Shown here: positions 1-64,000 of the stretch, one piece after another
Layout of the letters: the number at the start of each line of letters is the position of its first letter
Numbering within the stretch: the stretch's first letter is position 1
Source: Thermoplasmata archaeon
GTDB taxonomy: Archaea; Thermoplasmatota; SW-10-69-26; JACQPN01; JAJPHT01
Length of the DNA: 64,000 bases
Assembly: GCA_034667685.1 (NCBI GenBank)
Contig: JAXDQU010000089.1
Location: 1-64,000, forward strand
Reading direction: 5' to 3'
Notes under the pieces: generated by a model
What the model was told of the DNA's origin: nothing
What the model saw: the letters and a program-made list of their open reading frames with translations, nothing else
Database searches by the model: none
Made by a program: the position numbers and the translations under genes

Positions 1-6
1 GAGGGT

Positions 7-68
7 CCCTCGCCTCCCTTCGACTCCCCCAACCTCCCTCCGCCTCCCCGCGCCTCCCTTCGTCCCCT
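7..68. repeat. C-rich ~10-bp tandem repeat tract (e.g. CGCCTCCCTT/CCTCCCTCCG units)
   Basis: Visible periodic C/T-rich units; similar tract at 38278-38350. Confidence 0.6.
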
Positions 69-126
69 GCCGTACGTTCAGTCCCCTCCGCGATATCGTC
101 ACGGCGAGGCGGCTCCACTTTGCTCG

Positions 127-360
127 ATGCCGAAGCTCGTCCTTCAGACCGACGCGAAGATCTGGGAGGAATACCGCCTCTACCAGCGCGACCTCCTGCA
201 GCAGTGCTTCGAGGACGCGAGCCTGATCCTCAAGCGCATGCACTCGCTGCATCCCGCGGAGGAGCTGAGGCTCGTGGTGGAGCTGCTCTTCGAGAAGCGG
301 TGCACGCCGTGGAAGTACTTCCGCGACGAGCAGCGCGCGCTCCAGCTTCGTCACGGATGA
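127..360 (+). CDS. Hypothetical protein, 77 aa
   Basis: ATG start, protein-like composition (MPKLVLQTDAKIWEEY...), GC-rich third positions, unlike the shadow ORFs. Confidence 0.65.
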   Translation: MPKLVLQTDAKIWEEYRLYQRDLLQQCFEDASLILKRMHSLHPAEELRLVVELLFEKRCTPWKYFRDEQRALQLRHG

Positions 361-908
361 CGGCCTTCGTCGAGCCGCCGCGCCGCCTCGCCCAGCGCCG
401 CTTCCTCCTCGTCGCGCCGCGTCTCGCCGTGGGCCTTGCGTAGCGCGTCGGCGATCTCCTGGAATCGCTTCTGCAGGCGGTCGAGCTCGGCCTCGTCCAG
501 GTCCTCGACGTCGATGAGGCGGTTCGAGGCGCCTTCCATCGCGGCGATCAGCTCGTTGAGCTTGATGTGCACGGCCTTGGTGTCGCGGTTCTGCGTGTGC
601 TGGATGAGGAACACCATGAGGAACGTCACGATCGTGGTGCCCGTGTTGATGACGAGCTGCCAGGTGTCCGAGTAGCCGAAGATCGGCCCGGTGGTCGCCC
701 ACACCAGCACGACGAGGATGGCCGTGGCGAAGGCCCAGACGCTGCCCGCCGTCTGCGTCGCGCGGTTGGCCGCCGTGCCGAACCAGCGTTGCACGCGCTG
801 AGGTCCATGCGGCTCCTGGCGGACGGCGGCGGCCAGGATCGCGTCGTGCCGCTCCTCGAGCGCCCTGGTGGCGCGGCGCCGGTCGCGTCGGCTTGCGTGC
901 TGTCCCAT
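351..908 (-). CDS. Low-affinity iron permease family (Fet4-like) membrane protein
   Basis: Signature WATTGPIFGYSDTWQLVINTGTTIVTFLMVFLIQHTQNRD...KLNELI; start placed at MGQH (uncertain). Confidence 0.85.
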   Translation of the reverse strand: MGQHASRRDRRRATRALEERHDAILAAAVRQEPHGPQRVQRWFGTAANRATQTAGSVWAFATAILVVLVWATTGPIFGYSDTWQLVINTGTTIVTFLMVFLIQHTQNRDTKAVHIKLNELIAAMEGASNRLIDVEDLDEAELDRLQKRFQEIADALRKAHGETRRDEEEAALGEAARRLDEGRHP

Positions 909-951
909 GCGCTCGGCTGCGCGGCTCCTTGGCTCCAGGCCTCTGGCCGGT

Positions 952-1431
952 TCATCGCAGCCCGCGTCCCACCAGGCTCGCGGCATAGCCGCGCACGAAC
1001 TCGGCCTGCCCGTTCCACGTCATGACCTCGCGGGCGCGGGGCACGCGCTCCCAATAGTAAGATAGCGCCTGCCCCGCGCTCCATCCCTTCTTGGCGACGA
1101 GGGCGCACGCGACCGCGCTGCCGGTCCGGCCCCAGCCGGCCTTGCAGTGGACCACCGCGGGCACGTCCTCGGGCAGCGCGAGGTAGTCGGCGAGGAACGC
1201 ATCCATCTGCTCGGGGCTTGGCGGCGCGTCGTCGGTCCAGAAGTGGGGCCGCCAGTCGAACCGGCTCGCGAGCGGCGCGGGCACGGCCTCCTCCATGCTG
1301 TAGATGACGCGGATGCCCCCTTCGCGCAGCGCGCGGAAGTGGGCCTCGGTGTAGGGCAGCGGAGAGCGGTGCAGGTTGCCCGCGATGGGCGTCAGGCCGC
1401 CAAGCTGGTCGAACCAGTCCTCCAGGGGCAC
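952..1431 (-). CDS. Dual-specificity / tyrosine protein phosphatase
   Basis: CX5R active-site loop VHCKAGWGRTG; upstream D-loop (WTDDAPP). Confidence 0.88.
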   Translation of the reverse strand: MPLEDWFDQLGGLTPIAGNLHRSPLPYTEAHFRALREGGIRVIYSMEEAVPAPLASRFDWRPHFWTDDAPPSPEQMDAFLADYLALPEDVPAVVHCKAGWGRTGSAVACALVAKKGWSAGQALSYYWERVPRAREVMTWNGQAEFVRGYAASLVGRGLR

Positions 1432-1473
1432 GCGGCCTCATCCGCGCGGATGGGACATGAGCGTTCGGTCGGC

Positions 1474-1579
1474 GACGAAGGGAAGAGGGGAAGACGGGGA
1501 TCGCGGGGGAAGACGGGAACAAGGGCCCCCTTGTTCCCGTCTTCCCTTCTTCCCTCGGGTTTCCCTTCTTCCCCTCGTC
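1474..1579. repeat. Purine/pyrimidine palindromic repeat (family A; GGGAAGA-rich arm, TCTTCCC-rich arm)
   Basis: Core GGGAAGACGGGAACAAGGG-ccc-CCCTTGTTCCCGTCTTCCC; related elements at 32684-32807 and 63292-63343. Confidence 0.75.
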
Positions 1580-3323
1580 AGCCGCAGAGCCCGAGCCCGT
1601 CGTCGACGCAGTCGACGTCGCGCAGCTCGTAGTCGGTGCCGACCGGGACGCCCAGCGCCGCGCCGGAGAAGCGGTTGGTCGGGTTGGCGGAGGCGCCGGC
1701 GGCGGGGCTCCACCAGTCCGCGGGATCGCAGTCCCAGCCGCCCACGACGCCCGCGCCCGGGCCGATGGCGCCTTCGCAGGCCGCGTCCCCGTACGTCCCC
1801 GCGTTGCCCGGCGTGAGGAGGCCGCCGGCGCCCACGCGCGCGTAGAAGGTGACGTAGGCCGGCGCGCCGAGCGCGAGCTGTCCGCGGTTGAGCGCGCGCG
1901 GCCCGGCGAGGCCCGCGTCGAGGCTGTGCCAGCCGGGGCCGTTGCCGTTGATATCACGGAGCGCCGCGAGGCCGAAGTCCTGCGTGTTCATGCCGTGGCC
2001 CAGCAGGTCGCCCAGCGCGGGCGCGCCGAGGTTGCCGTCGGTGAGCGCGCCGCCCTCCTGGTTCGAGACGCGCATCTGCTGGAAGTCGAAGGTGATATCA
2101 CTCTGGCGGCGGCCGCGCGTTGCGTCGGTGCCCGCGACGTCGTCCTCCGGGAGCGGCGCCTTGCCCAGGAGCGGGCCCGGGCCGAGGCCGGCGGCGGGCG
2201 CGACGTCGTGCTGCGGGTCGCACCGGTCCAGCGCGCCAAGCTCCGCGTCCTGCGCCGCGTCGTAGAGCGAGCCGCTCGCATCCGACGAGGGCGCCACGGC
2301 CGGGAGCGTGGCGAGGTTGCCGTTGGCGTCGTCCGCGTTCTCGTAGAAGCGCGGCGGGCCGCCGTTGGGGTCGTCGGAGAAGACGGTGACGTACGCCACG
2401 CCCTCGACGCCCTTGCTGCCCGCGAGGAGGTAGTGATCCTGCGCCGGCTCGGGGTCGGCGAACGTGATGGGGAAGACGCCCGGGTCGCGCACCGGCGTGC
2501 CGCGCGGGTCCGCGCAGTCCCAGAGCGACGCCGCGGGGTGGCCGCTGCCACGTTGCAGGAGGCCGGTGCGCCCCGCGGAGGGATCGCCGAAGAGGCTGAC
2601 CGGCGCGTGCAGGTCGGGAATGGGAAGCGCCGCCACGGTGTCCGTCGTGTCCTCGCAGGCGACGTCGCCCAGCGCTCCGCCGGTGGAGCTGGTGGTGCCG
2701 CGCGGGAGCGGCCAGACGGGGCATGCGCGCGCGGGCGGGTCGCCGGGCAGCCCGACGTCGCCCCAGACGCGCGCGGTGGGGTCGTCGATCATGTGCGGGA
2801 TGCGGTAGGTGTCCTCGTCGGGGCGCTGCGACCACGCCGCGGGGCCGATCCAGAGCAGCTCGGTCACGAGGCCGGCGCTGCCGCCCAGGCCCAGCGTGGG
2901 GTTGTTCGTGCCGCCGTCGTGGTTCCAGAGCGAGCCCACGGGACAGATCGCGTAGTCGACGGGCGCGCCCGCGACCTGCGCGTCGTTGGGCGTGTATTCG
3001 AGCAGCGCGCCTTGCGCGGCGCCGAGGTAGCCGTCGCGGTTGCAGTCGCGCCACACGCCGAGGTAGGCCGTGTAGGAGGGGGTGGGGTCCGCGACGCGCG
3101 TGCCGAGCGCCGCGTCGTTGGGGTTCTGCCCCGTGGTCGCGGCCTCGGCGACGACGTCGAAGAAGACGTGCAGGTTGGCGTCCGCGCCCGCGGTCGAGGT
3201 CCACATGAGCCCGTCCTCGCGGTCGCGTTGCGTGCTCGGCTCGGTGTCGCCGTGGAACGTCCAGGCTGCGCCAAGCGGAGCCGCGAGGACGAGGGCGAGC
3301 AGGGCGACCGCGAGCCGGGGCAC
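1578..3323 (-). CDS. Secreted hypothetical protein, 581 aa, acidic, Gly/Asp/Cys-containing
   Basis: Signal peptide RLAVALLALVLAAPLGAA; DCNRDGYLG EF-hand-like motif; coupled to the upstream gene. Confidence 0.8.
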   Translation of the reverse strand: MPRLAVALLALVLAAPLGAAWTFHGDTEPSTQRDREDGLMWTSTAGADANLHVFFDVVAEAATTGQNPNDAALGTRVADPTPSYTAYLGVWRDCNRDGYLGAAQGALLEYTPNDAQVAGAPVDYAICPVGSLWNHDGGTNNPTLGLGGSAGLVTELLWIGPAAWSQRPDEDTYRIPHMIDDPTARVWGDVGLPGDPPARACPVWPLPRGTTSSTGGALGDVACEDTTDTVAALPIPDLHAPVSLFGDPSAGRTGLLQRGSGHPAASLWDCADPRGTPVRDPGVFPITFADPEPAQDHYLLAGSKGVEGVAYVTVFSDDPNGGPPRFYENADDANGNLATLPAVAPSSDASGSLYDAAQDAELGALDRCDPQHDVAPAAGLGPGPLLGKAPLPEDDVAGTDATRGRRQSDITFDFQQMRVSNQEGGALTDGNLGAPALGDLLGHGMNTQDFGLAALRDINGNGPGWHSLDAGLAGPRALNRGQLALGAPAYVTFYARVGAGGLLTPGNAGTYGDAACEGAIGPGAGVVGGWDCDPADWWSPAAGASANPTNRFSGAALGVPVGTDYELRDVDCVDDGLGLCG

Positions 3324-3333
3324 GAGGATCGCC

Positions 3334-3885
3334 TCAGTAGAGGTCCGTGTCGCCGCAGTCAGGGTACGCCGCGGGGCACGTGCCGGGCGGGTAGGCGGTC
3401 ACGACGAACTGATAGCTGACGCCGGGCGCGGTGATCTTCGCGTCGACGTCGAACTGCATGCCCGCGTTGTCCGCGCCGAAGTCGGGGACCAGGCACGCGG
3501 AGTCGACGCCCGGCGAGGGGCCGTCGCAGTGGTCCGCGCGCGGGTTCGTGGCCGCGTTCTTGCTGTCGACGTGGACGCCAGCCGCGGTGTAGTAGTGGAT
3601 GTCGAGGTCGTAGGCCGTCGCGGGCGTGCTGGTGACGCTCACGAGGTGGGCGACGAGGAACCAGTCCGCGCCGGGGCTGGGGAAGAAGACGGAGTCGATG
3701 CCGTTCTGCTTCGTGTTCGCGCCGAGGGCGCCGATGACGCCGGGCGCGACGAACGAGCCCGCGTAGGTGCACGTGCCGTCCGCGTTGGCGGTGCCGCCCG
3801 CGCACGGGTCGTCCGCGCCGGCGATCGAGGTGGCGCCCGCGAGGGCGAGGAGAGCGAGGGCGGTGAGGATGGCGAGGGTGCGCAT
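3334..3885 (-). CDS. Secreted hypothetical protein, 183 aa, with paired cysteines
   Basis: Signal peptide MRTLAILTALALLALAGATSIAGA; YDLDIHYY motif. Confidence 0.8.
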   Translation of the reverse strand: MRTLAILTALALLALAGATSIAGADDPCAGGTANADGTCTYAGSFVAPGVIGALGANTKQNGIDSVFFPSPGADWFLVAHLVSVTSTPATAYDLDIHYYTAAGVHVDSKNAATNPRADHCDGPSPGVDSACLVPDFGADNAGMQFDVDAKITAPGVSYQFVVTAYPPGTCPAAYPDCGDTDLY

Positions 3886-4065
3886 GGGGATGAGCCTCCG
3901 AGCGAAGCCGGCCACGCGGTCCGACGAGATATAATTGATTCAAAAATTGGGGAAACGGACAGGCCTTCCCTAGAGCCGCGCTTGACCATCGCAGTCACCC
4001 CCGGCCGTGGTGACATGCGTCGAAGATTGCGGAAGACTGATGGGACCCGCCCGGGTTGACGTCGC

Positions 4066-4350
4066 GTGGCCGACCTCGGAGCGCCCGTCGCCATCGCCGC
4101 CATCGTCGCGACACTCTGCGCGCTGCTCGCCGTCGCCTCGTGGCGCGCGCTGGTGCGCACCGGCAACCGCGGCATCTACTGGGTCGTCGCCGCGTTCTGC
4201 GTGATGGCGCTGAAGAACTTCGTCAAGGCGTTCACGCTGGGCACGACCGGCGAGACGCCCGGCGAGGAGCTCGTCTTCAGCCTGCTCGACCTCGCCACGG
4301 TGAGCCTCTTCGCGTGGCCGCTGCTGCGCCGCATGGGAGTGGGCGCCTGA
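4066..4350 (+). CDS. Small 3-TM membrane protein, partner of the downstream wHTH regulator
   Basis: Three hydrophobic segments; TGATG overlap with the next gene. Confidence 0.75.
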   Translation: MADLGAPVAIAAIVATLCALLAVASWRALVRTGNRGIYWVVAAFCVMALKNFVKAFTLGTTGETPGEELVFSLLDLATVSLFAWPLLRRMGVGA

Positions 4351-4862
4351 TGCCGGTCCGCGGCGAGATCCTGGCCTTCGTCGAGCGCTACCCCGGCGTC
4401 CACGCGCGCGAGGTCGAGCGCCAGATGGGCCTTTCCGACCGGCTCGCGGGCTATCACCTGGAGGCCCTGGCCGCGGACGGGGCGCTCGCGCGCGTCGAGG
4501 ACGCGGGCTACGTCCGCTACTTCCCCACCGAGACGAGCCGTCGCCTCTCGGCGCGCGACCTGGCCTTCGTCTGCCTCCTGCGCCGTCCCCCCGCGCTCCA
4601 GATCACGCTGCTGCTCCTGGCGAACCGCGAGCTGACGCCCGGCGCCATCGCCGACGAGCTCGCCCTCGCGCGCCCCTCCGTGAGCTATCATCTGAAGGAC
4701 CTCGCGGAGCACGACGTGGTCACGGCGCGCCGCGAGGGACGCGAGCGACGCTACGCGCTGCGCGACCCGGCCTACGCGCGCCGCATGCTCGCCTCGTTCC
4801 ACCCGCTGCCGGGCGACCTCGACGCCTTCTCGCGCCTCTGGGACGACCTGGTGGGGCGCTGA
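4350..4862 (+). CDS. Double winged-helix transcriptional regulator (ArsR/MarR-like)
   Basis: RGEILAFVERYPGVHAREVER...YHLEAL and a second HTH LTPGAIADELALARPSVSYHLKDL. Confidence 0.88.
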   Translation: MPVRGEILAFVERYPGVHAREVERQMGLSDRLAGYHLEALAADGALARVEDAGYVRYFPTETSRRLSARDLAFVCLLRRPPALQITLLLLANRELTPGAIADELALARPSVSYHLKDLAEHDVVTARREGRERRYALRDPAYARRMLASFHPLPGDLDAFSRLWDDLVGR

Positions 4863-4918
4863 GCCTGGAAACGCGGCGCATCGGAAGCTTATGCCCCCCG
4901 GTGCTGATCCGCGCTCGC

Positions 4919-5122
4919 ATGCGAGCCACCCTTCTCGTCGCCGCCGCCCTGCTCTCCCTCGCCGTGCTGACCGCCCTGCCGGCCGCGAGCGCCGACTGCA
5001 ACGTCCAGGGCCCCGTGATCGTCTGCCAGCAGTGGGCGCCGCTGCCGCGCGACATGGGCTGGTACCAGCAGACCTGCGTCTACACGCAGCTCTCGCCTGC
5101 GGGCGTCTGCGTTCTTCCCTAG
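4919..5122 (+). CDS. Small secreted 4-Cys peptide, 67 aa
   Basis: Signal peptide ending ASA, then DCNVQG...C...C...CVLP; CTTATG TATA-like box about 30 nt upstream. Confidence 0.7.
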   Translation: MRATLLVAAALLSLAVLTALPAASADCNVQGPVIVCQQWAPLPRDMGWYQQTCVYTQLSPAGVCVLP

Positions 5123-5970
5123 GGCGTCTCCGTGGGATGGGGCGCCGGCGCTTCTGTCTCGCCCCGCACGACCGCCGTCGCGACGTCGCGCAGCCCCACG
5201 CCCTTGCTCTGCCACTTGCGCGCCGCGATGCCGGACTTCAGCTCGCCGAACGCGTCCTGCAGGCCTTCGCGGATGATCTGGTTGAGCTCCGGGCCTGTCA
5301 GCATGGCGGCCAAGGCGTCGACCATTTCCTCGCGCGTCTCGTCCACCCAGCGGTCCACGACGCCGAACGAGGTGAGCCGCTGGAGCTTGGGGCTGGAGGC
5401 GATCGCGCGGTCCACCGCCTTCTCGATGAGGTCGCGCCGCTCGTCGAGCCGCTTGCCGATCGCCCCCGCGTAGTCGCGGTTGACCATGCTGTCCTCGAGC
5501 ACGATGGCGAGGCGCATCAGCAGCGGGTCGGTCAGCTCCTCGATGAGCATGTAGCGGTAGCGCTCGAAGAGGCCGCGCAGCACGCGCGCCCCGAACGCGC
5601 GGTCGATGGCCTCGCCGGTGCGCAGGATCAGGATGATGACCTGCACGACGATGAAGAAGCGCGCGGGCACGAGGATCGGGAACGTCAGCGGGAAGACGCC
5701 CAGCGCGTAGATCCAGTAGCGCCGCAGCCAGCGGCCCGGCGCCTCGACGACCATGACCTTGAACAGGAATGCCGCGCCGTAGAGCGCCACGAGCACGAGG
5801 TCGAGGATGCGCAGCCCGTTCTGCTCGTCCGCCGGCAGCGCATTGGTCCGGTCGAGCAGGAAGACCATCAGGCTCGTGAACGCGAGGATCAGGATCGCGA
5901 TGTCCACGAAGTACAGGTTGTCGCGCAGGCGCAGGCGCGCGGCTTGCGGGACGGGCGTGGGGGCCGCCAT
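5119..5970 (-). CDS. Membrane protein with ion-transport-like N-terminal TM domain and helical C-terminus
   Basis: Four TM segments (ILDLVLVALY...WLRRYW) resembling a voltage-sensor-like domain; no pore motif seen. Confidence 0.7.
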   Translation of the reverse strand: MAAPTPVPQAARLRLRDNLYFVDIAILILAFTSLMVFLLDRTNALPADEQNGLRILDLVLVALYGAAFLFKVMVVEAPGRWLRRYWIYALGVFPLTFPILVPARFFIVVQVIILILRTGEAIDRAFGARVLRGLFERYRYMLIEELTDPLLMRLAIVLEDSMVNRDYAGAIGKRLDERRDLIEKAVDRAIASSPKLQRLTSFGVVDRWVDETREEMVDALAAMLTGPELNQIIREGLQDAFGELKSGIAARKWQSKGVGLRDVATAVVRGETEAPAPHPTETP

Positions 5971-6018
5971 CGCTCCTGGCATCGGAGGCTCTGGCGTTTC
6001 CGGGTTGCGATGTCTCCC

Positions 6019-6100
6019 GGGCCCAAGTCCGATTCCGATTCCGAGTCCTCTTCCGATTCCGAGCCCCGCGGAATCGGACTCGGAAGAGGAATCGGACCCG
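6019..6100. repeat. Palindromic element made of CCGATT/AATCGG hexamer repeats
   Basis: TCCGATTCCGATTCCGAGTCC...GGAATCGGACTCGGAAGAGGAATCGGA. Confidence 0.7.
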
Positions 6101-6158
6101 ACACCCATCCATGTTTTCATCCACTACCCTTAATAGTGAGTCGTCACTACCGACGCGC

Positions 6159-6443
6159 ATGCAGGAGTCGATCCCTCCTCCGCCGCGCATCGAGGGGCGC
6201 GGGCCCACCCTGGCGAAGATCGACGAGGTCGAGTCGATCCTCCGCGCCGCGGACGAGCCGATCAGCGTCAACGAGGTCATGCGCCGCATGAAGGCGAAGG
6301 CCGTCGACCGGCGCAGCGTGAACCTCGCCATCGCGCACCTGGCGCGCTTCGGCGTCGTCGTGACGGGCAGCAAGGGCGTGCAGTGGGTGCCGCCCGCTTC
6401 GCCGCAGCTCCAACGCGCCATCTCCAAGGGCAAGCGGCTTTGA
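6159..6443 (+). CDS. Small winged-helix protein, putative antitoxin/regulator
   Basis: PTLAKIDEVESILRAADEPISVNEVMRRM; stop abuts the ATG of the next gene. Confidence 0.7.
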   Translation: MQESIPPPPRIEGRGPTLAKIDEVESILRAADEPISVNEVMRRMKAKAVDRRSVNLAIAHLARFGVVVTGSKGVQWVPPASPQLQRAISKGKRL

Positions 6444-6788
6444 ATGGGCGTCCGCGCGCACGAGATCAGCCTCACCGACGACGCCGATGCGGCGCTGCGC
6501 GGGCTCGAAGCCTCCGCCGATCCGCGGGCGCGCTCGGTGGCGCGGAAGGCTCGCGCGCTCCGGGCGACGCTGCTCGCCGACGCGCTCCACGGCGAGGTCG
6601 TGAAGCGTCCGCTCCCGAAAACGCTCGTGAAGAAGCACGGCGTCGACAACCTGTACGTGGAGGATCTGCCCGACTTCTGGCGGCTCCTCTACACCCTCGT
6701 CCGCGTCGGCGTCGAGCGGCACGTCGTCGTCGTGGAGATCGTCGACCATCCGACGTATGACAAGTGGTTCGGAGGCAAGGCCAAGTGA
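6444..6788 (+). CDS. Putative RelE/ParE-fold toxin-like protein
   Basis: 114 aa, basic; NLYVEDLPDFWRLLYTL...VVVEIVDHPTYDKWFG resembles the RelE RLLY/IxxH pattern. Confidence 0.6.
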   Translation: MGVRAHEISLTDDADAALRGLEASADPRARSVARKARALRATLLADALHGEVVKRPLPKTLVKKHGVDNLYVEDLPDFWRLLYTLVRVGVERHVVVVEIVDHPTYDKWFGGKAK

Positions 6789-7693
6789 CCGACAACCGCC
6801 CCTTCTACGCCCTCGCCGCCGTCATCGCGCTGGTCGCGCTGGCGCTCCTCGTCCCCGCCTCGCGCGCGTTCCTGGCGCAGCACGTGGGCGAGCCGTTGCG
6901 CGGGCAGGCCGATCCCGGGAGCGGCGCGCGCGTGGGCTACGACCTCGTCAGCCTCGCGTTCTGGGCGCTCGTGGGCGCGGCGTTCGCGTGGGCCGCCTAC
7001 GAGCTGCTCTTCCGCCGGCTGGGCATGCGCCCCGACGCGCGCTTCTTCGCCGCGCTGGCTCCCTTCCTCCTCTTCGGGCCGCTGCTCCACGCGCTCCTCG
7101 CGGTGGGCATCCTCTCGGGGCCGTGGGCGTACCCGGCCGCCGAGCCGCTCGTGTACCTCACGACCGCGGCGCTGGCGCTGGGTGCGCTCCTGGCGGCGCG
7201 CGCGGCGGGGCGCTGGCAGGCCGCGCCGATGCTGGGGCTCGTGCTGCTCGTGCCGCTCCTGGCCGTCGCGGGCGCGCACACCGCGCGAGGCAACGCGCTG
7301 CGCGTCGCGGTCATCCTCGCCCTTGCGCTCGTCCCCGCCCTCGCGCTGGGCTACGCCTACGCGCGGCTGCGGCGCGACGTGCCCTTCGCGGGCGCCGCGC
7401 TCGTGGTGGGCGCGCACGCGCTCGACGGCGCCACGACGTGGATGGTGCTGCGCGACCCGTTCGGGCTGGGCTTCCGGACGTTCGGCGAGAAGAACCCCGT
7501 GAGCGAGACGCTCGTGCAGATCGGCGACGGCTGGCCCTACTTCGCGGTGAAGCTCGCGCTGCCGCTCGTGCTGCTCTGGCTCGTGCGCCCCGAGGAGAAG
7601 GAGCGCGACCTGCACGCCTTCCTCCTGCTCGCCGTCTTCATCCTGGGCTGGGGGCCGGGCATGGCGAACCTGCTCCAGGTGATGCTCGGGTGA
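6785..7693 (+). CDS. DUF63 family archaeal membrane protein
   Basis: Multi-TM; FFAALAPFLLFG, AHALDGATTW, EKNP, LGWGPGM motifs; GTGA overlap. Confidence 0.75.
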   Translation: MTDNRPFYALAAVIALVALALLVPASRAFLAQHVGEPLRGQADPGSGARVGYDLVSLAFWALVGAAFAWAAYELLFRRLGMRPDARFFAALAPFLLFGPLLHALLAVGILSGPWAYPAAEPLVYLTTAALALGALLAARAAGRWQAAPMLGLVLLVPLLAVAGAHTARGNALRVAVILALALVPALALGYAYARLRRDVPFAGAALVVGAHALDGATTWMVLRDPFGLGFRTFGEKNPVSETLVQIGDGWPYFAVKLALPLVLLWLVRPEEKERDLHAFLLLAVFILGWGPGMANLLQVMLG

Positions 7694-8256
7694 GCGAGCT
7701 CGTCCTCGCCAGCGCCTCGCCGCGCCGCGCGCGCCTGCTCACCGAGGCCGGCATCCCGTTCCGCGTCTTCGCCACGCACGTCGACGAGACGGTGGCCGAG
7801 GGGACGCCGCCCGCGCTCGCCGCCGTCGAGCTGGCCGTCCGCAAGGCCGAGGCCGTGCCGCGCGGCCGCGCGTGGGTGCTCGCGGCCGACACGGTGATCG
7901 ACCTCGACGGCGCGATCGTGGGCAAGCCGCGCGACCGCGACGACGCGCGCCGCATCCTTGCCTCCCTCTCGGGGCGCGAGCACTGGGTCGCGACGGGCGT
8001 CGCGCTGCGCGCCGAGGGCGAGGTGCGCACCGGCCTCGCGCAGACGCGCGTCGCCTTCCGTGATATCACGGCGCGCGAGATCGAGGACTACGTCGCCACG
8101 GGCGAGCCGATGGACAAGGCGGGCGCGTACGCGATCCAGGGCGGCGCCGCGCGGTTCGTGGCGCGCGTCGACGGACCGATGGACAACGTGGTCGGGCTGC
8201 CGATGGACGTCGTGGGGCGCCTGCTCACCGAGGCGCGTGGATCTGGCTTCAGCTAG
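7690..8256 (+). CDS. maf: Maf nucleoside-triphosphate pyrophosphatase
   Basis: LVLASASPRR, VLAADTVI, GKP, DKAGAYAIQG, NVVGLP. Confidence 0.95.
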   Translation: MSELVLASASPRRARLLTEAGIPFRVFATHVDETVAEGTPPALAAVELAVRKAEAVPRGRAWVLAADTVIDLDGAIVGKPRDRDDARRILASLSGREHWVATGVALRAEGEVRTGLAQTRVAFRDITAREIEDYVATGEPMDKAGAYAIQGGAARFVARVDGPMDNVVGLPMDVVGRLLTEARGSGFS

Positions 8257-8694
8257 CTATCGTTCCGGCCGCTCCACACCCTGCGGGGCGTGGATCAGTC
8301 CGTTCTTCGCCCGATAGCGCCTGACGCCGCGCATCAGGAAGAGCGTGCCGCCGGCCGAGAGCGATCCGGCGACGAGCGCGGGGACGACGAGCAGCATCGC
8401 GAGGTCGAGCGGCGGGAACGACTGGCCGCGCGCGAGGTCGATGCCGACGGGCGTGGCGAAGAAGGCGAAGGTGGCGAGGAAGCCGGCCAGGCCGCCCACG
8501 AGCGTCGCGTAGTCGTGGCCGCGCCGGTAGAGCTGCATGGCGAAGCCGCACGCGAGGAACATGCCTGCGAACATCATCGCGGCGAACGCGGCGGGGGTGA
8601 AGTTGTCGGTGAGGACGACGGCGGCGCCGCCGGCGGCCCCCAGGACCGTCAGGCCCGCGACCGAGCTGACGGCCCAGAGGGTGGACTCCTGCAT
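8257..8694 (-). CDS. Hypothetical 4-TM membrane protein
   Basis: MQESTLWAVSS...; four hydrophobic stretches. Confidence 0.7.
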   Translation of the reverse strand: MQESTLWAVSSVAGLTVLGAAGGAAVVLTDNFTPAAFAAMMFAGMFLACGFAMQLYRRGHDYATLVGGLAGFLATFAFFATPVGIDLARGQSFPPLDLAMLLVVPALVAGSLSAGGTLFLMRGVRRYRAKNGLIHAPQGVERPER

Positions 8695-8744
8695 GGCGGG
8701 GGGTCTCTGGCATCCCCACCTAAAGCCAGCGGAAAGTCCGACGC

Positions 8745-8963
8745 CTACTGCCACTCGCAGCGGATCTCGCCGGTGTCGGGATAGTACCAGCAGACGATGC
8801 AGTTGCCCACGCGCGGGGGCAGGCCGGGGCAATTGGAGCTGGGCGTGCCGCACTCGCCGATGAGCTGCTCGACGGTGCAGAGCGAGGGGGGCGTTGCCGC
8901 GGCGATGCCCGTCGCGAAGAAGCCGGTCACCAGCATGGCGGAGATCAGGAGCATGGTCTTCAT
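8745..8963 (-). CDS. Secreted 6-Cys peptide, 72 aa (array member 5)
   Basis: Signal peptide + TPPSLC...CG.P...C...CIVCW...IRCEWQ. Confidence 0.8.
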   Translation of the reverse strand: MKTMLLISAMLVTGFFATGIAAATPPSLCTVEQLIGECGTPSSNCPGLPPRVGNCIVCWYYPDTGEIRCEWQ

Positions 8964-8996
8964 GCAAAAGAGGGGAGCGCGCCCCGCGGCTCACGC

Positions 8997-9016
8997 TTTG
9001 GGGCGCAAACGCTTTC
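8997..9016 (-). promoter_or_regulatory. Conserved 20-bp upstream motif, copy 1 (GAAAGCGTTTGCGCCCCAAA)
   Basis: 3' end lies 34 nt upstream of the ATG at 8963. Confidence 0.75.
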
Positions 9017-9017
9017 C

Positions 9018-9239
9018 TCAGTGCCACGTGCAGTGGAGGCTCGTCGGGTCGCCCTGCTCGGTCCAGCACTGGAAGCAGCTGTTGTCGGAGACGCACTGGG
9101 GCGTGGGGATGCCGCAGCCGCCGTTCTGGAAGCAGAAGTCGTTGGGGTCGGGAGGGAAGCCCGGGGGTGTGGCCGACGCCGCGCCCACGAGCAGGAGTCC
9201 GGTGGCGAGCAGTCCGAGGACGAGCATGGTGGATTTCAT
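9018..9239 (-). CDS. Secreted 6-Cys peptide, 73 aa (array member 4)
   Basis: MKSTMLVLGLL...ASA + TPPGFPPDPNDFC...CG.P...C...CFQCW...LHCTWH; paralogous to 8745-8963. Confidence 0.8.
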   Translation of the reverse strand: MKSTMLVLGLLATGLLLVGAASATPPGFPPDPNDFCFQNGGCGIPTPQCVSDNSCFQCWTEQGDPTSLHCTWH

Positions 9240-9272
9240 GCGCGGCTCGGAACGCCACGCTCCGGCTCCTGG

Positions 9273-9292
9273 TTTGGGGCGCAACGGCTTTC
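9273..9292 (-). promoter_or_regulatory. Conserved 20-bp upstream motif, copy 2 (GAAAGCCGTTGCGCCCCAAA)
   Basis: 3' end lies 34 nt upstream of the ATG at 9239. Confidence 0.75.
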
Positions 9293-9294
9293 GC

Positions 9295-9483
9295 TCAATC
9301 GCGGCAGGTGGGACCGTACGGGCCGAGGCTGCACAGGCCGAAGCAGTGCACGGGGTCCGTGATCGAGGTGCCCGTGCCGAAGAACTTGCAGACCTGGTTC
9401 GGGTCGGGCGGACCGGCGGCGGCGACGGGGGCGACGGACACGAAGAGCGCGAGCGAGACGAGGACGAGGAGGGCAGCCTTCAT
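9295..9483 (-). CDS. Secreted 4-Cys peptide, 62 aa (array member 3)
   Basis: Signal peptide + GPPDPNQVC...; GGAGGT RBS upstream. Confidence 0.78.
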   Translation of the reverse strand: MKAALLVLVSLALFVSVAPVAAAGPPDPNQVCKFFGTGTSITDPVHCFGLCSLGPYGPTCRD

Positions 9484-9487
9484 CGGC

Positions 9488-9790
9488 TTACCTCCACGTG
9501 ATGGCCTGGCACTCGATCTGCCCGTTGCTGTCGCGCCAGCACTTCGGCGGGATCGGCGAGGGCGTGGGCACGTGGCAGCCCCGCGGGCCGAAGATGGCGT
9601 GGCAGGGGTCGGTGACGATCGGGTTGCCCAGGACGCCGTGGACGAGGTCGAGCACCGGCTGCACGACGCTGCCCGGGCTGGGCGGGTCGACGCAGTAGCC
9701 GGTGTCAGGGTCGCAGATGGGCGTGGCGGACGCGAGCGGGCCCAGCGCGACCAGCGCGAGGGCGGCGAGGACGAGGAGCGAGAGCTTCAT
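9488..9790 (-). CDS. Secreted 6-Cys peptide, 100 aa (array member 2)
   Basis: MKLSLLVLAALAL...ASA + TPIC...CWRDSNGQIEC...WR; GAGGTG RBS. Confidence 0.8.
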   Translation of the reverse strand: MKLSLLVLAALALVALGPLASATPICDPDTGYCVDPPSPGSVVQPVLDLVHGVLGNPIVTDPCHAIFGPRGCHVPTPSPIPPKCWRDSNGQIECQAITWR

Positions 9791-9800
9791 CGGCGCCACC

Positions 9801-10007
9801 TCAGTTGCCGCACGGGGGCTCGTGGTGGAGGCAGCCCTGCACGAGGGCGAGGACCTGGTCCTCGACGCCGCCGACCACGCCGCCCTCGTCGGGCACGCGG
9901 TAGCAGAGGTTGGGCTTCGGGCAGATGACGTGGTCGTCGGCGCTGGCCGTGATGGAGGTCGCGAGCGGCACCGCGAGGAGCAGCGCCACGATCAGGAAAG
10001 CCTTCAT
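9801..10007 (-). CDS. Secreted 4-Cys peptide, 68 aa (array member 1)
   Basis: MKAFLIVALLLAVPLATSITASA + DDHVICPKPNLC... Confidence 0.78.
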   Translation of the reverse strand: MKAFLIVALLLAVPLATSITASADDHVICPKPNLCYRVPDEGGVVGGVEDQVLALVQGCLHHEPPCGN

Positions 10008-10040
10008 GCGCGCCGCAGGACGCGGCGTCGGCCATTCCCC

Positions 10041-10060
10041 TTTGGGGTGCAACGGCTTTC
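10041..10060 (-). promoter_or_regulatory. Conserved 20-bp upstream motif, copy 3 (GAAAGCCGTTGCACCCCAAA)
   Basis: 3' end lies 34 nt upstream of the ATG at 10007. Confidence 0.75.
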
Positions 10061-10066
10061 CCCCAT

Positions 10067-10220
10067 GCGAGGGCCCGAGGGCGAGTTTCCGCCCGGTGTC
10101 GTTTGCCGGCGCTCCCTTCCCGACACCGCGCATCCGAGTCATCCGCGGATTGCGGGATTCGCGGTGTTGGGAAGGGAGCGTCACCAAGACAGCCATCGGG
10201 TGGGAACGCTCCCTCGCCCC
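10067..10220. repeat. Dispersed palindromic element (family G), copy 1
   Basis: Core TTCCCGACACCGCGCATCCGAGTCATCCGCGGATTGCGGGATTCGCGGTGTTGGGAAGGGAGCG nearly matches 53147-53210. Confidence 0.75.
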
Positions 10221-10256
10221 GTCACGTTGAAGGTGCGGCCCGCTTCACGCCTGCGC

Positions 10257-11231
10257 GTGGACGAGCTGCTCCGGCCCCTGAGGATCGGGAACGTGCAGCT
10301 TCCCAACAACCTCGTCCTCTCGCCCATGGCGGGCTTCTCGGACCTGCCGTTCCGCGTGCTCTGCCGCGAGCACGGCGCCGGCCTCGTGTGCAGCGAGATG
10401 GTGAGCGCCACGTCCGTCCTGCGCGAGGTGCCGCACACGATGGCCCGGATGCGCACGCTGGAGAAGGAGATGCCCATGAGCATCCAGCTCTTCGGCACCG
10501 ACCCCGAGGCGGTGCGCGACGCGGCGGCCGACCTGGACGCGCGTTGCGCGATCGTCGGCTTCAACATGGGCTGCCCCGCGCACCAGATCCAGCGCCAGGG
10601 GTGCGGCGCCGCGATGCTCGACACGCCGGAGCTGGCGCTGCGCATGGTCGAGGCCGTGCGCGAGGGCACCTCCAAGCCGCTGCTCGTGAAGGTGCGGCTG
10701 GGCAACCGCGAGCGCCGCGACACGGTCGCCTTCGCCCGCGCGCTGGAGTCGGCGGGCGCGGCCGGGCTCATCGTGCACGGACGGATCGCCGCGCAGGGCT
10801 ACTCGGGCCGCAGCGACTGGGACGAGATCGCGCGCGTCAAGGCCGCCGTCTCCATCCCCGTCATCGGCAACGGCGACGTCACCGACGGCCCCAGCGCCCA
10901 GCGCGCGCTGCGCACCGGCGTCGACGGTCTCGCCGTCGGGCGCGCCAGCCTGGGCAACCCGCGCGTGTTCCGCGAGGTCGCGCACTACCTCGCCACCGGC
11001 GAGCGCCTCGCGCCGGCGAGCGCGGAGGAACGCTATCACGACTTCCTGCGCTACCTGGAGATGGCGCAGGCCGTGGGCATCGAGGCGACGCAGGTGCGCG
11101 AGCAGGCGCAGCAGTTCACGCGCGGCCTGCGCGGCGGGGCCGACCTGCGGCGCGCGTTCACCGGCTCCGTGGCCCTGGACGAGGTGCGGCGACGCTTTGC
11201 GCAATTTGCGGGCGGACCCCCGGCTGGCTGA
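10257..11231 (+). CDS. dus: tRNA-dihydrouridine synthase
   Basis: LSPMAGFSDLPFR, SEMVS, IQLFG, NMGCP, KVRLG, VHGR, IPVIGNGDV, VGR. Confidence 0.93.
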   Translation: MDELLRPLRIGNVQLPNNLVLSPMAGFSDLPFRVLCREHGAGLVCSEMVSATSVLREVPHTMARMRTLEKEMPMSIQLFGTDPEAVRDAAADLDARCAIVGFNMGCPAHQIQRQGCGAAMLDTPELALRMVEAVREGTSKPLLVKVRLGNRERRDTVAFARALESAGAAGLIVHGRIAAQGYSGRSDWDEIARVKAAVSIPVIGNGDVTDGPSAQRALRTGVDGLAVGRASLGNPRVFREVAHYLATGERLAPASAEERYHDFLRYLEMAQAVGIEATQVREQAQQFTRGLRGGADLRRAFTGSVALDEVRRRFAQFAGGPPAG

Positions 11232-11282
11232 GCAGATCACCCCCGACCCTTTTCACCACGTGGTGATCCATGGAGACAAATG

Positions 11283-11744
11283 CTACAACGGGGGCGGTAG
11301 CTGTTGTGAACCTTCCAGGCAGGGGAAGGGGGGATTGCAGTCGCTCGGTTGAACTTGGCCGCCTCCGGGGGTGTCGCACACGCCATCGTTGTTCTCATCG
11401 TCGCAGGTCTCGGTCCATTCACAGTGATCGTTTGTATCACAAGTGCATGTAGCGACCTCGCCGTCAGTGTCCCCAGGCTTGCATGACCCGGTGTAGCACT
11501 CAGTCTCGCAGCCAGCTTCTTGATGGCAGACGACGGTGTCCGACCAGTAGCATCTGGTGCAGTTTTCTTGCCAGCCGGGCCCAGGGCAACTGGTACAGTA
11601 GCCTGAATAGCCATCTGAGTGGCAGGTATCGGCGACGGCTGGTGGCAGCATGATCGTTGCAACTGAAGCAACCACAAGGGCAGCAAGGGAAAGAGTGCAC
11701 GCGCGCGAGCGTGTGGGCAGGGTTTTCGGGCGGCCGACGAACAT
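11283..11744 (-). CDS. Secreted Cys-rich protein (16 Cys in the mature part), lower GC than the flanks
   Basis: Hydrophobic leader followed by dense Cys/Asp/Thr; many A/T-ending codons. Confidence 0.65.
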   Translation of the reverse strand: MFVGRPKTLPTRSRACTLSLAALVVASVATIMLPPAVADTCHSDGYSGYCTSCPGPGWQENCTRCYWSDTVVCHQEAGCETECYTGSCKPGDTDGEVATCTCDTNDHCEWTETCDDENNDGVCDTPGGGQVQPSDCNPPFPCLEGSQQLPPPL

Positions 11745-12112
11745 GGCGGGGGGCCATCCCAGGCGAGTAACTTAGCCATTTTTCGAATTTGGTAACAAAC
11801 ATCTAGAGTGGACGTGCGCGAAGCTCGTGCGACGATCGCGCGGCCGGCGCGCCAAGAGCCCACGGGCCGACAAGGCACGAGTCGCGCCCCAGGCACTGAT
11901 CTCGATGTGGTCGAGCGCAGGAAGATTCGAAAGCAGGCTCCGCAGTTCGCGCGCTTTGGAGCGCAGCACGACCTGCGCTCATCCTTCGTGGGAGAGGTCG
12001 CCCTCAACAGCGCGCAGCGGCGATTCGAGGCCTGCCGTGCCCGGAAAAGGTGGAAAGACTGGACGACGCGGTCACCGCAAGGTTCTCGTACCCTGAGGAG
12101 GTCGAACCGGTC

Positions 12113-13378
12113 ATGGCGGCTGCGAAGGCGCTGGCGATCACGGTCCTCTTCCTCGGCATGGGCCTCGCCGGCTGCATCGGTGGGAAGGCGCCCAAGGCCG
12201 ACGTGAAGCTCGGCAACGTCACGGCCGCGAACGTCTTCACCGCGCCCCCCGACGGCCGCTCCGGCAACATCTCCGCGTTCAGCGAGACGAACCAGACCGT
12301 CGCGGGCGGCGACGGCCGGGCGCATCCGCACGACTACTGGTCCGGCCGCACGCGCGTGACCGTCGTGGACATGGATGTCCCCTTCGACCCGCAGCCGAGC
12401 AGCGACGGCGCCACCGCCGAGTTCCGCGTGCCGTTCGGCTTCCTCGTCTACGAGGGCACGGGCAGCGTCGAGGTCACGCTGAGCAATCCACAGCGCCAGG
12501 CCTGCGAGCCGGTCCTGACCCTGGGCGCGCACTACGTCTGCACGCCCACCGCGCCCAGCGACCCCGCCTCCGCGCAGACGGAGTTCGCGGTGCGCTACGA
12601 GCACGGCGCGGCCTCCTCGTTCCTCGACGCGGGCAAGGCGCCCGTGGGCAAGCCGACCGTCATCAAGATCACCGACCCCAAGCAGACCGACATGCCGCAC
12701 GCGACCACGAGCCTCTGGGCCTTCCAGCTCGTCTCGCCCAACGCCTACGACAACACGCTGATCATCCACGCCAAGGTCGACATCGTCCGCTCGACCGACA
12801 CGAACATCCCGCTCTGGCCGGGCCACCCCAACTTCTACGGTGACAAGCACGTGCGCGACGTCTTCTCGGGGCCCGGCGCGTCCGGCGCGGGAAGCAGCGC
12901 GGCGACCCTGAGCAGCAAGGAAAACGTGCCCACGCAGCCCCAGAAGCTCATCAGCTACGGCACGCGCAGCGTCTACGTCTGGGTCAACGTCACGGACTAC
13001 GCAGCCTCCAACCCCGCCCTGGCGCCCGTCTCGTGGTACCTCTGGCACACCAACGCCTCGGGCGTCAGCAACATCACGAGCCCCTTCGACGCCACGAACC
13101 ACAGCATCGACAAGAAGGAGCACTTCTGGATCCTGCCGGTGAACGACACGGACATGGACTCCCCCTACCAGGACCACAGCCGCTGGCAGTTCCAGCTCCG
13201 CGGGTCCTACGCCACGCCCGAGAACCCCGCACCCGCGACCGTTCCCAAGTGGGACCAGTTCTCCTGCTACGCGGGCTGCGCCGACTACGCGGTCAAGTAC
13301 ACGATCACCGTCAAGGCCAGCGACGTCGTGGAGACGGGCCGCTACTCGGTCTTCTGCGAAGATTCCTCCATCTGCTGA
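12113..13378 (+). CDS. Archaeal lipoprotein, paralog 1
   Basis: Lipobox GLAGC; shares SAFSETNQT, HPHDYW, QTDMPH, PLWPGHP, DSPYQD-SRW with the next gene. Confidence 0.85.
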   Translation: MAAAKALAITVLFLGMGLAGCIGGKAPKADVKLGNVTAANVFTAPPDGRSGNISAFSETNQTVAGGDGRAHPHDYWSGRTRVTVVDMDVPFDPQPSSDGATAEFRVPFGFLVYEGTGSVEVTLSNPQRQACEPVLTLGAHYVCTPTAPSDPASAQTEFAVRYEHGAASSFLDAGKAPVGKPTVIKITDPKQTDMPHATTSLWAFQLVSPNAYDNTLIIHAKVDIVRSTDTNIPLWPGHPNFYGDKHVRDVFSGPGASGAGSSAATLSSKENVPTQPQKLISYGTRSVYVWVNVTDYAASNPALAPVSWYLWHTNASGVSNITSPFDATNHSIDKKEHFWILPVNDTDMDSPYQDHSRWQFQLRGSYATPENPAPATVPKWDQFSCYAGCADYAVKYTITVKASDVVETGRYSVFCEDSSIC

Positions 13379-13452
13379 TGCCCAAAAAGGGGCACGGGTT
13401 GGTCCACATCCTCACGGCAACGCTTTAGATACCCCAGGGAGTCGCGGCGCCC

Positions 13453-14739
13453 ATGGCGTCCCGGGCGCTCCCTCTGCTCGTGGCCTCCCTCCTCGCCATG
13501 CTGGCCCTCGCGGGCTGCATCGGCGGCAAGGACAACGGCGGCCAGCAGCTCACGACCACGTCGTCCAAGAACCAGAGCGTCTTCACCGCGCCGCCCGACG
13601 GTCGGAACGGCTCGATCTCGGCGTTCAGCGAGACGAACCAGACCGTGATGGGCGGCGACGGCGCCGCGCACCCCCACGACTATTGGCAGGGCAAGACCCG
13701 CATCACGCTCTTCGACCTCGATGCGATGATGGCGCCCAACACCGGCGGCCAGAACCCGTCCACCTCGACCTTCTCGGTGCCCAAGGGCACGCTCGTCTAC
13801 GAGGGAACGAACAGCATCGAGTTCACTATCAGCGACCCGAAGCGCCACGTCTGCGAGGGGCGCGTGACCTTCGGCAACCACTTCATCTGCACCGACGACA
13901 CGTCGACCGCGCCCGTGCAGTCGCCCCAGGACGTCAACGCGCCCGACCCGACCGGCGGCGGCAACGGATTCACCCTGCGCTACCGCCACGCGGCCACCTC
14001 CACCTGGATCGACGCCGGCTCCCTCTCGTGGGGCCAGGCGAAGGTCATCAAGATCACCGACCCGAAGCAGACCGACATGCCGCACTCGACCAGCTCGCTC
14101 TGGCAGTTCGAGGTCGTCTCGCCCAACGGCTACGACAACACGCTCGAGTTCCACGCCAAGGCCGACCTCGTGCGCGACCCGTCGGTCCCCATCCCGCTCT
14201 GGCCCGGCCACCCGCTCTTCTACAGCGCCGACAAGCACGTCCGCGACGTGTTCGAAGGCGACCAGAAGACGACCAACGGCTACGTGAGCGCCGTCACGGC
14301 CAACACGCCCGCCGGCGTGACCACGGGCATCGTCATCCCCAAGCGCCTGATCAGCTACGGCACGACGAGCGTCTACGTCTGGGCCAACATCACCAGCGCC
14401 GACACGCCCAACCCGGCCACCGCGCCCGACGCGTGGTTCCTCTACCACACCAACGCCTCGGGCCGCGACAACCTCACCAACGGCGGCGACGCGAAGGCCT
14501 CCTCCGACGGCAAGCACTTCTTCTGGGTGCTGCCCGTCACGCCCGACGACATGGACTCGCCCTACCAGGACACGAGCCGCTGGCAGTTCGCCCTCGAAGG
14601 CTCCGTCGCCAACTGCATCAACTGCGCCGACTACACGGTCAGCTATCACCTGACGGTCAAGTCCAGCGACATCGTGGAGAAGGAATACTACCTCTACTGC
14701 TACGACCCCGCGGACTGCAAGGGGACGAGCGGCGGCTAG
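13453..14739 (+). CDS. Archaeal lipoprotein, paralog 2
   Basis: Lipobox ALAGC; collinear with 12113-13378; TTTAGATA box about 25 nt upstream. Confidence 0.85.
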   Translation: MASRALPLLVASLLAMLALAGCIGGKDNGGQQLTTTSSKNQSVFTAPPDGRNGSISAFSETNQTVMGGDGAAHPHDYWQGKTRITLFDLDAMMAPNTGGQNPSTSTFSVPKGTLVYEGTNSIEFTISDPKRHVCEGRVTFGNHFICTDDTSTAPVQSPQDVNAPDPTGGGNGFTLRYRHAATSTWIDAGSLSWGQAKVIKITDPKQTDMPHSTSSLWQFEVVSPNGYDNTLEFHAKADLVRDPSVPIPLWPGHPLFYSADKHVRDVFEGDQKTTNGYVSAVTANTPAGVTTGIVIPKRLISYGTTSVYVWANITSADTPNPATAPDAWFLYHTNASGRDNLTNGGDAKASSDGKHFFWVLPVTPDDMDSPYQDTSRWQFALEGSVANCINCADYTVSYHLTVKSSDIVEKEYYLYCYDPADCKGTSGG

Positions 14740-14843
14740 CGCCGGTCGGGGTTTTGACCTCTCCACGGGACGCCAGGGGCAGCCTGGCGTCGCCCTGGCC
14801 AAACCCCGCTGGCACCGCCGTGGGCGCGTCATCGACGCTTGCG

Positions 14844-15350
14844 TCATTGATAGAAGCTCACGATGCAGGTGACGGTGACGTCTTTCGTGGTGTAAGGGAC
14901 GTTGGCGGAGCAGACGGCTTCGGGACCGTTCCCCCCGCTCTTGCTGTCGCTGCATGAGGAGTGGTAGGGATTGAAGGGGTCGTACGTGGTCGTGCAGGAG
15001 GCTGCCACGTCGTCGCACTGGGTGCTGCCGGAGGCTCCAACGACTCCGGATTCCACGTTGACTTCTGGATCGACGCAGTCGCCGGTGGGGGGCCAGCAGT
15101 AAAGCTGACCCACAGCCGGGATGCCGTCGTCGTACGTCCCACCGCAATCCCAGCCCACGGGCCCGTGGAAGACGAACGAATTCGTGGCGCCGTGATACGT
15201 GACGCTCATCATGTTGGAGGCCACCGTGGTGGCGTAGTAGTTGGAGATCGCGTCGAGCTTCCCGGATACGGGACCCACGACGGCCCCGCCGGCGCCCGAG
15301 ATGGCGACGACGAGGAACATGGAAACGCAGGCCATGTGGAAGAAATTCAT
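14844..15350 (-). CDS. Secreted Cys-rich hypothetical protein
   Basis: Hydrophobic N-terminus, 8 Cys in the C-terminal part; start uncertain. Confidence 0.6.
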   Translation of the reverse strand: MNFFHMACVSMFLVVAISGAGGAVVGPVSGKLDAISNYYATTVASNMMSVTYHGATNSFVFHGPVGWDCGGTYDDGIPAVGQLYCWPPTGDCVDPEVNVESGVVGASGSTQCDDVAASCTTTYDPFNPYHSSCSDSKSGGNGPEAVCSANVPYTTKDVTVTCIVSFYQ

Positions 15351-15472
15351 GTAACGGAACGCGGCAGGTTGTAATCGTAATTCGTTCCGCGCATGCATCT
15401 GCAAGGCTGCTGGCGCTCGGCAGGTTCGGGACCAAGGCTCAACGCGACGTTACGCAAGGGTCCTGGCCCGCC

Positions 15473-17188
15473 CTACCCGTAGACCTGCGCCATCGTCTTC
15501 ACCGGAACGTGCTTCGCCGCGACGTAGTCCGCCAGGGCGTTGAAGTTGCTCGGCGTCCAGTCGTAGGTGTCGCCGCCGGAGACGATGTTGTGGAACACCA
15601 GCACGATGGTCACGTTGTGCGCGACGGCATAGTCCACGTAGGCCTCCGCGCGCGCGAGGCTCGTGGCCGCCGCGACGCCGACGCCCGCGATGACGTAGGG
15701 GTTCGTGCCCGACTGCGCGAGCAGCATCCCCAGGTTGTTGGGGTCGGGGTTCGTGAGGTAGATGCGCGCGTCCTTGTAGTACTTCGCGGTCTGCGTCTCG
15801 ACGTTCGCGTTGTGCGCGCCGTAAGGATAGGCGAGCGACGTGATGGGCTTGCCCACGAGCGTCTGCAGCGTCGTCTTCGAGCTCGAAAGCTCGTTGGTGA
15901 GCTGCGTGGCGCTCAGCGTCGTCAGGTCGGGATGCGTGACGGTGTGCGACTCGATGTCGTGCCCGGCCTGCGAGAGCGCGACCACCTGCGAGTTGCTCAT
16001 GCAGTCCACGCCGACCTCCGAGTTGGGGCAGTCGGAGACGATGTAGAACGTGCCGCGGAAGCCGTGGTTGACGAGCGTCTGCGCGGCCGCGATCTGGTTC
16101 TGCTGGCCATCGTCGAGCGTGAAGACGACGGTGCCCGGGAGGAACGGCGGCGGCTGCGTCACGCTGGGCCTCGCCGTGACCTCGCTGGAGCGCGGCCCTT
16201 CGCCGACGCCGTTCACCGCGCTGACCTGGTAGAAGTACGACTGGCCGTTGGTGACGTTGGTGTCGTTGAAGGCGTTCGTGGCGCCCAGCGAGCGGTAGAG
16301 CGTCTCGGCGCCGCTCGACGTGCCGCGGTAGAGACGGTAACCCGTGATGGGGCTGTTGCCGTTGAACGGCGTCGTCCAGGCGAGCTTGACGAACGCATTG
16401 CCCGGCGTCGCGCTGAGCGAGGGCGCCCCGGGCGGCGTGGGCGCGGCGGCGCCGAAGACGTCCGCGACGGTCTTCACCGGCACGCCCTTGCCCTGCGTGT
16501 ACGTGAGCAGCAATTCGAGCTGGGCGGGCGTCCAGTCCCACGTGCCCGGGTTCGTGACGACGTTCTCGAAGGAGAGGACGACGGTGACGTGGTTGCTCAC
16601 CGCGAAGTCCACGTACGACTCGGCGGTCGCGACGGACGTGGCCTTGAGCACCATGAGCCCGGGAAGGCCGTACGCGTCGACGGTGCCCAGGAAGTCGTTG
16701 GGGTTCGTCGTCACGCTCCGTCCCGATTGATAGCGCGAGGCGGTGGCGGCGTCGACCGTCGGGTTGTGCGAGCCGTACGGGTAGGCGAGGTGCATCACCG
16801 GCTTGCCCGTGATCGACTGCAGCGTGCTCTGCGAGTCGGCGAGCTCGGAGGCGAGCTGCGCGCTGGAGACGGTCGTCAGGTCGGTGTGCGTCACGGTCTC
16901 CGACTCGACGTCGTGGCCGCGCGCCGAGACGTTGGCGACGTCCTGCCTCGTCATGACCCCGCCCATGCCCAAGGCGCCCGTGATGATGTAGAACGTGCCG
17001 TGGAAGCCGTGGGCCTCCAGACGCGCGGCGACGTTGAGGTCGGCCTTGTAGCCCGCGTCGAACGTGAACACCACCGCGCCGTTGGGCGCGCTCAGGTCCA
17101 CCGGCGCGGCGGACGTGAAGGGAGCAAGAAGGGGCATCCCGAGGAACGCGAGGATGGCGACGAGGCTCAGAAGCTTGGCACGGCTCAT
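15473..17188 (-). CDS. Secreted polysaccharide deacetylase: two NodB/CE4 domains separated by a fibronectin type III domain
   Basis: FTFDAG / ESETVTH / AYPYG in domain 1; FTLDDG / SHTVTH / AYPYG / LVFH in domain 2; FN3 PGAPSL...W...ITGYRLY...YFYQVSAVNGVGEG. Confidence 0.9.
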   Translation of the reverse strand: MSRAKLLSLVAILAFLGMPLLAPFTSAAPVDLSAPNGAVVFTFDAGYKADLNVAARLEAHGFHGTFYIITGALGMGGVMTRQDVANVSARGHDVESETVTHTDLTTVSSAQLASELADSQSTLQSITGKPVMHLAYPYGSHNPTVDAATASRYQSGRSVTTNPNDFLGTVDAYGLPGLMVLKATSVATAESYVDFAVSNHVTVVLSFENVVTNPGTWDWTPAQLELLLTYTQGKGVPVKTVADVFGAAAPTPPGAPSLSATPGNAFVKLAWTTPFNGNSPITGYRLYRGTSSGAETLYRSLGATNAFNDTNVTNGQSYFYQVSAVNGVGEGPRSSEVTARPSVTQPPPFLPGTVVFTLDDGQQNQIAAAQTLVNHGFRGTFYIVSDCPNSEVGVDCMSNSQVVALSQAGHDIESHTVTHPDLTTLSATQLTNELSSSKTTLQTLVGKPITSLAYPYGAHNANVETQTAKYYKDARIYLTNPDPNNLGMLLAQSGTNPYVIAGVGVAAATSLARAEAYVDYAVAHNVTIVLVFHNIVSGGDTYDWTPSNFNALADYVAAKHVPVKTMAQVYG

Positions 17189-17279
17189 CAGCCGCCCACG
17201 GGCGGGGGACCAGGCTTCCCTCTTCGGAAGCAGGAGGCGAATGGTGCGCCCACGACGCGCCGAGCGCTCGGAGAAGGAG

Positions 17280-17363
17280 CGCGGAGGGGGAGATTCGAAC
17301 TCCCGAGGGCGAGGCCCATCAGTTTTCGAGACTGACGCCTTGACCGGGCTAGGCTACCTCCGC
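17280..17363 (-). tRNA. tRNA-Ser(CGA), CCA not encoded
   Basis: Acceptor GCGGAGG/CCTCCGC; anticodon arm TCAGT-CTCGAAA-ACTGA; long variable arm; GTTCGAATC T-loop; G discriminator. Confidence 0.93.
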
Positions 17364-17502
17364 AAGAAGGTAGGCGCGCAATTCCGGGGTCCCACTTCAA
17401 GGTATGGGCGCGCGCCCCCAGCCCCAGCGCCAGCCCGAGCCCCAGCCCTTCTCCGGCGATCGTCCCACAAAGCCCCTCCCGCTGCCGCCCGCCCCGTGGC
17501 CG

Positions 17503-18618
17503 ATGCGCATCGTCGTCGTGAGCCCGTACGATCCACGCCCCGAGGACGCGGAGGATCCGCTCGCGCTTCGCGGCGGCGTGGAGGAGGCGCTCGACCGCGC
17601 GGCGTCGGGGCTCGCGGCGCGCGGGCACGAGGTGACGCTGGTGTGCTCCGCGACGCGGGCGGGTGTCGAGCGCGCGGCGGACGGCGTGCGCGTGGTGCGC
17701 GTGAAGCGGCGGGGCGCGCTCTTCCGCAATCCGCTCGCGGCGCTCTTGCGCGCGATCCCGGCGGACGCGGACGTGGTGCACGTGCCCGCGACGTACCCGG
17801 GCTATTCGGACCTGATGCTCGCGCGGCTCGCGCGCCGCGGGCAGGCGACGGTGCTCGACTACCACTTCGACGTGCACGGCACGAGCCTGCCCATGCGCGC
17901 CGCCGCGGCCGCGCACCGCGCGCTCCTTTCGCCCTCGATGCTGCGCGCGACGCGCGTCGTGACGAAGAGCCTCGACTACGCGGGCGCCTCGCGCGTGCTC
18001 TCGCGCGTGCCGCGGGACCGGCTCGACTGGGTGCCCAACGGCGTCGACATGGCGGAGCTCGACGCTTCGCAGCCGCGCGGCGACGCGATCCTCTGCGTGG
18101 GCCGGCTGGTGCCCTACAAGGGCGTCGACGTGCTGGTGCGCGCGGCGAGGGACGTGCACGACGCGACGGGCGCGCCGATCCTCGTGGCGGGCAGCGGGCC
18201 CGAGGAGCGCAGGCTGCGCGACCTGGCCGAGCGGCTTCGCGCGCCGGTCGATTTCCTGGGCCGCGTGCCGCGCGGCGACCTGCTGCGGCTCTACGCGCAG
18301 GCTCGCGTGTGCGTGCTGCCCAGCGTGAACGAGCAGGAGGCGTTCGGCATCGTGCTCCTGGAGGCGATGGCGTCGGGCGCGCCGGTCGTCGCCTCGGACC
18401 TGCCCGGCGTGCGCGAGGTGGCGAGCCTCGCGGGGCTGACCGCGCGCGCGGGCGACCCGGCCGACCTCGCGGAGAAGCTCGTGGACGCGTGGAGCCAGCC
18501 GTGGCGCTTCGGCTCGCCCGCCGAGATCCGCGCGCGCGTCGGGGCGACCTACGCGTGGGACCGCGTGCTCGACCGCCTGGAGAAGGTGCACGCGATGGCG
18601 GCGGGGGCGCGCGCGTGA
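17503..18618 (+). CDS. Glycosyltransferase family 4 (GT-B)
   Basis: GGVE, VPNGVD, VGRLVPYKG, EAFGIVLLEAMASG. Confidence 0.93.
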   Translation: MRIVVVSPYDPRPEDAEDPLALRGGVEEALDRAASGLAARGHEVTLVCSATRAGVERAADGVRVVRVKRRGALFRNPLAALLRAIPADADVVHVPATYPGYSDLMLARLARRGQATVLDYHFDVHGTSLPMRAAAAAHRALLSPSMLRATRVVTKSLDYAGASRVLSRVPRDRLDWVPNGVDMAELDASQPRGDAILCVGRLVPYKGVDVLVRAARDVHDATGAPILVAGSGPEERRLRDLAERLRAPVDFLGRVPRGDLLRLYAQARVCVLPSVNEQEAFGIVLLEAMASGAPVVASDLPGVREVASLAGLTARAGDPADLAEKLVDAWSQPWRFGSPAEIRARVGATYAWDRVLDRLEKVHAMAAGARA

Positions 18619-19733
18619 ACGTGCTCGTGGCGACGCCCTACCTCGCGCCGCAGGGGGGCGGCCTGGAGCGCTACGCGGCGGCCATCGGCCAAGGGCTCGC
18701 GCGGCAGGGGCACCGCGTCGTCGAGCTGGGCCACGCGCCCGCCGCGTTCGACGAGCGGGGCGGGACGCGCCGCGTCGGGGTACCGATCCGGTGGCGCCTC
18801 TCCAACACGCCCCTCGCGCCGCGCTATCGTTCCGAGGCGCGCCGCCTGATCCGCGAGGAGCGCATCGACGTCGTGCTCGCGCACACGCCCGTGCCCGGCG
18901 CCGCCGAGATGGCCGCGCTCGCCGCGCGCCGCGAGGGCGTGCCGTACGTCGTGACCTACCACGCCGGGAGGCTGGAGGCGCCGCGCGGCAGCCCGCTCAG
19001 GCTCGCGGCGTGGGCGCACCGCGCCGGCTTCGAGCGCGCGCTGCTATCACGCGCCGCGGCCCGCATCGCAGTATCCCCCTACGTCGCGCGCAACGTCTTC
19101 GGCGTGCGCCCGAGCGTCGTGATCCCGCCTGGCGTGGACGCGATGCGCTTCCGGCCCGGCCGCGAGGAGACGCCCGGCCGCGTCCTCTTCGTGGGACCCC
19201 TCGACCGCGCCTACGCCTGGAAGGGGCTTTCGACGCTCGTCGAGGCGCTGGACCGCCTCCCGGGCGCGCACCTGCGCCTCGTGGGCGCGGGCGACCTCGC
19301 GGAACGATATCGGAAGCTCCCGCGCGTCGAGGTCGCGGGGCGCGTGGACGATGACCAGCTCGTGGAGGAGTACCAGCGCGCGAGCGTGCTCGTCCTGCCC
19401 AGCACGAGCGCCGCCGAGAGCTTCGGCATGGTGCTCGCGGAGGCCAACGCCTGCGGCCGCCCCGTCGTGGGCTCGCGCGTGGGCGGCATCCCCTTCTTCG
19501 TGCGCGACGGCGAGAACGGCCTGCTCGCGGCGCCGGGCGACGCGGCGGACCTCGCGGCGAAGATCGGCCGGCTGCTCGGCGACGCGGACCTGCGGCGCAG
19601 GTTGGGCGAGGCGGGCCGCGCGCGCGTGCTCGCGGAGCACCGCTGGGACGCGCTCGCCAAGGAGACGGCCGCGGTGCTCGAGCAGGCGGTCACTGGAGCG
19701 TCAGCGCCCGCTGCGCGAAGAAGCTCGCCTTGA
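18615..19733 (+). CDS. Glycosyltransferase family 4 (GT-B)
   Basis: GGLERY, IPPGVD, KG, ESFGMVLAEANACG; GTGA overlap. Confidence 0.93.
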   Translation: MNVLVATPYLAPQGGGLERYAAAIGQGLARQGHRVVELGHAPAAFDERGGTRRVGVPIRWRLSNTPLAPRYRSEARRLIREERIDVVLAHTPVPGAAEMAALAARREGVPYVVTYHAGRLEAPRGSPLRLAAWAHRAGFERALLSRAAARIAVSPYVARNVFGVRPSVVIPPGVDAMRFRPGREETPGRVLFVGPLDRAYAWKGLSTLVEALDRLPGAHLRLVGAGDLAERYRKLPRVEVAGRVDDDQLVEEYQRASVLVLPSTSAAESFGMVLAEANACGRPVVGSRVGGIPFFVRDGENGLLAAPGDAADLAAKIGRLLGDADLRRRLGEAGRARVLAEHRWDALAKETAAVLEQAVTGASAPAARRSSP

Positions 19734-20619
19734 CGCGCGGGTCGAGCGAGAGGGTCTGGACGCCGCGCAGCAGGTCCCACGCGCGGCGGCGCACCTCGTG
19801 GCTCGGGTTCGGCCGGAGGCGCTTGGCGCGCAGCAGGTGGAACGCGCGCTCGGTCCAGCCGTCGGCGTGGCGCTCGGCGCCGGTGGCCTCGACGGCGCGC
19901 AGCAGCGCGGCGCGGGCGTCGGGCCAGGCGACGGCGGGCGCGTCACGCGCCGCGAGCTTCCAGTCGACGGCCGCGGCGTACGTGGGCGCATCGGGCATCC
20001 CCTTGGCGAGGCCGAGCCGGGCGCGCAGGCTCGCGTCGTAGAGCCCCTCGTGCAGGAGCGTGGCGTCCATCGCGGCGATCGCGGCCTTGGCGCACTGGAG
20101 CGCGAGCTGGCGCGCGTCGGCGGGCTCGCCGGGGGCGGGCAGCGCGAGGATGAGCCCGGCGGCGCGGTTGCCCAGGAGGCGCGCGGACTCGTTGGGCGCG
20201 AGGTCGCGCGGGCCGAACGCGGGGAGCGCGCGCAGCGCGTCGGCTTCGCCGTGGATCACGCGGCCGCCCAGGCGCAGGTCGAGCCAGAAGAGCTTCCTGC
20301 CGATGCGCGGGAGCCGGCGGCGCCACACCGGGAGGACGTCGACCTCCAGGCCCACCTGCTCGGAGAGCGACGCCGCGATGCGGTGATATCGCGCGCCGCC
20401 GCCGGGCCGCCTGCGGATCGCGACGAGGTCGTAGTCGTTGACGGGCGCGCCCTCGCGCACGGTCCCCTCGCCGCGGCTGAAGCCGCCCGTGAGCACCAGC
20501 GCGCAGAGCGCGGGATCGGCGGTCGCGCACCCCGCGGCGATCTTCTCCAGGTCGCTGCGGATGCGGGCGCGCGAGGCCGCGTCGTCCTCCTCGGTGTAGG
20601 CGAAGCCGAGCCGGTCCAC
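19690..20619 (-). CDS. Nucleotidyltransferase-superfamily (DNA pol beta fold) protein
   Basis: LVLTGGFSRGEG...NDYDLV (hG[GS]...DxD) and a later VDV; helical C-terminus. Confidence 0.75.
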   Translation of the reverse strand: MDRLGFAYTEEDDAASRARIRSDLEKIAAGCATADPALCALVLTGGFSRGEGTVREGAPVNDYDLVAIRRRPGGGARYHRIAASLSEQVGLEVDVLPVWRRRLPRIGRKLFWLDLRLGGRVIHGEADALRALPAFGPRDLAPNESARLLGNRAAGLILALPAPGEPADARQLALQCAKAAIAAMDATLLHEGLYDASLRARLGLAKGMPDAPTYAAAVDWKLAARDAPAVAWPDARAALLRAVEATGAERHADGWTERAFHLLRAKRLRPNPSHEVRRRAWDLLRGVQTLSLDPRVKASFFAQRALTLQ

Positions 20620-20629
20620 GCCACACCCC

Positions 20630-21952
20630 CTACGCGACCGCCATGCCAGGGCCCCCGAGGAAGGAGGAGCCCTCGTTGTGCGCCGGCGTCTCGACGCCCG
20701 CGAGCCTGCAGAGCGTGGGGAAGACGTCGACGAGGTTGCGCAGGCCGAGGTCCTGGTGGGGGCCGGCGTCGGGCGAGTCCATGCAGAGGACGCCGGTCGT
20801 CTCGGCGCCCCACGTCTCCTGGCCCGTCGTGGGCGGCCAGCGGATGCCCTTCTCCAGGTAGCCGTGCATGCCCTTGATATCATGCTCGACGACGTGGAAG
20901 TAATCGGGCCAGAAGAGCACGCCCGGGTCGGCGGCGAAGATCAGGTCGCCGTAGCGGCGGTCGAGCGGGATGCGGCGGCGCTGGCGCTCCTCCTTCTCGA
21001 TGATGCGGCCGTACGGCTTGTCGGCGAAGAGCGCGCGGATCTCGCGCTCCGCCTTCTCGGTGTGGAACCAGACGTTGGCGATCGTGCTGTTGAGGAAGAG
21101 CGTGTAGTCGCGCCCGGCCTTGAGCGGCAGCGACTCGACCATGCGCTGCACGTTGACCTTCTCCATGACGGGCGCCATGCCGTGGTCGCCGATCGCGAGG
21201 AAGTGGAACGTGTCGTAGCCCGCGGCGAGCGCCTCGTGGATCTCGCGGCACTTGCGGTCGATCTCGCGGATCTCCTTCGCCATGAACACGCGGTCCTCGT
21301 CGGTCTGCGCCTTCGCGGGGATGTAGCCCTCGGGCACGAGCGGGCCCTTGTGGTGCGCGCCCTCGTCGAGGTTGCTGAACTGCGCGAAGACGAACGCGTG
21401 GTCCTCGCGCCTGCGGAACGTGTCGAGCACCATCCTGTGGATCTCGTCGTCGTTCCCGCTGATCGGGTGCGCGAGGTACTTGAACGTCCGGCCCTGCTCG
21501 CGCAGGAGGTCGAAGATGCCCGTGAGCGGCATGGCACCCTCCTCGAAGATCGGCTTGTGGTCCTCCACGACGCTGAACGCGGGGAGGTACGGGCCGGGGA
21601 TCCACGCGGGGTCCGTGTGGTACTGGCCGCTGGCCCACCGGCTGATGCGCTTCACGGCGACGCGCATCGGGTACATCACCTTGCGCGGCTGGTACGCGCG
21701 CGCCACCGGGCCGAGCTTTCCGACCCACTTGAAAGGCGAGTTGTCCGGATCGTAGCCGAACGCGCTGAAGGCGTTGCTGGTGTCCGGGTACGTGCCCGTG
21801 AACATGGTGGTGCGCTGCGTGAAGCCGGGCGGCGACTCGATCGAGGCCGTCAGGCGGGTGGTCATCAGGTCGTGGAGGAACGGCGCGTTCTCCGGCGTGA
21901 TGTAATCGCGGCGGCACGCGTCGAGGATGAGCAGGAACGTGGTTTCAGACAT
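20630..21952 (-). CDS. Alkaline-phosphatase-superfamily nucleotide pyrophosphatase/phosphodiesterase
   Basis: LILDACR, TMFTG, LDEGAH, GDHGM, GMHGY. Confidence 0.88.
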   Translation of the reverse strand: MSETTFLLILDACRRDYITPENAPFLHDLMTTRLTASIESPPGFTQRTTMFTGTYPDTSNAFSAFGYDPDNSPFKWVGKLGPVARAYQPRKVMYPMRVAVKRISRWASGQYHTDPAWIPGPYLPAFSVVEDHKPIFEEGAMPLTGIFDLLREQGRTFKYLAHPISGNDDEIHRMVLDTFRRREDHAFVFAQFSNLDEGAHHKGPLVPEGYIPAKAQTDEDRVFMAKEIREIDRKCREIHEALAAGYDTFHFLAIGDHGMAPVMEKVNVQRMVESLPLKAGRDYTLFLNSTIANVWFHTEKAEREIRALFADKPYGRIIEKEERQRRRIPLDRRYGDLIFAADPGVLFWPDYFHVVEHDIKGMHGYLEKGIRWPPTTGQETWGAETTGVLCMDSPDAGPHQDLGLRNLVDVFPTLCRLAGVETPAHNEGSSFLGGPGMAVA

Positions 21953-22871
21953 GGACGATCCTCCGCTTGACGTACGAGGTGACGAAGGCGAGATCGAAGA
22001 GCGGCGAGGCGAGCGCGCCCAGGGCGAGCGCGTGCGGCTTGTAGCGGCGCGCGACCGGGCTCATGAGGCGGCGCAGGGTGGGCGCGAAGAAGACGAGCAC
22101 GGTGCCCCCGAGCACGAAGAGGTTGCCGCTCACGGCGAAGATGAGCCCCATCCCGCCCACGGCGACGGCCCACGCCAGGTGGCCGCGGGGCGCGCCGAGC
22201 AGCTTGTGGAGCTGGGCGTGCGCCGCGCCCTCGCGCTGGTGCTTGCGCCACTCGCTCTTCCACGAGGCGACGTCCTTGTGGCGCACCAGCGCGTCGGGCG
22301 CGTACGCGATGCGCAGGCCGGCGAAGCGCGCCTCCTTGGCGAACGCGACGTCCTCCGCGCCGAGAGCGTTTTCGTCGAAGTGCAAGGTGTCGAAGGCGAG
22401 GCGCCGATATGCGGCGTTCACGTTCGACGCATATCGTTCCGGAAGCCCCTCGGACTGCACCTCGAAATGGTGGTAACGAAGCCCGCGCGAGACCGTGGCG
22501 GCGTTGTCGGTGGGCGGCGCGTGGCGCTGGCGCCCGTAGACGATGTCGGCGTTGCGCACGGCGCGGCGCAGCGCGTCGATCCAGCCGGGCTCGGGCACGG
22601 CGTCGGCGCTCACGAACGCGATCACGTCGTGGCGCGCCATCTCGATGCCCGCGTTGCGCGCGGCGCCGAAGCTGACGTTCGTCGGGTACGCCTTCACGCG
22701 CACGCCGCGCGCCTCCGCGATCTGCACGGTGGCGTCGCGGCTCGCGCTGTCCACGACGATGACCTCGTCGTCCCCTTCCAGCTGCGGAAGGAGCGCGTCG
22801 AGGCACTCGGGGAGGTTGGCGGCCTCATCCTTCGTGAGGATGACCACGGAGAGCGGTTCGCGGGTTGTCAA
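21945..22871 (-). CDS. Glycosyltransferase family 2 with C-terminal TM segments
   Basis: SVVILTKDE, VVDSASRDAT, ARNAG, ADA, GAEDV. Confidence 0.9.
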   Translation of the reverse strand: MTTREPLSVVILTKDEAANLPECLDALLPQLEGDDEVIVVDSASRDATVQIAEARGVRVKAYPTNVSFGAARNAGIEMARHDVIAFVSADAVPEPGWIDALRRAVRNADIVYGRQRHAPPTDNAATVSRGLRYHHFEVQSEGLPERYASNVNAAYRRLAFDTLHFDENALGAEDVAFAKEARFAGLRIAYAPDALVRHKDVASWKSEWRKHQREGAAHAQLHKLLGAPRGHLAWAVAVGGMGLIFAVSGNLFVLGGTVLVFFAPTLRRLMSPVARRYKPHALALGALASPLFDLAFVTSYVKRRIVHV

Positions 22872-24138
22872 GAGGTTTCCTCCGCAGGAGCGGGACGAGG
22901 CGCACGGTCGCCCATGCGCCGGCGAGAAGCTGGACGGCGAGCCACGTCGCGCCCAGGCCGAGCACGCCGAGCTTCGCGAGCGCGAGCGGCGTGACGACGA
23001 GCAGCGCGGCCATCGTGAGGGCCGGCAGGAGCGTCAGCTCCCAGCCGGGGCGGCGCGCCTTCAGGTAGGAGAGGTAGACGTTCGCGATCGCCACGGGCGC
23101 GACCGAGAGCGCGAGCATGCGCAGCAGCTCCGCGCCCTGCGCGTAGTGGTCGCCGAAGATCCCGAGCGCGAAGCCGCCCAGGAAGAACATGCCGAGCGCC
23201 ATCGGGCCGAGCACGAGGCCTGATAGCAGGAGCGCCTTGCGCAGCGCGGGCGCGGCGGGGCCGGGGCGCACGAGCTGCGCGAAGCTGGATTGCGTCACGG
23301 CCTTGCTCGCCTGGAGCGCGACGGTGGCGACGGTCCACGCGAGGTAGAAGCGCGCGTTGGCGGCGGGGCCGAGCGCGCCGATCACGAGCAGCGGAAAGAC
23401 GAGCCCGGGCAGGAACTCGCTCAGGTTGAGCGCGTAGTTGCGCGCCGCGTAGGCGAGCATCTCGCGCGAGGCCGGCGCGGGCTCGCCCTCGTCGGGGTGG
23501 CGCGCGAGGCGTGGGAACGTCACGGCGAGGCCGAACGCCAGCGAGGCGGCGAGGCCCAGGCCCCACGCGAGCGGCACGGCGGTCTCGCCCAGGCTCGCGG
23601 CGACGAAGAAGGGCGCCACGAGCTTGAGCGCATTGAACGCGACGTTGCGCGCGAGCACCAGGACGCCCGCCTGCTCGGAGACGAAGTACGCGTCGAGCAC
23701 CCAAGCGGTCCCGGTGCCCACCGCGAGGAGCACGAAGCCCAGCGCGGCGATGGGCGCCCGCAGCGCGGCGAGGCTCGCGACGCCCTCGACCGCGAGCAGC
23801 AGGACCACGAGCGAGACGAAGGCGGTGAGCGCGAAGGTGGCCGCCCCGGCCCGCGCGAGCAGACGGCGCAGGTGCGCGCGCGAGAGCGCAGGGCCGTAAC
23901 GGATGATGGCCGCGTCGAAGCCCGCCTTGCCGATCAGCGCCGCGAGCGTCGCGGCCGAGACGACGGCGGCGCCCACGCCCAGCGCGTCCTCGGTGAAGCG
24001 GCGCGCGGCCACGATCCAGAAGAGGAACCCGAGCAGCGCCGAGAGGCCCGCGTTGGCGACCAGCGCGTAGCCGTTGGCGTACACGGGATCGCGCACGTGC
24101 TGGCGCAGGGCGGCGAGGGCCCGCCGAAGGATCGGCAC
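22825..24138 (-). CDS. Oligosaccharide flippase (Wzx/RfbX, MOP family)
   Basis: LGFLFWIVAARRF...GV; about 12 TM segments; FGDHYAQG; start uncertain. Confidence 0.85.
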   Translation of the reverse strand: MPILRRALAALRQHVRDPVYANGYALVANAGLSALLGFLFWIVAARRFTEDALGVGAAVVSAATLAALIGKAGFDAAIIRYGPALSRAHLRRLLARAGAATFALTAFVSLVVLLLAVEGVASLAALRAPIAALGFVLLAVGTGTAWVLDAYFVSEQAGVLVLARNVAFNALKLVAPFFVAASLGETAVPLAWGLGLAASLAFGLAVTFPRLARHPDEGEPAPASREMLAYAARNYALNLSEFLPGLVFPLLVIGALGPAANARFYLAWTVATVALQASKAVTQSSFAQLVRPGPAAPALRKALLLSGLVLGPMALGMFFLGGFALGIFGDHYAQGAELLRMLALSVAPVAIANVYLSYLKARRPGWELTLLPALTMAALLVVTPLALAKLGVLGLGATWLAVQLLAGAWATVRLVPLLRRKPLDNPRTALRGHPHEG

Positions 24139-24192
24139 GCGGCCGCGCTTGGGCTCGCTCGGGATAGCGTTTTCGTGACGAGGGTCGAAGTC

Positions 24193-24256
24193 GGGGCTCA
24201 GGGCTCTGGACTCAGGGCTCAAGGCTCCGGAGCCTTGAGTCCTGAGTCCAGAGCCC
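24193..24256. repeat. Palindrome built from 7-bp GGGCTCA-type units
   Basis: GGGCTCTGGACTCAGGGCTCAAGGCTCC|GGAGCCTTGAGTCCTGAGTCCAGAGCCC. Confidence 0.8.
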
Positions 24257-24311
24257 CCGTTTCGAAAGTTGTACCCGAACCGGGATGGCCTCGCGAGGAA
24301 GCGCCGGCCGC

Positions 24312-25997
24312 ATGCGCAAGCTCCGCGTGCTCGACGTCGTGGCGCCGCTGATGCTGCTCGCGATCGTCGTGCTCGGCTGCTCGCTGCGGCTGCGCGACCC
24401 GACGTCGAGCCCGGTCGTGGGCGCCGAGGATCCGTACACGCACCTCGTCTTCACGAAGGAGGCGCTCGCGCGCGGCTACTTCGGCGACTCGCAGTGGCTG
24501 GGCACGTCGATGTACCCGCCGGGCCTGCACGCGCTGGGCGGCGCGCTCGCCTCGGACTCCGGCACGCCGCTATACGCGTGGATCCTCTACGCGCCCCTCG
24601 CGTTCGGCGCGCTCGCCATCGTGGGCATGTTCGCGCTGGGCAACCGTCTCTCGGGCCCCGCGGCCGGCCTCGTCGCCGCGCTGATCGTGGCCGTGATGCC
24701 GGAGCACGTCTTCCGCTCGGAGCTGTACTTCCCCACCGCGCTCGACCTCGCCGTGCTGCCCGCCTTCCTCTACGCGTTCGTCGTCGCGACGGAGCCCGAG
24801 GCCACGAAGGCGCAGCGCGCGGGCGGGGCGATCCTCTTCGCGCTGCTCGCCGCCTCGCTCGCCTTCGCGCACCCGTGGGCCGTGCCGCTCTTCCTCGCGC
24901 CGGGCGCCGCGTGGGCCGCGCTGCGCATCGTGCGCGCGAAGCTGCCGTTCCGCGAGGGCGTCCGCCGCCTCACGCCGGCGGCCGTGCTCGCCGTCGCCGC
25001 CACCGCGTTCGCCGTCTCCTCGCGCTGGGACCACACGGACAGCGGCTTCGCGTCGTTCTTCGCGCACCTCGGGCCGCTCGCGATCCTCGCCAAGCTGCCG
25101 CTCCCCGGCCCCGCGCTCTTCCCGGTCTTCCTCGCCGTCTTCGCGCTGGCCGCCGCCCCCGCGGTGCTGGTGGTCGCGGCGTTGGGCGCGGCGCGCGCGC
25201 CGCGGCTCGTGCGCGTCGCCCTCGCGGCCCTCTGCGCGGTGGGCGCGCTCCTGGTCGTGCCGATGCTCGGCGCCCACCCCGGGCCCGGCATCAACTACCG
25301 CAACATGCTCGGCGGCGCCGCGCTGGAGCTGGGCCTCGTGGGGCTGGTCGTGTCCTTCCTCGCGCCGACCGCCGTGGGCGACATGGGCCTCGCGCTGAGC
25401 GCCATCCTCTACCCGCTCACCGCGATCAACCTCTTCGAGAGCGCGTTCTGGCCGCAGCGCACCGTCGTCTACCTCGGGCTGGGCGTCGCGCTGCTGTGCG
25501 CCGGCGTCGCGGCCGCGCTCGTGCAGGGCATCCTCGCGTGGAAACCGCTGCGCGCGCCGCGCCGCGCCGCGTGGGTCGCGCCCGTCGCGACCATCGCCGC
25601 GGTCCTGCTCGTGGCCGGCGCCGTCAACGCCGCGCCCGCGAAGACCTACGCGTGGTACCGGCTCTACACCAACGACGAGTTCGGCGCGATCCAGGCCACC
25701 AGCGCGCTCGTGGACAAGGACCCGAGCGCGCACATCATGGTCTACTCGTGGCAGCCCGGCCTGTTCCTCAAGGCGGCCGGGAACCCGGACCAGGTGCGCT
25801 ACTGCCCCGCGTGCTATCAGGACGCAGGCGCGCGCAGCAAGGCGCTCGCCGAGCACGGCGGCTCGACGTGGTACGTCGTCGTCGACGCCTACACCGACAA
25901 GGACGCGGCCAAGGGCAAGGCCGACGAGGGCTGGGTGGGGGGCGATCTCGTCGAGAGCGCGGGCCACTGGCGCGTCTACCGCCTCGGAGGGAGCTGA
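24312..25997 (+). CDS. Polytopic membrane protein, probable GT-C-fold (lipid-linked sugar) glycosyltransferase
   Basis: EDPYTH after TM1, YPPGLH, many TM segments, soluble C-terminus; adjacent to a DPM-synthase-like gene. Confidence 0.65.
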   Translation: MRKLRVLDVVAPLMLLAIVVLGCSLRLRDPTSSPVVGAEDPYTHLVFTKEALARGYFGDSQWLGTSMYPPGLHALGGALASDSGTPLYAWILYAPLAFGALAIVGMFALGNRLSGPAAGLVAALIVAVMPEHVFRSELYFPTALDLAVLPAFLYAFVVATEPEATKAQRAGGAILFALLAASLAFAHPWAVPLFLAPGAAWAALRIVRAKLPFREGVRRLTPAAVLAVAATAFAVSSRWDHTDSGFASFFAHLGPLAILAKLPLPGPALFPVFLAVFALAAAPAVLVVAALGAARAPRLVRVALAALCAVGALLVVPMLGAHPGPGINYRNMLGGAALELGLVGLVVSFLAPTAVGDMGLALSAILYPLTAINLFESAFWPQRTVVYLGLGVALLCAGVAAALVQGILAWKPLRAPRRAAWVAPVATIAAVLLVAGAVNAAPAKTYAWYRLYTNDEFGAIQATSALVDKDPSAHIMVYSWQPGLFLKAAGNPDQVRYCPACYQDAGARSKALAEHGGSTWYVVVDAYTDKDAAKGKADEGWVGGDLVESAGHWRVYRLGGS

Positions 25998-26726
25998 ATG
26001 CTGCTCCCGCAGACCCAGGCCACGGGCGAGACCGCATTGCGCCGCCCCTCCGTCACGATCATGCTCCCGGCCAAGAACGAGGAGGACGGCATCGAGGCGA
26101 CCTTCGGCGCCCTCCCGATCCCGCGCATGCTGGAGCTGGGCTACCCCGTCGAGATCCTCGTGGCCGACGGCAAGAGCCACGACCGCACGCGGGACGTCGC
26201 GCAGGCGCACGGAGCCCGCGTCATCCAGCAGCTCGGCAAGGGCAAGGGGCGCGGCGTGCGGAGCGCGCTCGACGTCGCCCGCGGCGAGTACGTCGTCATG
26301 CTCGACGCCGACGCCACGTATCCCGCGAGGGCGATCCCCGCGTTCGTCGCGATGCTCGAGGACGGCTACGACGTCGTGATGGGCTCGCGCTTCCAGGGCC
26401 GCATCGAGGAGGGCGCGATGAAGCGCGTCAACCGCGTGGGCAACCACGGCCTCTCCGCGCTCGCCTCCGCGCTCTACGGCCGCCGCTGCACCGACGTCTG
26501 CACCGGCATGTGGGGCTTCCGCCGCGACGTCGTGCGCAACCTGGGCCTCACCTCCACGCACTTCGAGGTCGAGGCCGAGCTCTTCGCCCGCAGCGCGATG
26601 GCGGGGCTCAAGATCGTCGAGCTTCCGATCACCTACGGCCGGCGCGCGGGCGTGACCAAGCTCGGGTCCGTCTCCGACGGCGTGAAGATCGGGATGGCGC
26701 TGCTGCGCTATCGTTTCGGAAAGTGA
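25998..26726 (+). CDS. GT2 polyprenol-phosphate hexosyltransferase (DPM1/AglJ-like)
   Basis: LPAKNEE, ADGKSHDRT, GKGRG, MLDADATY, VMGSRF, DVCTG, FEVEAE. Confidence 0.9.
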   Translation: MLLPQTQATGETALRRPSVTIMLPAKNEEDGIEATFGALPIPRMLELGYPVEILVADGKSHDRTRDVAQAHGARVIQQLGKGKGRGVRSALDVARGEYVVMLDADATYPARAIPAFVAMLEDGYDVVMGSRFQGRIEEGAMKRVNRVGNHGLSALASALYGRRCTDVCTGMWGFRRDVVRNLGLTSTHFEVEAELFARSAMAGLKIVELPITYGRRAGVTKLGSVSDGVKIGMALLRYRFGK

Positions 26727-26732
26727 AGCTCC

Positions 26733-26937
26733 GGCCGCCTCCGGCGGGGAAAGACGGAATCTCCGAATCTCGGAATCTCCGCGCGTGACCTTGGCGAAAA
26801 CCCGGTCACCCGCGGACCCACCGACCCGAATCCAAGCTCGGGTTCTCTGGTTCTCGGGCCCTCGGGTTTCTTGTTCAGGTCACGATGCGGAGATTCCGAG
26901 ATTCAGAGATTCCGTTCTTTTCCCGCCGGAGGCGGCC
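26733..26937. repeat. ~200-bp nested palindromic element (family C), copy 1
   Basis: Arms GGCCGCCTCCGGCGGG...GGAATCTCC / GGAGATTCC...CCCGCCGGAGGCGGCC; core CCCGAATCCAAG. Confidence 0.75.
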
Positions 26938-26941
26938 AACC

Positions 26942-27736
26942 CTACGTCTGCGAGATGAGCCGCTCGCTCACGTTCCACAACTTGGCAGCCTGCGCGTCGT
27001 CCCGCGCGAGCGCGGAGGGCTCGGCCAGGCGTTGCCGCACGTAGTAGCCGCCGCTCCTGACGTCGGGGCTCGTGGCGCAGAAGACCGACGTGCGGGCGCC
27101 TTGCGCGGGAGATAGCAAAAACGGAGATGCGAGCGCCACGCCGATGCGGAAGACGCCCGACTCGCGCCCGCGCGCCCAGCCGGTGCGGACGCTGCCGGGG
27201 TGCACGGCCACGCTGACGATGTCAGGACGGCGGCGGGCCAGCTCGCGCGCGAACCAGAGGTTGAGCAGCTTGCTGTTGGCGTAGGCGCGCAGGCCGCTCC
27301 AGCGGCGCTCCCCCTGCAGGTCGTCCCAGTCCACGCGCGCGCCGACGTGCGCCTGCGAGGCGACCGTGACCACGCGCGCGGGCGGATGGCGCGCGATCAG
27401 CTCCCGGGTCAGGAGGAAGTGCGCGAGGTGGTTGACGCCGAACGTCTCCTCGAAGCCCTGGCGCGTTCGGGCGAAGCGCGCGGTGTGGAGGCCGGCGTTG
27501 TTGACCAGGACGTCGACGGGCGGCGCCTCGCGCGCGAAGCGGCGAACGTCGTCCAGGTCCGCGAGGTCGAGCTTCGCCACCTCCACGCGGCCTTTGATAT
27601 CATGCGCGGCGGCGCGCCCCTTCGCCTCGTCGCGGACGGCGAGCACGACGCGCGCGCCCAAGGCGGCCAGCGCGCGGGCGGTCTCCAGGCCGATGCCGGC
27701 GTTGCCGCCGGTGACGACGACCGTCTTGCCTTCCAC
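26942..27736 (-). CDS. Short-chain dehydrogenase/reductase (retinol-dehydrogenase-like)
   Basis: TGGNAGIG, NNAG, FGVNHLAHF, YANSK, HPG. Confidence 0.93.
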   Translation of the reverse strand: MEGKTVVVTGGNAGIGLETARALAALGARVVLAVRDEAKGRAAAHDIKGRVEVAKLDLADLDDVRRFAREAPPVDVLVNNAGLHTARFARTRQGFEETFGVNHLAHFLLTRELIARHPPARVVTVASQAHVGARVDWDDLQGERRWSGLRAYANSKLLNLWFARELARRRPDIVSVAVHPGSVRTGWARGRESGVFRIGVALASPFLLSPAQGARTSVFCATSPDVRSGGYYVRQRLAEPSALARDDAQAAKLWNVSERLISQT

Positions 27737-27761
27737 GGGCGGGGGATGGCGCGAAGCCGCT

Positions 27762-27947
27762 TCAGGCCGCCGGCTTCTTGAGGCCGATCGCGGCGAGGAC
27801 GCGGCGCCAGGCGGCGGGGCGCTCGGGGGCGCGGCGCTCGACGTAGGTGTCGAGCAGGTGGCGCTCCGCCTCGTGGGGCGTTCGGACCATGTAGGCGTGG
27901 TCGGGGAACAGGGGGCGCATGAGGCGGGCGGACACCCGGACGGCCAT
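27762..27947 (-). CDS. Small hypothetical protein, 61 aa
   Basis: MAVRVSARLMRPLFPDHAY...; plausible codon usage. Confidence 0.45.
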   Translation of the reverse strand: MAVRVSARLMRPLFPDHAYMVRTPHEAERHLLDTYVERRAPERPAAWRRVLAAIGLKKPAA

Positions 27948-28138
27948 CAAGCCATCGGATCCTCGGCAAGCTGTTCGTTCGGCGAAGGAAGGCCTTGACG
28001 AAACGAAGCGACACCGGGCCACGGCCTGACGCCAACCGAGATCGCGCGCCTGCGGCTCGACGTTCACGATGGCGCTGCCCACGCGCTTCCCGTCCCGGGC
28101 GTTGATGGCGCCGCGGCGACGTTCACACGACGGCCCAT

Positions 28139-28297
28139 GGCCAGGCCTCCGATCGGAATCTCCGCCTCGTGACCTTGGTGAGAACCCGAGGATCCGAAAA
28201 CCCGAGAACCCGATCTTGGATTCGGGTTGGCGGGTCCTCGGGTTCGCGGGTTTCCTCTCCAGGTCACGCGCGGAGATTCCGATCGGAGGCCTCGGCC
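28139..28297. repeat. Nested palindromic element (family C), copy 2, inverted relative to copy 1
   Basis: GGAATCTCCGC..GTGACCTTGG...AGGTCACG..CGGAGATTCC; core CTTGGATTCGGG is the reverse complement of the copy 1 core. Confidence 0.75.
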
Positions 28298-28334
28298 GTC
28301 GGCCTTCGTGCGACGGGTCGCGCCGCACATGCGG

Positions 28335-28739
28335 CTATGGAAGCTCGACCAGCTCCAGCAGCACGCCGTGCGTGTCCTTGGGGTGCACGAACGCGATGCG
28401 CGAGCCCTCGACGCCCTTGCGCGGCGTCTCGTCGATCATGCGCACGCCCTTCGCCTTCAGCTCGGCGATGGCGGCCTCGACGTCCTCGACCTCGACGGCG
28501 ACGTGCTGGAGCCCCGCGCCGCGCTTCTCGAGGTGCTTCGCGATGGGCCCGTCCGGGTCGATGGACTCCAGCAGTTCGAGCTTGAGGCCCGCGATGGGAT
28601 AGAAGTGGGTGCGGACGCCCTGGTCCTGCACGACCTCCTCGCGCGTGAGCGTGAGGCCCAGCAGGTCCTCGTAGAGGCGCTTGGCGGCGGCCAGGTCGGA
28701 GACCGCGATGCCGAGGTGGTCGACGCGCTTGACCTTCAT
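28335..28739 (-). CDS. mce: Methylmalonyl-CoA epimerase (VOC family)
   Basis: VDHLGIAV, KLELLE, PIAKHLEKRGAGLQHVA, AFVHPKDTHGVLLEL. Confidence 0.92.
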   Translation of the reverse strand: MKVKRVDHLGIAVSDLAAAKRLYEDLLGLTLTREEVVQDQGVRTHFYPIAGLKLELLESIDPDGPIAKHLEKRGAGLQHVAVEVEDVEAAIAELKAKGVRMIDETPRKGVEGSRIAFVHPKDTHGVLLELVELP

Positions 28740-28818
28740 GGCGCGGGCAGCCCTGCCGCCCGACTTGAGCGTTGGGGGAGGAAGGACCGGGCGGGAGACG
28801 CCCGGCCCGAGGGGCGGC

Positions 28819-29022
28819 TCAGCAGCCGCCGTGGTCGATGACGTAGCGGACGGAGGCGTAGCCGCCGCCGTTGCAGGGAATCCAGGCGTTGTCGAGCTGG
28901 CAGTTCACGGACCAGGTCGGGTTGCCGGTGTTGAAGCAGTCGATCGCCGAGGCGCCCGGCGCGAGCACGACGGCGGCCGAGCCGAGCAGGAGCGCGGCGA
29001 GCACGAGGGTGGTTGTCTTCAT
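28819..29022 (-). CDS. Small secreted 4-Cys peptide, 67 aa
   Basis: MKTTTLVLAALLLG...ASA + IDCFNTG...GGC; AGGAG RBS. Confidence 0.75.
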   Translation of the reverse strand: MKTTTLVLAALLLGSAAVVLAPGASAIDCFNTGNPTWSVNCQLDNAWIPCNGGGYASVRYVIDHGGC

Positions 29023-29100
29023 GGGGTTTTTCTCCTGGGCGCGAGGCCCGGTCCCCACGAGACCCCGCGGGGCCATCACGACGCTGGCCCACGGGTTTGC

Positions 29101-29424
29101 TCACAGCTTCGAGAGGACGGCCGCGACGGGCGGGCCGCAGATGTTGAGCCAGTAGACGCACACGTCGGCCATGCCGGAGCCCGCGACGGGCGGCGCGCTC
29201 ACAGGCGAGCCCTCCGGCGCGAGCGTGTGGACCTCGTCGTCCAACGCGATCATGTCGTCGCGCACCGCCTGGAGGACGAGGACGGGATTGGGGCCATCGC
29301 CGCTCGCCTCGTAGGCGACGGTGCGGCAGAGCTCGCCGGGCGGCGAGAGCGCGGAGGCCGAGCCCGCCGCGAAGGCGACGCCCAGGAGCAGGAGGAGCGG
29401 CAGGTAACGCGCGAGCCGGAGCAT
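29101..29424 (-). CDS. Secreted hypothetical protein, 107 aa
   Basis: Signal peptide MLRLARYLPLLLLLG...ASA; CTTATG box upstream. Confidence 0.65.
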   Translation of the reverse strand: MLRLARYLPLLLLLGVAFAAGSASALSPPGELCRTVAYEASGDGPNPVLVLQAVRDDMIALDDEVHTLAPEGSPVSAPPVAGSGMADVCVYWLNICGPPVAAVLSKL

Positions 29425-29543
29425 GCGGACGGCAGGCGCGCGGCACGCCATAAGCGCTCCGGAGCCCCGCGGACGAAGCGCAAAGGGTTGGGCCAGAAAG
29501 CTGTTGAGGCGGCCGGCGCGTGCCCCGCTTGCGAGGCGAGGAG

Positions 29544-31097
29544 GTGCGACAGGCCCCGTGGCTGGCCATCGCGCTGCTGCTGGTCGTGCCGACCGCGGCG
29601 GCGTCGGTGGAGCGCGTGACGTGGACGACCAGCGCGCCGCTCGCGTGGCAAGGCGCCACCGGCGTCGAGGTCCACGGCGGCGTGCTCGCAATCGAGGACC
29701 CGCGCGCGAGCGGCGCGTGGACGTTCGACCTGGGCCGCGGCACGATCGTCGTGAGCACCTGGCGCGTCGCGCGCGTCGAGGCGCCCTCCGGCCTGGGCTC
29801 GTATGGACCGCCGATGGACGACGCCTCGCTGGAGACCTACGAGGTCAACGCGACGCGCCTCGTCGTGCGCCTGGACGACGAGCCGATGAACTTCTCCCTG
29901 GCGTCCGGCCCGGGCGGCGAGGTGCGGCTGGAGGGCGCGGCCGACGCGGCGGGCCGGCCCGTGGCGCTCGCGCGGGACCACGCGCGCTACGCCGCGAGCG
30001 AGGATATCATCGAGGGCGCGAGCCCGATGCGGCCGCCGCCCGACTACGGGTGGACGTGGCGCCAGGGCTGGCTCTTCTGCGGCCATTGGTCCGACGGGAT
30101 CGGCGGCGGGTTCCCCGCGCTCGACGCGCCCACCGCGCACGCCAGCGGCCCCGCGAAGGTGAAGCTCATCGGCGGCGTCGCCACCTTCCTGGACGCGCAG
30201 GGCCGCGAGCAGACCATCGTCCTGGGCGAGCACGCCGATCCATCCGCGCCCGGCACGCCAGCGGCCCACGAGGCCGTCGACAAGCGCCTCTTCTTCGAGG
30301 GCGAGGTCCGCGCCGCCACGCTCTCGCCCTCGGGGCAGTGGGGGGTCGCGGGGCCGGCGACGTCGTGGGGCCTCGCGGGGGCGCTGACGACCACGCACGC
30401 CACGGGCGAGTACGCCGACGGCGCGGGCACGCACGCGTTCCGCGACGCGCCGATCACGGTCGAAGGGAGCTTCTCGCTCGCGCCCACGCAGGCCGGCGGG
30501 ACGGCGCTCCTCGCGCCCTGGACGTACGCCGCCTCCGGTGATATCACGGCGCTCGACGTCGACGGCGTGGCCGTGGGCGAGCCCGCCCTGCCCGCCGCGG
30601 CGCCGGCGCGCGTGGCCGAGGCGACGATCGCGGGCGCGCTGCTGCTCCTCGCGGCGGTCGCGCTCTACACGCGCCTGGCGCCCAGCGACCTCCTGCGCCA
30701 CGCGGGTCGCAGCCGGCTCTACGCCGAGGTGGCGCGCGAGCCGGGCATCCACCTGCGCGAGGCGGCGCGGCGCGCGGGCCTCTCGTGGAGCCCGTTGCGC
30801 TTCCACGTCGCGATGCTGCGCCGCGCGGGCATCCTGCGCCTCGAGCGCCACGGCGGGCACACGCTCCTCTATCCCGCCAGCGCGCCGGCCCAGACGCCCG
30901 CGCCCGTGCTGCACCCCGTCGCGCAACGGATCCTGGCCGCGCTTCCCGAGGCGGGCGCGTGGATCGACGCGCCCACGCTCCAGGGGAAGGTCGGCGTCTC
31001 GCGCCAGCTCCTGAGCTACCACGTGGAGCGGCTGGCGGCGGAGGGGCATGTGCAGCGGCTCCCCGGCCGGCCGACGCTGGTGGCGCGGCGCCCCTGA
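29544..31097 (+). CDS. Membrane-anchored transcription factor: signal peptide, large extracellular domain, TM, double wHTH
   Basis: LLRHAGRSRLYAEVAREPGIHLREAAR...FHVAML and a second HTH VSRQLLSYHVERL. Confidence 0.8.
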   Translation: MRQAPWLAIALLLVVPTAAASVERVTWTTSAPLAWQGATGVEVHGGVLAIEDPRASGAWTFDLGRGTIVVSTWRVARVEAPSGLGSYGPPMDDASLETYEVNATRLVVRLDDEPMNFSLASGPGGEVRLEGAADAAGRPVALARDHARYAASEDIIEGASPMRPPPDYGWTWRQGWLFCGHWSDGIGGGFPALDAPTAHASGPAKVKLIGGVATFLDAQGREQTIVLGEHADPSAPGTPAAHEAVDKRLFFEGEVRAATLSPSGQWGVAGPATSWGLAGALTTTHATGEYADGAGTHAFRDAPITVEGSFSLAPTQAGGTALLAPWTYAASGDITALDVDGVAVGEPALPAAAPARVAEATIAGALLLLAAVALYTRLAPSDLLRHAGRSRLYAEVAREPGIHLREAARRAGLSWSPLRFHVAMLRRAGILRLERHGGHTLLYPASAPAQTPAPVLHPVAQRILAALPEAGAWIDAPTLQGKVGVSRQLLSYHVERLAAEGHVQRLPGRPTLVARRP

Positions 31098-31151
31098 GCG
31101 GAAGCGGAAACCCGATCGCCTCAAGCGCGCGCCCGGGGATGAGGGGCCGGC

Positions 31152-31784
31152 ATGCCGATCCCGGTGCCCGTCCCGCGCGAGCCGCCCCGGTACACGCTCA
31201 CGCAGAGCGCCACGATCCACCTCCTGGGCGCGGCGCTCGGGTGCGCGGTCGCGCTCCTCCTGGCCGTGCTGCGGCTCTGGATCGCGGCCGCCGTCGTGCT
31301 CGCCCTCTCCGCGGGCTACTCGATCCTCCGGCTGCGCACGCGGACGGTCGTGACCGCGACGGACCGGCGCATCCGGATCGCGGGGACCTTCGGCGAGGTC
31401 GCCATCCGCCACGAGGACGTGGGCGCGATCCGCCTGGAGCGGGACATCCTCGGCCCCAACCTCGTCATCGCGCGGCGCGATGGGAGCGAGGTCCGCGTCC
31501 GCGACGTGGCCGATCCGGCCGGCGCGGTCGCCGTCCTCGGGAGCCTCGTCCGGAGCGCCCTGGCGCCGCGGCCGACCGCCCCCTGGGGCGCCGCCCCCGC
31601 GCTCTCCCCGGAGGACCTGGTGGCGCTCGCCGCCCCGCCGCCTCCGGCCAACGCGCGCCAGGAGCCGCTGCCCGTCTTCCTGCCGCCCGAAAGCGCCGCC
31701 GAGCGCGCGGCATTGTCGGCGAAGCTCGCCCAGAAACGCGCCGTTCGTCCGGTGGATCTGAGCTTTCTCGACCGGGACCGTTGA
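31152..31784 (+). CDS. Two-TM protein with a bacterial PH-like domain
   Basis: Two TM segments, then VTATDRRIRIAG...IRHEDVGAI. Confidence 0.6.
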   Translation: MPIPVPVPREPPRYTLTQSATIHLLGAALGCAVALLLAVLRLWIAAAVVLALSAGYSILRLRTRTVVTATDRRIRIAGTFGEVAIRHEDVGAIRLERDILGPNLVIARRDGSEVRVRDVADPAGAVAVLGSLVRSALAPRPTAPWGAAPALSPEDLVALAAPPPPANARQEPLPVFLPPESAAERAALSAKLAQKRAVRPVDLSFLDRDR

Positions 31785-31841
31785 ACGAGCCGTCGCCAAG
31801 GATTAAATACCGCCCGTCCCACTCGCGCGCTGAGGCTTGTC

Positions 31842-32681
31842 ATGCGGAGTCAGGTCATGGTCGGCGCGGCGCTGGCGCTCGCCGTCCTTCTCCCGGCCGT
31901 CGCGGTCGCCACCGACCCGACCAGCGCGATCGCAGCGGTCCAGCAGAACCTCCCTTCGCAGACGCCCCAGGCCGTGAAGGACGGCCTCGCGGCCGCGCAG
32001 AACGCCGCCGGCCCCGTCGCCGGCAACCCCGCGCCCCTGCCCAACGTGGACGCCCCCCTGGGCGCCATCGGCGCCGGGCTTCCCACCTTCGCCGTCGCCG
32101 GCCTCGCCGTCGCCGGCCTCGCGGCGCTCACGGGCGCCTTCTTCATGGGCGGCGCGCGCTTCGTGACCCCGGCCGAGGTGCTGGAGAACGACGTCCGCGC
32201 GGGCATCTACACCTACCTCAAGCAGAGCGTCGGCGCCAACCTGAAGCAGGTCACCGACGAGCTGCGCCTCACCACGACCAACGCCATCTGGCACCTCCGC
32301 AAGCTGGAGGAGGCCGGCCTGATCCACTCGCGCCGCTTCAACGGCTACAAGGTCTTCTATCCCGCCGAGGGCGGGGTCGAGGCGCGCCGCCTCTCGCTGG
32401 GCAAGACCGCCCTGGCCAACGCCAACGCCCAGGAGGTCTTCGAGCACGTGGTCGCGCACCCCGGCACGCACCAGCGCGAGATCGCGCGGGCCCTGGGCGT
32501 CAACCACGGCACCGTCCGCTGGCACCTCAAGAAGCTCATGGACGCGGAGCTCATCGTCGAGACGCGCAAGGGCAAGGCCAGCGCGTACGAGCCCACCGCC
32601 ATGGGCATGCAGGCGCTGCGCTCCGTGCAGGGCGTGCCCGCCCCCACCGCGCCTGCGGTCGAGGCGGGGTTCGCGGCGTAA
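31842..32681 (+). CDS. Membrane-anchored double-wHTH regulator, paralog 1
   Basis: Signal peptide, short linker, TM, VLENDVR...WHLRKLEE, HPGTHQREIARALGVNHGTVRWHL. Confidence 0.88.
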   Translation: MRSQVMVGAALALAVLLPAVAVATDPTSAIAAVQQNLPSQTPQAVKDGLAAAQNAAGPVAGNPAPLPNVDAPLGAIGAGLPTFAVAGLAVAGLAALTGAFFMGGARFVTPAEVLENDVRAGIYTYLKQSVGANLKQVTDELRLTTTNAIWHLRKLEEAGLIHSRRFNGYKVFYPAEGGVEARRLSLGKTALANANAQEVFEHVVAHPGTHQREIARALGVNHGTVRWHLKKLMDAELIVETRKGKASAYEPTAMGMQALRSVQGVPAPTAPAVEAGFAA

Positions 32682-32683
32682 GG

Positions 32684-32807
32684 CCCCGTCTCCCCCTCTT
32701 CCCTTCTTCCCCTCTTCCCTCGCATTCCCCTCTTCCCCCAGCGTAGCCCAGGCTGGGAAGAGGGGAATGCGAGGGAAGAGGGGAAGAAGGGAAGAGGGGG
32801 AGACGGG
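32684..32807. repeat. Near-perfect ~124-bp purine/pyrimidine palindrome (family A)
   Basis: CCCGTCTCCCCCTCTTCCCTTCTTCCCCTCTTCCCTCGCATTCCCCTCTTCCC...GGGAAGAGGGGAATGCGAGGGAAGAGGGGAAGAAGGGAAGAGGGGGAGACGGG. Confidence 0.85.
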
Positions 32808-32875
32808 CGACCGGCCCACCGCCCCTCTCCAGCCCCATAAATAGGGCTTGTTTTCCAAGCATGAGGGGAGCCCCC

Positions 32876-33655
32876 ATGCGTACCGTCTGGACCCTCGCGG
32901 CCCTTTTCACGCTTCTCGCCGTCCCGCTGGCGCTCGCCGCCGGCGTCGGGCTTCCCGGCCAGACCCAGGCGCCCACGACGCCCGTCGCGGCGCCCAGCGT
33001 CCCCTCCACGGGCGGGCTCTTCCCGAACCTCGACGTCACGACCGTCGTGGCCATCGGCGCCGGCGTCGCCTTCGTGGCGGCCGTCGCGACGATGTTCTTC
33101 CTGGGCGGCGCCAAGTTCGTCAACAGCGGCAACGTCCTGGAGAACGACGCGCGCCGCCAGATCTTCGAGTACATCCAGCAGCACCCGGGCATCCACCTGC
33201 GCGCTGCGGCCACGCAACTGAGCCTCAGCACGACCAACGTGCTCTGGCACCTGCGCAAGCTGGAGGACGCGAACCTCGTCACGTCCAAGAAGTTCGAGGG
33301 GTACAAGGTGTTCTACCCCGTCGAGGGCGGCGTCGAGACCAAGCGCCGCGCCATCGCCGCCTCCGTGCTCAAGAACGAGAACGCCGTCGCGATCCTGGAG
33401 TACGTCACCGCGCACCCCAGCGCGCACCAGCGCGAGATCGCCCGCGCCATGGGCGTCAACCACGGCACGGTCCGCTGGCACCTCCGCAAGCTGGAGGAGG
33501 CCGAGCTCGTCATGCCCATGAAGCGCGAGCACACGACCCATTACTACGTCTCCGAGCTGGGCCACACGGCGCTCTCGGGCTTCGGCTCGGCAGCAACCGT
33601 CTCGCCCGCGCCCGCGGCGCCGCCCGCGGCCAAGATCCCGGGCGACGAGCCGTGA
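32876..33655 (+). CDS. Membrane-anchored double-wHTH regulator, paralog 2
   Basis: Same architecture; shares GYKVFYP.EGGVE and QREIARA.GVNHGTVRWHL. Confidence 0.88.
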   Translation: MRTVWTLAALFTLLAVPLALAAGVGLPGQTQAPTTPVAAPSVPSTGGLFPNLDVTTVVAIGAGVAFVAAVATMFFLGGAKFVNSGNVLENDARRQIFEYIQQHPGIHLRAAATQLSLSTTNVLWHLRKLEDANLVTSKKFEGYKVFYPVEGGVETKRRAIAASVLKNENAVAILEYVTAHPSAHQREIARAMGVNHGTVRWHLRKLEEAELVMPMKREHTTHYYVSELGHTALSGFGSAATVSPAPAAPPAAKIPGDEP

Positions 33656-33785
33656 ATCAAGGCTTGGACCGTGAACATCTTCGAGCCTTGGCCGGGCTTG
33701 GATAGACACTAGGGAGAGCCCTTATTTCCTCCGAGGTTGTCGTGGGCGCGGGAGGCATTCTCTGCCTGCCAACGGAGGAACAAGC

Positions 33786-34097
33786 ATGAACAAGATGTAC
33801 ACCGTTCTCCTGGCTCTCGCGGCCTTCGCGCTGCTCGTGCCCGCCCAGGCCACCGCGCCCTGCTACACGACCTCGACGCCCCAGGCGACCGTCCCCGACG
33901 CGACCGGCCAGGTCGGCGGCGACCTGTACGTGGTCAACGACCTCTGCCAGCCCGTCGTGGGCGACGGCAGCTGCATCTACAGCATCTGGGTCTACGAGGA
34001 GTCCAACGGCATCTCCGGTCTCCAGCGCGGCGACGAGGTCCAGAACGACGTCGCCAACTGCACCGACGGCACCGCCGCGGACACGGACATCTTCTGA
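33786..34097 (+). CDS. Secreted 103-aa protein, tandem copy 1
   Basis: Signal peptide, GGAGG RBS, WVYEESNGISGLQRGD motif, 4 Cys. Confidence 0.85.
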   Translation: MNKMYTVLLALAAFALLVPAQATAPCYTTSTPQATVPDATGQVGGDLYVVNDLCQPVVGDGSCIYSIWVYEESNGISGLQRGDEVQNDVANCTDGTAADTDIF

Positions 34098-34247
34098 GTC
34101 GTTTTTCCGGGGGCGCCTCCGCGCCCCCGATCCTACTTCTTGGACTCGCATAGGGTCCCCCGAGAGACTATTTGTCACGCCCTGGCGTGCAGCCTGTTGG
34201 GTGCGCGGCGCCGCAAGGCGAGGCGCGCCCGAATCGGAGGCTAAACC

Positions 34248-34559
34248 ATGAACAAAATGTACACCGTTCTCCTGGCGCTTGCCGCGGTCGCCCTGCTCGT
34301 CCCGGCCCAGGCCACCGCCCCGTGCTACACGACCTCGACGCCCCAGGCGACCGTCCCCGACGCGACCGGCCAGGTCGGCGGCGACATCTACGTCGTGAAC
34401 GACCTCTGCCAGCCCGTCGTGGGCGACGGCAGCTGCATCCAGTCCGACTGGATCTACGAGGAGTCCAACGGCCTCGCCGGTCTCCAGCGCGGCGACGAAG
34501 TCCAGAACGACGTCGCCAACTGCACCGACGGCACCACGGCCGACACGGACATCTTCTAA
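34248..34559 (+). CDS. Secreted 103-aa protein, tandem copy 2
   Basis: Differs from copy 1 at 8 of 103 residues by my count; GGAGG RBS. Confidence 0.85.
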   Translation: MNKMYTVLLALAAVALLVPAQATAPCYTTSTPQATVPDATGQVGGDIYVVNDLCQPVVGDGSCIQSDWIYEESNGLAGLQRGDEVQNDVANCTDGTTADTDIF

Positions 34560-34568
34560 GAAAGCGCC

Positions 34569-34600
34569 CTTGCGCGGGCGCGCTCAAGCGCCCGCGCAAG
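34569..34600 (+). terminator. GC-rich hairpin after the duplicated genes
   Basis: CTTGCGCGGGCGC-gctcaa-GCGCCCGCGCAAG. Confidence 0.45.
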
Positions 34601-34641
34601 AAGCGTTATGACCGGGCGCCCGCATGGTCGGCAGAACCCCC

Positions 34642-35241
34642 ATGCGCATGGCTGGCCCGGACGTCGTGCTTTTCATCGTGGGTGCCCTGCTCTTCGGCGG
34701 CGCCCTGACCGCGATCATCGTCACGCAGGGCCCCGGCGCCTTCAGCGGGACGGCCGGCGGCGCCGGCCTCTTCACCGTGAGCTGGCCCATGCAGTCGAAG
34801 GACATGCCCAAGGCGACCGTGGGCGACTTCGCCGCGGCCTCGGCCACGTTCAAGGTGACGGACGCCAACGTGGCGAACGTCACGGTCAAGATCGACTGCT
34901 CGGACAGCGTCCCGGGCGGCGTCGCGCCCTTCGCCCTCTCCGTCACCGTCGCCGGCCCCCAGGGCCAGAGCGGCAAGAAGGACGGCAACTGCGGCGACGC
35001 GATCAACGTCCCCATCCACGTGCAGGACGCGCCGCCGGGCACCACCGTCGCGAACGCCGACCAGGTCCAGGCCAGCAGCTCGACGCTGGGCCAGGGCGAC
35101 TGGAAGGTCACCGTGACCGGCGCGCGCGGCTCCCCCGCGGGCGGCCTGCCCGGGCTCCCCGTCACGCAGGCCGACCCGAGCGGCGACATCGCGTTCTCCG
35201 TCCAGACCTTCGCGCCCAAGCTCGACCCGATCGCGAAGTGA
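34642..35241 (+). CDS. Membrane-anchored extracellular beta-rich hypothetical protein
   Basis: N-terminal TM; GDWKVTVT strand motif; directly upstream of the permease. Confidence 0.75.
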   Translation: MRMAGPDVVLFIVGALLFGGALTAIIVTQGPGAFSGTAGGAGLFTVSWPMQSKDMPKATVGDFAAASATFKVTDANVANVTVKIDCSDSVPGGVAPFALSVTVAGPQGQSGKKDGNCGDAINVPIHVQDAPPGTTVANADQVQASSSTLGQGDWKVTVTGARGSPAGGLPGLPVTQADPSGDIAFSVQTFAPKLDPIAK

Positions 35242-35253
35242 GGTGATCGTCCC

Positions 35254-36858
35254 ATGTCCCTCCTGAAGCGCAGCCTCGCCCGCTACGGCCTGAAGAAGAG
35301 CCCCGAGGACGTCATCGAGCAGGCCAACGATCCCTCCAAGTCGCTCAAGAAGAGCCTCACCGCGTTCGACCTCACGATCCTCGGCGTGGGCGCGATCATC
35401 GGCGCGGGCATCTTCGCCTACGCCGGCCTCGGCGCGCAGATCGCCGGCCCGCACATCATCTACAGCTTCATCCTCGTGGGATTCATCTGCGCCCTCGCGG
35501 GCCTCGCCTACGCGGAGATGGCTGCGGCCATCCCGACGTCCGGCAGCGCCTACGCCTACACGTACAGCGCGCTGGGCGAGACGATGGCGTGGATCCTCGG
35601 CTGGGCCCTCGTGCTCGAATACGCCGTGGGCGCCGCGGGCGTCGCCATCGCGTGGAGCGCCAACTTCACCGCGTTCGTGCAGAGCGTCTTCGGCGTCACG
35701 CTGCCCGCGACGTTCACCGCGTCGCCCGCCAACGGCGGCTTCGTCGACCTGCCCGCCATGCTCCTCGTCGCCGCCATCGCGACCGTCCTCGTCATCGGCT
35801 CGAAGGAGAGCGCGAAGGCCGCCGGCGTCATGGTCGCGATCAAGCTCGCCATCATCGCCGTCATCATCGGCGTGGGCCTCTTCTTCGTAAAGGGCGCCAA
35901 CCTCGCGCTCTCCCCGCCCCCCTCGCCCTCGGGCGCGTGGTACGCGACGCTGGGCGTCGTGGGCCCCATCCTCGCGGGCGGCGCGATCATCTTCTTCGCC
36001 TACATCGGCTTCGACGCCGTGAGCACCACCGCCGAGGAGACGAAGCGCCCCAAGCGCGACCTGCCCATCGGCATCCTCGCGAGCCTGGGCATCTGCACCG
36101 CGCTCTACATCCTCGCCAGCCTCGTGCTCATGGGCATGGTGCCCTACACCGACTTCCTGCCCGACTGCGCCAACGTCGCGGCGGGCGTCGCGTGCGCGCC
36201 GGGCAACGGCCTCTCCGTCACCGCCGCGGCGGCCCACCTCGGCCAGCCCTTCGGCTACGCGTTCGACCACGCCGGCATCGCGTGGGCGGCCAACCTCATC
36301 CGCATCGGCGCGATCGTGGGCATCGCCTCCGTCGAGATGGTGCTCCTGCTGGGCGGCCCGCGCGTGTTCTTCGCGCTCGCCCGCGACGGCCTGCTCCCGA
36401 AGTCCTGGAGCGCCGTCCACGGCAAGTTCGGCACGCCCCACCGCACGACCGTCGGCGTCGCCATCGGCGTCATGCTCGTCGCGGGCTTCGGCACGCTCCA
36501 GTTCGCGGGCCAGGTCACGAACGTCGGCACGCTCTTCGCCTTCGTCTGCGTCTGCATCGGCGTCGTCGTGCTGCGCTACGCGAAGCCCGACCTGCCGCGC
36601 CCCTTCAAGGTCCCGCTCAACATCGGCCGCTTCCCCGTCCTCGCGGCGCTGGGCGCCGTCACGTGCGCGATGCTCGCCCTCGCGCTCTCGCCCATGACGC
36701 TGCTGCTCTTCGTCCTCTGGATGGGGCTCGGCCTCGTCATCTACTCGCTCTACGGCATCCGCCGGAGCCACCTCTTCGGCCACGTCGGGCGCGAGGAGAA
36801 GCCGCTGGCGCCCGTGGATGCGGAGATCGTGCTCGAAGAGCTTCCTCCGAGCGGCTAG
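35254..36858 (+). CDS. APC-family amino acid permease (CAT/YfnA-like)
   Basis: LGVGAIIGAGIF, YAEMA, GSAY, FFAYIGFD, RVFFALARDGLLP. Confidence 0.95.
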   Translation: MSLLKRSLARYGLKKSPEDVIEQANDPSKSLKKSLTAFDLTILGVGAIIGAGIFAYAGLGAQIAGPHIIYSFILVGFICALAGLAYAEMAAAIPTSGSAYAYTYSALGETMAWILGWALVLEYAVGAAGVAIAWSANFTAFVQSVFGVTLPATFTASPANGGFVDLPAMLLVAAIATVLVIGSKESAKAAGVMVAIKLAIIAVIIGVGLFFVKGANLALSPPPSPSGAWYATLGVVGPILAGGAIIFFAYIGFDAVSTTAEETKRPKRDLPIGILASLGICTALYILASLVLMGMVPYTDFLPDCANVAAGVACAPGNGLSVTAAAAHLGQPFGYAFDHAGIAWAANLIRIGAIVGIASVEMVLLLGGPRVFFALARDGLLPKSWSAVHGKFGTPHRTTVGVAIGVMLVAGFGTLQFAGQVTNVGTLFAFVCVCIGVVVLRYAKPDLPRPFKVPLNIGRFPVLAALGAVTCAMLALALSPMTLLLFVLWMGLGLVIYSLYGIRRSHLFGHVGREEKPLAPVDAEIVLEELPPSG

Positions 36859-36884
36859 CGCTCGACCCCTTCGTTTTCGTCGCG

Positions 36885-36975
36885 CTCCGCCTCCAGCCAC
36901 GGAGGACACAGAGGTCACAGAGGACGAGAAAAGCCGCCTCTGTGACCTCTGTGTCCTCCGTGGCTGGAGGCGGAG
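36885..36975. repeat. Palindromic element with CACAGAGG units (family B), copy 1
   Basis: CTCCAGCCACGGAGGACACAGAGGTCACAGAGG...CCTCTGTGACCTCTGTGTCCTCCGTGGCTGGAG. Confidence 0.85.
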
Positions 36976-37146
36976 AGCCGGCGTACAACAAGCAGCAAAG
37001 AGGACCGCCTGGGAGCGCAGTTGCATGCACCCCGACGTCCCCCGCAGCAACCTCACCGGCTTCGCGCAGACGACCGCCGTCCTGGCGTTCCTGGCGAACA
37101 AGAACCTCGCCGTGGGCGGCGGCTACGTGGTCCGCTGAATTCCCCT

Positions 37147-37503
37147 TCACGATTCTGGTTGGTCACTCCGGCTCGCGCCCGCCTTCGGTGGCGGCGCGGG
37201 TCGTTCCCGCAACGCGGCGACGAGCGCTTCGAGCGCCGCGACATACGCGCGCCAGGCCGCGCGCCCTTCCTCCGTCATCGCGATGACGCGCCCGCGCCGC
37301 TTCGCGACGATGGCGTCGCGCTGCGTCACGTAGCCCGCCTTCTCGAGCGCGTCGAGGTGCGTCGCGAGGTTGCCTGCGGTCAGGCCGGTCGCGCCGCGCA
37401 GCGCGGCGAAGCGCATGCGCTCGCTCGCGACGAGCCGGCTGGCGATCGCGATGCGCGCCGGCGCGTGGTAGGCCGGGTCGAGCCGCGGCAGGGGCACGCT
37501 CAT
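37147..37503 (-). CDS. Winged-helix transcriptional regulator (HTH_34/MarR-like)
   Basis: LDPAYHAPARIAI...FAALR...LTAGNLATHLDALEKAGYV...TEEGRAA. Confidence 0.88.
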   Translation of the reverse strand: MSVPLPRLDPAYHAPARIAIASRLVASERMRFAALRGATGLTAGNLATHLDALEKAGYVTQRDAIVAKRRGRVIAMTEEGRAAWRAYVAALEALVAALRERPAPPPKAGASRSDQPES

Positions 37504-38109
37504 GCGGCGCTCCGCGCGCGGCGCCAACCCACGAGCGCGAAGGCGGCGCCGACCGCCGCGAGGCCGATCTCGATGCGGGCGTCGCCCGTCGCCGGCGTGA
37601 GCAGCACGAGACCAAAGGCCGCGAGGAGCGCCGCGAGCGCCGCGTGCGTGGCGTCCTTGCCGCGCGCGGCCTGGAACGCGACGAACGCCGCGCCGCCCAT
37701 CACGGCGAGCCCGACGTTGAGATCGGGCCGGTCGAAGGCGAACGTCGCGAGGACGACCGCGAGCGCCGTCGCGAGGAGCGCGACCCAGCGCCACGGCGCG
37801 GCGACGCCCCAGAGCGCGTCGGGCTGCACCTGGAGGCGGCGGAACGCGAGGCGCCGCAGCCCGAAGGCGACGAGCAGCGTCAGCGCGATCATGCCCACCA
37901 TGCCCCAGAGCCGGAGCGTGCCCCGCCCGCGCCCCGCCCAGAGCGGCTCGTAGGCGAAGGGCGCGACCGCGAGCGCGAGGGCGCACAGGCTCACGCCCAG
38001 CGCGGCCTGGTAGGCGCCGGCGCGTCGCGCGCGCTCGCGGTCGGTCCAGCCGCGGGCTTCGTTCAAGGCGTCCTGCGCGGCGCGCACGTCGGAGGGGAGC
38101 GGGTCCATC
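37500..38109 (-). CDS. Multi-TM membrane protein coupled to the wHTH gene
   Basis: About 6 TM segments; ATGA overlap with the regulator; start approximate. Confidence 0.7.
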
Positions 38110-38224
38110 GCCTCCTGCATGCGCTTGCAGGGCTTCAACCGGGCACGAAGTTTCCCTCGGAAACAGCGCGCCCTTCGGCGATCCCGGGAGAGCCTTCTTG
38201 AACGAAGCCCGCCCTCGGCCCGGC

Positions 38225-40522
38225 GTGGCGCGCAGGAAGGAGCTTCCGGGCGAGGAGCTGAGCACGGAATTCAAGCCCCTCAGCCTCCCCCCGCCCCCCT
38301 CCGCCTCCCCCAGCCTCCCTCCGCCTCCCCCAGCCTCCCCCGGCCTCCCCTTGGAGCAGATCGCCGGCATCGACCCGCGCATCCCGCCCGTGCTGCGCGC
38401 GAACGGCTATGGCGACCTCTGGCCCTCGCAGCAGGAGGCGGCGCCGATCGCGGTCGCGGGCCAGAACCTCGTCCTCGCGGTGCCCACCGCCAGCGGCAAG
38501 TCGCTCGTGGCGTACCTCGCGCTGCTGTCCAAGGCGCTCAAGGGCGCGCACGGGCTGTATCTCGTTCCGCTGCGTGCTCTCGCCTCCGAGAAGTACGAGG
38601 ACCTGAAGGCGCTCGGGAAGGAATTGGGCCTGCGGGTCGCGATCGCCACGGGCGACCTGGACGCGGAGGACCCGCAGCTCGCGCGTTTTGATATCGTGGT
38701 AGCCACGTCGGAGAAGGCCGACGCGCTGCTCCGCCACAAGGCGCAGTGGCTCACCAACATGGGGTGCATCGTCGCGGACGAGGTGCACCTCATGGGCGAC
38801 CCGGGGCGCGGTCCGACGCTGGAGGTGCTGCTCGCGCGCTTCAAGCAGCTCAACCCCGCCGCGCAGATCGTCGCGCTCTCGGCCACGATCCAGAACTCGC
38901 GCCAGATCGCGGAATGGCTCGGCGCCGCGCACGTGAAGACCGAGTGGCGCCCCGTGACGCTGCGCGAGGGCATCCTCTACGGCAACGCGATCACGTTCAG
39001 CGACGAGTCGAAGCAGAAGGTGGAGAGCGACCTGGAGGACGCGAGCCTCGCGCTCACCGAGGACTCCGTGCGCGGCGGGGGCAGCGTCATCGTCTTCGTC
39101 TCGACGCGCAAGAGCACCGAGGCGTTGGCCGAGAAGCTCGCGCAGGCCACGCGCGGCTCGCTGACGCCCGCGAACAAGGCCGCGCTCGACGAGGCCGCCG
39201 CGGGCCTGAAGGGCGGCAACGACGAGACCTCGGTGGAGAAGCGCCTCGCCAAGTGCATCGTGGGCGGCGCGGCGTTCCACCACGCGGGCCTGCGCAACGC
39301 CGAGCGCTCGCTGGTCGAGAAGCTGTTCAAGGCCGGCCATCTGAAGGCGCTGAGCGCGACGCCCACGCTCGCCGCCGGCGTCAACCTCCCCGCGCGGCGC
39401 GTCGTGGTGCGCGACCTCTTCCGCTATGACGTGAACAGCGGCAACGTCCCGATCCCGGTCCTGGAGTACAAGCAGATGGCGGGGCGCGCGGGCCGGCCTC
39501 GCTACGACAAGGTGGGCGAGGCCATCACCATCGCGAAGACGTACGAGCAGCGCGGCGAGATCAGCGCGTCGTTCCTCTTCGCGGACCCGGAGCGCATCGA
39601 GAGCAAGCTGGGCACCGAGAACGCGCTGCGCACGCATGTCCTCAGCAGCATCGCGTCCGAGTTCGTGGGCAACGAGAAGGAGCTGGACGCCTTCATGCGC
39701 GCCACGTTCTACGCGCACACGTCGGACACGTGGATCCTCAAGGAGCGCACCACCCGGGTGATCGACTTCCTGCTGGAGAACGAGCTGATCAAGGCGGAGG
39801 GGGACGAGTTCAGCGCGACGCGCTTCGGCAAGCGCGTGAGCGAATTGTACATCGATCCCGCGAGCGCGGTGAAGATCCGCGCGGGCCTGGCGCGGGTCGG
39901 CGAGGTCCGGCTCACGCCCATGAGCTTCCTGCACCTCATCGCCTCGACTCCGGATATCATCCCGCTCTACCTGCGCAAGGGGGACGAGTGGCTCGCGGGC
40001 GTGGCGCTGGAGCGCGAGAGCGAGATCCTCGTCCCGCACAAGCACGGCGCGGACTACGAGTTCTTCCTCGCGGAGCTGAAGACCGCCTCCCTCCTGCACG
40101 ACTGGGTCGAGGAGACGCCCGAGGAGGAGATGCTCAAGAAGTACGGCGCCTACCCGGGCGACGTCGCCAACAAGGTCGAGACGGCGCGCTGGCTCCTCTA
40201 CGCCACGGAGGAGATCGCGCGCATCTTCCAGAAGGAGGCGACGAAGCCCGTCGTCCAGCTCGCGGCGCGCGTGCAGCACGGCGCGCGGGCCGAGCTTCTC
40301 CCGCTCCTGGAGCTTCGCGGCGTGGGCCGTTACCGCGCGCGGCAGCTCTGGCGTGCGGGCTATCATTCCAAGGACCTGCTCGCGCAGGCCTCCGCCGCCG
40401 ACCTGACGCGCGTCCAGGGCATCGGCCCGACGCTGGCGTCCAGCATCCTCGTGGAGCTTGGGCGCGACCCGGCTAGCGAGCCCGCTCCACCGAAGCGCGG
40501 GCAGCAGACGCTGGGGGAGTGA
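38225..40522 (+). CDS. hel308: Ski2-like DNA helicase Hel308/Hjm
   Basis: PTASGKS, VPLRALASEK, ATSEK, DEVH, LSAT, FHHAGL, TPTLAAGVNLPA, QMAGRAGRP, C-terminal HhH; start uncertain (38198/38225/38351). Confidence 0.95.
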   Translation: MARRKELPGEELSTEFKPLSLPPPPSASPSLPPPPPASPGLPLEQIAGIDPRIPPVLRANGYGDLWPSQQEAAPIAVAGQNLVLAVPTASGKSLVAYLALLSKALKGAHGLYLVPLRALASEKYEDLKALGKELGLRVAIATGDLDAEDPQLARFDIVVATSEKADALLRHKAQWLTNMGCIVADEVHLMGDPGRGPTLEVLLARFKQLNPAAQIVALSATIQNSRQIAEWLGAAHVKTEWRPVTLREGILYGNAITFSDESKQKVESDLEDASLALTEDSVRGGGSVIVFVSTRKSTEALAEKLAQATRGSLTPANKAALDEAAAGLKGGNDETSVEKRLAKCIVGGAAFHHAGLRNAERSLVEKLFKAGHLKALSATPTLAAGVNLPARRVVVRDLFRYDVNSGNVPIPVLEYKQMAGRAGRPRYDKVGEAITIAKTYEQRGEISASFLFADPERIESKLGTENALRTHVLSSIASEFVGNEKELDAFMRATFYAHTSDTWILKERTTRVIDFLLENELIKAEGDEFSATRFGKRVSELYIDPASAVKIRAGLARVGEVRLTPMSFLHLIASTPDIIPLYLRKGDEWLAGVALERESEILVPHKHGADYEFFLAELKTASLLHDWVEETPEEEMLKKYGAYPGDVANKVETARWLLYATEEIARIFQKEATKPVVQLAARVQHGARAELLPLLELRGVGRYRARQLWRAGYHSKDLLAQASAADLTRVQGIGPTLASSILVELGRDPASEPAPPKRGQQTLGE
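38278..38350. repeat. C-rich ~10-bp tandem tract at or within the hel308 5' end
   Basis: (C)AGCCTCCCC/CCGCCTCCCC units; resembles 7-68. Confidence 0.65.
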
Positions 40523-40523
40523 C

Positions 40524-41003
40524 GTGACCGAGCCCACCATCCACGCCTACCGCGCCGAGGTGCGCGACGTGAAGGCGCTGCTCGCGCGCGTCCCGAAGGG
40601 CGTGCAGCTCCTGCGCGCCGACCGCGTGTACGGCGCGGATCACCTGCGCCTCGCCGCGCGCCTCGCCGCCCGCGCGCAGGCGGAGGGGCGCGGCCGCGCC
40701 GCCGACCTGGCGACCGAGACGCTGCTCTACGCCGCGGGCGAGCGGCAGGTGGCGAAGGCGCTCGCGTTCCTGGGCCTGCACGAGGGCGTCGTCGCGCTCG
40801 CGGCGGTGGCGTGGGACCCGGACGTCCTGGCGCGCCTCGCGGCCGCGGAGCGATGGACGCGCGACGACGCGCTGCTCGAAGGCGGCCCCGCCGTGCTCGA
40901 TGCCTTCGGCGTGGCGCGCGAGGAGCGCGAGATGCTGCCCCCCGCGCGCTGGGACGAGCTCGTGCTGGAGCGCGTGGCGCTGACGGACGTCCTGAAGGCC
41001 TGA
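40524..41003 (+). CDS. cgi121: KEOPS complex subunit Cgi121
   Basis: VQLLRADRVYGADHL...A...ETLLYAAGERQVAKAL..LG...LVLERVAL; follows hel308. Confidence 0.88.
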   Translation: MTEPTIHAYRAEVRDVKALLARVPKGVQLLRADRVYGADHLRLAARLAARAQAEGRGRAADLATETLLYAAGERQVAKALAFLGLHEGVVALAAVAWDPDVLARLAAAERWTRDDALLEGGPAVLDAFGVAREEREMLPPARWDELVLERVALTDVLKA

Positions 41004-41192
41004 CCCAGCAGACGGTCCCAGATTGACGAGGATTCTTTTCGCACATTTCGCGATTTCACAAGATGCTCCCAGTAACATTCTTCCTCCCGCACCTGTTAGC
41101 ATCGCCCGGGAGACCCGGATCCTCGTGCGCGCCCTCTCCGCCTTCGTTTTGCTCGTCGCGCTCCACGCCTCCACGCTCCTGGCGAGTTCACC

Positions 41193-41852
41193 ATGACACG
41201 CGTCCCGATTTCCCGACCCGAGAAGGCCGGCGGCCTGCATTGCCGAAGGATCGCCCGCGCCGCGTTTGCCCTCGCCTTGCTCCTTGCCCTCGTGATCCCC
41301 AACGTGGTCGCGGGCGGGGACGACGAGCCGCGCTCCGCCGACGATTGGCTCGCGAGCAACGCATGCGGACAGAGCCCGCTCGTGCCTCCCATCGGGTGCG
41401 CCATCACGGCCCACGTGAACCTGAGCCTCTTCGGGACCTGCAACGACGACGGCGCCTGCCCCTTCACCATCGGCGCGACGACGACCGGGACGTCCCGGCT
41501 CCCCGGCGCGATCGACGCCTACGTCTGGGTGCTGATGGATCTCCACGCGGGCGCCCATGGCGGCATCTGCGCGACCGACCCCTCGGGCTCCGTGACGGTC
41601 AGCACGCCGGAGAGCTGCATCAACGTCTGCGCGCGTAACACCGTGGGGACCTTCGCGGCATGCGCGGGGAGGACCATCATGATCGACCGCGTCGGACCAG
41701 GCGGCTGCGACGACGTCTACGTCGGCGCCAACTTCGACTGGGGCGAATACCTCGCGGGCGCCTCCGTGCTGAAGGACTACGTGGTCTGCGAGAACCTGGA
41801 CCACACGTCCTTCATCCTGCCCGACGGCGCTCCCTATCCGTTTCCGGTGTGA
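41193..41852 (+). CDS. Secreted Cys-rich hypothetical protein
   Basis: Signal-like AAFALALLLALVIP; about 10 Cys in the mature region. Confidence 0.7.
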   Translation: MTRVPISRPEKAGGLHCRRIARAAFALALLLALVIPNVVAGGDDEPRSADDWLASNACGQSPLVPPIGCAITAHVNLSLFGTCNDDGACPFTIGATTTGTSRLPGAIDAYVWVLMDLHAGAHGGICATDPSGSVTVSTPESCINVCARNTVGTFAACAGRTIMIDRVGPGGCDDVYVGANFDWGEYLAGASVLKDYVVCENLDHTSFILPDGAPYPFPV

Positions 41853-41854
41853 CC

Positions 41855-42931
41855 TCAGAGCGTGAACGCGTCGACCGCGCTGCCGTCGGTGGCCAGCACG
41901 CGCGCGCTCGCCGACCCCTTCGCGAAGTCGATCACGACCAACTCGTGCCCTTCGTGGCGCGCCGCGCTCCACGCGGGCGAGGGGCTCTGGAAGTCGTTGT
42001 AGAGCGCCGCGCCGCCTCCGCCCGTGACGACGTAGGTGACGCCGGCGATGGGTGTCGTGCGCTCGTAGTTGTGCTCGTGCCCCGCGACGGCGAGCTTGAC
42101 GCCGTGCTTCGCGAAGAGGGAGGCGAACGCCTTCTGCGCGTCGACGTCGCTGCCGTGCGTCGTGCCGCTGCTGTACCAGGGCGCGTGCTCGACGGGCACG
42201 ATCCACGCGGCGTCCGCGGCTTGCGCGGTGGCAAGGTCCCGGTCGAGCCAGCGCGCCTGCGCGTCGTCGACGTGGTTCGAGTCGAGCACGACGAAGTGGA
42301 CGGGGCCCGCGTCGAAGGAGTAGTACGCCGCGGCGCCGCGCAGGCCCTCCATCTGTGCCGCGTCCACGCCCCGCTCGACGTCGTGGTTGCCGGTGGCATA
42401 GGCGATCGGCACGCCGGGAAGCGACGAGGCCACGAGCCCCATCCAGCCGTCCCAGACGCGCTCGTCGCCGTACGCGTACGCCACGTCGCCCAGGTGCACG
42501 ACGAGGTCGGGCTTCTGCGCCGCGGCTTCTGAGAGCACGCGGCCGGCGGCGTCGCCCGCGCCGGTGTCGCCCACGAAGACGACGCGCAGGTGGTCAGCCG
42601 CGGGCACGCGCAGCGTCGCGCCGTCCGCGAGCGCGATCGTCGAGCCGGGCGCGGCGCCGCGCACGAGATCGCGGTGGAACGCGTCGCGCTCGATCCAGGG
42701 GAACGCGGCGACCGCGGACCAGCGCGTCACGTCGTCGCGCCCCGCGGCGAGCGAAGGGTCGGCGAGCCCGCCGCCGCTGCGCGTGACGATGGCGAAGCTG
42801 TCGTGGCCGGGCGCCACGACGACCTGCGTGAGCGAAGGCTCGTCGCCGCGCACCGCGATCACGAGGGGCGCGCCCACGGCGAGCGCGACGAGGCCGACCG
42901 CGGCGAGGGTGACGAGGATGCGTCGGTCCAC
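41855..42931 (-). CDS. Purple-acid-phosphatase-type metallophosphoesterase
   Basis: GDTG, GDVAY, GNHD, EH, AGHEHNYER. Confidence 0.9.
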   Translation of the reverse strand: MDRRILVTLAAVGLVALAVGAPLVIAVRGDEPSLTQVVVAPGHDSFAIVTRSGGGLADPSLAAGRDDVTRWSAVAAFPWIERDAFHRDLVRGAAPGSTIALADGATLRVPAADHLRVVFVGDTGAGDAAGRVLSEAAAQKPDLVVHLGDVAYAYGDERVWDGWMGLVASSLPGVPIAYATGNHDVERGVDAAQMEGLRGAAAYYSFDAGPVHFVVLDSNHVDDAQARWLDRDLATAQAADAAWIVPVEHAPWYSSGTTHGSDVDAQKAFASLFAKHGVKLAVAGHEHNYERTTPIAGVTYVVTGGGGAALYNDFQSPSPAWSAARHEGHELVVIDFAKGSASARVLATDGSAVDAFTL

Positions 42932-42956
42932 GCGCGGGGGGTGGCGGGCGCGGGCT

Positions 42957-44219
42957 TCAACGTTGCCGGTAGGCTCGGCGTACGGCGCAAGCGACCAGGG
43001 TGGCGAGCGCGAGCGGCGCGAGGCCGGGGGCCGGCGCGGGGCGCGCGCCGGATTCGACGGGGACCGGCGTTCCCGGGCGGACGATGGTGAACGAGTCGAG
43101 TACCGCGCCGTGCGCGTCGATGGCCTGCCCGCGAAGCCTCGTGGGCGTGAGGGTGAGCAGGACGAACTCGTACGTCGGGGCGCGCGTGGCGCTCCAGGCG
43201 GGCTGAGCGTCCCACGTGTCATAGAGCGAGTCGCCGCCCCCGCCGCTGTCCACGTAGACGATGCCCGCGCCGCGCGTCCAGGCGTCTCGCCCCGCGCTGG
43301 GCGTGCCGTTGCGCAGCGGCCAGGTGCGCTCGTACGCATGCGCGTGGCCGTAGAGCGCGACGTCGAGCCCGCCCGCCTCGAAGGCCGGGACGAAGTCGTC
43401 GTGCGCGGCCACGTCGGCGCCCCCGTCGTGCGCGTTCGAGGAGTAGAGCGGCCGGTGGAAGTACGCGATGCGCCATGCGTCGCCGGCGGACGCGAGGGAA
43501 TCGTTCAGGAACGCGAGCTGCGCCTCCGGCCTCGTCTCGTTGGGCCGCAGCGCGACGTCGTGGTGGTAGGCCTCGGTGTCGAGCGCGACGAAGAAGGCCG
43601 GACCGTACGAGAACGCGTAGTAGCGGCGCGGCGCGTCGGGGGCCGGGAAGTGCTCGTCGTACTCGCGCGCCTCGCTCCCGCAGGGCGCCAGGTCGCCCTT
43701 CGCGTCCTGCGCGCAGAGCGTCTCGTGGTTTCCCAACGCGGTCATGGTGGGCACGCGCGAGGCGAGGGGCTCGAGGCGCGCGAGCCACGCGTCCCACGTG
43801 TTGCTGTCGCCGTTCGCGTAGGAGAGGTCGCCGCCCAGGATCACGAGGTCGGGCTTCGCCGCGGCGACCGCGTCGAGGACGAGCGTGGAGCTCTCCGTGC
43901 TTCCGAGGTCCGCGAGGAACGCGACGCGCAGCGTGCCGTTGGAGCCTGGCCGCGGCGCGAGGTCGAAGGAGCGCCCGTCGATCTGATAGCTCGTCGCCTC
44001 GGCCGGGATGCGCGCCACGAAGTCGCGGTCCGGCTCGCCGGGCGCGGAGACCTGCCGCGCCGACGCCGTCCCGTGGTCCCAGCTCACCCGCGGCGTCGCG
44101 TCGTCGCCGAACGCCACGAGGTAGCCCGCGCCGTCCCACTCCACGTGCACGCCCGTGGCGGTCGCCGCGGCGCCCGGCGCCAAGAGGACGACGAACGCGA
44201 GCGCGGCCGCCAGGCGCAT
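42957..44219 (-). CDS. Secreted purple-acid-phosphatase-type metallophosphoesterase with a C-terminal sorting/anchor segment
   Basis: ADLG, GDLSY, GNHE, FH, GHAHAYER; ends PAPAPGL + hydrophobic + RR. Confidence 0.9.
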   Translation of the reverse strand: MRLAAALAFVVLLAPGAAATATGVHVEWDGAGYLVAFGDDATPRVSWDHGTASARQVSAPGEPDRDFVARIPAEATSYQIDGRSFDLAPRPGSNGTLRVAFLADLGSTESSTLVLDAVAAAKPDLVILGGDLSYANGDSNTWDAWLARLEPLASRVPTMTALGNHETLCAQDAKGDLAPCGSEAREYDEHFPAPDAPRRYYAFSYGPAFFVALDTEAYHHDVALRPNETRPEAQLAFLNDSLASAGDAWRIAYFHRPLYSSNAHDGGADVAAHDDFVPAFEAGGLDVALYGHAHAYERTWPLRNGTPSAGRDAWTRGAGIVYVDSGGGGDSLYDTWDAQPAWSATRAPTYEFVLLTLTPTRLRGQAIDAHGAVLDSFTIVRPGTPVPVESGARPAPAPGLAPLALATLVACAVRRAYRQR

Positions 44220-44271
44220 CGGAGAAGGGGAGCCAAGGAGCGGCCTTCAACGCTCCCGAACGACCGAGGGA

Positions 44272-44631
44272 TCAGGCCCACGGGTTGTCGCGCAGGAAGC
44301 GCTGGTACTCCGCGAGGAGGAACGCGACCGCCTTGCGGCGCTGCTCGGCCACGTCCGTCGCCTCCGAGCCGCGCAGGTGCGCCAGCACGGTGTGGATCTC
44401 GGCGATCCGCTCCGCGCCGGGCGGGCGCTCGTGGGCGAGGTCCTCGCTGTGGAAGAAGAAGTAGTTCCGGAGCTCGGCGTCGCCCTTGACCTCGTCGTAG
44501 GGCGCGCAGAGCAGGCGCGCGCGGATCTCGCGCCGCTCGCCCTCGGAGAGCTCCTCGTACCAGGCGATCCAGTCGCGGGAGGGCTCCCGGCGCAACGCCG
44601 GAAGCTGGACCTGGCTGGGGGTCGCTTGCAT
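44272..44631 (-). CDS. Hypothetical helical protein, 119 aa
   Basis: Protein-like composition; TTTATAT box about 25-30 nt upstream. Confidence 0.7.
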   Translation of the reverse strand: MQATPSQVQLPALRREPSRDWIAWYEELSEGERREIRARLLCAPYDEVKGDAELRNYFFFHSEDLAHERPPGAERIAEIHTVLAHLRGSEATDVAEQRRKAVAFLLAEYQRFLRDNPWA

Positions 44632-44708
44632 AAGGCAGAGTTGCTCTTTGGGTCATATAAAGGAAGCGCGGCTGGCGACCGGGTGCCTGCGGGTCCGGAG
44701 CGCCGGGG

Positions 44709-45788
44709 CTACGCGGGACCGGGCGCCAGCAGGCTCGGCACCTCGCCCGGTCGCGCCAGCTCCAGCAGCCAGTGGCCGATGCCCGCCAGCCCCTGCATGA
44801 GCGCGGGGTGCGCGTCGTAGAGCGCGCCGGTGGGCCAGGAGCGCCACGGCTCCCTCGCCTGATATCGTTCCAGCCCCCAGCGCGCGACGGCGCGGGCGCG
44901 CGCGAGGCCGCCGGGGTCGCCCAGCGCCTCGTCCATGACGTGCACGCACGCGGCGACACCCGCCACGCCGCAGCAGAGGTGGAACGGATCGCCGGGCGAG
45001 GCGAGCATCGCGTCGAGGCGCGCCTGAGCCTGCGCCCGCAGCGCGCGCACCTCCGGCGCGAGGCCGGGCACGCGCGGCATGGCGAGCGCGCGGGCCAGCC
45101 CCATGCCGGGCGCGCCGTGGCACCAGCTCTCGCGCTCGCGCGGCAGGGCGTGCTCGCGGCCGAACGCCTCGCGCGCGGCGGAGGGGTCCACGAAGGAGAG
45201 CGCGTAGGCCGCGCCCGAGAGCCCGTGCGCGAAGCCCGCGACGCGCGCCTCGCCGGGTCGGAGGTCGGCCGCGAGCGTGTCGGCCTCATCCGTGCCTGCG
45301 AGGAGCGCGAGCGCGCCCGCCGTGCCGCCCACGAGGTCCCAGCCGTGCGCGCGCCGGCGCGAGGCGAGGACCTTCGTGCGCAGCCGCCGCGCGTGGGCAC
45401 TCTCGCCCACCTGGTCCGCGGCCCACGCGACGCCCAGCGTCCCCAGGTACGGCCCGAAGCGCGCCTCGCCGCCGGTCTGCGCCGCCACGAGCGTCTTCGC
45501 CTCGTCGACGTGCCAGGCATGGCGCAGCGCATGCCGGATCGCGCCGCGGGCCGCGCGGGCGTGGGCCTTGTCTCCGCTGACGCGCGCGAGGCGGGCGAGG
45601 AAGAGCGCGATGCCCGCCGTGCCGCCGTAGAGGCTCGACTCCAGCGTGTAGGCCATCGCGCCGCCGTGCGGACCCGGCTCGCGGTGCGCGGCGATCCACG
45701 TGCACCGGTCCGCGTGCCAGACCGCCTCGCGCGCGAGCTTGTCGCCGATCGCGACGGCCTCCGCGAGCAGCGCCGCGTCCTCGCGCAT
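44709..45788 (-). CDS. lanC: Stand-alone LanC-type lanthionine cyclase, 359 aa
   Basis: GxxG repeats SLYGGTAGIA, DLVGGTAG, GFAHGLSG (catalytic His), WCHGAPG, HLCCGVAG (Zn ligands), LMQGLAGIG; TGATG overlap with the upstream gene. Confidence 0.9.
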   Translation of the reverse strand: MREDAALLAEAVAIGDKLAREAVWHADRCTWIAAHREPGPHGGAMAYTLESSLYGGTAGIALFLARLARVSGDKAHARAARGAIRHALRHAWHVDEAKTLVAAQTGGEARFGPYLGTLGVAWAADQVGESAHARRLRTKVLASRRRAHGWDLVGGTAGALALLAGTDEADTLAADLRPGEARVAGFAHGLSGAAYALSFVDPSAAREAFGREHALPRERESWCHGAPGMGLARALAMPRVPGLAPEVRALRAQAQARLDAMLASPGDPFHLCCGVAGVAACVHVMDEALGDPGGLARARAVARWGLERYQAREPWRSWPTGALYDAHPALMQGLAGIGHWLLELARPGEVPSLLAPGPA

Positions 45789-46525
45789 CAGATCGTCACC
45801 TCGATCTCGGAGCGGCCGGGCGCCAGGTGCGGCGCGTCGAGCCCTTCGGCGCGGAAGCGCGCCTCCAGCGCGTCGAGCGGGTCGCGTCCGGCGCGCCAGG
45901 CCTCGTGGAGCCCTTCGGCCGCGAGGCGGCTGCGGTGCAGGCCGAAGCTCTCGCCCCGGCCCGGGTCGTCCGCCACCGCGACGCCGGGCGCGATGCGGCG
46001 GGCGAACGCGGGCGTCCCCGGGCGCAGCCACGGTTTCACGGCCTCGTGGAGCGCGCGCACGTCCAGCGCATCGCGGGGCGCGTAGAGCACCGCGGCGTCC
46101 GCGCGCACGAACTGCGAGGGATCGTTGGCGATCTTCGCGTGGTGCGGAAGGTCGAGCTTGCGCAGCGCCCGCGCGAAGGGCAGCGCGCCCTCGCGGCAGA
46201 GGTGCCAATAGACGCGCGCGGTGCCCGGCTCCCCCGCCGCGTGCCGCCGCGCGCCGGGCATGTGGCACCAGCCCAGGTCCGGGTCCTGGCGCGGCGCGCC
46301 GCGGGCCTTCTCCAGCGCGCGGTGCAAGGCGTGGGCAAGGAGGCGCTCGCGCGGCGGCATGGCCTCGCGGACCGGGGAGCCGCGGAGGTAGTGGCGCTCG
46401 TAGATCAGCCGGGCGGCGTCCGCGACCTCCACGTTCTCGTAGCGCTCGCCCATCCAGAGGAACGTCCGCGCGTCGGCGAACGAGCCCGCGGCGGCGAGCG
46501 GCGCGAGCGCGTCGCGCAATGTCAC
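45788..46525 (-). CDS. HopA1-family phospho-Ser/Thr lyase (LanY/TvaD-like), 245 aa
   Basis: RVYWH, AKI, RADAAVLY, PAFARRIAPGVAVADDP, ESFGLHR; GTGA overlap with the kinase; GGAGGGG RBS. Confidence 0.85.
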   Translation of the reverse strand: MTLRDALAPLAAAGSFADARTFLWMGERYENVEVADAARLIYERHYLRGSPVREAMPPRERLLAHALHRALEKARGAPRQDPDLGWCHMPGARRHAAGEPGTARVYWHLCREGALPFARALRKLDLPHHAKIANDPSQFVRADAAVLYAPRDALDVRALHEAVKPWLRPGTPAFARRIAPGVAVADDPGRGESFGLHRSRLAAEGLHEAWRAGRDPLDALEARFRAEGLDAPHLAPGRSEIEVTI

Positions 46526-47574
46526 GCGAGCCACCCCTCCCCGAGAAGATCGCGCGCGGCTCGGGCCGGGTCGTCGTGCGCCGCGCGCGCGAGCCGCGCC
46601 GCGTCGAGCGGAAGCTTCGGGCGCGCCGGGGCGACGGGGAGCGCCTCGTAGGCGTGCACGGCGAGGTGGAGCGCCAGGTTGCGCAGCAGCGTCTCGCGCA
46701 GCGCGCGGGCCGAGTCGCGGGAGAGGCGCGCGGTCCGCCGATAGCCAAGCGCGGTCTGGGCCACGGCGGCGTGCCACGTCTGCGGTGGCTGGCGCTGCCC
46801 GTCGACGAGCCACGCGCGGACGTGCTCGCAGAGCGCGTAGCCGAGGTCCCACGCGGGGTCGCCGCGGTGCGCCAGCTCCCAGTCCACGAGGCGCGCGTTG
46901 AGCTCGCCGCGCGGGCCGGCGCCCGAGGTCAGGAGGAAGTTGTCCCAGCGCGCGTCGCCGTGCACGAGCCCGACGACCCGCTCGGGGGCGGCGGCGAAGG
47001 GCAGCCCGTGGAGCGCGTCGCGCAGCGCGGCGGCGTGCGGGTCCTCCTTCGCGCGGTGGTCCAGCGAGGTCGGGATGCGCAGCGCGGCGGGCGTCTCGCG
47101 CGGGATCGCGCGGAGCGAGCCCTCCCGCGCGGCGCGGATGCCGGCCACGCGCAGGCGCGCGAGGATGCGGCCCACGGTGAGCGACGAGGCGGGGCTGACG
47201 CCGCGCGCCTGGTGCAGCTTGCCCAGCGTCGTCGCCGGGTGCACGAGCGCGGTGGCGAGGATCGCGTCCCGCGGGTCGTGGCGCAGGAGCGTGGGCACGA
47301 AGCGGCGCATCGGGGCGAGCGCGGGCGCGCGGGCGAAGGCGCGCAGCGTGGCGGCCTCGCGCGCGACGCCGGCCGAAAGCTCGGCGTTGTCCGGCTCCAT
47401 CGCCTGCTTGAGCAGGACGCCCGCGCGGCGCGGCACGAGGACCTTCACGTTGCGGTTCCGGCGCGTGTAGTCGCGGACCTCGACCCGCCCGTCGCGCGCG
47501 TCCACGACGGCGCTGGCCGGCACGAGGCGGTTGCGCACGAGCCAGGGCACCGCGCCCGCCAGCGTCAGCTCCAC
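46522..47574 (-). CDS. APH-like peptide kinase (LanK/TvaC-like), ~350 aa
   Basis: TRRNRN loop, LLKQ, LVHGDARWDNFL, LVDWE, GDPAWDLG; GTG start inferred because the longer ORF overlaps a precursor gene. Confidence 0.88.
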   Translation of the reverse strand: MELTLAGAVPWLVRNRLVPASAVVDARDGRVEVRDYTRRNRNVKVLVPRRAGVLLKQAMEPDNAELSAGVAREAATLRAFARAPALAPMRRFVPTLLRHDPRDAILATALVHPATTLGKLHQARGVSPASSLTVGRILARLRVAGIRAAREGSLRAIPRETPAALRIPTSLDHRAKEDPHAAALRDALHGLPFAAAPERVVGLVHGDARWDNFLLTSGAGPRGELNARLVDWELAHRGDPAWDLGYALCEHVRAWLVDGQRQPPQTWHAAVAQTALGYRRTARLSRDSARALRETLLRNLALHLAVHAYEALPVAPARPKLPLDAARLARAAHDDPARAARDLLGEGWLA

Positions 47575-47647
47575 GCTGCCGCCACGAGGGCGCGCGACAT
47601 GAATCTTGATGTGCTCCGCAGGTCTTGCGAGCGCGGAGGTCTGCTGG

Positions 47648-47764
47648 ATGAAGCTCACCACGCGCGACATCGAAGCCATGGAAAACAAGACGCCCCGCCC
47701 CAACGAGGCGACCCCGACGGGTTGCTACTTCGGGACGGGGTGCTTCCTGTACAGCCTGCACTGA
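47648..47764 (+). CDS. RiPP precursor P1, 38 aa: MKLTTRDIEAMENKTPRPNEATPTGCYFGTGCFLYSLH
   Basis: Hand-translated; GGAGGT RBS at 47635-47640; homologous to P2-P4. Confidence 0.85.
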   Translation: MKLTTRDIEAMENKTPRPNEATPTGCYFGTGCFLYSLH

Positions 47765-47765
47765 T

Positions 47766-47876
47766 TCAGCGCAGGCTGTAGGTGAAGCAGCTCGTGCCGA
47801 AGTAGCAGCCCGTGAGCGGAGGCACGGCGCGGTGGATCGGCGCGTTCTCGATCTCTTCGATCTGGTTCTTGTTCAT
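47766..47876 (-). CDS. RiPP precursor P2, 36 aa: MNKNQIEEIENAPIHRAVPPLTGCYFGTSCFTYSLR
   Basis: Hand-translated; GAGG RBS; shared leader and core motifs. Confidence 0.88.
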   Translation of the reverse strand: MNKNQIEEIENAPIHRAVPPLTGCYFGTSCFTYSLR

Positions 47877-47885
47877 CTCATCGCC

Positions 47886-47999
47886 TCAGATGCGGGTCCA
47901 GACGTAGCAGCCCGTGTGCGGAGGCAGCGTGAAGCTGACGCCGCTCCCGGGGGCCGGTGCGTGCTCGATCGCCTCGATGTCGGAGACCTTCATGGTCAT
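47886..47999 (-). CDS. RiPP precursor P3, 37 aa: MTMKVSDIEAIEHAPAPGSGVSFTLPPHTGCYVWTRI
   Basis: Hand-translated; GAGG RBS; the second Met (47993) is an alternative start. Confidence 0.88.
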   Translation of the reverse strand: MTMKVSDIEAIEHAPAPGSGVSFTLPPHTGCYVWTRI

Positions 48000-48003
48000 C
48001 GCC

Positions 48004-48102
48004 TCAGAGGCGGGTCCAGAGGTAGCAGCCCGTCAGGTAGGGGCCGGCCTGGTTGGGCGCGGCGCGTTCCATCGTCTCGATCTCGGAAGCCTTCAGCGTC
48101 AT
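48004..48102 (-). CDS. RiPP precursor P4, 32 aa: MTLKASEIETMERAAPNQAGPYLTGCYLWTRL
   Basis: Hand-translated; GGAG upstream; core nearly identical to P3. Confidence 0.88.
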   Translation of the reverse strand: MTLKASEIETMERAAPNQAGPYLTGCYLWTRL

Positions 48103-48210
48103 GTTCCAAACACTCCGCCGGTCGTGCCCGGCCGCCTCGCAGACGCCCGGGGCGTCAAGAACGCTGCGGCTGCGCAGCAGGCGGGCTCCTGGATGCGTCC
48201 AGACGGGCCT

Positions 48211-48456
48211 TCAGCATCGCGCCCAGGCATCGGTCTCCACGCGATAGTCCATGAACGTCCAGCCGTACGAGGGGGCCCACTCGCGGACGTGGCGCTGCAC
48301 GTCGGCCGAGGGCCCGGAGAAGTGGAGCTGGACGAAGCCAAGCTCGTCCGCGTCGAGCTGCGTCCCGACCTGCGACCAGGCGCGCGCCACGGCGTGGAAC
48401 GTCCAGGCGCCGCTCGTGGCACCGAGGAGCCCCGGCGCCTCGTGCGCGAAGGACAC
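48211..48456 (-). CDS. Possible small hypothetical protein (~81 aa)
   Basis: VSFAHEAPG...GFVQLHFSG...YGWTFMDYRVE; GC-rich third positions; its start overlaps a repeat. Confidence 0.4.
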   Translation of the reverse strand: MSFAHEAPGLLGATSGAWTFHAVARAWSQVGTQLDADELGFVQLHFSGPSADVQRHVREWAPSYGWTFMDYRVETDAWARC

Positions 48457-48517
48457 AGAGGAACACAGAGGCGTCTTTTCTCGTCCTCTGTGACCTCTGT
48501 GTCCTCCGTGGCTGGAG
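48451..48517. repeat. Family B palindromic element, copy 2 (partial, reverse orientation)
   Basis: Matches the reverse complement of the 36885-36975 element with few mismatches. Confidence 0.8.
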
Positions 48518-48533
48518 TGGAGCGCGGACAAGA

Positions 48534-50150
48534 TCAGGCAGCGGGCAACGCGAACGCGAACGTGCTCCCCATCCCGAGCCCGTCGGACGCCGCCCAGATC
48601 CTGCCCCCGTGCTGCTCGACGATGCCGCGGCTGATGTAGAGGCCCAGGCCCGTCCCGGAGCGGGACTGGCCCGCGCGGTCGTGCACCTGGCTGAAGGGGC
48701 GGAAGAGGCGCTCGATCTGGTCGCGCGAGAGGCCCGCGCCGGTGTCGGCGACGCGGACGACGACCTCGTTCCCCTCGCGGCGCGCGCTGACCTCGATGCG
48801 GCCGCCCGCGGGCGTGAACTTGATCGCGTTCCCCACGAGGTTGAGGAGCACCTGGGCCACGCGCGCGGCGTCGGCGCGGACGCGCAGGCCGGGCTCGGCG
48901 CGCGCCTCGAGCTTCACGCCCGCGAGCCGCGCGGCCTCGGCGAAGCTCTCGACGGCCTGCGCGACGGCGAGCGGCACGTCCACCTCGGCGGGGTTCATCG
49001 AGAGCTTGCCCGTCTGCACGCGCGAGGCGTCGAGCAGGTCGCGCACCATCAGCGAGAGGTGCTCCACGTTGCGGTTGAGCACGTCGACGCTGCGGCGCTG
49101 CTTGTCGGAGAGCCCGCTGTCGGAGCGCAGCAGGTGCGCCTGGAGCTTGATGGGAGTGAGCGGCGTGCCCAGCTCGTGCGCGGCGTTGTTGATGAACTGC
49201 GTCTTCATGGCGTCCAGCTCGCGCAGGCGCTGGGCGGTGGAGCGCTCGGAGACGTCGCGGATCGCCACGACGCGCACGCTCCGCCCCTCGTGGGGGAGGT
49301 CGCGCGCGGTGATCTCGGCGTCGAAGCGCGTGCCGTCGCGCCGGCGCCCCTTGACCTCGTAGGGCGCGTCGTCGCGGCTCGCGATGCGGTGGCGGATCGT
49401 CTCGTGGTCCTCCGGCGCCACGATGTCGAACGCGGTGAGGCCCGCCACCTCGTCGGGCCCGTAGCCGAAGAGGCGCGCGAAGGCGGCGTTGGCCTCCAGG
49501 ATCGTGCCGTCCTCGTGGATCGCGACGCCCTCGAACGTGGCGTCGGAGAGACGGCGGAAGCGCTCCTCGCTCTCGCGCAGCGCGTCGGCCAGGCGCCGCA
49601 TCTCGATCTTCTCCTCGGTCTGGCGCACGCTCTCGCGCGCGAAGAGGGCGCCGGCCGCCGCGGTGAACATGATGTACGCCTCGCGCACCACGAGGTCGCT
49701 TGCGTGGCCCCCGGCGCTGCCCAGGAGCGTGATCATGAGCAGGTCGCTCGCGCAGTAGACCGCGGCGGCGAAGAGCGTCTCCAGCCAGCCGTAGCGGAAG
49801 GCGACGGCGGTCGTGCTCACGAGCCAGAGCGGATAGAACGGCGAGTGGAGCCCGCCCGTGACCGCGAGCCACACGCTGATGAAGACGGCATCGAGCGCCG
49901 TGGTGAAGTAGCTCGACGCGAGGACGGGGAAGCGCTTGTACGGCTGGAAGGCGACGACGCCGATGCCGTAGGCGTTCGCGAGCACGATGACGGCGTACGC
50001 CAGCGCCGGCGACGTGCCGTCCTTGGGCATCAGGAAGGCGTAGACGAGCGAGTTGAGCAGGATGATCGCAAAGCGGAGGCCTGCGAGCGCCCGCTCGGCG
50101 GCGTACGCCTTCTCGACGGCCGCCTCGTCTTCCCTCACGGCGTCGCGCAA
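48534..50150 (-). CDS. Membrane PAS-domain sensor histidine kinase
   Basis: About 5 TM segments, ESEERFR-PAS, AAHELGTPL, NLVGNAIKF, DTGAG, GTGLGL; TTG start with GGAGG chosen (ORF is open to 50207). Confidence 0.93.
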   Translation of the reverse strand: MRDAVREDEAAVEKAYAAERALAGLRFAIILLNSLVYAFLMPKDGTSPALAYAVIVLANAYGIGVVAFQPYKRFPVLASSYFTTALDAVFISVWLAVTGGLHSPFYPLWLVSTTAVAFRYGWLETLFAAAVYCASDLLMITLLGSAGGHASDLVVREAYIMFTAAAGALFARESVRQTEEKIEMRRLADALRESEERFRRLSDATFEGVAIHEDGTILEANAAFARLFGYGPDEVAGLTAFDIVAPEDHETIRHRIASRDDAPYEVKGRRRDGTRFDAEITARDLPHEGRSVRVVAIRDVSERSTAQRLRELDAMKTQFINNAAHELGTPLTPIKLQAHLLRSDSGLSDKQRRSVDVLNRNVEHLSLMVRDLLDASRVQTGKLSMNPAEVDVPLAVAQAVESFAEAARLAGVKLEARAEPGLRVRADAARVAQVLLNLVGNAIKFTPAGGRIEVSARREGNEVVVRVADTGAGLSRDQIERLFRPFSQVHDRAGQSRSGTGLGLYISRGIVEQHGGRIWAASDGLGMGSTFAFALPAA

Positions 50151-50243
50151 CGACGCCTCCCCGCAACAACCCGCCGCATCACCCGATGCGGTCGTTCCCC
50201 ATCCCATTTAATAGAGGGCGGCCCCCATGTTCGAGCGAGCACC

Positions 50244-50747
50244 GTGCCGACCGCCGATGCCCACGCTCCAAGCCCCGAGGACGTGCGCGATGCCGCGCAG
50301 CGCCTCTTGGCGCGCCGTCACGCGCAGCGCGCGCGCCCCACGTTCGGCGACGAGGCCGACGCCGCGCTGCTCGCGGCCCTGCGCGCGCGCCCCGACGAGG
50401 CGCAGGCGCGCGAGGCGGGCCTCCGCGTCGGGCGCGAGGTCTACGCGCGCCGCTGCTACGAGGACAACGTGCCCGGCGCCGTCGCGATCCTCTCCACGAC
50501 GCTCCTGGCCTCGGGCCTGGGCTCCGTCTCCGTCGAGTCCTGGTTCCATCGCCAGGGCGTGCTCGCGTTCCGCCCGCTCGACGAGCGCGACGCGGCCGCG
50601 GCCTCCTCCTACGTCTCGGGGCTCCTCGCGGGATATCTCGGCGAGGCGCTGAATTGCCGCGCTGAGGCGCAGGCGCAGCCCGGGGCGCGCTTCGCGGTGC
50701 GCCTGCTCGAAGGGCGCGACGTCAACCACGGGAGGGCCGCCGCGTGA
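50244..50747 (+). CDS. V4R/H-NOX-like domain protein
   Basis: AGLRVGREVY, SGLGSV, YVSGLLAGYL, RFAV pattern typical of V4R folds. Confidence 0.6.
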   Translation: MPTADAHAPSPEDVRDAAQRLLARRHAQRARPTFGDEADAALLAALRARPDEAQAREAGLRVGREVYARRCYEDNVPGAVAILSTTLLASGLGSVSVESWFHRQGVLAFRPLDERDAAAASSYVSGLLAGYLGEALNCRAEAQAQPGARFAVRLLEGRDVNHGRAAA

Positions 50748-51118
50748 TGGACCACGCCTCGCGCGTCGACGTCGCCCTCGCCGACCTGCTCAAGCACGAG
50801 GGCCTCACCGGCGCCTCGCTGATCAGCCGCGACGGGCTCTGCGTGCGCGCCGCGGGACGCTCGGAGGTCTCGCGGGAGACCTTCAGCGCGATGAGCGCGA
50901 CCCTCATGGGCGCCGCCGAGATCGCGCTGCGCGAGCTGGACAACGCGCCCGCGCGGTCCATCGTCGCGGCCACGCCGAGCGCCTGCATCATCATCGTGGG
51001 AGCCTCGCGCGAGATGCTCCTCGTCGCCTCGGCCCGCGCGGACGTCCCGCTCGCGCCGCTCGTCGCGCGCGTCGAGGAGGCGGCGCGCGGCCTGGCCAAG
51101 ATCCTCTCGGGTGCCTGA
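50744..51118 (+). CDS. Roadblock/LC7 (MglB-like) protein
   Basis: GASLISRDGL, ETFSAMSATLMGAAE. Confidence 0.9.
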   Translation: MMDHASRVDVALADLLKHEGLTGASLISRDGLCVRAAGRSEVSRETFSAMSATLMGAAEIALRELDNAPARSIVAATPSACIIIVGASREMLLVASARADVPLAPLVARVEEAARGLAKILSGA

Positions 51119-52296
51119 TGTCGAGCGTGGAGGCGGTGGGGGTCCCCCAGCTGGAGCGGCTCATCTGCCCCATGCCCGAGCACAGCTCCGTCCTCTTCGT
51201 CAACGATCCGGGCGTCGAGGCCGAGGCGTTCCTCTACCAGGGCGCCTACGCGCACCTCTCCGCGGGCCGGCGCGTCGTCTACGCCGTGACCAACCGCGCG
51301 CCCGAGAGCGTGCTCGCCGCGATGTCGGCGCTGGGGCTCGACGTCTTCAGCCACAAGGAGCAGCTCATCTTCGTCGACGCGTTCGCCGCGCACATGGCGC
51401 AGCCCTCCAGCGCGCAGCACGTCGTGCAGCAGCCCTCGAACCCGCTCGACTTCGCCCGCACGCTGGAGGCCGCCGCGCGCGAGGCGCCCGACGCGATGCT
51501 CGTGGTGGACGGGCTCTCGACGCTCGTCGACCAGGCCGGCCCCGAGAAGTTCGAGGCCGCCTGGCCGCGCATCCAGGGCGCCATGGCGCGCTTCCGCTGG
51601 TCCGAGTCGCTCTTCACGAAGTGGCCCTACGGCGAGGGCGTCATGCGCCTCCTCGACGACTTCGACGCGGTGGTCACGCTCAAGGGCGTCGAGGACCGCA
51701 TCACCATCTCGCAGTACTTCCGCGTCGAGCGCGCGCGCTGGCGCCCGGACGTCGACACGAAGCCCCGCCTCTACCGCGCGCTCAAGCCCGGCGGCGTCCA
51801 CGTCTTCATCCCGAAGATCGTCATCACCGGCCCCTACAACGCGGGCAAATCCTCCTTCGTGCACGCCGTCTCCGACACCGCGGTCTCGGTGGACGAGCTG
51901 GGCACGACCGTCGCGCTCGACCACGGCCGCGTCACCATGGAAGGCCTCACCGCCGACATCTTCGGCACGCCCGGCCAGTCGCGCTTCGACCCGATCCTGC
52001 GCGTCGTCGCGGGCCAGGCGCTGGGCGTCGTCGTCGTGGTCGACAGCACGAAGCCCGAGTCGTTCGCGCGCGCCGCCGAGATGATGGCGCTCACGTGGAA
52101 GCAGGGCCTCCCCGGCGTCGTCGCGGCCAACAAGCAGGACCTTCCGGGAGCGCTCTCCCCCGAGGAGATCGCGAAGACGATGACCATCCCCAAGGGCATC
52201 CGCGTCGTGCCGTGCAGCGGCCAGGACCGCGAGAGCGCGCGGCGCGTGCTGCGCGAGCTGATCGACCTCATCCTCGCCCACGTGGTGAGCGCGTGA
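51118..52296 (+). CDS. Fusion of a degenerate KaiC/RAD55-like domain and a small Ras-like GTPase (MglA/CvnD-like)
   Basis: N-terminal part: no Walker A Lys (NDPGVEAE), LIFVDAF, VVDGLS. C-terminal part: GPYNAGKS, TTVALDHG, GTPGQ, NKQD, CSG. Confidence 0.88.
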   Translation: MSSVEAVGVPQLERLICPMPEHSSVLFVNDPGVEAEAFLYQGAYAHLSAGRRVVYAVTNRAPESVLAAMSALGLDVFSHKEQLIFVDAFAAHMAQPSSAQHVVQQPSNPLDFARTLEAAAREAPDAMLVVDGLSTLVDQAGPEKFEAAWPRIQGAMARFRWSESLFTKWPYGEGVMRLLDDFDAVVTLKGVEDRITISQYFRVERARWRPDVDTKPRLYRALKPGGVHVFIPKIVITGPYNAGKSSFVHAVSDTAVSVDELGTTVALDHGRVTMEGLTADIFGTPGQSRFDPILRVVAGQALGVVVVVDSTKPESFARAAEMMALTWKQGLPGVVAANKQDLPGALSPEEIAKTMTIPKGIRVVPCSGQDRESARRVLRELIDLILAHVVSA

Positions 52297-53087
52297 TGAG
52301 CGGAGCCGGCGCCGGGCCGGGCCTCGGCCCCAGCGCGACGAGCCCGGGCGGCGCGCCCGCCCCCAAGGTCGAGACCGGCGTGCGGCGCCTCGACGACCTG
52401 CTCGAAGGCGGCGTGCCTCCGACCAGCGTCACGCTGCTGTACGGCCCGCCCTTCCTCGGGAAGGAATTGCTATCGCGCCTCTTCCTGCTCCAGGGGCTGC
52501 GCCAGGGCGTGCCCGGCATCCTCGTCCTCACGGGGCAGGCGACCAGCGACGCGCGCGCCCAGCTCGCGCAGATCGACCCCGCGTACCCCGGGTACGAGCG
52601 CCAGGGGCTCATCTGCTTCGTCGACACGTACAGCAAGTCGATCGGCGCGGAGGACGACTTCGCGCAGGCCGAGTACGTGGACGGCCCCGTCAACCTCAAC
52701 GCGGTCAGCCTCGCGGTCAACAACGCGCAGCGCCGCATCATCGCCGAGCACGCGACGCACCGGCTCGTCTACGACAGCGTCTCGACGACGACCACGTACA
52801 CCAACGCGCAGACGACGTTCCGCTTCCTCCAGGTGCTCGTGGGCAAGGCCAAGCGCGCGGGCGCGACCACGATGCTCCTGCTCGACCAGGGCATGCACAC
52901 GGACGCCGAGGTGCAGACGTTCAAGCACCTCAGCGACGGCATGATCGAGGTGCGCGCCGAGGGCACGAGCAACTTCCTGCAGGTGGCCGGCATCGGCGTC
53001 ACGGAGAACCGCGGCTGGGTCGAGTACCGCTTCACCGAACGTTTGTTCGACGTGACAGGCTCGTTCTCGGCCGGGCGGATTCGCTGA
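52296..53087 (+). CDS. KaiC/RAD55-family ATPase
   Basis: VETGVRRLDDLLEGG, GPPFLGKE, FVDTYS, LVYDS, DGMIE. Confidence 0.88.
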   Translation: MSGAGAGPGLGPSATSPGGAPAPKVETGVRRLDDLLEGGVPPTSVTLLYGPPFLGKELLSRLFLLQGLRQGVPGILVLTGQATSDARAQLAQIDPAYPGYERQGLICFVDTYSKSIGAEDDFAQAEYVDGPVNLNAVSLAVNNAQRRIIAEHATHRLVYDSVSTTTTYTNAQTTFRFLQVLVGKAKRAGATTMLLLDQGMHTDAEVQTFKHLSDGMIEVRAEGTSNFLQVAGIGVTENRGWVEYRFTERLFDVTGSFSAGRIR

Positions 53088-53094
53088 TTCTTCT

Positions 53095-53255
53095 GGGCAA
53101 GGGCACGGGCAAGTCCCATCCCGACGCTGTTTGCCGGCGCGCTCATTTCCCAACACCGCGCATCCGAGGCATCCGCGGATTCCGGGATTCTCGGTGTTGG
53201 GAAGGGAGCGCCACGAAGACGAGCACGGTGGAGGAACTTGCCCTTGCCCGTGCCC
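53095..53255. repeat. Dispersed palindromic element (family G), copy 2, between convergent operons
   Basis: Outer arms GGGCAAGGGCACGGGCAAGT / ACTTGCCCTTGCCCGTGCCC; core matches 10116-10180. Confidence 0.78.
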
Positions 53256-53260
53256 GCGGG

Positions 53261-54472
53261 CTACAGGAAGCCCAAGCCCAGGATCGCGATCGCGACGAGG
53301 ATCGCGGAGTGCTTGAGCCCGGCCTGGAAGTTGCCCTCGCTCATCACGCCCACGACCATGCCGCTGCCCAGCGCCTGCACGAGGCCGACGCCGAAGTAGA
53401 CGTAGCGGAAGTCGGTGAGCGTCATCTGGTGGCTCACCAGGAGGCCGCCGCCCGCGAGGTTGCCGCCGATCTGGCTGGTGCTGGTGAGCACGCTGGGGAT
53501 CAGGAGGCCCTGGAGCGCCGCGGTGACGGCGAGGAAGACGCCGAACGCGACGTAGACGACGATGACGTAGAGGCGCATCGCGGCGCGGCGCTCGGCCTCC
53601 ACGGCCTTCAGCTCGCGCGCGTCGCGGGCCGCCGCTGATAGCACGTCCTTGACGTTGCCGCCGGCCTGCGTGGCCTTGATCATGAGCGCGACGGAGCGCG
53701 TGACGAGGGGCGTGCCGACGCGCTCGGCGAACATGCGCAGCGCGTCCTGGAAGGGCGTGCCCCAGCTGACCTGGTGCGCCATGCGGCGGACCTCGTCGTT
53801 GAGGCGGCCGTAGTCGCCGCGCGCCGCGACGCGGATCGCCTGCGCCATCGTCATGCCCGCGTTGTGCGACTCGTTGAGGTCGCGCAGGAAGTCGGGGAAG
53901 CGGTCCTCGATCTGCTGGATGTTGCGGTCGCGGACGAAGCTGAAGTAGGCCGTGGGCGCGCAGGCGAGCAGGATCGCGACGCCCGAGAGCAGCGGCGCCG
54001 TCATCGGGCGCGTGGCGGTGGAGAAGGCGCGGTCGAACGCGCCGCCCCAGACGAGGAACGAGAGCCCGACCACGACGACGGCGAGCGGGATCGTGATCAG
54101 GAGCGTCGTGATCTCGGCGGCCGCGGCGCGGTTGTCGAGGCCGAGGCTGCGCGCGCGCTCGTAGAGCCTGGGCGCGCGCGAGGCGACCAGCGCGGCCATC
54201 GCCATCGTGGTGGCGGCGCCGATGAAGAGGAGCGAGAGGTCCCAGGGCGTGTGCGCGCCGCGGCTCGGGTTCGTGAGGATGCCCACGCGCACGAGCACGA
54301 CGATCGCGATCAGGAGCGCGGGGATCAGGCCCAGGAAGAGGTAGACGGTGCGCGCGGTGCCCGTGGGGCGCGTGGGCTGCGGCGCCTGCTCGACGGCCTC
54401 GCGCACGAAGGGCGGAAGCGGCTGCACGGGCAGCTCGCGATCATCGTGGTGGATCGGGGGGATCGAGGTCAA
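53261..54472 (-). CDS. Type IV pilus membrane platform protein (T2SS-F, TadC/ArlJ-like)
   Basis: IEDRFPDFLRDL...AGM, DYGRLNDE, WGTPF, AGG. Confidence 0.9.
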   Translation of the reverse strand: MTSIPPIHHDDRELPVQPLPPFVREAVEQAPQPTRPTGTARTVYLFLGLIPALLIAIVVLVRVGILTNPSRGAHTPWDLSLLFIGAATTMAMAALVASRAPRLYERARSLGLDNRAAAAEITTLLITIPLAVVVVGLSFLVWGGAFDRAFSTATRPMTAPLLSGVAILLACAPTAYFSFVRDRNIQQIEDRFPDFLRDLNESHNAGMTMAQAIRVAARGDYGRLNDEVRRMAHQVSWGTPFQDALRMFAERVGTPLVTRSVALMIKATQAGGNVKDVLSAAARDARELKAVEAERRAAMRLYVIVVYVAFGVFLAVTAALQGLLIPSVLTSTSQIGGNLAGGGLLVSHQMTLTDFRYVYFGVGLVQALGSGMVVGVMSEGNFQAGLKHSAILVAIAILGLGFL

Positions 54473-54475
54473 GGC

Positions 54476-55372
54476 TCACCCCTCCGGGGCCATGTTCTTG
54501 AGCACCCACGAGAACGCGCCGTGCGTGAGCGGCAGGAGCAGGAAGACGAGCAGGAAGAGGAACGTCTGCGACGTGCCCGTGGAGCGGCCCACGACGAGCA
54601 TGATGCTGAGCATGACGAGCATGAAGAGCGGGCCCGCGATGACGACCGTCACGTAGGATTCCGCGAGCACGCCGAGCCCTTCGAGGAACTCGCGCTGCAC
54701 GCGGCGGTTCTCCGTCATGTACTGCTCGGCCTTGCTCGCGAAGTAGGCCTTGAGGTCGCCCCCCGAGAGGATCGTGGTCTTGGCGCCCTGCAGGAACTCC
54801 TGGAAGCGCAGGCTGGGCGAGCGCCCGATCGCGCGGCTGATGGCGGTGACGAGGTCGATGCCGAGGAGGTCCACGTCGCGCACCATCCACGCGACCTCCT
54901 TCGCCACCTCGCCGTAGGTCGTCTCGCGCGCGAGGTCGCGCAGCAGCACGGTGGGCACGACGCCCGCGCTCGACATCGCGGCGATGAAGTTCACCGCGTA
55001 GGGGAGGTCGCTGTCGATGCGGCGGCGCCGCTCGCCCGCGCGGTAGTCCGGATAGACCTGCAGCCCGACGTAGGTGGAGCCCGCGAGCATCACGGGCAGG
55101 ATGATCATGACCGCGGCGATCGCCGTGCTGGGCGGGCCCGACGCGACGGCCGTGAGCCCGAAGAGGAGGAAGACGAGCACGTAGCCGCCCACGAGCACGA
55201 GCAGCGTCGCGAGCCACGTGAGCGCGACGAACGCCTCGGGCAGCATCGCGATGTGCGCCTGCTCCAGCGAGAAGCGGAGCTTGTCGGCGCGCGCCGCGCT
55301 GCGCCGGGCCGGGGCGCCGAAGAGCGCGAGCGCGACCCGGACGAAGCCGTCGGCGTTGCTCTCACGAGGCAA
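54476..55372 (-). CDS. Second type IV pilus platform protein (T2SS-F)
   Basis: IDSDLPYAVNF, YGEVAKE, LGIDL, RSPS, SGGDL, LAESYV. Confidence 0.9.
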   Translation of the reverse strand: MPRESNADGFVRVALALFGAPARRSAARADKLRFSLEQAHIAMLPEAFVALTWLATLLVLVGGYVLVFLLFGLTAVASGPPSTAIAAVMIILPVMLAGSTYVGLQVYPDYRAGERRRRIDSDLPYAVNFIAAMSSAGVVPTVLLRDLARETTYGEVAKEVAWMVRDVDLLGIDLVTAISRAIGRSPSLRFQEFLQGAKTTILSGGDLKAYFASKAEQYMTENRRVQREFLEGLGVLAESYVTVVIAGPLFMLVMLSIMLVVGRSTGTSQTFLFLLVFLLLPLTHGAFSWVLKNMAPEG

Positions 55373-57137
55373 CCGGGGCCACCTCGAGGTCGCGCAGCGT
55401 GCGCGCGGCGTCGATCGCGTAGCCGTTGATGACGCGCGACACGCTCGCGATGTCGCGGATGCGCTTCTCCTTGAGCAGGAGCAGGATGCGGACGCGGCGG
55501 TCGAACTCGGCGCGCAGCGCGGCCTCGGCCAGGTGGCGCTCCTCCGCGACCTCGCCGAGCACGAAGGACGCGCCCGAGTAGCGGAAGCGCCCCTCGTTGC
55601 CGTCCCAGTAGAACGCGCGGTTGGTGAGCAATTCGCCCGTGCGCGGGTCGGCGCCGGTGAGCTCGACGATCTCGCGCATCTTGCGCACGCGCCCCGTGGG
55701 CAGGCGCAGGTCGGCCTGGATCGCGATGATATCAAGCGAGGCGAGCATGTTGCGCGGGATCTCGATGGGCTTCGACTCCAGGCGGTGGACGGCGCTGGGC
55801 ACCGAGTCCGCGTGCATGGTGCTGAACACCGTGTGGCCCGTCGCCATCGCCTGGAAGAGCACGTACGCCTCGGCGCCGCGCACCTCGCCCAGCAGGATGT
55901 ACTCGGGGCGCTGGCGCAGGCTCGCCTTGAGCAGGTCGAACATGTCGACCTCGCCCGCGCGCTTGCCTGCGTGGTCCGCGCCGCCGCCCGCGCGCGTGAC
56001 GCCGGGGATCCAGTTCTCGTGGACGAGGTTCAGCTCGCGCGTGTCCTCGATGCTCACGATCTTCTTCTGCGGCGGAATGAACAGGGACAACGCATTCAGG
56101 GTTGTGGTCTTGCCCGACGCCGTGCCGCCGCAGACGAGCGCGCTGGCGCCGTGCTCGACGGCGAGCCAGAAGTACGCCATCATCTCGGGGCTCATCGTCT
56201 CGTAGATCAGGAGGTCCGTCGGCGTGAGTGGGTCGCTGCGGAACCGGCGGATGGTGAACGTGCTGCCGCGCGTCGTGACCTCGCGCGAGAGCGAGGCCTG
56301 GAGGCGCGAGCCGTCGGGGAGCGTCGCGTCCACGAGCGGATCGGCCACGCTGATGTGCTTGCCCGAGCGCTGCACGAGCTGCATGACGAAGCCGTCGAGC
56401 GCGTCGTCGTTGGGGAAGACGACGTTGGTGCGGATGCTCTCGTAGCGCCGGTGGTAGAGGAAGACGGGGAGCTTCGCGCCGTCGCAGGAGATGTCCTCGA
56501 TGTTCGGGTCCTGCATGAGGACGTCCAGGCGGCCGTAGCCGAGGAAGTCGCGCTCCAGGTAGTAGGCGACGCGCGCCCGCGAGAGCGGACCCAGGTGCAC
56601 CTTGTGGCGCTTGGCGAGCGCGTCGAAGCGGTCGGCCAGGTAGGCGCGCGCGCCGCGGCGGTCGAGCGCGTCGATGTCGACGTCGAGCGTGCGCAGGAAG
56701 GCGTCGCGCACGAAGTCGAACGCCTCCTGCTCCTCGGCCGTCATCTGCGGCTCGAAGACCTCGTAGCGGTAGGCGTTGGTCAGCTCGTCGTACGCGATGC
56801 GCACGTAGCTGTACGGGGGGCGGATCGGGCGCAGCTCCACGACGCGCTCGTGCGGCGCGGGGGGCGGGATCGCCGTGACCTCGCGCTCCTCGAACTGGAC
56901 CTCGGGCTCGGGCTCCTCGCCGCGCAGGCGCGCCACGAAGCCGCGGAATCCCCTGGGCGCCTTGGCCGCGGGGTGAGGCGCATCGGGCACCGGCGCAAGC
57001 TCCGAGAGCGGCGTGGGCGCGGGCGCGCCGAAGAGGATGGACTCCAGCTCCCGGTCGTCGGTGGGCGCATCGCCCGGGGGCGGATCGACCTTGGGGGACG
57101 ACTTGCGGAAACCCCCCGGGATCTTGGAAGCGCTCAC
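55362..57137 (-). CDS. Type II/IV secretion / pilus assembly ATPase (ArlI/CpaF/VirB11-like)
   Basis: DPNIEDISC, FTIRRF, GGTASGKTT, SIEDTREL, LRQRPE, GEVRG, TGH, MHA. Confidence 0.95.
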   Translation of the reverse strand: MSASKIPGGFRKSSPKVDPPPGDAPTDDRELESILFGAPAPTPLSELAPVPDAPHPAAKAPRGFRGFVARLRGEEPEPEVQFEEREVTAIPPPAPHERVVELRPIRPPYSYVRIAYDELTNAYRYEVFEPQMTAEEQEAFDFVRDAFLRTLDVDIDALDRRGARAYLADRFDALAKRHKVHLGPLSRARVAYYLERDFLGYGRLDVLMQDPNIEDISCDGAKLPVFLYHRRYESIRTNVVFPNDDALDGFVMQLVQRSGKHISVADPLVDATLPDGSRLQASLSREVTTRGSTFTIRRFRSDPLTPTDLLIYETMSPEMMAYFWLAVEHGASALVCGGTASGKTTTLNALSLFIPPQKKIVSIEDTRELNLVHENWIPGVTRAGGGADHAGKRAGEVDMFDLLKASLRQRPEYILLGEVRGAEAYVLFQAMATGHTVFSTMHADSVPSAVHRLESKPIEIPRNMLASLDIIAIQADLRLPTGRVRKMREIVELTGADPRTGELLTNRAFYWDGNEGRFRYSGASFVLGEVAEERHLAEAALRAEFDRRVRILLLLKEKRIRDIASVSRVINGYAIDAARTLRDLEVAPVAS

Positions 57138-57291
57138 GGGATCAACTCGATTCCGCGGTTTGGCGCTATATAACCCTGGCGAAGGCGCACAGCGGCCAAA
57201 CCGCCGCGGTCCGCGGGTCGGGCGGAGAAGACATTCGGCGGTCACGTTTCGATTGATATACGTGCCCCCGACAGACCTGCCGCGTCCAGGA

Positions 57292-60200
57292 ATGCCGCGC
57301 CAAGGCCACCGTCTGCGTCATGGGCAAGCCGCCTCCGAGACCACGGGCACGATCCTGCTCCTGGCGATCGCGGTCGCGCTCGCGGGCGTCTTCGCGCTGG
57401 CGATCTTCAACCTCCCGCCGCCCCTGCCCTCCTCGCACGCGACGCTCCAGGCGTTCACGCCGCCCGCGTCCGACCAGTTGGTCATCGAGCACCGCGGCGG
57501 CCCCGCCATCCCGCTGGGCTCGCTCACCGCGGCGGTGCGCGTCAACGGCACGCTCACGCAGTTCAACGTGGGCGCCGGCATCACGAGCGGCACGTGGACC
57601 GTGCTCGCGCCCAACGGCACGGCCAAGGCCGCGGGCGACAGCTTCTCGGCGGGCGACCAGGCGATCTACACCGCGCCCGCGCTGTGGGGCGCCGACGCGA
57701 GCGTGCAGGTCGTCAACGGCGCGACGACGGGCGGCCTGGGCGCCGCGCTGGCCCTCGCTCCAACGACCGTGCAGGCGAAGGACAATGCGAAGCCCACGTT
57801 CGTCTCGGCGCGCACGCTCACCACCACGACGATCCAGGTCAACTTCACGGAGCCCATCCGCAACCTCACGGACCCGGCCTCCGTCGTCATCAGCCCGCTG
57901 GACTTCACCGTGCAGAACGCGGGCATCACGTACACGGTGACGGCCGTTCGCCTCTTGGCGAACGGCTCGTCCGCGGAGATGACCTTGGCGAGCGCGATGC
58001 CCACGAGCGCGACGCCCTACGTCAACGCGACCGCCTCGCCCGCGTGGACCTCCGACCTCGCGGGGAACCCGCTCAACGCCACCGCCTCGGTGGTGGCCTC
58101 GGACGGCGTGGCGCCTGGCATCACCAGCGTCGCGGCGAGCAGCGTCTCGGTCGCGGGCGCCACCATCACGTGGACCACCGACGAGCCCGCCGCCACGAGC
58201 CTCGTCGACGTGGGCCCGACGCCCGGCCTGGGCATCGTCGTCTCGGCGCCCTCGGGCGGCACGTCGCACAGCGCCACGCTCTCGACGCTCTCCGACAACC
58301 AGCTCTACGACTTCGAGGTCGTCTCGACGGACGCCAACGGCAACGCCGCGGCCTCCTCGATCCTCAGCTTCACCACCTCGGCGTTCCCGGCCTCCACCGG
58401 CGGCGCCACCGGGTCGAACCGGCTCTCGCTCTCCTCGGGCGTCTCGCTCTCCTCGGGCGTCCTCTCGACCGCGCTCACCGTCACGCTGAAGGACCCCAAC
58501 GGCACCGCCCTCAACGCGACGGGCAACACCGTGGTCAACCTCGCCACCAACAGCACGTCGGGCTCGTTCTTCTCCGACCCCACGGGCGCCACGCCCGTCA
58601 CGAGCGTCACGATCCTCGCGGGCCAGAGCGCCGCGACCTTCTACTACCGCGACTACCGCGACGCGGGCACCTCGGCGCTCACCGCGGAGTCGGAGGGCGT
58701 GATCCCCGCCTCGACGCTCGCGCAGGTCTCGCTCAACAGCGGCCGCACCTTCGCCTACCACCTGACGTTCAGCGCGCTCCCCGCCATGCCCATCGCCAAC
58801 GGCGCGGACGTGTCGGGCTTCACCGTCGCCCTGCGCGACGTCTTCGACCAGCCCGTCGTGCCCCCGTGGACCATGACGGTGAACCTGAGCACGAACAGCA
58901 CGGTGGGCTACTTCACCGACACGGGCGGGAGCGTCATCTCCTCCTTGTCCTTGTCGAGCAGCAGCGCCTCGTTCAAGTACCACGACGGGCGCGGCGGCGC
59001 GGCCCTCGTCATGGCGTTCGCCAACGGCACGCAGCCCGCGGCCGCGCAGGTGAGCGTCTCGGGCAGCAGCCAGGTCTTCGGCCTGCTATCAAGCGCGCAG
59101 ACGTGGACCGGCCTCAACACGTACGGCGCGGGTCTGCTCAACGTCACGAACCTCGCCACGCCCAACGGCACGCTGCTCCTGCCCAGCGGCAACGGCACGC
59201 TCATGGATCTCGGCGGCGCGCAGACCGTGACGGGCAACAAGACGTTCGCCTCGGGCACGCTGCGCGCGGCCGACCTCTACGACGCCAACGGCAAGGCGAT
59301 CCTCAACCTCAGCGCGACCGCGAACGCCATCGACGGCCTGACGATCACCGACGCCGCGAGCGGCGGCACCGTGACGATCGGCGCCTCGGGCGGAGACGCC
59401 AACGTCCCGCTCAACCTGGCGAGCAAGGGAAGCGGTGCGCTCCAGCTCAACGGCCAGGCGATCGCGCTGGGCGGCTCGTTCACGACCACGGGCGCCAACG
59501 CGCTCACGTTCGCGACGACGGGCACGACCAGCGTCACACTCCCCACGAGCGGCACGCTGCTCTCCACCGCCGGCGCGGTCCCGATCCACGACCTCGTGGT
59601 GGGAAGCGGCGCCGCGACGCTCAACGTGCTCGCGCCCAGCGCCACCAGCGGCGTGCCTCTCGTGAGCCAAGGCAGCAGCGCGGACCCGACGTTCGGCGCG
59701 ATCAACCTCGGCTCCGCGAGCGCGGTCACCGGCACGCTCGCGTACAGCCACCTCGCGCTCACCGGCGCGATCCAACCCTCCGACCTCTCCGCGGCCGTCA
59801 ACGGCTCGTTCCTCGTCAACGCGAGCAACAGCATCCCGACCGCGGACCTCCAGGACGCCTCCGTCACCGCCGCCAAGCTCGCGGGCTCGATCCCCTACAG
59901 CAAGCTCTCGTTGGCGGGCAGCATCCAGCCCTCGGACCTCTCGGCGGCCGTGAACGGCTCGTTCATCCTCAACCAGAACGCGCAGGTGCTCACGGGCCAC
60001 CTCGCCGCCGCCAGCGTCACGGCGGAGAAACTCAACCTCAACGCGAGCAGCATCGCGTACGGCAAGCTCGCGCTGACGGGGAACGTCGTGAACGGCGACC
60101 TCGCGGCCAACACGATCGCGTTCAGCAAGCTCGCGCGCACGGGCACGTCCGGCCAGGCGCTCCTCTCGGGCGGCGCGGGCGCGGACGCCGCCTACGGCGC

Positions 60201-61221
60201 GCTCAACCTCGCAGGGGGAAGCAGCATCGTGACCGGCACGCTCCCCGTGGGCAACGGCGGCACCGGCGCGACCTCGTTCACGACCAACGGCGTCGTGCTG
60301 GGCGGCGCGACGCTCTCCACCACCGCGGCAGGCGCGGCGAACCAAGTCCTGCGCATCCCCTCGGGCGGCGGCGCGCCCGCGTTCGGGGCCATCGACGTGT
60401 CACAGAGCGCCGCCGTCACCGGCACGCTGGCGATCGCGAACGGCGGCACGGGCCTGACGAGCGCGGGCGGCACGGCGAACCGCGTCCTCGTCACGACCGA
60501 CGGCACCACGTGGACCGCGGGCCAGGTCAACCTCAACTCCGCCATGGTCAGCGGCAGCATCGGCCCCACCACCGGCGGCACGGGCCAATCGACCTACACG
60601 CTGGGCGACACGCTCTACGCGAGCGCCGCGAACACGCTCGCGAAGCTCCCGGGCAACACCGCGTCCACCAAGATGTTCCTCTCGCAGACCGGCACGGGCG
60701 CGGTCAGCGCCGCGCCCTCGTGGAGCGCGCTCGCGGCCGGCGACATCCCGAGCCTCGACGCCTCCAAGATCACGACGGGCACGTTCGCGGACGCGCGCCT
60801 TTCCAGCAACGTCGCGCTGCTCAACGCCGCCAACTCGTGGACCGCGGTGCAGACGTTCACGCTCGGCATGCGTCTCACGCCCACCGCGAGCGCCTCGATC
60901 CCCACGTGCACGGCGGGCCTGGAAGGCTCGCTCTACTACGACAGCACGCTCCACGCGCTGCGCATCTGCGGCCAAGGCTCGGCGTCCCTGCTGCTCCCCG
61001 CGTCGGACGGGACGAGGCTGATCAACCACGTCTTCCCCGCCACGGGCACCTCCGAGACCATCAGCGTCAGCCAGCCCGACACGAGCTACGGCGTCGTGTG
61101 CCAGCCGCAATACGCGGCAAGCCAGAACCCGATCATCAGCGGCAAGACCACGACGAGCTTCGTCATCACGTATGGCAACGGTGGCCGCAGCGGCACCGCG
61201 GACTGCTTCATCTTCCGGTGA
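57292..61221 (+). CDS. Giant type IV pilin-like adhesin, 1309 aa: archaeal pilin N-terminus, Ig/FN3-like domains, tail-fibre-like repeats
   Basis: QA-ASETTGTILLLAIAV class III-like signal; IEHRGG; ATITWTTDEPA...YDFEVVSTD FN3; GTLPVGNGGTG-type repeats. Confidence 0.85.
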   Translation: MPRQGHRLRHGQAASETTGTILLLAIAVALAGVFALAIFNLPPPLPSSHATLQAFTPPASDQLVIEHRGGPAIPLGSLTAAVRVNGTLTQFNVGAGITSGTWTVLAPNGTAKAAGDSFSAGDQAIYTAPALWGADASVQVVNGATTGGLGAALALAPTTVQAKDNAKPTFVSARTLTTTTIQVNFTEPIRNLTDPASVVISPLDFTVQNAGITYTVTAVRLLANGSSAEMTLASAMPTSATPYVNATASPAWTSDLAGNPLNATASVVASDGVAPGITSVAASSVSVAGATITWTTDEPAATSLVDVGPTPGLGIVVSAPSGGTSHSATLSTLSDNQLYDFEVVSTDANGNAAASSILSFTTSAFPASTGGATGSNRLSLSSGVSLSSGVLSTALTVTLKDPNGTALNATGNTVVNLATNSTSGSFFSDPTGATPVTSVTILAGQSAATFYYRDYRDAGTSALTAESEGVIPASTLAQVSLNSGRTFAYHLTFSALPAMPIANGADVSGFTVALRDVFDQPVVPPWTMTVNLSTNSTVGYFTDTGGSVISSLSLSSSSASFKYHDGRGGAALVMAFANGTQPAAAQVSVSGSSQVFGLLSSAQTWTGLNTYGAGLLNVTNLATPNGTLLLPSGNGTLMDLGGAQTVTGNKTFASGTLRAADLYDANGKAILNLSATANAIDGLTITDAASGGTVTIGASGGDANVPLNLASKGSGALQLNGQAIALGGSFTTTGANALTFATTGTTSVTLPTSGTLLSTAGAVPIHDLVVGSGAATLNVLAPSATSGVPLVSQGSSADPTFGAINLGSASAVTGTLAYSHLALTGAIQPSDLSAAVNGSFLVNASNSIPTADLQDASVTAAKLAGSIPYSKLSLAGSIQPSDLSAAVNGSFILNQNAQVLTGHLAAASVTAEKLNLNASSIAYGKLALTGNVVNGDLAANTIAFSKLARTGTSGQALLSGGAGADAAYGALNLAGGSSIVTGTLPVGNGGTGATSFTTNGVVLGGATLSTTAAGAANQVLRIPSGGGAPAFGAIDVSQSAAVTGTLAIANGGTGLTSAGGTANRVLVTTDGTTWTAGQVNLNSAMVSGSIGPTTGGTGQSTYTLGDTLYASAANTLAKLPGNTASTKMFLSQTGTGAVSAAPSWSALAAGDIPSLDASKITTGTFADARLSSNVALLNAANSWTAVQTFTLGMRLTPTASASIPTCTAGLEGSLYYDSTLHALRICGQGSASLLLPASDGTRLINHVFPATGTSETISVSQPDTSYGVVCQPQYAASQNPIISGKTTTSFVITYGNGGRSGTADCFIFR

Positions 61222-61225
61222 TATC

Positions 61226-62092
61226 ATGCGGCGCGCGAACGATCGGGCGGCGGCGGGCGTCGTGGCGGCCATCATCATGCTGGGCGCCATCGTGGCGTTC
61301 CTGGTCTACATGAACGCGACGTGGGTCCCCGCGTGGGTCGAGTCGAAGGAGTCGAGCCACGCCGCGGACGTGGGCGACGCCATGGCGACGTGGGCCATCG
61401 ACGCGGAGGACCACGCGGCGCGCGACCAGGTGGGCTCCCGGTGGAGCGTGACCGCGCCCCTGGGCGTCTCGGGGCTTCCGATGCTCGGGACGGGCGCCTC
61501 GTCGGGCGAGATCTCGCTGGCGACGACGCCGACGCTCAACGTCTCGCAGAGGAGCCTCCCAGTCCTGCTCGCGGGCGGGGGCGTGTCGCTCACCACGCAC
61601 ACGCTGCGCTATCCCAACCAGACGATCACGTACGCGCTGGGCGCGCTGCAGGTGGACCAGAGCGATGGCTCGTGGGTGGACCTGCGCAGCCTCGTCTCGG
61701 CCTCGCGCGCGGCGAGCGGCACGATCTCGCTCGCGATCCAGGCCGCGAACGTCACGGGGGGCCCGCAGCAGGCGGGCGGCAACGGGAACGCGCTCGTCGC
61801 GGGCACGCTCACCGGCGTCACGAACCAGACGCACGCCGCGGGCAACGTGACGATCCAGGCGCAGGGCGTCGACGCGGGCGCGTGGCGCGCGGCGCTCAAC
61901 CGGACGCTCGTGGCCTCCGGCCTGCGCGGCGAGGGCGCCTTCCGGGCCGACTGCCAGGGCTTCGTCTCGGCGAAGGACTTCTGCTACACGGCCGGCAACA
62001 ACACGGCCAGCCAAGTCGAGGTCGTCCTGTACAACGTCGGGAGCGGCTGGACCACGCAGGTCGCGGCGTTCGCCACCGAGGTTCGTTCGTAG
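61226..62092 (+). CDS. Archaeal pilin-like protein
   Basis: MRRANDRA-AAGVVAAIIMLG...WVPAW...E..H pattern. Confidence 0.75.
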   Translation: MRRANDRAAAGVVAAIIMLGAIVAFLVYMNATWVPAWVESKESSHAADVGDAMATWAIDAEDHAARDQVGSRWSVTAPLGVSGLPMLGTGASSGEISLATTPTLNVSQRSLPVLLAGGGVSLTTHTLRYPNQTITYALGALQVDQSDGSWVDLRSLVSASRAASGTISLAIQAANVTGGPQQAGGNGNALVAGTLTGVTNQTHAAGNVTIQAQGVDAGAWRAALNRTLVASGLRGEGAFRADCQGFVSAKDFCYTAGNNTASQVEVVLYNVGSGWTTQVAAFATEVRS

Positions 62093-62119
62093 TTCTTGGC
62101 GAAATGCTGAAGTCCATCC

Positions 62120-63271
62120 ATGCGCCCCTCCGCGGGCAGTCCGATGCAGACCGGACCCGAACCCCACGAGGCCCTGGCCCGCCGCTCCTCGCTTCCGCGT
62201 GACGAGCCGATCGACCTGGGCTCGCTCCTGGACGACGCTCCCCACGCCGTCGTGGTGCTCGACGGATCGGGCCGCATCATGGCCGCGAACGCGCGCGCCG
62301 AGGCGCTCCTCAACGCCCCCGCGGACGTCCTGGTGGGCGCCCCGCTCGACGCGCGCCTGGCGCCCGGCTCGCTGGCCGACTTCGAGCGCGCCTTCACCGC
62401 GAGCCTGCGCCGGGGCGAGGCGCCGCCCGACCTGGAGCTCGGCCTCGCGCAGGGGCTCGTGGACGCGACGTTCCTCCCCGTGATGGACGGGCGGCGCCTC
62501 GTCGTGCTCCTCCTGCGCGACCTCACGCCGGAGCGCACGCGCCGCGACGAGGCCATGCGCGCCGAGGCCGCGCAGTACCGCAAGATGGCCGACCTGGGCA
62601 AGCTCATCGCGGGGGTCGCGCACGAGCTGCGCACGCCGCTGACCTACGTCGCCAACAACCTCGCCATCCAGCGCGCGCGCCTCGAGGACGCCTCGGGGAA
62701 CGCCGACGACGCGAAGGCCATCCTCCGCGACGCGCTCGCCGCCAACCTCACCGCGCAGGAGGGCGTCAACCGGCTCGCGCACGTGCTCCAGGAGCTTCGC
62801 CCGCTCTCGCGCAACCGGCCCATGCGCCTGCGGGCCGTGGACCTCGCCGACCTCGTGCTCGACGCGGTGCAGACGTTCCGCGCGGCCGACGGCGACCGCG
62901 TCCGCGTCGCGCTCGACCTCCAGGCGACGCACCGCGTGGCGCTCGACCGCGACGACATGGCGAACGTGCTGATCAACCTCCTCAACAACGCGGCGGACGC
63001 GATCGGCCACCAAGGCTCGATCGAGGTCAGCACGCGCAACGCGACCGTCCCGCCCGAGATCCGCATCGTGGACCACGGCCCCGGCGTCGCGCCCGACTTC
63101 GCGCCGCAGCTCTTCGAGCCCTTCCGCACCACCAAGCCGGACGGCACCGGGCTGGGCCTCTTCATCAGCCGCCGCACCGTCGAGGCGCACGGCGGCACGC
63201 TCACCTACGAGCCCACGCCCGGCGGGGGCGCGACGTTCGTGATCCGGCTGCCTTGCAGCGAGACGACGTAG
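62120..63271 (+). CDS. Soluble PAS sensor histidine kinase (NtrB-like)
   Basis: PAS (VVVLDGSGRIMAAN), GVAHELRTPL, NLLNNA, DHGPG, FEPFRTTK, GTGLGL. Confidence 0.93.
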   Translation: MRPSAGSPMQTGPEPHEALARRSSLPRDEPIDLGSLLDDAPHAVVVLDGSGRIMAANARAEALLNAPADVLVGAPLDARLAPGSLADFERAFTASLRRGEAPPDLELGLAQGLVDATFLPVMDGRRLVVLLLRDLTPERTRRDEAMRAEAAQYRKMADLGKLIAGVAHELRTPLTYVANNLAIQRARLEDASGNADDAKAILRDALAANLTAQEGVNRLAHVLQELRPLSRNRPMRLRAVDLADLVLDAVQTFRAADGDRVRVALDLQATHRVALDRDDMANVLINLLNNAADAIGHQGSIEVSTRNATVPPEIRIVDHGPGVAPDFAPQLFEPFRTTKPDGTGLGLFISRRTVEAHGGTLTYEPTPGGGATFVIRLPCSETT

Positions 63272-63291
63272 CCCAGGCGCTTCGCGCCCAC

Positions 63292-63343
63292 GAGGAAGAC
63301 GGGAAGACGAGCGGACTTTCGTCTCACCTCTTCCTGTCTTCCC
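63292..63343. repeat. Short family A-like GGAAGA/TCTTCC palindrome
   Basis: GAGGAAGACGGGAAGACGA...TCGTCT..CTCTTCCTGTCTTCCC. Confidence 0.5.
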
Positions 63344-63424
63344 TGACGCCGAAGGCGTCCATGTGCAGCAGGAACAGGATTATTCCAGTAACGGATACAC
63401 GCGGTGCCTGGAGGCGAACCACGC

Positions 63425-63620
63425 ATGTCCGACACGGATATCTGCGCGCCCGCTCCGTTCGATAGCATCCTCGACGCCGTGGGGCGACGCCGATGGTCCG
63501 CCTCCGAAGGCTCTCGCCCGCGGGCGGCGCGACGATCTGGGCGAAGTGCGAGCACCTCAACCCGGGCGGCGCGCCGGGCCTGATCGAGCGCGCGGAGAGC
63601 CGGGGCCAGCTCGCGCCCTC
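63425..63620 (+). pseudogene. Cysteine synthase / cystathionine beta-synthase N-terminal remnant
   Basis: DSILDAVG, frameshift, TPMVRLRRL...IWAKCEHLNPGG, then SVKDR absent, then LIERAESRGQLAP; similarity stops after that. Confidence 0.7.
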
Positions 63621-63813
63621 CGCCGCCGCCGCGGGGACGCGCGACTTCTGCCTGGACATGGCAATGCCCGCGCACGATGCGACGATGGCCTGGTGCAGGC
63701 CGCCGGCGACTACGTCTGGATCTGCGACGTACCGACGCGGGCATGCGCGGGGGCTGGCGGATGCCGCACATGTTTGGCGTCAAGCTGAATGGCGAAGGGC
63801 TCGATGGTCCTCC

Positions 63814-64000
63814 ATGCGAGACATGCGGCCGGAGGACGCCCGCGCGATGCTCCGCCAGGGGCGCGTGGGCGTGCTCGCGTTGGCGCGCGGCGGCGACGCC
63901 TACGGGCTCCCCGTCTACTACGCGTTCGACGGGCGCCACCTCTACTTCCACACCCACCCCGGGCACAAGAGCGACTACATCGGCGCGACGCGCGAGGCCT
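63814..64000 (+). CDS. Pyridoxamine 5'-phosphate oxidase / NimA-like flavin-binding protein (truncated by the window end)
   Basis: MLRQGRVGVLAL...YGLPVYYAFDG..LYFHT..GHK. Confidence 0.8.
   Translation, partial: MRDMRPEDARAMLRQGRVGVLALARGGDAYGLPVYYAFDGRHLYFHTHPGHKSDYIGATREA

Follow-up and report, generated by a model that had tools for sequence, protein, structure and literature searches.

Analysis of a 64,000-nt stretch of archaeal DNA (the window) and of the genome that contains it has identified a 20-bp box, GAAAGCnnTTGCrCCCCAAA, which occurs three times on the minus strand of the window and in exactly seven places in the genome. We hold with modest confidence that this box is a composite promoter element, in which a 13-bp factor site is fused to a consensus BRE, and that it serves a small regulon specific to the species; a transmembrane regulator encoded by one of the target genes (C122) is the candidate binder and would be autoregulated. 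The box is most likely a site that switches a strain-specific gene set on together.

The window copies of the box fall within one block of small secreted peptide genes, the features of which are as follows:

8741..10258, no strand assigned: peptide block with five peptide genes, three boxes and a long hairpin
10041..10060, minus strand: box copy 1 (GAAAGCCGTTGCACCCCAAA), box PWM score 34.7 bits, 33 nt before the ATG of peptide gene 1
10008..10040, minus strand: spacer of promoter 1, a variable 33 nt that contains a degenerate TATA slot, with A/T at its 6th base (about -28)
9801..10007, minus strand: peptide gene 1, 68 aa, signal peptide, 4 Cys in the mature part
9488..9790, minus strand: peptide gene 2, 100 aa, signal peptide, 6 Cys, no box
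9295..9483, minus strand: peptide gene 3, 62 aa, signal peptide, 4 Cys, no box
9273..9292, minus strand: box copy 2 (GAAAGCCGTTGCGCCCCAAA), 33.1 bits, 33 nt before the ATG of gene 4
9240-9272 and 8964-8996, minus strand: spacers of promoters 2 and 3, with the layout of the promoter 1 spacer
9018..9239, minus strand: peptide gene 4, 73 aa, signal peptide, 6 Cys
8997..9016, minus strand: box copy 3 (GAAAGCGTTTGCGCCCCAAA), 33.4 bits, 33 nt before the ATG of gene 5
8745..8963, minus strand: peptide gene 5, 72 aa, signal peptide, 6 Cys

A first-pass annotation of the window had placed three 20-mers each 34 nt before an ATG. Exactly 33 nt intervene in each case, with the A of the start codon at 10007, 9239 and 8963, and the GCATG start context that it described is present at all three box-led starts. 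A scan of the window that tolerated up to three mismatches recovered only these three boxes, where 0.02 would be expected from 100 dinucleotide shuffles, none of which gave three or more. Peptide gene 1, with its GCATG context, has no Shine-Dalgarno sequence. The two boxless genes do have such sites, as had been noted (GAGGTGG at 9802-9796 for gene 2 and GGAGGT at 9495-9490 for gene 3), and they start 10 and 4 nt past the preceding stop codon; they are probably co-transcribed with gene 1. Genes 4 and 5 are distant paralogues (30% identity, E 5e-9), and a search of 5.8 billion proteins returned one 96%-identical sequence for gene 5, which is otherwise an orphan. Pfam contains no family for any of the eight peptides that the boxes lead genome-wide, and a literature search on Thermoplasmata cysteine-rich secreted proteins returned, among the matches listed, only fungal and plant work.

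The surroundings of the three boxes bear on the idea that the element acts in RNA, as a processing, stability or translation signal transcribed within a 5' leader or intercistronic region. Copy 1 is located in the divergent intergenic region towards dus, while copies 2 and 3 begin 2 and 1 nt past the stop codons of genes 3 and 4, respectively, with no obvious terminator, so that read-through RNA would include these boxes; the fixed distance from box to ATG would also suit such a signal. However, the consensus folds into only 2 pairs (-0.22 kcal/mol) with no compensatory change, there is no Rfam match over the boxes at E <=1, and the geometry suits a DNA-level BRE register. The C2 box is also not intercistronic, as its upstream neighbour is on the opposite strand in a crude ORF map. 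An RNA-level role is consequently very improbable, and a structured cis-regulatory RNA in particular was rejected given neither a conserved fold with covariation nor an Rfam family.

Extension of the search to the whole genome (99% complete, 3.48 Mb) shows that the box is confined to a well-defined set of promoters. The seven boxes score 29.5-35 bits with the box PWM as compared to 17.7 bits for the next best site (29 hits reach at least 12 bits), and a reversed-pattern control gave none. All seven point at a downstream ORF with a signal peptide, and six of these ORFs encode Cys peptides of 66-82 aa that start 31-33 nt past the box. The ATG is at +33 in five copies and +31 in one, which puts the box between -53 and -34 relative to the start codon for five of the six peptide genes and between -51 and -32 for the other. 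The proposal of a regulon with a position bias is thus borne out by seven promoter-proximal sites with strict orientation and spacing, which is not the distribution of a motif scattered at random, and the predicted target class of secreted peptides describes six of the seven targets, the seventh being a transmembrane regulator that itself has a signal peptide. Together the seven promoters lead eight small secreted Cys peptides (a putative three-gene operon and five single genes) and this one regulator gene, in a genome with ~116 candidate peptide genes. A generic search for further recurrent boxes was swamped by GC-rich chance similarity, both when unmasked DNA was compared all-against-all by BLAST and when a broad set of signal-peptide ORFs was used; the comparison became workable once restricted to the 116 genes.

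Conservation among the seven copies ends abruptly at box positions 1 and 20. Mean pairwise identity is 0.82 within the box, 0.31 in the upstream 40 nt and 0.38 in the spacer, confirming that the spacers differ, and it is also 0.38 over the first 69 coding nt, such that both flanks are at background (31-38%); all of this evidence concerns copies within one genome. Recent duplication therefore does not account for the recurrence, because flanks and coding starts have no more than background identity. The same values argue against the box being a recombination or insertion site, or a relic carried along with duplicated gene cassettes. All five box loci are indeed insertions or replacements relative to four congeners, and the tandem small ORFs are reminiscent of cassette arrays. 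But most of the peptides are unrelated, with genes 4 and 5 only 30% identical, the 3' ends of the units have no common element and no inverted repeat partner is present. Strict orientation and a set distance from the start codon are likewise unexpected for an attachment site, and we regard a cassette origin of the box as highly unlikely.

The box is as restricted in its phylogenetic distribution as in its genomic one. The box, the peptide units and the C122 regulator gene are absent from all four congeners, and the peptide block is missing from the syntenic site (DUF63, Maf, membrane protein / dus) in each of them. Among 40 relatives, a search allowing two mismatches gave 9 matches versus 7 for the reversed control, none before a secreted ORF. 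JGI metagenome contigs, searched with the box anchored to an ATG, gave 2 matches, both in low-GC unrelated contigs, and IMG/VR gave 1 that we attribute to chance; in species-representative genomes there were 35 single matches in 35 records, all with bacterial titles and none archaeal. This last number is close to a rough chance estimate with no genome having two, and it is to be read with the fact that the species-representative, JGI and IMG/VR collections may omit records of this or near genomes. As the box could not be traced in other species, there is no cross-species footprint.

Interpretation of the box depends on how it aligns with the core promoter of this organism. The genome is archaeal, with two TBP genes and three TFB genes. 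Its tRNA genes have TTCAAATA-type TATA boxes, often with CCCrAAA just before them, and AT-rich hexamers reach a maximum at -32 to -28 of start codons genome-wide. In 628 TATA-bearing upstream regions there is an excess of A at -35/-34 and of T/A between -30 and -26. A canonical AT-rich TATA centred near -28 of start codons indicates that many mRNAs are leaderless. A promoter PWM trained on these 628 regions of the same genome (training median 8.2 bits) has the consensus gCCgAAA-SS-TTtAW and starts at -38 to -41 in 473 of the 628, and the boxes are in this register at -40 (five copies) or -38 (one). The last seven bases of the box, CCCCAAA, occupy -40 to -34, the BRE position of leaderless promoters here, and resemble the BRE of strong tRNA promoters as well as that of the promoters of regulator paralogues, which in relatives read CCCCAAA(A)-N2-4-TATA and so have a matching layout. 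In all seven copies the 6th base past the box is A/T (about -28); it aligns with PWM position 12, which is among the two most informative positions and at which G/C is never found.

The description of the motif as non-TATA was consequently right about the TATA slot, which is degenerate, but the element is not wholly non-canonical since CCCCAAA is at the canonical BRE position. The three window promoters do lack a TATA box, with promoter PWM scores of -4.8, -6.7 and -3.2 relative to a median of -3.8 for shuffled upstream regions, and six of the seven box promoters have no recognisable TATA (best scores -6.7 to +1.8); the box of the regulator gene is followed by a usable one (ACCCCAAAGGTTTTCG, 6.4 bits). 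Weak TATA sequences are not a significant special property of box genes, as 90 other small-peptide genes with neither box nor Shine-Dalgarno have a median of -2.5 (22% at 5 bits or more) and the box genes do not score lower than these (Mann-Whitney p = 0.31). Because the 90 genes score similarly, compensation by the box for a weak TATA is not demonstrated. A C at -1 was also considered as a mark of leaderless starts and does not discriminate (0.64 in leaderless versus 0.58 in Shine-Dalgarno-led genes). Shine-Dalgarno-like runs in the spacers of two box genes, GGGGAGG (C60) and GGTGGGG (C2), would suit a leadered mRNA and count against the leaderless reading. A second register is formally possible, in which GAAA would take the place of the BRE and TTG that of the TATA, leaving a leader of ~17 nt, but it scores about 0 bits with the promoter PWM. 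The bacterial sigma-54 (-24/-12) promoter that the GG..TTGC appearance of the box recalls was rejected, as this archaeal genome has no Sigma54_DBD match, the GG to GC distance in the box is 9 nt where sigma-54 spacing is GG-N10-GC, and copy 2 has no GG.

The most invariant part of the box takes in its 5' thirteen bases, GAAAGCnnTTGCr, at -53 to -41. In the composite element that we favour, this part would bind a sequence-specific transcription factor that would help TFB/TBP load onto TATA-poor promoters, with transcription starting at the ATG or 1-2 bases from it. Such a start would explain why the distance of box and ATG is fixed at 33 nt. The earlier suggestion of a fixed-spacing activator site is our preferred reading; its sites, orientation and spacing are observed directly, as are the conservation pattern, the BRE register, the class of target genes and the restriction to this lineage, while activation is what their arrangement suggests. 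From these features of the DNA we infer the binding protein, the transcription start and the direction of regulation.

The direction would be reversed if the factor covered the whole 20 bp, as it would then hide the BRE and repress rather than activate. The box would in that case be an operator at which the bound factor blocks TFB/TBP and keeps the genes silent until its release. Occlusion of BRE/TATA is a common archaeal mode of repression, the BRE position itself is inside the conserved block, and the regulator gene has a usable TATA, as expected where repression is needed. We nevertheless consider an operator unlikely, as six of the seven promoters have no recognisable TATA and would be weak even when unrepressed, and the most invariant part of the box reaches 13 bp beyond the BRE on its upstream side, into the zone of activator sites.

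The first-pass annotation also raised an alternative BRE/TATA with alternative TFB/TBP. On this view the box would be a second kind of core promoter, recognised by a paralogue of the general factors, whether the second TBP or a particular TFB, and no separate regulator would be involved. The genome has tandem TBP genes (C8:82749-83273 and 83301-83822) where all four congeners have one, such that a species-specific TBP coincides with a species-specific box; three TFB genes are present, and the 3' end of the box is at the BRE position. These observations lend the idea some weak support, but TBP2 equals TBP1 at 162 of 178 aligned residues, and 8 of the 16 differences recur in the TBP of congener G002, a single-copy protein that has to recognise ordinary TATA boxes. 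TBP1 is itself identical at 178/178 residues to the TBP of G003 and G004. TFB number is also three in G001-G003, which lack the box, so that neither TBP2 nor the TFB count points to a general-factor paralogue whose DNA-reading surface has diverged. In addition, the BRE-like part matches the canonical consensus, and the 13-bp part is located upstream of the usual TFB/TBP contact zone. An alternative core promoter is thus quite improbable. The TATA slot itself shows degeneracy and no new conserved sequence.

The candidate factor for the composite element is the product of the seventh box gene, a 518-aa transmembrane double winged-helix protein. It consists of a signal peptide, an outside domain of ~310 aa, one hydrophobic membrane helix (about aa 340-374) and a cytoplasmic double winged helix, both halves of which match ArsR/MarR structures. 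Residues 383-440 match HTH_24 (E 2.8e-10) and HVO_0163_N (E 1.9e-8), with a second, weaker wHTH at aa 468-492. We infer that this protein may bind the box from the presence of a box in its own promoter region, which would make it autoregulated. Chance association is not negligible, given that it concerns one promoter only and that about 40-56 genomic places carry an HTH of this type. The gene has no ATG/GTG at the expected distance after the box; what is present instead is TTG, at +14 and again at +23, together with an in-frame GCATC that lies at +38. The closest match in a congener is a paralogue at 36% identity, ESM Atlas returned no usable match for the outside domain, and a literature search on HVO_0163 found nothing pertinent, its only match being an unrelated proteomics study. 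Several further associations were discarded. HVO_0163-type HTH genes are found within 2 kb of peptide genes in 10 of 40 cases against a random mean of 4.3, with 4 of these 10 at one locus. A half-site, GAAAGYnnTYG, upstream of the regulator paralogue in the window (29496) is not significant because the genome has 45 matches, mostly coding, and a similar string upstream of a G003 paralogue is simply its BRE/TATA.

Comparison with known systems places the box nearest to archaeal activator sites, of which those of Ptr2 (Methanocaldococcus), TFB-RF1 (Pyrococcus) and GvpE (Halobacterium) are examples of the UAS type. Like such sites, the box is a cis element shared by several promoters at a fixed position immediately upstream of the BRE/TATA region. 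Archaeal activators are described in PMC7408454 as binding a UAS that adjoins the core promoter and guiding TBP or TFB, and in Sulfolobus acidocaldarius the membrane-bound ArnR/ArnR1 are described as binding boxes within -43 to -84 of pflaB (PMC6396743). ArnR boxes are inverted repeats, TCGAC-N5-GTCGA, whereas the box described here is asymmetric and occurs singly, runs directly into an invariant consensus BRE and has a degenerate TATA after it. Haloarchaea choose promoters by means of multiple TBP/TFB paralogues, and GvpE interacts with TBP/TFB. Our system is similar in that TBP and TFB are each encoded more than once and some promoters have an unusual core sequence, but differs in that the extra TBP is no more diverged than orthologues within the genus and the BRE-like part is canonical. 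With respect to the regulator, PMC10269533 defines a TTR as a DNA-binding domain and a membrane helix in one protein. As judged from its predicted domains the C122 regulator would be a TTR, as are ToxR, CadC, TcpP and ArnR/ArnR1, and it would be single-pass like most of them, although its outside domain comes first and its DNA-binding domain last, the latter being a tandem winged helix of the HVO_0163/ArsR/MarR type. The archaeal mean given in that study is 4 TTRs per genome, while 36 places in this genome match the C122 regulator at E <=1e-5, many via the winged-helix part only.

One more speculative view is that the seven-promoter set constitutes a self-contained, strain-specific peptide-signalling circuit in which the outside domain of the C122 regulator would sense one or more of the Cys peptides and, by way of the box, the regulator would switch on both the peptides and itself. 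We think this improbable, but if true it would be an archaeal loop of quorum-sensing-like or kin-recognition type, and the expanded regulator family together with the ~116 candidate peptide genes suggests that it could be one of dozens of parallel circuits. Sensing of peptides by the C122 regulator would also make archaeal peptide signalling open to experiment. Very little is known of gene regulation in uncultured soil archaea, and a defined cis element with a position known relative to the core promoter is available for very few archaeal regulons. The present set is a clean case: its seven sites share one orientation and one spacing as well as a consensus BRE, a TATA is nearly absent, and the candidate membrane regulator has the same site. 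Since the whole set is absent from sister species, it may provide a snapshot of a secreted-protein regulon that is being assembled or acquired.

The box, a 20-mer upstream of small secreted-peptide genes, is a real, discrete and species-specific promoter element. Scanning the whole window with up to three mismatches returned three copies in total, compared with 0.02 expected per shuffled window and three or more in 0 of 100 shuffles. In the assembly (3.48 Mb, 71% G+C, 99% complete; the window belongs to contig C89) a degenerate pattern with at most two mismatches found seven sites and its reversed control none, while three allowed substitutions added just two further genomic sites, both poor and neither in a fitting context. 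A weight matrix (PWM) of the seven boxes scores its members at 29.5-35 bits and the next best match at 17.7 (29 matches at 12 bits or more); the box class is therefore discrete. All seven boxes point towards their gene:

Window 10060-10041, minus strand: box before array gene 1
Window 9292-9273, minus strand: box before array gene 4
Window 9016-8997, minus strand: box before array gene 5
C122:37311-37292, minus strand: box before a 518-aa regulator gene
C2:28262, plus strand: box from the genome pattern scan
C60:1599, plus strand: box from the genome pattern scan
C79:93219, plus strand: box from the genome pattern scan

The three window 20-mers stand where the first-pass annotation had placed them, and the constant distance to ATG that it claimed holds, with exactly 33 nt and then ATG in three of three, each in the GCATG context it described. 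The C2, C60 and C79 boxes precede signal-peptide-bearing peptides of 82, 66 and 67 aa with four cysteines, the ATG lying at +31, +33 and +33, respectively. On a crude ORF map the C2 box has its upstream neighbour on the opposite strand and so cannot be intercistronic. This box and peptide form a 350-bp variable islet between conserved genes (G000:C2:28118-28560, G000 being this genome), its counterpart being a different 4.8-kb insert in congener G003 (G003:C45:27947-32728) and only 150 bp in congener G002.

The window array comprises five genes between 10007 and 8745 whose products (62-100 aa) have Sec-type signal peptides and 4-6 cysteines each; none of the five matched a Pfam family. Because genes 2 and 3 are boxless, start 10 and 4 nt past the preceding stop and have Shine-Dalgarno-like GAGGTGG and GGAGGT directly 5' of their starts, the proposed operon of genes 1-3 is reasonable. 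A GC-rich inverted repeat with arms of about 22 bp (10108-10180) lies between the array and the conserved flanking gene dus, within the species-specific insertion, and has only weak, miRNA-precursor-like Rfam matches. The window also contains, just past dus, an ORF of 153 aa (11283-11744, minus strand) that is rich in cysteine and whose N-terminus resembles a signal peptide.

Across the seven loci mean pairwise identity is 82% in the box, 31% in the 40 nt upstream, 38% in the 33-nt spacer and 38% in the first 69 coding nt, and the edges are sharp, conservation beginning at box position 1 and ending at position 20. The flank values of 31-38% are background for such composition. Genes 4 and 5 (30% identity, E 5e-9) are old paralogues, and the remaining peptides look unrelated to one another. 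Recent duplication alone, which the first-pass annotation named as a possible refutation, thus fails to explain the box.

The box is absent from all four same-genus genomes (at most two mismatches), as is the 1.5-kb peptide block (about 8741-10258) at the syntenic site, where the flanks are separated by about 50 nt (G003, G002), 550 nt (G001) or 1.8 kb of unrelated DNA (G004). The best congener match to the five peptides in tblastn has E 0.02. The C122 regulator gene and its box form a roughly 2-kb insertion between genes adjacent in congeners, whose closest match to the regulator is a paralogue at 36% identity, and the C2, C60 and C79 units are absent or replaced. Public collections gave chance matches only. 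Taken together, these results make the regulon species-specific among the genomes and collections searched. This restriction fits a fast-evolving regulator-site pair and makes a cross-species footprint impossible. That the box is instead a cassette or recombination site is very improbable, the peptide units having no partner element at their 3' ends.

The genome is archaeal, with two TBP and three TFB genes; a likeness to sigma-54 promoters was ruled out by wrong spacing and by finding no sigma-54 in the genome. Upstream of the 48 tRNA genes are AT-rich TATA boxes of TTCAAATA type, often with CCCrAAA just before. Upstream of protein genes AT-rich hexamers are most frequent at -32 to -28 relative to the start codon (about 4-5% vs about 1% elsewhere), the signature of leaderless mRNAs. 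The 628 upstream regions with such hexamers show an excess of A at -35/-34 and of T/A at -30 to -26, and these ordinary promoters hold no information at -53 to -41. A 16-bp PWM trained on them by EM reads gCCgAAA-SS-TTtAW and starts at -38 to -41 in 473 regions.

CCCCAAA, the last seven box bases (-40 to -34), matches the BRE part of this PWM in leaderless register (-40 in five genes, -38 in one), and GAAAGCnnTTGCr, the other 13 (-53 to -41), lacks a counterpart in ordinary promoters; the box thus joins a specific 13-bp element to a consensus BRE. Apart from a small TTG-N5-CAA symmetry, as read from the sequence, the box is asymmetric. In related genomes, paralogues of the regulator have promoters with the layout CCCCAAA(A)-N2-4-TATA as well. 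In the box promoters the TATA slot is degenerate and reaches at best -6.7 to +1.8 on the PWM (training median 8.2, shuffled median -3.8); at C122 a usable TATA of 6.4 bits comes after the box. The sixth base past the box is A/T in seven of seven and aligns with PWM position 12, which is among the two most informative and never G/C. Poor TATA scores are common throughout the small-peptide genes of this genome, whose median is -2.5 with 22% reaching 5 bits or more, and the box genes do not differ significantly from them (p = 0.31); nor does C at -1 mark a gene as leaderless. Most likely the box is a site for a binding factor, fused to a consensus BRE, in promoters that are TATA-poor and probably leaderless, and it would coordinate one transmembrane regulator with eight secreted cysteine peptides. 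The conserved block takes in the BRE, as a repressor operator might, a reading that we consider unlikely. An element acting in RNA is highly improbable, since the boxes share no common RNA fold and have no Rfam match.

An alternative TFB or TBP, as the first-pass annotation suggested, finds some support in a second TBP gene absent from the four congeners, which have one TBP each:

G000:C8:82749-83822, outside the window: tandem TBP genes 27 nt apart, the second with a TTG start

However, the first TBP is identical to those of G003 and G004 (178/178), and the second differs from it at 16 positions, eight common to the sole TBP of G002; with differences so small and half of them found there, nothing hints at new DNA specificity. 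The TFB number equals that of G001-G003, all boxless. An alternative TBP reading the box promoters is quite unlikely. A duplicated copy of about 30 nt of the TBP 3' end past the single G003 gene hints that a second copy was lost there.

We favor a dedicated binding factor, and the seventh target offers a candidate:

C122:37268-35712, minus strand: regulator gene, 518 aa, preceded by the C122 box

Its product begins with a signal peptide, continues with about 310 residues of no known family and one hydrophobic helix (about aa 340-374), and ends in a cytoplasmic tail of two winged helices, the first matching HTH_24 (E 2.8e-10) and HVO_0163_N (E 1.9e-8) and the second, weaker, MarR/ArsR-like; both halves of the tail match ArsR and MarR structures. 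Autoregulation usually shows itself in a regulator gene that bears its own regulon's site, and for this reason no other protein is as good a candidate for binding the box, although the argument is thin: the link rests on one promoter, the HTH family has 56 matching places in the genome (40 above cut-off), the box here has a usable TATA behind it, and the gene's start is unclear. Near the expected start (C122:37230-37292) there is no ATG or GTG, only TTG at +14 and +23 past the box; in frame at +38 stands a GCATC that mirrors the GCATG (+33) of other genes. The gene may use an unusual start codon, or its start may have decayed. The protein is a transmembrane transcription regulator as characterized in PMC10269533, which gives an archaeal mean of four per genome. 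Sulfolobus ArnR/ArnR1, likewise membrane-bound, provide a bench-tested archaeal precedent, their boxes sitting within -43 to -84 of pflaB (PMC6396743). HVO_0163-type regulators are greatly expanded here, many of them within ORFs of 500-1100 aa that also encode a signal peptide and a membrane helix; 36 places in the genome match the C122 regulator itself, and the window has winged-helix matches:

Window 29520-31097, plus strand: HVO_0163-type regulator
Window 32187-33559, plus strand: HVO_0163-type regulator
Window 4056-4862, plus strand: HVO_0163-type regulator

A rough filter for ATG-started ORFs of 40-130 aa with a signal-peptide-like N-terminus, two or more Cys and GC3 above 0.85 yields 116 candidate small secreted cysteine peptides in the genome, many in tandem arrays; six carry the box directly and two are operon partners. 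Examples in the window are:

4919-5122, plus strand: candidate peptide gene
28819-29022, minus strand: candidate peptide gene
33786-34097, plus strand: candidate peptide gene
34248-34559, plus strand: candidate peptide gene

A second upstream box class, approximately TGG(C/A)AAC(C/G)-N-GCG-N-CTA at about -55 to -38, occurs at 6-8 peptide promoters, and GCAACC is found in 11 of 116 peptide upstream regions vs 27 of 1968 for other genes:

Window 4860-4918: second-class box before peptide gene 4919-5122 (plus strand), adjoining the double-wHTH gene 4056-4862 (plus strand)
C113, C11, C54, C81 and C10: further second-class sites

The box would be an archaeal UAS-type promoter element whose link to a membrane sensor is attractive but unproven, and the second class suggests that the organism may have several parallel box/regulator pairs.

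Follow-up and report, generated by a model that had tools for sequence, protein, structure and literature searches.

The genes between positions 44709 and 48102 of the window, the stretch of 64,000 nucleotides analysed here, raise the question of whether a non-halophilic archaeon makes lanthipeptides with a separate kinase, lyase and cyclase. The sequence-only reading had proposed such a minimal split dehydratase plus LanC pathway. Its mechanism finds support in the sequence comparisons and models described below, while its novelty as a pathway does not stand, since LanK, LanY and a stand-alone LanC together already constitute class Vb, of which SmoA/SmoKYC from Streptomyces is the characterised member according to the accessible parts of PMC11186320 and PMC12328550, where the SmoKYC pathway is credited to Pei et al. 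2022, JACS. The kinase-lyase-LanC pathway itself is thus no new kind of pathway, and the locus is quite probably a functional cluster of class V, subgroup Vb type, in a non-halophilic soil archaeon. In the proposed mechanism, LanK would bind the leader motif of the precursor and then phosphorylate Thr and Ser residues of the core, LanY would β-eliminate the phosphate to leave dehydrobutyrine or dehydroalanine, and LanC would add core Cys thiols to the dehydrated residues, generating (methyl)lanthionine rings. Leader removal, export and a biological role of the product are presumed.

Gene organisation and the three enzymes

The enzyme genes lie on the minus strand and encode LanK (350 aa; 46522..47574), LanY (245 aa; 45788..46525) and LanC (359 aa; 44709..45788), predicted respectively to be an APH-fold Ser/Thr kinase, a compact HopA1-type phospho-Ser/Thr lyase and a stand-alone lanthionine cyclase with WCHG and CCG motifs. 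The translational coupling first noticed at this locus can be read directly from the junctions, where the LanK stop TGA (46524-46522) overlaps the LanY start GTG (46525-46523) as GTGA and the LanY stop TGA (45790-45788) overlaps the LanC start ATG (45788-45786) as TGATG. LanC, with an ATG of its own, is a separate protein without fusion to a kinase or dehydratase domain, and both LANC_like genes of the genome are stand-alone, each adjoining a HopA1 gene. A divergent intergenic region of 73 nt (47575..47647), presumed to hold promoters, separates the start of LanK from that of precursor gene A4. Profile searches of the window genes revealed no protease, transporter or immunity gene in or adjoining the cluster. 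None of the genes called in the window matches LanD (HFCD flavoprotein) or LanX, and the absence of a decarboxylase and a methyltransferase from the cluster, as originally read, was borne out. Elsewhere in the genome, PF02441 has two matches, on contigs C86 and C70, while LanB PF04738 has none, a profile that was also silent in all 14 control genomes.

HMM searches upheld the kinase, HopA1 and LanC identities initially assigned, all three proteins scoring above the Pfam cut-offs. LanK matches APH PF01636 with 34.4 bits (cut-off 23.2; 2.5e-8), and its best NCBIfam match is LxmK (equivalog NF038156), at 45.5 bits and far under the 315-bit cut-off; by profile comparison it is a distant LxmK relative and no LxmK orthologue. 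The profile of the archaeal kinases matches LxmK (9dk1_A) at 9.3e-6, and residues K56, H205-G-D207, N212 and D231-W-E are invariant in the six archaeal kinases aligned. The start of LanK is likely GTG 47574, the sole start codon downstream of the A4 gene, where a VELTL motif is conserved in the orthologue. A 393-aa kinase frame (47703-46522), open up to TTG 47703, is less likely because it would overlap the plus-strand A4 gene.

LanY matches HopA1 PF17914 with 77.9 bits (cut-off 22.7; 1.1e-21). Its AF2 model (pLDDT 89.7) has LxmY as best structural match (9dk1_B; Z 20.5, rmsd 3.0, 225 aligned), followed by HopA1, class III/IV lyase domains and OspF/SpvC, and residues R112, Y114, K139, R149 and D151 (alignment numbering) are conserved. 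Compared with bacterial homologues, approximately 60 alignment columns are absent from the window LanY, its orthologue and protein P0002; these align with LxmY ~107-166, i.e. the small domain LxmY ~104-160, which forms part of the main kinase-lyase interface according to the accessible text of a review. Formation of a LanK-LanY complex may therefore differ or be weakened.

LanC matches LANC_like PF05147 with 85.9 bits (cut-off 23.2; 2.6e-24); within NCBIfam it scores best, at 127 bits, against the LanM C-terminal domain. The AF2 model (pLDDT 89.5, pTM 0.92) retrieved LicM2, CuvL, LanCL1, MadC, CylM and NisC as top Foldseek matches. Alignment with LicM2 identified AHGLSG and WCHGAPG, with LCCG where LCHG is expected. 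The canonical Cys-Cys-His zinc site is thus absent, CCG giving three Cys that probably bind the zinc; CHG occurs in every bacterial LanC row with a readable motif. In the LanC tree the archaeal enzymes cluster together and the window CCG-type is nested among archaeal CHG-type LanCs, its CCG therefore having arisen independently of ProcM-like enzymes.

The altered motif bears on whether the peptides are dehydrated without becoming lanthipeptides, LanC being inactive or otherwise employed, or rings forming spontaneously. Examples would be a LanC that adds another thiol, and a peptide product that contains Dhb or is linked in another way. While the His to Cys change at the third zinc ligand is found in only 2 of the 60 LanC rows examined, the short precursor cores have a single Cys each and (Me)Lan formation can be spontaneous in class Va, according to the accessible literature, the CCG motif with its three Cys zinc ligands is described as a mark of active, promiscuous ProcM-like cyclases. 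Moreover, LanC retains the catalytic His and both other zinc Cys, is translationally coupled to LanY and shows a lower dN/dS than either LanK or LanY. Such an outcome is thus judged improbable, and ring formation by LanC is preferred.

Less probable again is a decaying, productless remnant, a reduced copy of the larger paralogous clusters of the genus. It would accommodate the short LanY (245 aa) and LanC (359 aa) relative to their relatives, the absence of accessory genes, the long branch (1.02) of the LanC pair from the window and the congeneric genome L015, and dN/dS values against the orthologues (NG86) of 0.59 for LanK, 0.58 for LanY and 0.42 for LanC, which are moderately low only, with dS probably underestimated at a GC3 of 95%. 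Decay is difficult to reconcile with kinase, lyase and cyclase frames that two species keep intact and coupled (the compact subtype being sampled in two genomes and one 1.5-kb fragment only), with invariant catalytic residues, with AF2 models that are confident for both LanY and LanC, and with precursors that are amplified to four copies and whose core changes are all synonymous. A functional set of enzymes therefore continues to be the favoured reading.

Precursor peptides and their predicted recognition

The four homologous precursors proposed from the sequence are present, of 32-38 aa and with T-G-C-Y invariant in all four; the fourth proved to lie on the plus strand, convergent with its neighbour. 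A1 (32 aa; 48004..48102), A2 (37 aa; 47886..47999, alternative start ATG 47993) and A3 (36 aa; 47766..47876) form a minus-strand tandem, while A4 (38 aa; 47648..47764) occupies the opposite strand with a stop-to-stop gap to A3 of 1 nt. The cores comprise 9-15 residues with one [TS]-x-C-[YF] unit in the short type, i.e. TGCYLWTRL in A1 (GC3 0.94 vs GC2 0.53) and TGCYVWTRI in A2, or two units in the long type, i.e. TGCYFGTSCFTYSLR in A3 (orthologue L015 10551-10673) and TGCYFGTGCFLYSLH in A4 (orthologue L015 10394-10513). None of the four ends in Cys, as had been read at the outset. Where A3 and A4 meet, their 3' ends and both stops constitute a 31-nt near-palindrome (47750..47780) with 15-nt arms, 14/15 complementary. 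The convergent layout is kept in the congeneric genome, where the A3/A4 site is occupied by a spacer of 37 nt that includes an A7-hairpin-T5 element. In a second soil study, one contig spans the convergent junction and is identical to the window over 47675-47833. Between the A4 core and its congeneric orthologue 9 of 16 codons differ, with 9 synonymous and 0 non-synonymous changes; by this codon comparison the precursor core is under purifying selection.

Since the cores consist of one or two [TS]-x-C-[YF] units, small i-to-i+2 rings are the best guess for the product; alternatively, Cys3 could be paired with the conserved Thr/Ser7. A three-residue (i, i+2) MeLan ring is unusual.

The leaders share the acidic motif [DE]-I-[ED]-x-[IM]-E. 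A model of LanK and LanY with A2 gave a median ipSAE of 0.63 over three runs, against 0.01 for the best control, the mark used being attained by 58/80 solved complexes and 2/110 mismatched pairs, a calibration that is only roughly valid here because the model combined three chains and relied on custom alignments. The runs agreed in at least 38% of their contacts, and partner pLDDT was at least 49. Residues 1-5, 7-12 and 14 of the A2 leader contact kinase residues 113-129 and 215-226, while the A2 core is placed without confidence. The model supports binding of the precursor leader motif to LanK.

That the true substrate is some other peptide or protein, the small ORFs being fortuitous or otherwise employed, is very unlikely, even if the enzyme-peptide link is drawn indirectly and the core is not confidently placed in the model. 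A six-frame scan of the 3.48 Mb genome found the leader motif combined with [TS]GC[YF] no more than 20 residues from a stop in these four ORFs alone, the small ORFs are kept beside orthologous enzymes, a related leader motif accompanies every archaeal K/Y/C locus examined and the complex model beats its controls. The four peptides are thus preferred as the substrates.

Archaeal host and distribution of the triad

The contig has an archaeal 16S-23S rRNA operon, Hel308 and KEOPS Cgi121 are located 4-6 kb to one side of the cluster and ArlJ/FlaI (archaellum) 5-9 kb to the other, and the proteome is non-acidic. The host is a soil archaeon, and its initial assignment as non-halophilic is upheld. 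Bacterial DNA misjoined to, or misbinned with, an archaeal genome is barely credible, for while the nearest non-archaeal relatives are all bacterial and the contigs of the congeneric genome are publicly labelled proteobacterium, the rRNA operon and these flanking genes share the contig, GC is 0.75-0.77 in the cluster vs 0.71 in the genome, independent contigs cover the region and the LanC tree keeps the archaeal sequences in one group.

The search for further archaeal triads with short ORFs was productive. Kinase, lyase and LanC are together in 8 of 9 archaeal HopA1 loci, the ninth being a 2.5-kb contig too short to reach the kinase, and each of the eight archaeal loci with enough flank holds one or more Cys/Ser/Thr-rich ORFs whose leader is related. 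In long forms of this archaeal family the leader motif reads [DE]-I-E-x-L-E-N-T-S. Among the 62 nearest bacterial loci, kinase and LanC matches were found in 50 and LanC in 54; the archaeal leader motif gave no credible ORF in these 62 loci, the five flagged all resembling fragments of ordinary proteins. Eyles et al. 2021 (PMC8153245) reported that 20% of 1,340 bacterial HopA1 proteins are near or fused to LanC.

Relation to known lanthipeptide systems

A survey covering 11,644 archaeal genomes placed archaeal lanthipeptides in Halobacteria only, the 33 archaeal lanthipeptide clusters of RefSeq are all class II and, in the accessible literature, class V chemistry is characterised in actinobacteria only. 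No report was found of a lanthipeptide cluster that is non-class-II or non-haloarchaeal, and the host domain appears to be new. The family of archaeal paralogues, marked by a leader motif of its own, the derived compact subtype (LanY without the LxmY ~104-160 domain, CCG LanC and [TS]xC[YF] cores) and the convergent precursor genes likewise appear to be new. A bolder reading, in which these are the first lanthipeptides outside haloarchaea and the first archaeal class V, forming a radiation with its own leader code from which the genus of the window evolved a minimal machine, with a docking-domain-free lyase and a three-Cys zinc cyclase of an origin independent of ProcM, that makes 9-15-residue peptides with very small methyllanthionine rings from convergent genes, is tentative and falls somewhat short of likely. 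If true, the small-ring peptides could serve in soil as signals between archaea or as antimicrobials. A family of class V type in soil archaea that are not halophilic would broaden the known archaeal chemical repertoire. With enzymes of 350, 245 and 359 aa and substrates of 32-38 aa, the compact subtype is a small, tractable system for studying how LanK and LanY work together when the LxmY-type docking domain is missing and what role a Cys3 zinc site has in a stand-alone LanC.

The haloarchaeal class II systems (LanM; archalans) are also archaeal clusters with several precursors. There, however, one fused enzyme dehydrates and cyclises, whereas the window enzymes are split and their host is non-halophilic; similarly, the ProcM-like CCG belongs to a LanM cyclase domain and the window CCG enzyme is a stand-alone LanC. 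The uncharacterised bacterial HopA1-LanC clusters (Families 11/20, 22; PMC8153245) display the same K-Y-C gene order. The same kinase-lyase pair is found in class Va, in LxmK/LxmY of lexapeptide (PDB 9DK1-3) and in CaoK/CaoY of cacaoidin, for which LanK/LanY dehydration has been reconstituted. Binding of the leader to the kinase is reported for CaoK in the accessible text, and is likewise modelled for the archaeal LanK. In contrast to class Va, LanD, LanX, F420 reductase and methyltransferase are absent here and LanC is present, and the archaeal LanY is ~90-130 residues shorter than class Va lyases.

The SmoKYC system of class Vb, for which LanC-dependent cyclisation is described in the accessible parts of PMC11186320 and PMC12328550, differs in several respects, the comparison drawing on descriptions of SmoKYC rather than on its sequences. 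Its host is an actinobacterium, the archaeal LanY lacks the LxmY ~104-160 domain, the archaeal LanC has CCG for CHG, and the archaeal cluster encodes four precursors, of which one is read from the other strand. SmoA, as described in the accessible text, has three rings, two of them overlapping, against archaeal cores of 9-15 residues that contain a single Cys or two. Both systems nevertheless combine a separate APH kinase and HopA1 lyase with a dedicated stand-alone LanC and lack decarboxylase and AviCys, and a C-terminal Cys in the precursor is unnecessary in both.

Enzymes of the operon and their predicted activity

The gene cluster at 44709-48102 is real, and the lanthipeptide mechanism proposed for it in a sequence-only reading, with an APH-fold kinase (LanK), a HopA1-type lyase (LanY), a stand-alone lanthionine cyclase (LanC) and short precursors, is its best and likely explanation, with chemistry and ring pattern as predictions. 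The three enzymes are encoded on the minus strand and their proposed identities were upheld by Pfam, in which the cyclase matched LANC_like with 85.9 bits (cut-off 23.2), the lyase the HopA1 family with 77.9 bits (cut-off 22.7) and the kinase the APH family with 34.4 bits (cut-off 23.2). LanY extends from 46525 to 45788 (245 aa, the same length as in the protein database) and LanC from 45788 to 44709 (359 aa). Reading both junctions verified the translational overlaps: the GTG start of LanY (46525-46523) shares bases with the kinase stop TGA (46524-46522), as the ATG start of LanC (45788-45786) does with the LanY stop TGA (45790-45788). The kinase reading frame stays open as far as TTG 47703; the extra stretch would cross a peptide gene in antisense, and GTG 47574 is the sole kinase start codon past that gene. 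From this codon onward the sequence (ELTLAGAVPW) matches the orthologue in the alignment, and we infer that LanK runs from GTG 47574 to 46522 on the minus strand (350 aa).

In LanK, no variation among six archaeal homologues is seen at K56 (the ATP-binding Lys), H205-G-D207, N212 or D231-W-E233. The archaeal kinase profile matches the solved lexapeptide kinase LxmK (9dk1_A) at 9.3e-6, and LxmK is also the best NCBIfam family, at 45.5 bits, far under its cut-off of 315. The AF2 model of LanY (pLDDT 89.7) has LxmY (9dk1_B) as its best structural match (Z 20.5, rmsd of 3.0 over 225 aligned residues), followed by HopA1 (Z 16.1) and, more weakly, by the lyase domains of class IV CuvL and class III ThurKC, SalKC and PneKC (Z 8-12) and by OspF/SpvC (Z about 8). 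Residues Y114, R149 and D151 of LanY are invariant in 17 aligned sequences, with R112 and K139 present in at least 90%. The LanC model (pLDDT 89.5, pTM 0.92) retrieved LicM2, CuvL, LanCL1/2, MadC, CylM and NisC as top Foldseek matches, and its alignment to LicM2 places AHGLSG at the catalytic His, WCHGAPG at the first zinc Cys, and LCCG in the position of LicM2's LCHG. Across 21 sequences, H188, W222-C223, C272 and G274 do not vary. Judged from sequence and models, all three enzymes look active.

Precursor peptides and leader recognition

Three precursor ORFs, A1 (48102-48004), A2 (47999-47886) and A3 (47876-47766), form a tandem array on the minus strand, each preceded by the spacer TGAGGCGATGA, and a fourth homologue, A4 (47648-47764), lies on the plus strand and converges on A3. 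The stop codons of A3 and A4 are 1 base apart, and the 3' ends of these two genes make a 31-nt near-palindrome at 47750-47780. In a second soil study (X2), one contig spans this junction (47675-47833) with zero differences; sample X1, possibly the source sample, was not counted as independent. Many apparent joints in matching metagenome contigs were discarded as noise, their sides measuring 20-35 nt at 90% likeness in high-GC metagenomes. The leader motif [DE/Q]-I-[ED]-x-[IM]-E recurs in all four peptides, and T-G-C-Y is invariant among them. Two core types are distinguished, a short one, TGCY[LV]WTR[LI], and a long one, TGCYFG[TS]xCF[TL]YSL[RH], which comprises two [TS]-x-C-[YF] units; none of the four ends in Cys, as had been observed earlier.

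A chance origin of the peptide ORFs is excluded on three grounds. When all six frames of the complete 3.48-Mb assembly were searched for the leader motif combined with [TS]GC[YF] close to a stop, only A1-A4 were returned. Contig C50 of the congeneric genome G108 carries one plus-strand and one minus-strand precursor, convergent as in the window. Between A4 and the plus-strand orthologue, 9 of 16 core codons differ and all nine changes are synonymous, the leader showing 3 synonymous and 8 non-synonymous changes. The two convergent junctions differ: that of the window is 1 nt only, with a palindrome of coding ends, instead of the spacer hairpin of G108. The latter spacer (37 nt, 10514-10550 of the fetched C50 stretch) consists of A7, a GC-rich hairpin and T5, and looks like a two-way terminator.

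LanK, LanY and A2, each from a 6-row alignment, were folded as a complex, with two unrelated 37-mers and a replaced kinase as controls. The model reached an ipSAE of 0.63 (runs 0.61-0.65) against 0.01 for the best control; 58 of 80 solved complexes reach the score mark, as do 2 of 110 mismatched pairs, counts that hold only roughly here, and some of the score may reflect memorisation, since related complexes have already been solved. Runs had at least 38% of contacts in common and a partner pLDDT of at least 49. Leader residues 1-5, 7-12 and 14 (S-D-I-E-A-I-E) make confident contacts with kinase regions 113-129 and 215-226, which include the invariant P113, T115, L117 and A219; the core of A2 was not placed. 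The model thus supports a putative docking of the leader on LanK.

Host and genomic setting

The host, an archaeon, is not a salt-in halophile, in line with the earlier proposal of a probably non-halophilic archaeal host. Its genome (3.48 Mb, 124 contigs) is 99% complete with 1.29% contamination. The contig that holds the window has, about 5 kb beyond it, a complete archaeal 16S rRNA gene (1498 bits), a tRNA gene and the beginning of a 23S gene, also archaeal. The cluster, with a GC content of 0.75-0.77 versus 0.71 for the whole genome, is flanked on one side by Hel308 (827 bits to PRK02362) and the KEOPS subunit Cgi121, and on the other by ArlJ/FlaJ and the archaellum ATPase FlaI, with AglJ-type glycosylation genes farther away within the window. 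The nearest ESM Atlas cluster of this FlaI is mostly Thermoplasmatota, which is taken as a lead only. The proteome is non-acidic (median pI of 6.6, D+E 9.5% and K+R 9.2%, from 37 ORFs of 150 aa or more, crudely called), and the public sequencing runs containing window DNA are all soil metagenomes. A search of sequencing runs for RNA data covering the window listed none.

The stretch 38347-44637, comprising Hel308, Cgi121, two metallophosphoesterases and a 119-aa ORF, is collinear with contig C15 of G108. Collinearity ends exactly at the cluster edge, the orthologous G108 cluster residing on C50 in another neighbourhood. The cluster thus sits at a synteny break, and this gene order indicates that it has moved or occupies a rearrangement point. 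G108 shares Hel308 and Cgi121 with the window contig at ~84-90% translated identity; its public label, that of a proteobacterial MAG, is probably wrong.

Pfam and NCBIfam searches of the window genes found no protease, transporter, flavoprotein or methyltransferase near the cluster, and the two flavoprotein matches of the genome lie on other contigs; the reported absence of a flavin decarboxylase and a methyltransferase therefore stands. The two tandem calcineurin-like/purple-acid-phosphatase-type metallophosphoesterases immediately downstream (41855-44219, minus strand) are probably unrelated to the cluster, because both are kept in G108 without it. The 119-aa ORF, also downstream (44631-44272, minus strand; no Pfam match), was set aside as a cluster member: its G108 orthologue, 79% identical, lies on a different contig, apart from that genome's lanthipeptide cluster. 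A TTTATAT box at 44654-44660, ~25 nt 5' of its ATG, suggests that this ORF has its own archaeal promoter and a leaderless or short-leader mRNA. Between a histidine kinase gene and A1, an 81-aa minus-strand ORF (48456-48211) displays a coding-like GC3 of 0.84, with no Pfam match and no counterpart found in G108.

Archaeal and bacterial relatives and comparison with class V

HopA1 (PF17914) matches occur in 5 of 401 sampled genomes of the phylum, at two loci in the host genome, four in G108 and the rest in three genomes of another family. Kinase, lyase and cyclase follow in that order at eight of the nine archaeal loci; the ninth is a 2.5-kb contig that stops short of the kinase gene. The orthologous operon on C50 of G108 encodes enzymes 66-72% identical to those of the window. 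Every archaeal locus with enough flank also contains Cys/Ser/Thr-rich ORFs, up to six per locus, with a related N-terminal motif (for example DIE[QR]LENTS[IF] or DVESLENTSI), so that the triad with short neighbouring ORFs, which the sequence-only reading proposed to look for, does recur in archaeal genomes.

Some archaeal loci also hold luciferase-like oxidoreductases, an ABC ATPase or M50 peptidases. The second operon of the host genome, on contig C23, spans about 4800-11900 of the fetched stretch (C23:21000-35339) and comprises, on the minus strand throughout, LanK (10363-9209), LanY (9205-8276) and LanC (8279-7029). A 65-aa Cys-rich candidate precursor (minus strand, ~10646-10449), whose sequence ends in CTCTIFFC, is found upstream; an ABC ATPase (10764-11840) is divergent to the operon, and an M50+PDZ peptidase (6294-4834) is downstream. 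Loci on G108 contig C39 (5200-14200) and G312 contig C18 (4100-11700) have up to six Cys/Thr-rich precursors of 68-207 aa with the DIE[QR]LENTS[IF] leader, two luciferase-like oxidoreductase genes and weak M50-peptidase matches. By analogy with D-amino-acid formation in class V, these oxidoreductases are possibly F420-dependent.

LANC_like matches are found in 23 of the 401 genomes, five of which also have HopA1. Three proteins from the 18 further genomes were examined and rejected as LanM/LanL-type synthetases, lacking a kinase or dehydratase domain. Two of them (~800-1,340 aa, one ORF overrunning the fetched stretch) display an (alpha/alpha)6 barrel with Ig-like/NPCBM-associated domains, and the third (489 aa) adjoins a clostripain-family peptidase. 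Most LANC_like matches elsewhere in the phylum thus seem not to be lanthipeptide enzymes. In a quick maximum-likelihood LanC tree (56 rows, four motif-less rows left out), nine archaeal rows and one long-branch Rhizobium row form one group (SH-aLRT 90), in which the window and G108 proteins pair (support 100; branch length 1.02) within the genus's own paralogues (support 91). A single archaeal group is not contradicted by this tree, which is read cautiously because it is unrooted, was searched quickly and includes ten rows of odd composition.

The 62 nearest bacterial loci, from a locus scan with a 6-row alignment, belong to Acidobacteriota, Chloroflexota, Cyanobacteriota, Pseudomonadota, Actinomycetota, Gemmatimonadota, Planctomycetota and Verrucomicrobiota. 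LanC matches occur in 54 loci, kinase and LanC together in 50, and HopA1 plus LanC within one stop-to-stop ORF, as possible fusions, in 17; the archaeal leader motif was flagged in five of the 62, all apparently ordinary-protein fragments. Eyles et al. 2021 (PMC8153245) report 1,340 bacterial HopA1 proteins, 96% with a phosphotransferase and 20% with LanC near or fused, and Liang et al. 2022, where LanK and LanY are named, reconstituted dehydration by CaoK/CaoY. The combination of LanK/LanY with a dedicated LanC is described as class Vb, with SmoA of Streptomyces given as its sole characterised member (Ding et al. 2024; 2025 review; PMC11186320, PMC12328550). The three-enzyme pathway as such is thus known: the proposed minimal split dehydratase plus LanC holds as the best explanation of the mechanism and fails as a new pathway.

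Among archaea, Walker et al. 2020 report only 33 lanthipeptide clusters, of class II, and according to an antiSMASH survey that covered 11,644 archaeal genomes, lanthipeptide clusters are LanM-based and exclusive to haloarchaea; a term search found class V, HopA1 and LanC nowhere in its main text. Our literature search, whose reach stopped short of the supplementary tables of PMC12144867 and PMC8153245, found no published archaeal class V cluster.

The window enzymes form a compact subtype with few relatives. Among 5.8 billion proteins, LanY has two relatives only at 65% identity, one of them the G108 protein, and the next best is 46% identical across 56% of the query; LanC's best matches are 65% (across 56% of its length), 41% and 37% identical. 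Metagenome scans for the subtype found no further members with a single protein as query and, with a 3-sequence alignment, one locus, which is 100% identical to the G108 contig and thus not an independent member. LanC has 359 aa versus about 415-430 in relatives. Over 60 extracted LanC rows (three short matches dropped), a regular expression found WCHG and CHG in 52 and one or both motifs missing in six; CCG occurs in two, the window protein and its G108 orthologue. CCG is described as the signature of ProcM-like enzymes, in which three Cys bind zinc (PMC8524650), and the window LanC likewise has it at its predicted zinc site. LanY lacks ~60 alignment columns present in bacterial homologues, a deletion shared by the G108 orthologue and a fragment (P0002). 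In profile alignment the missing columns correspond to LxmY ~107-166; LxmY has a small domain (104-160) that, according to a review (PMC12141560), takes part in the major interface with LxmK. With the pathway itself already known, what appears new is its reduced form and its presence in a new domain of life.
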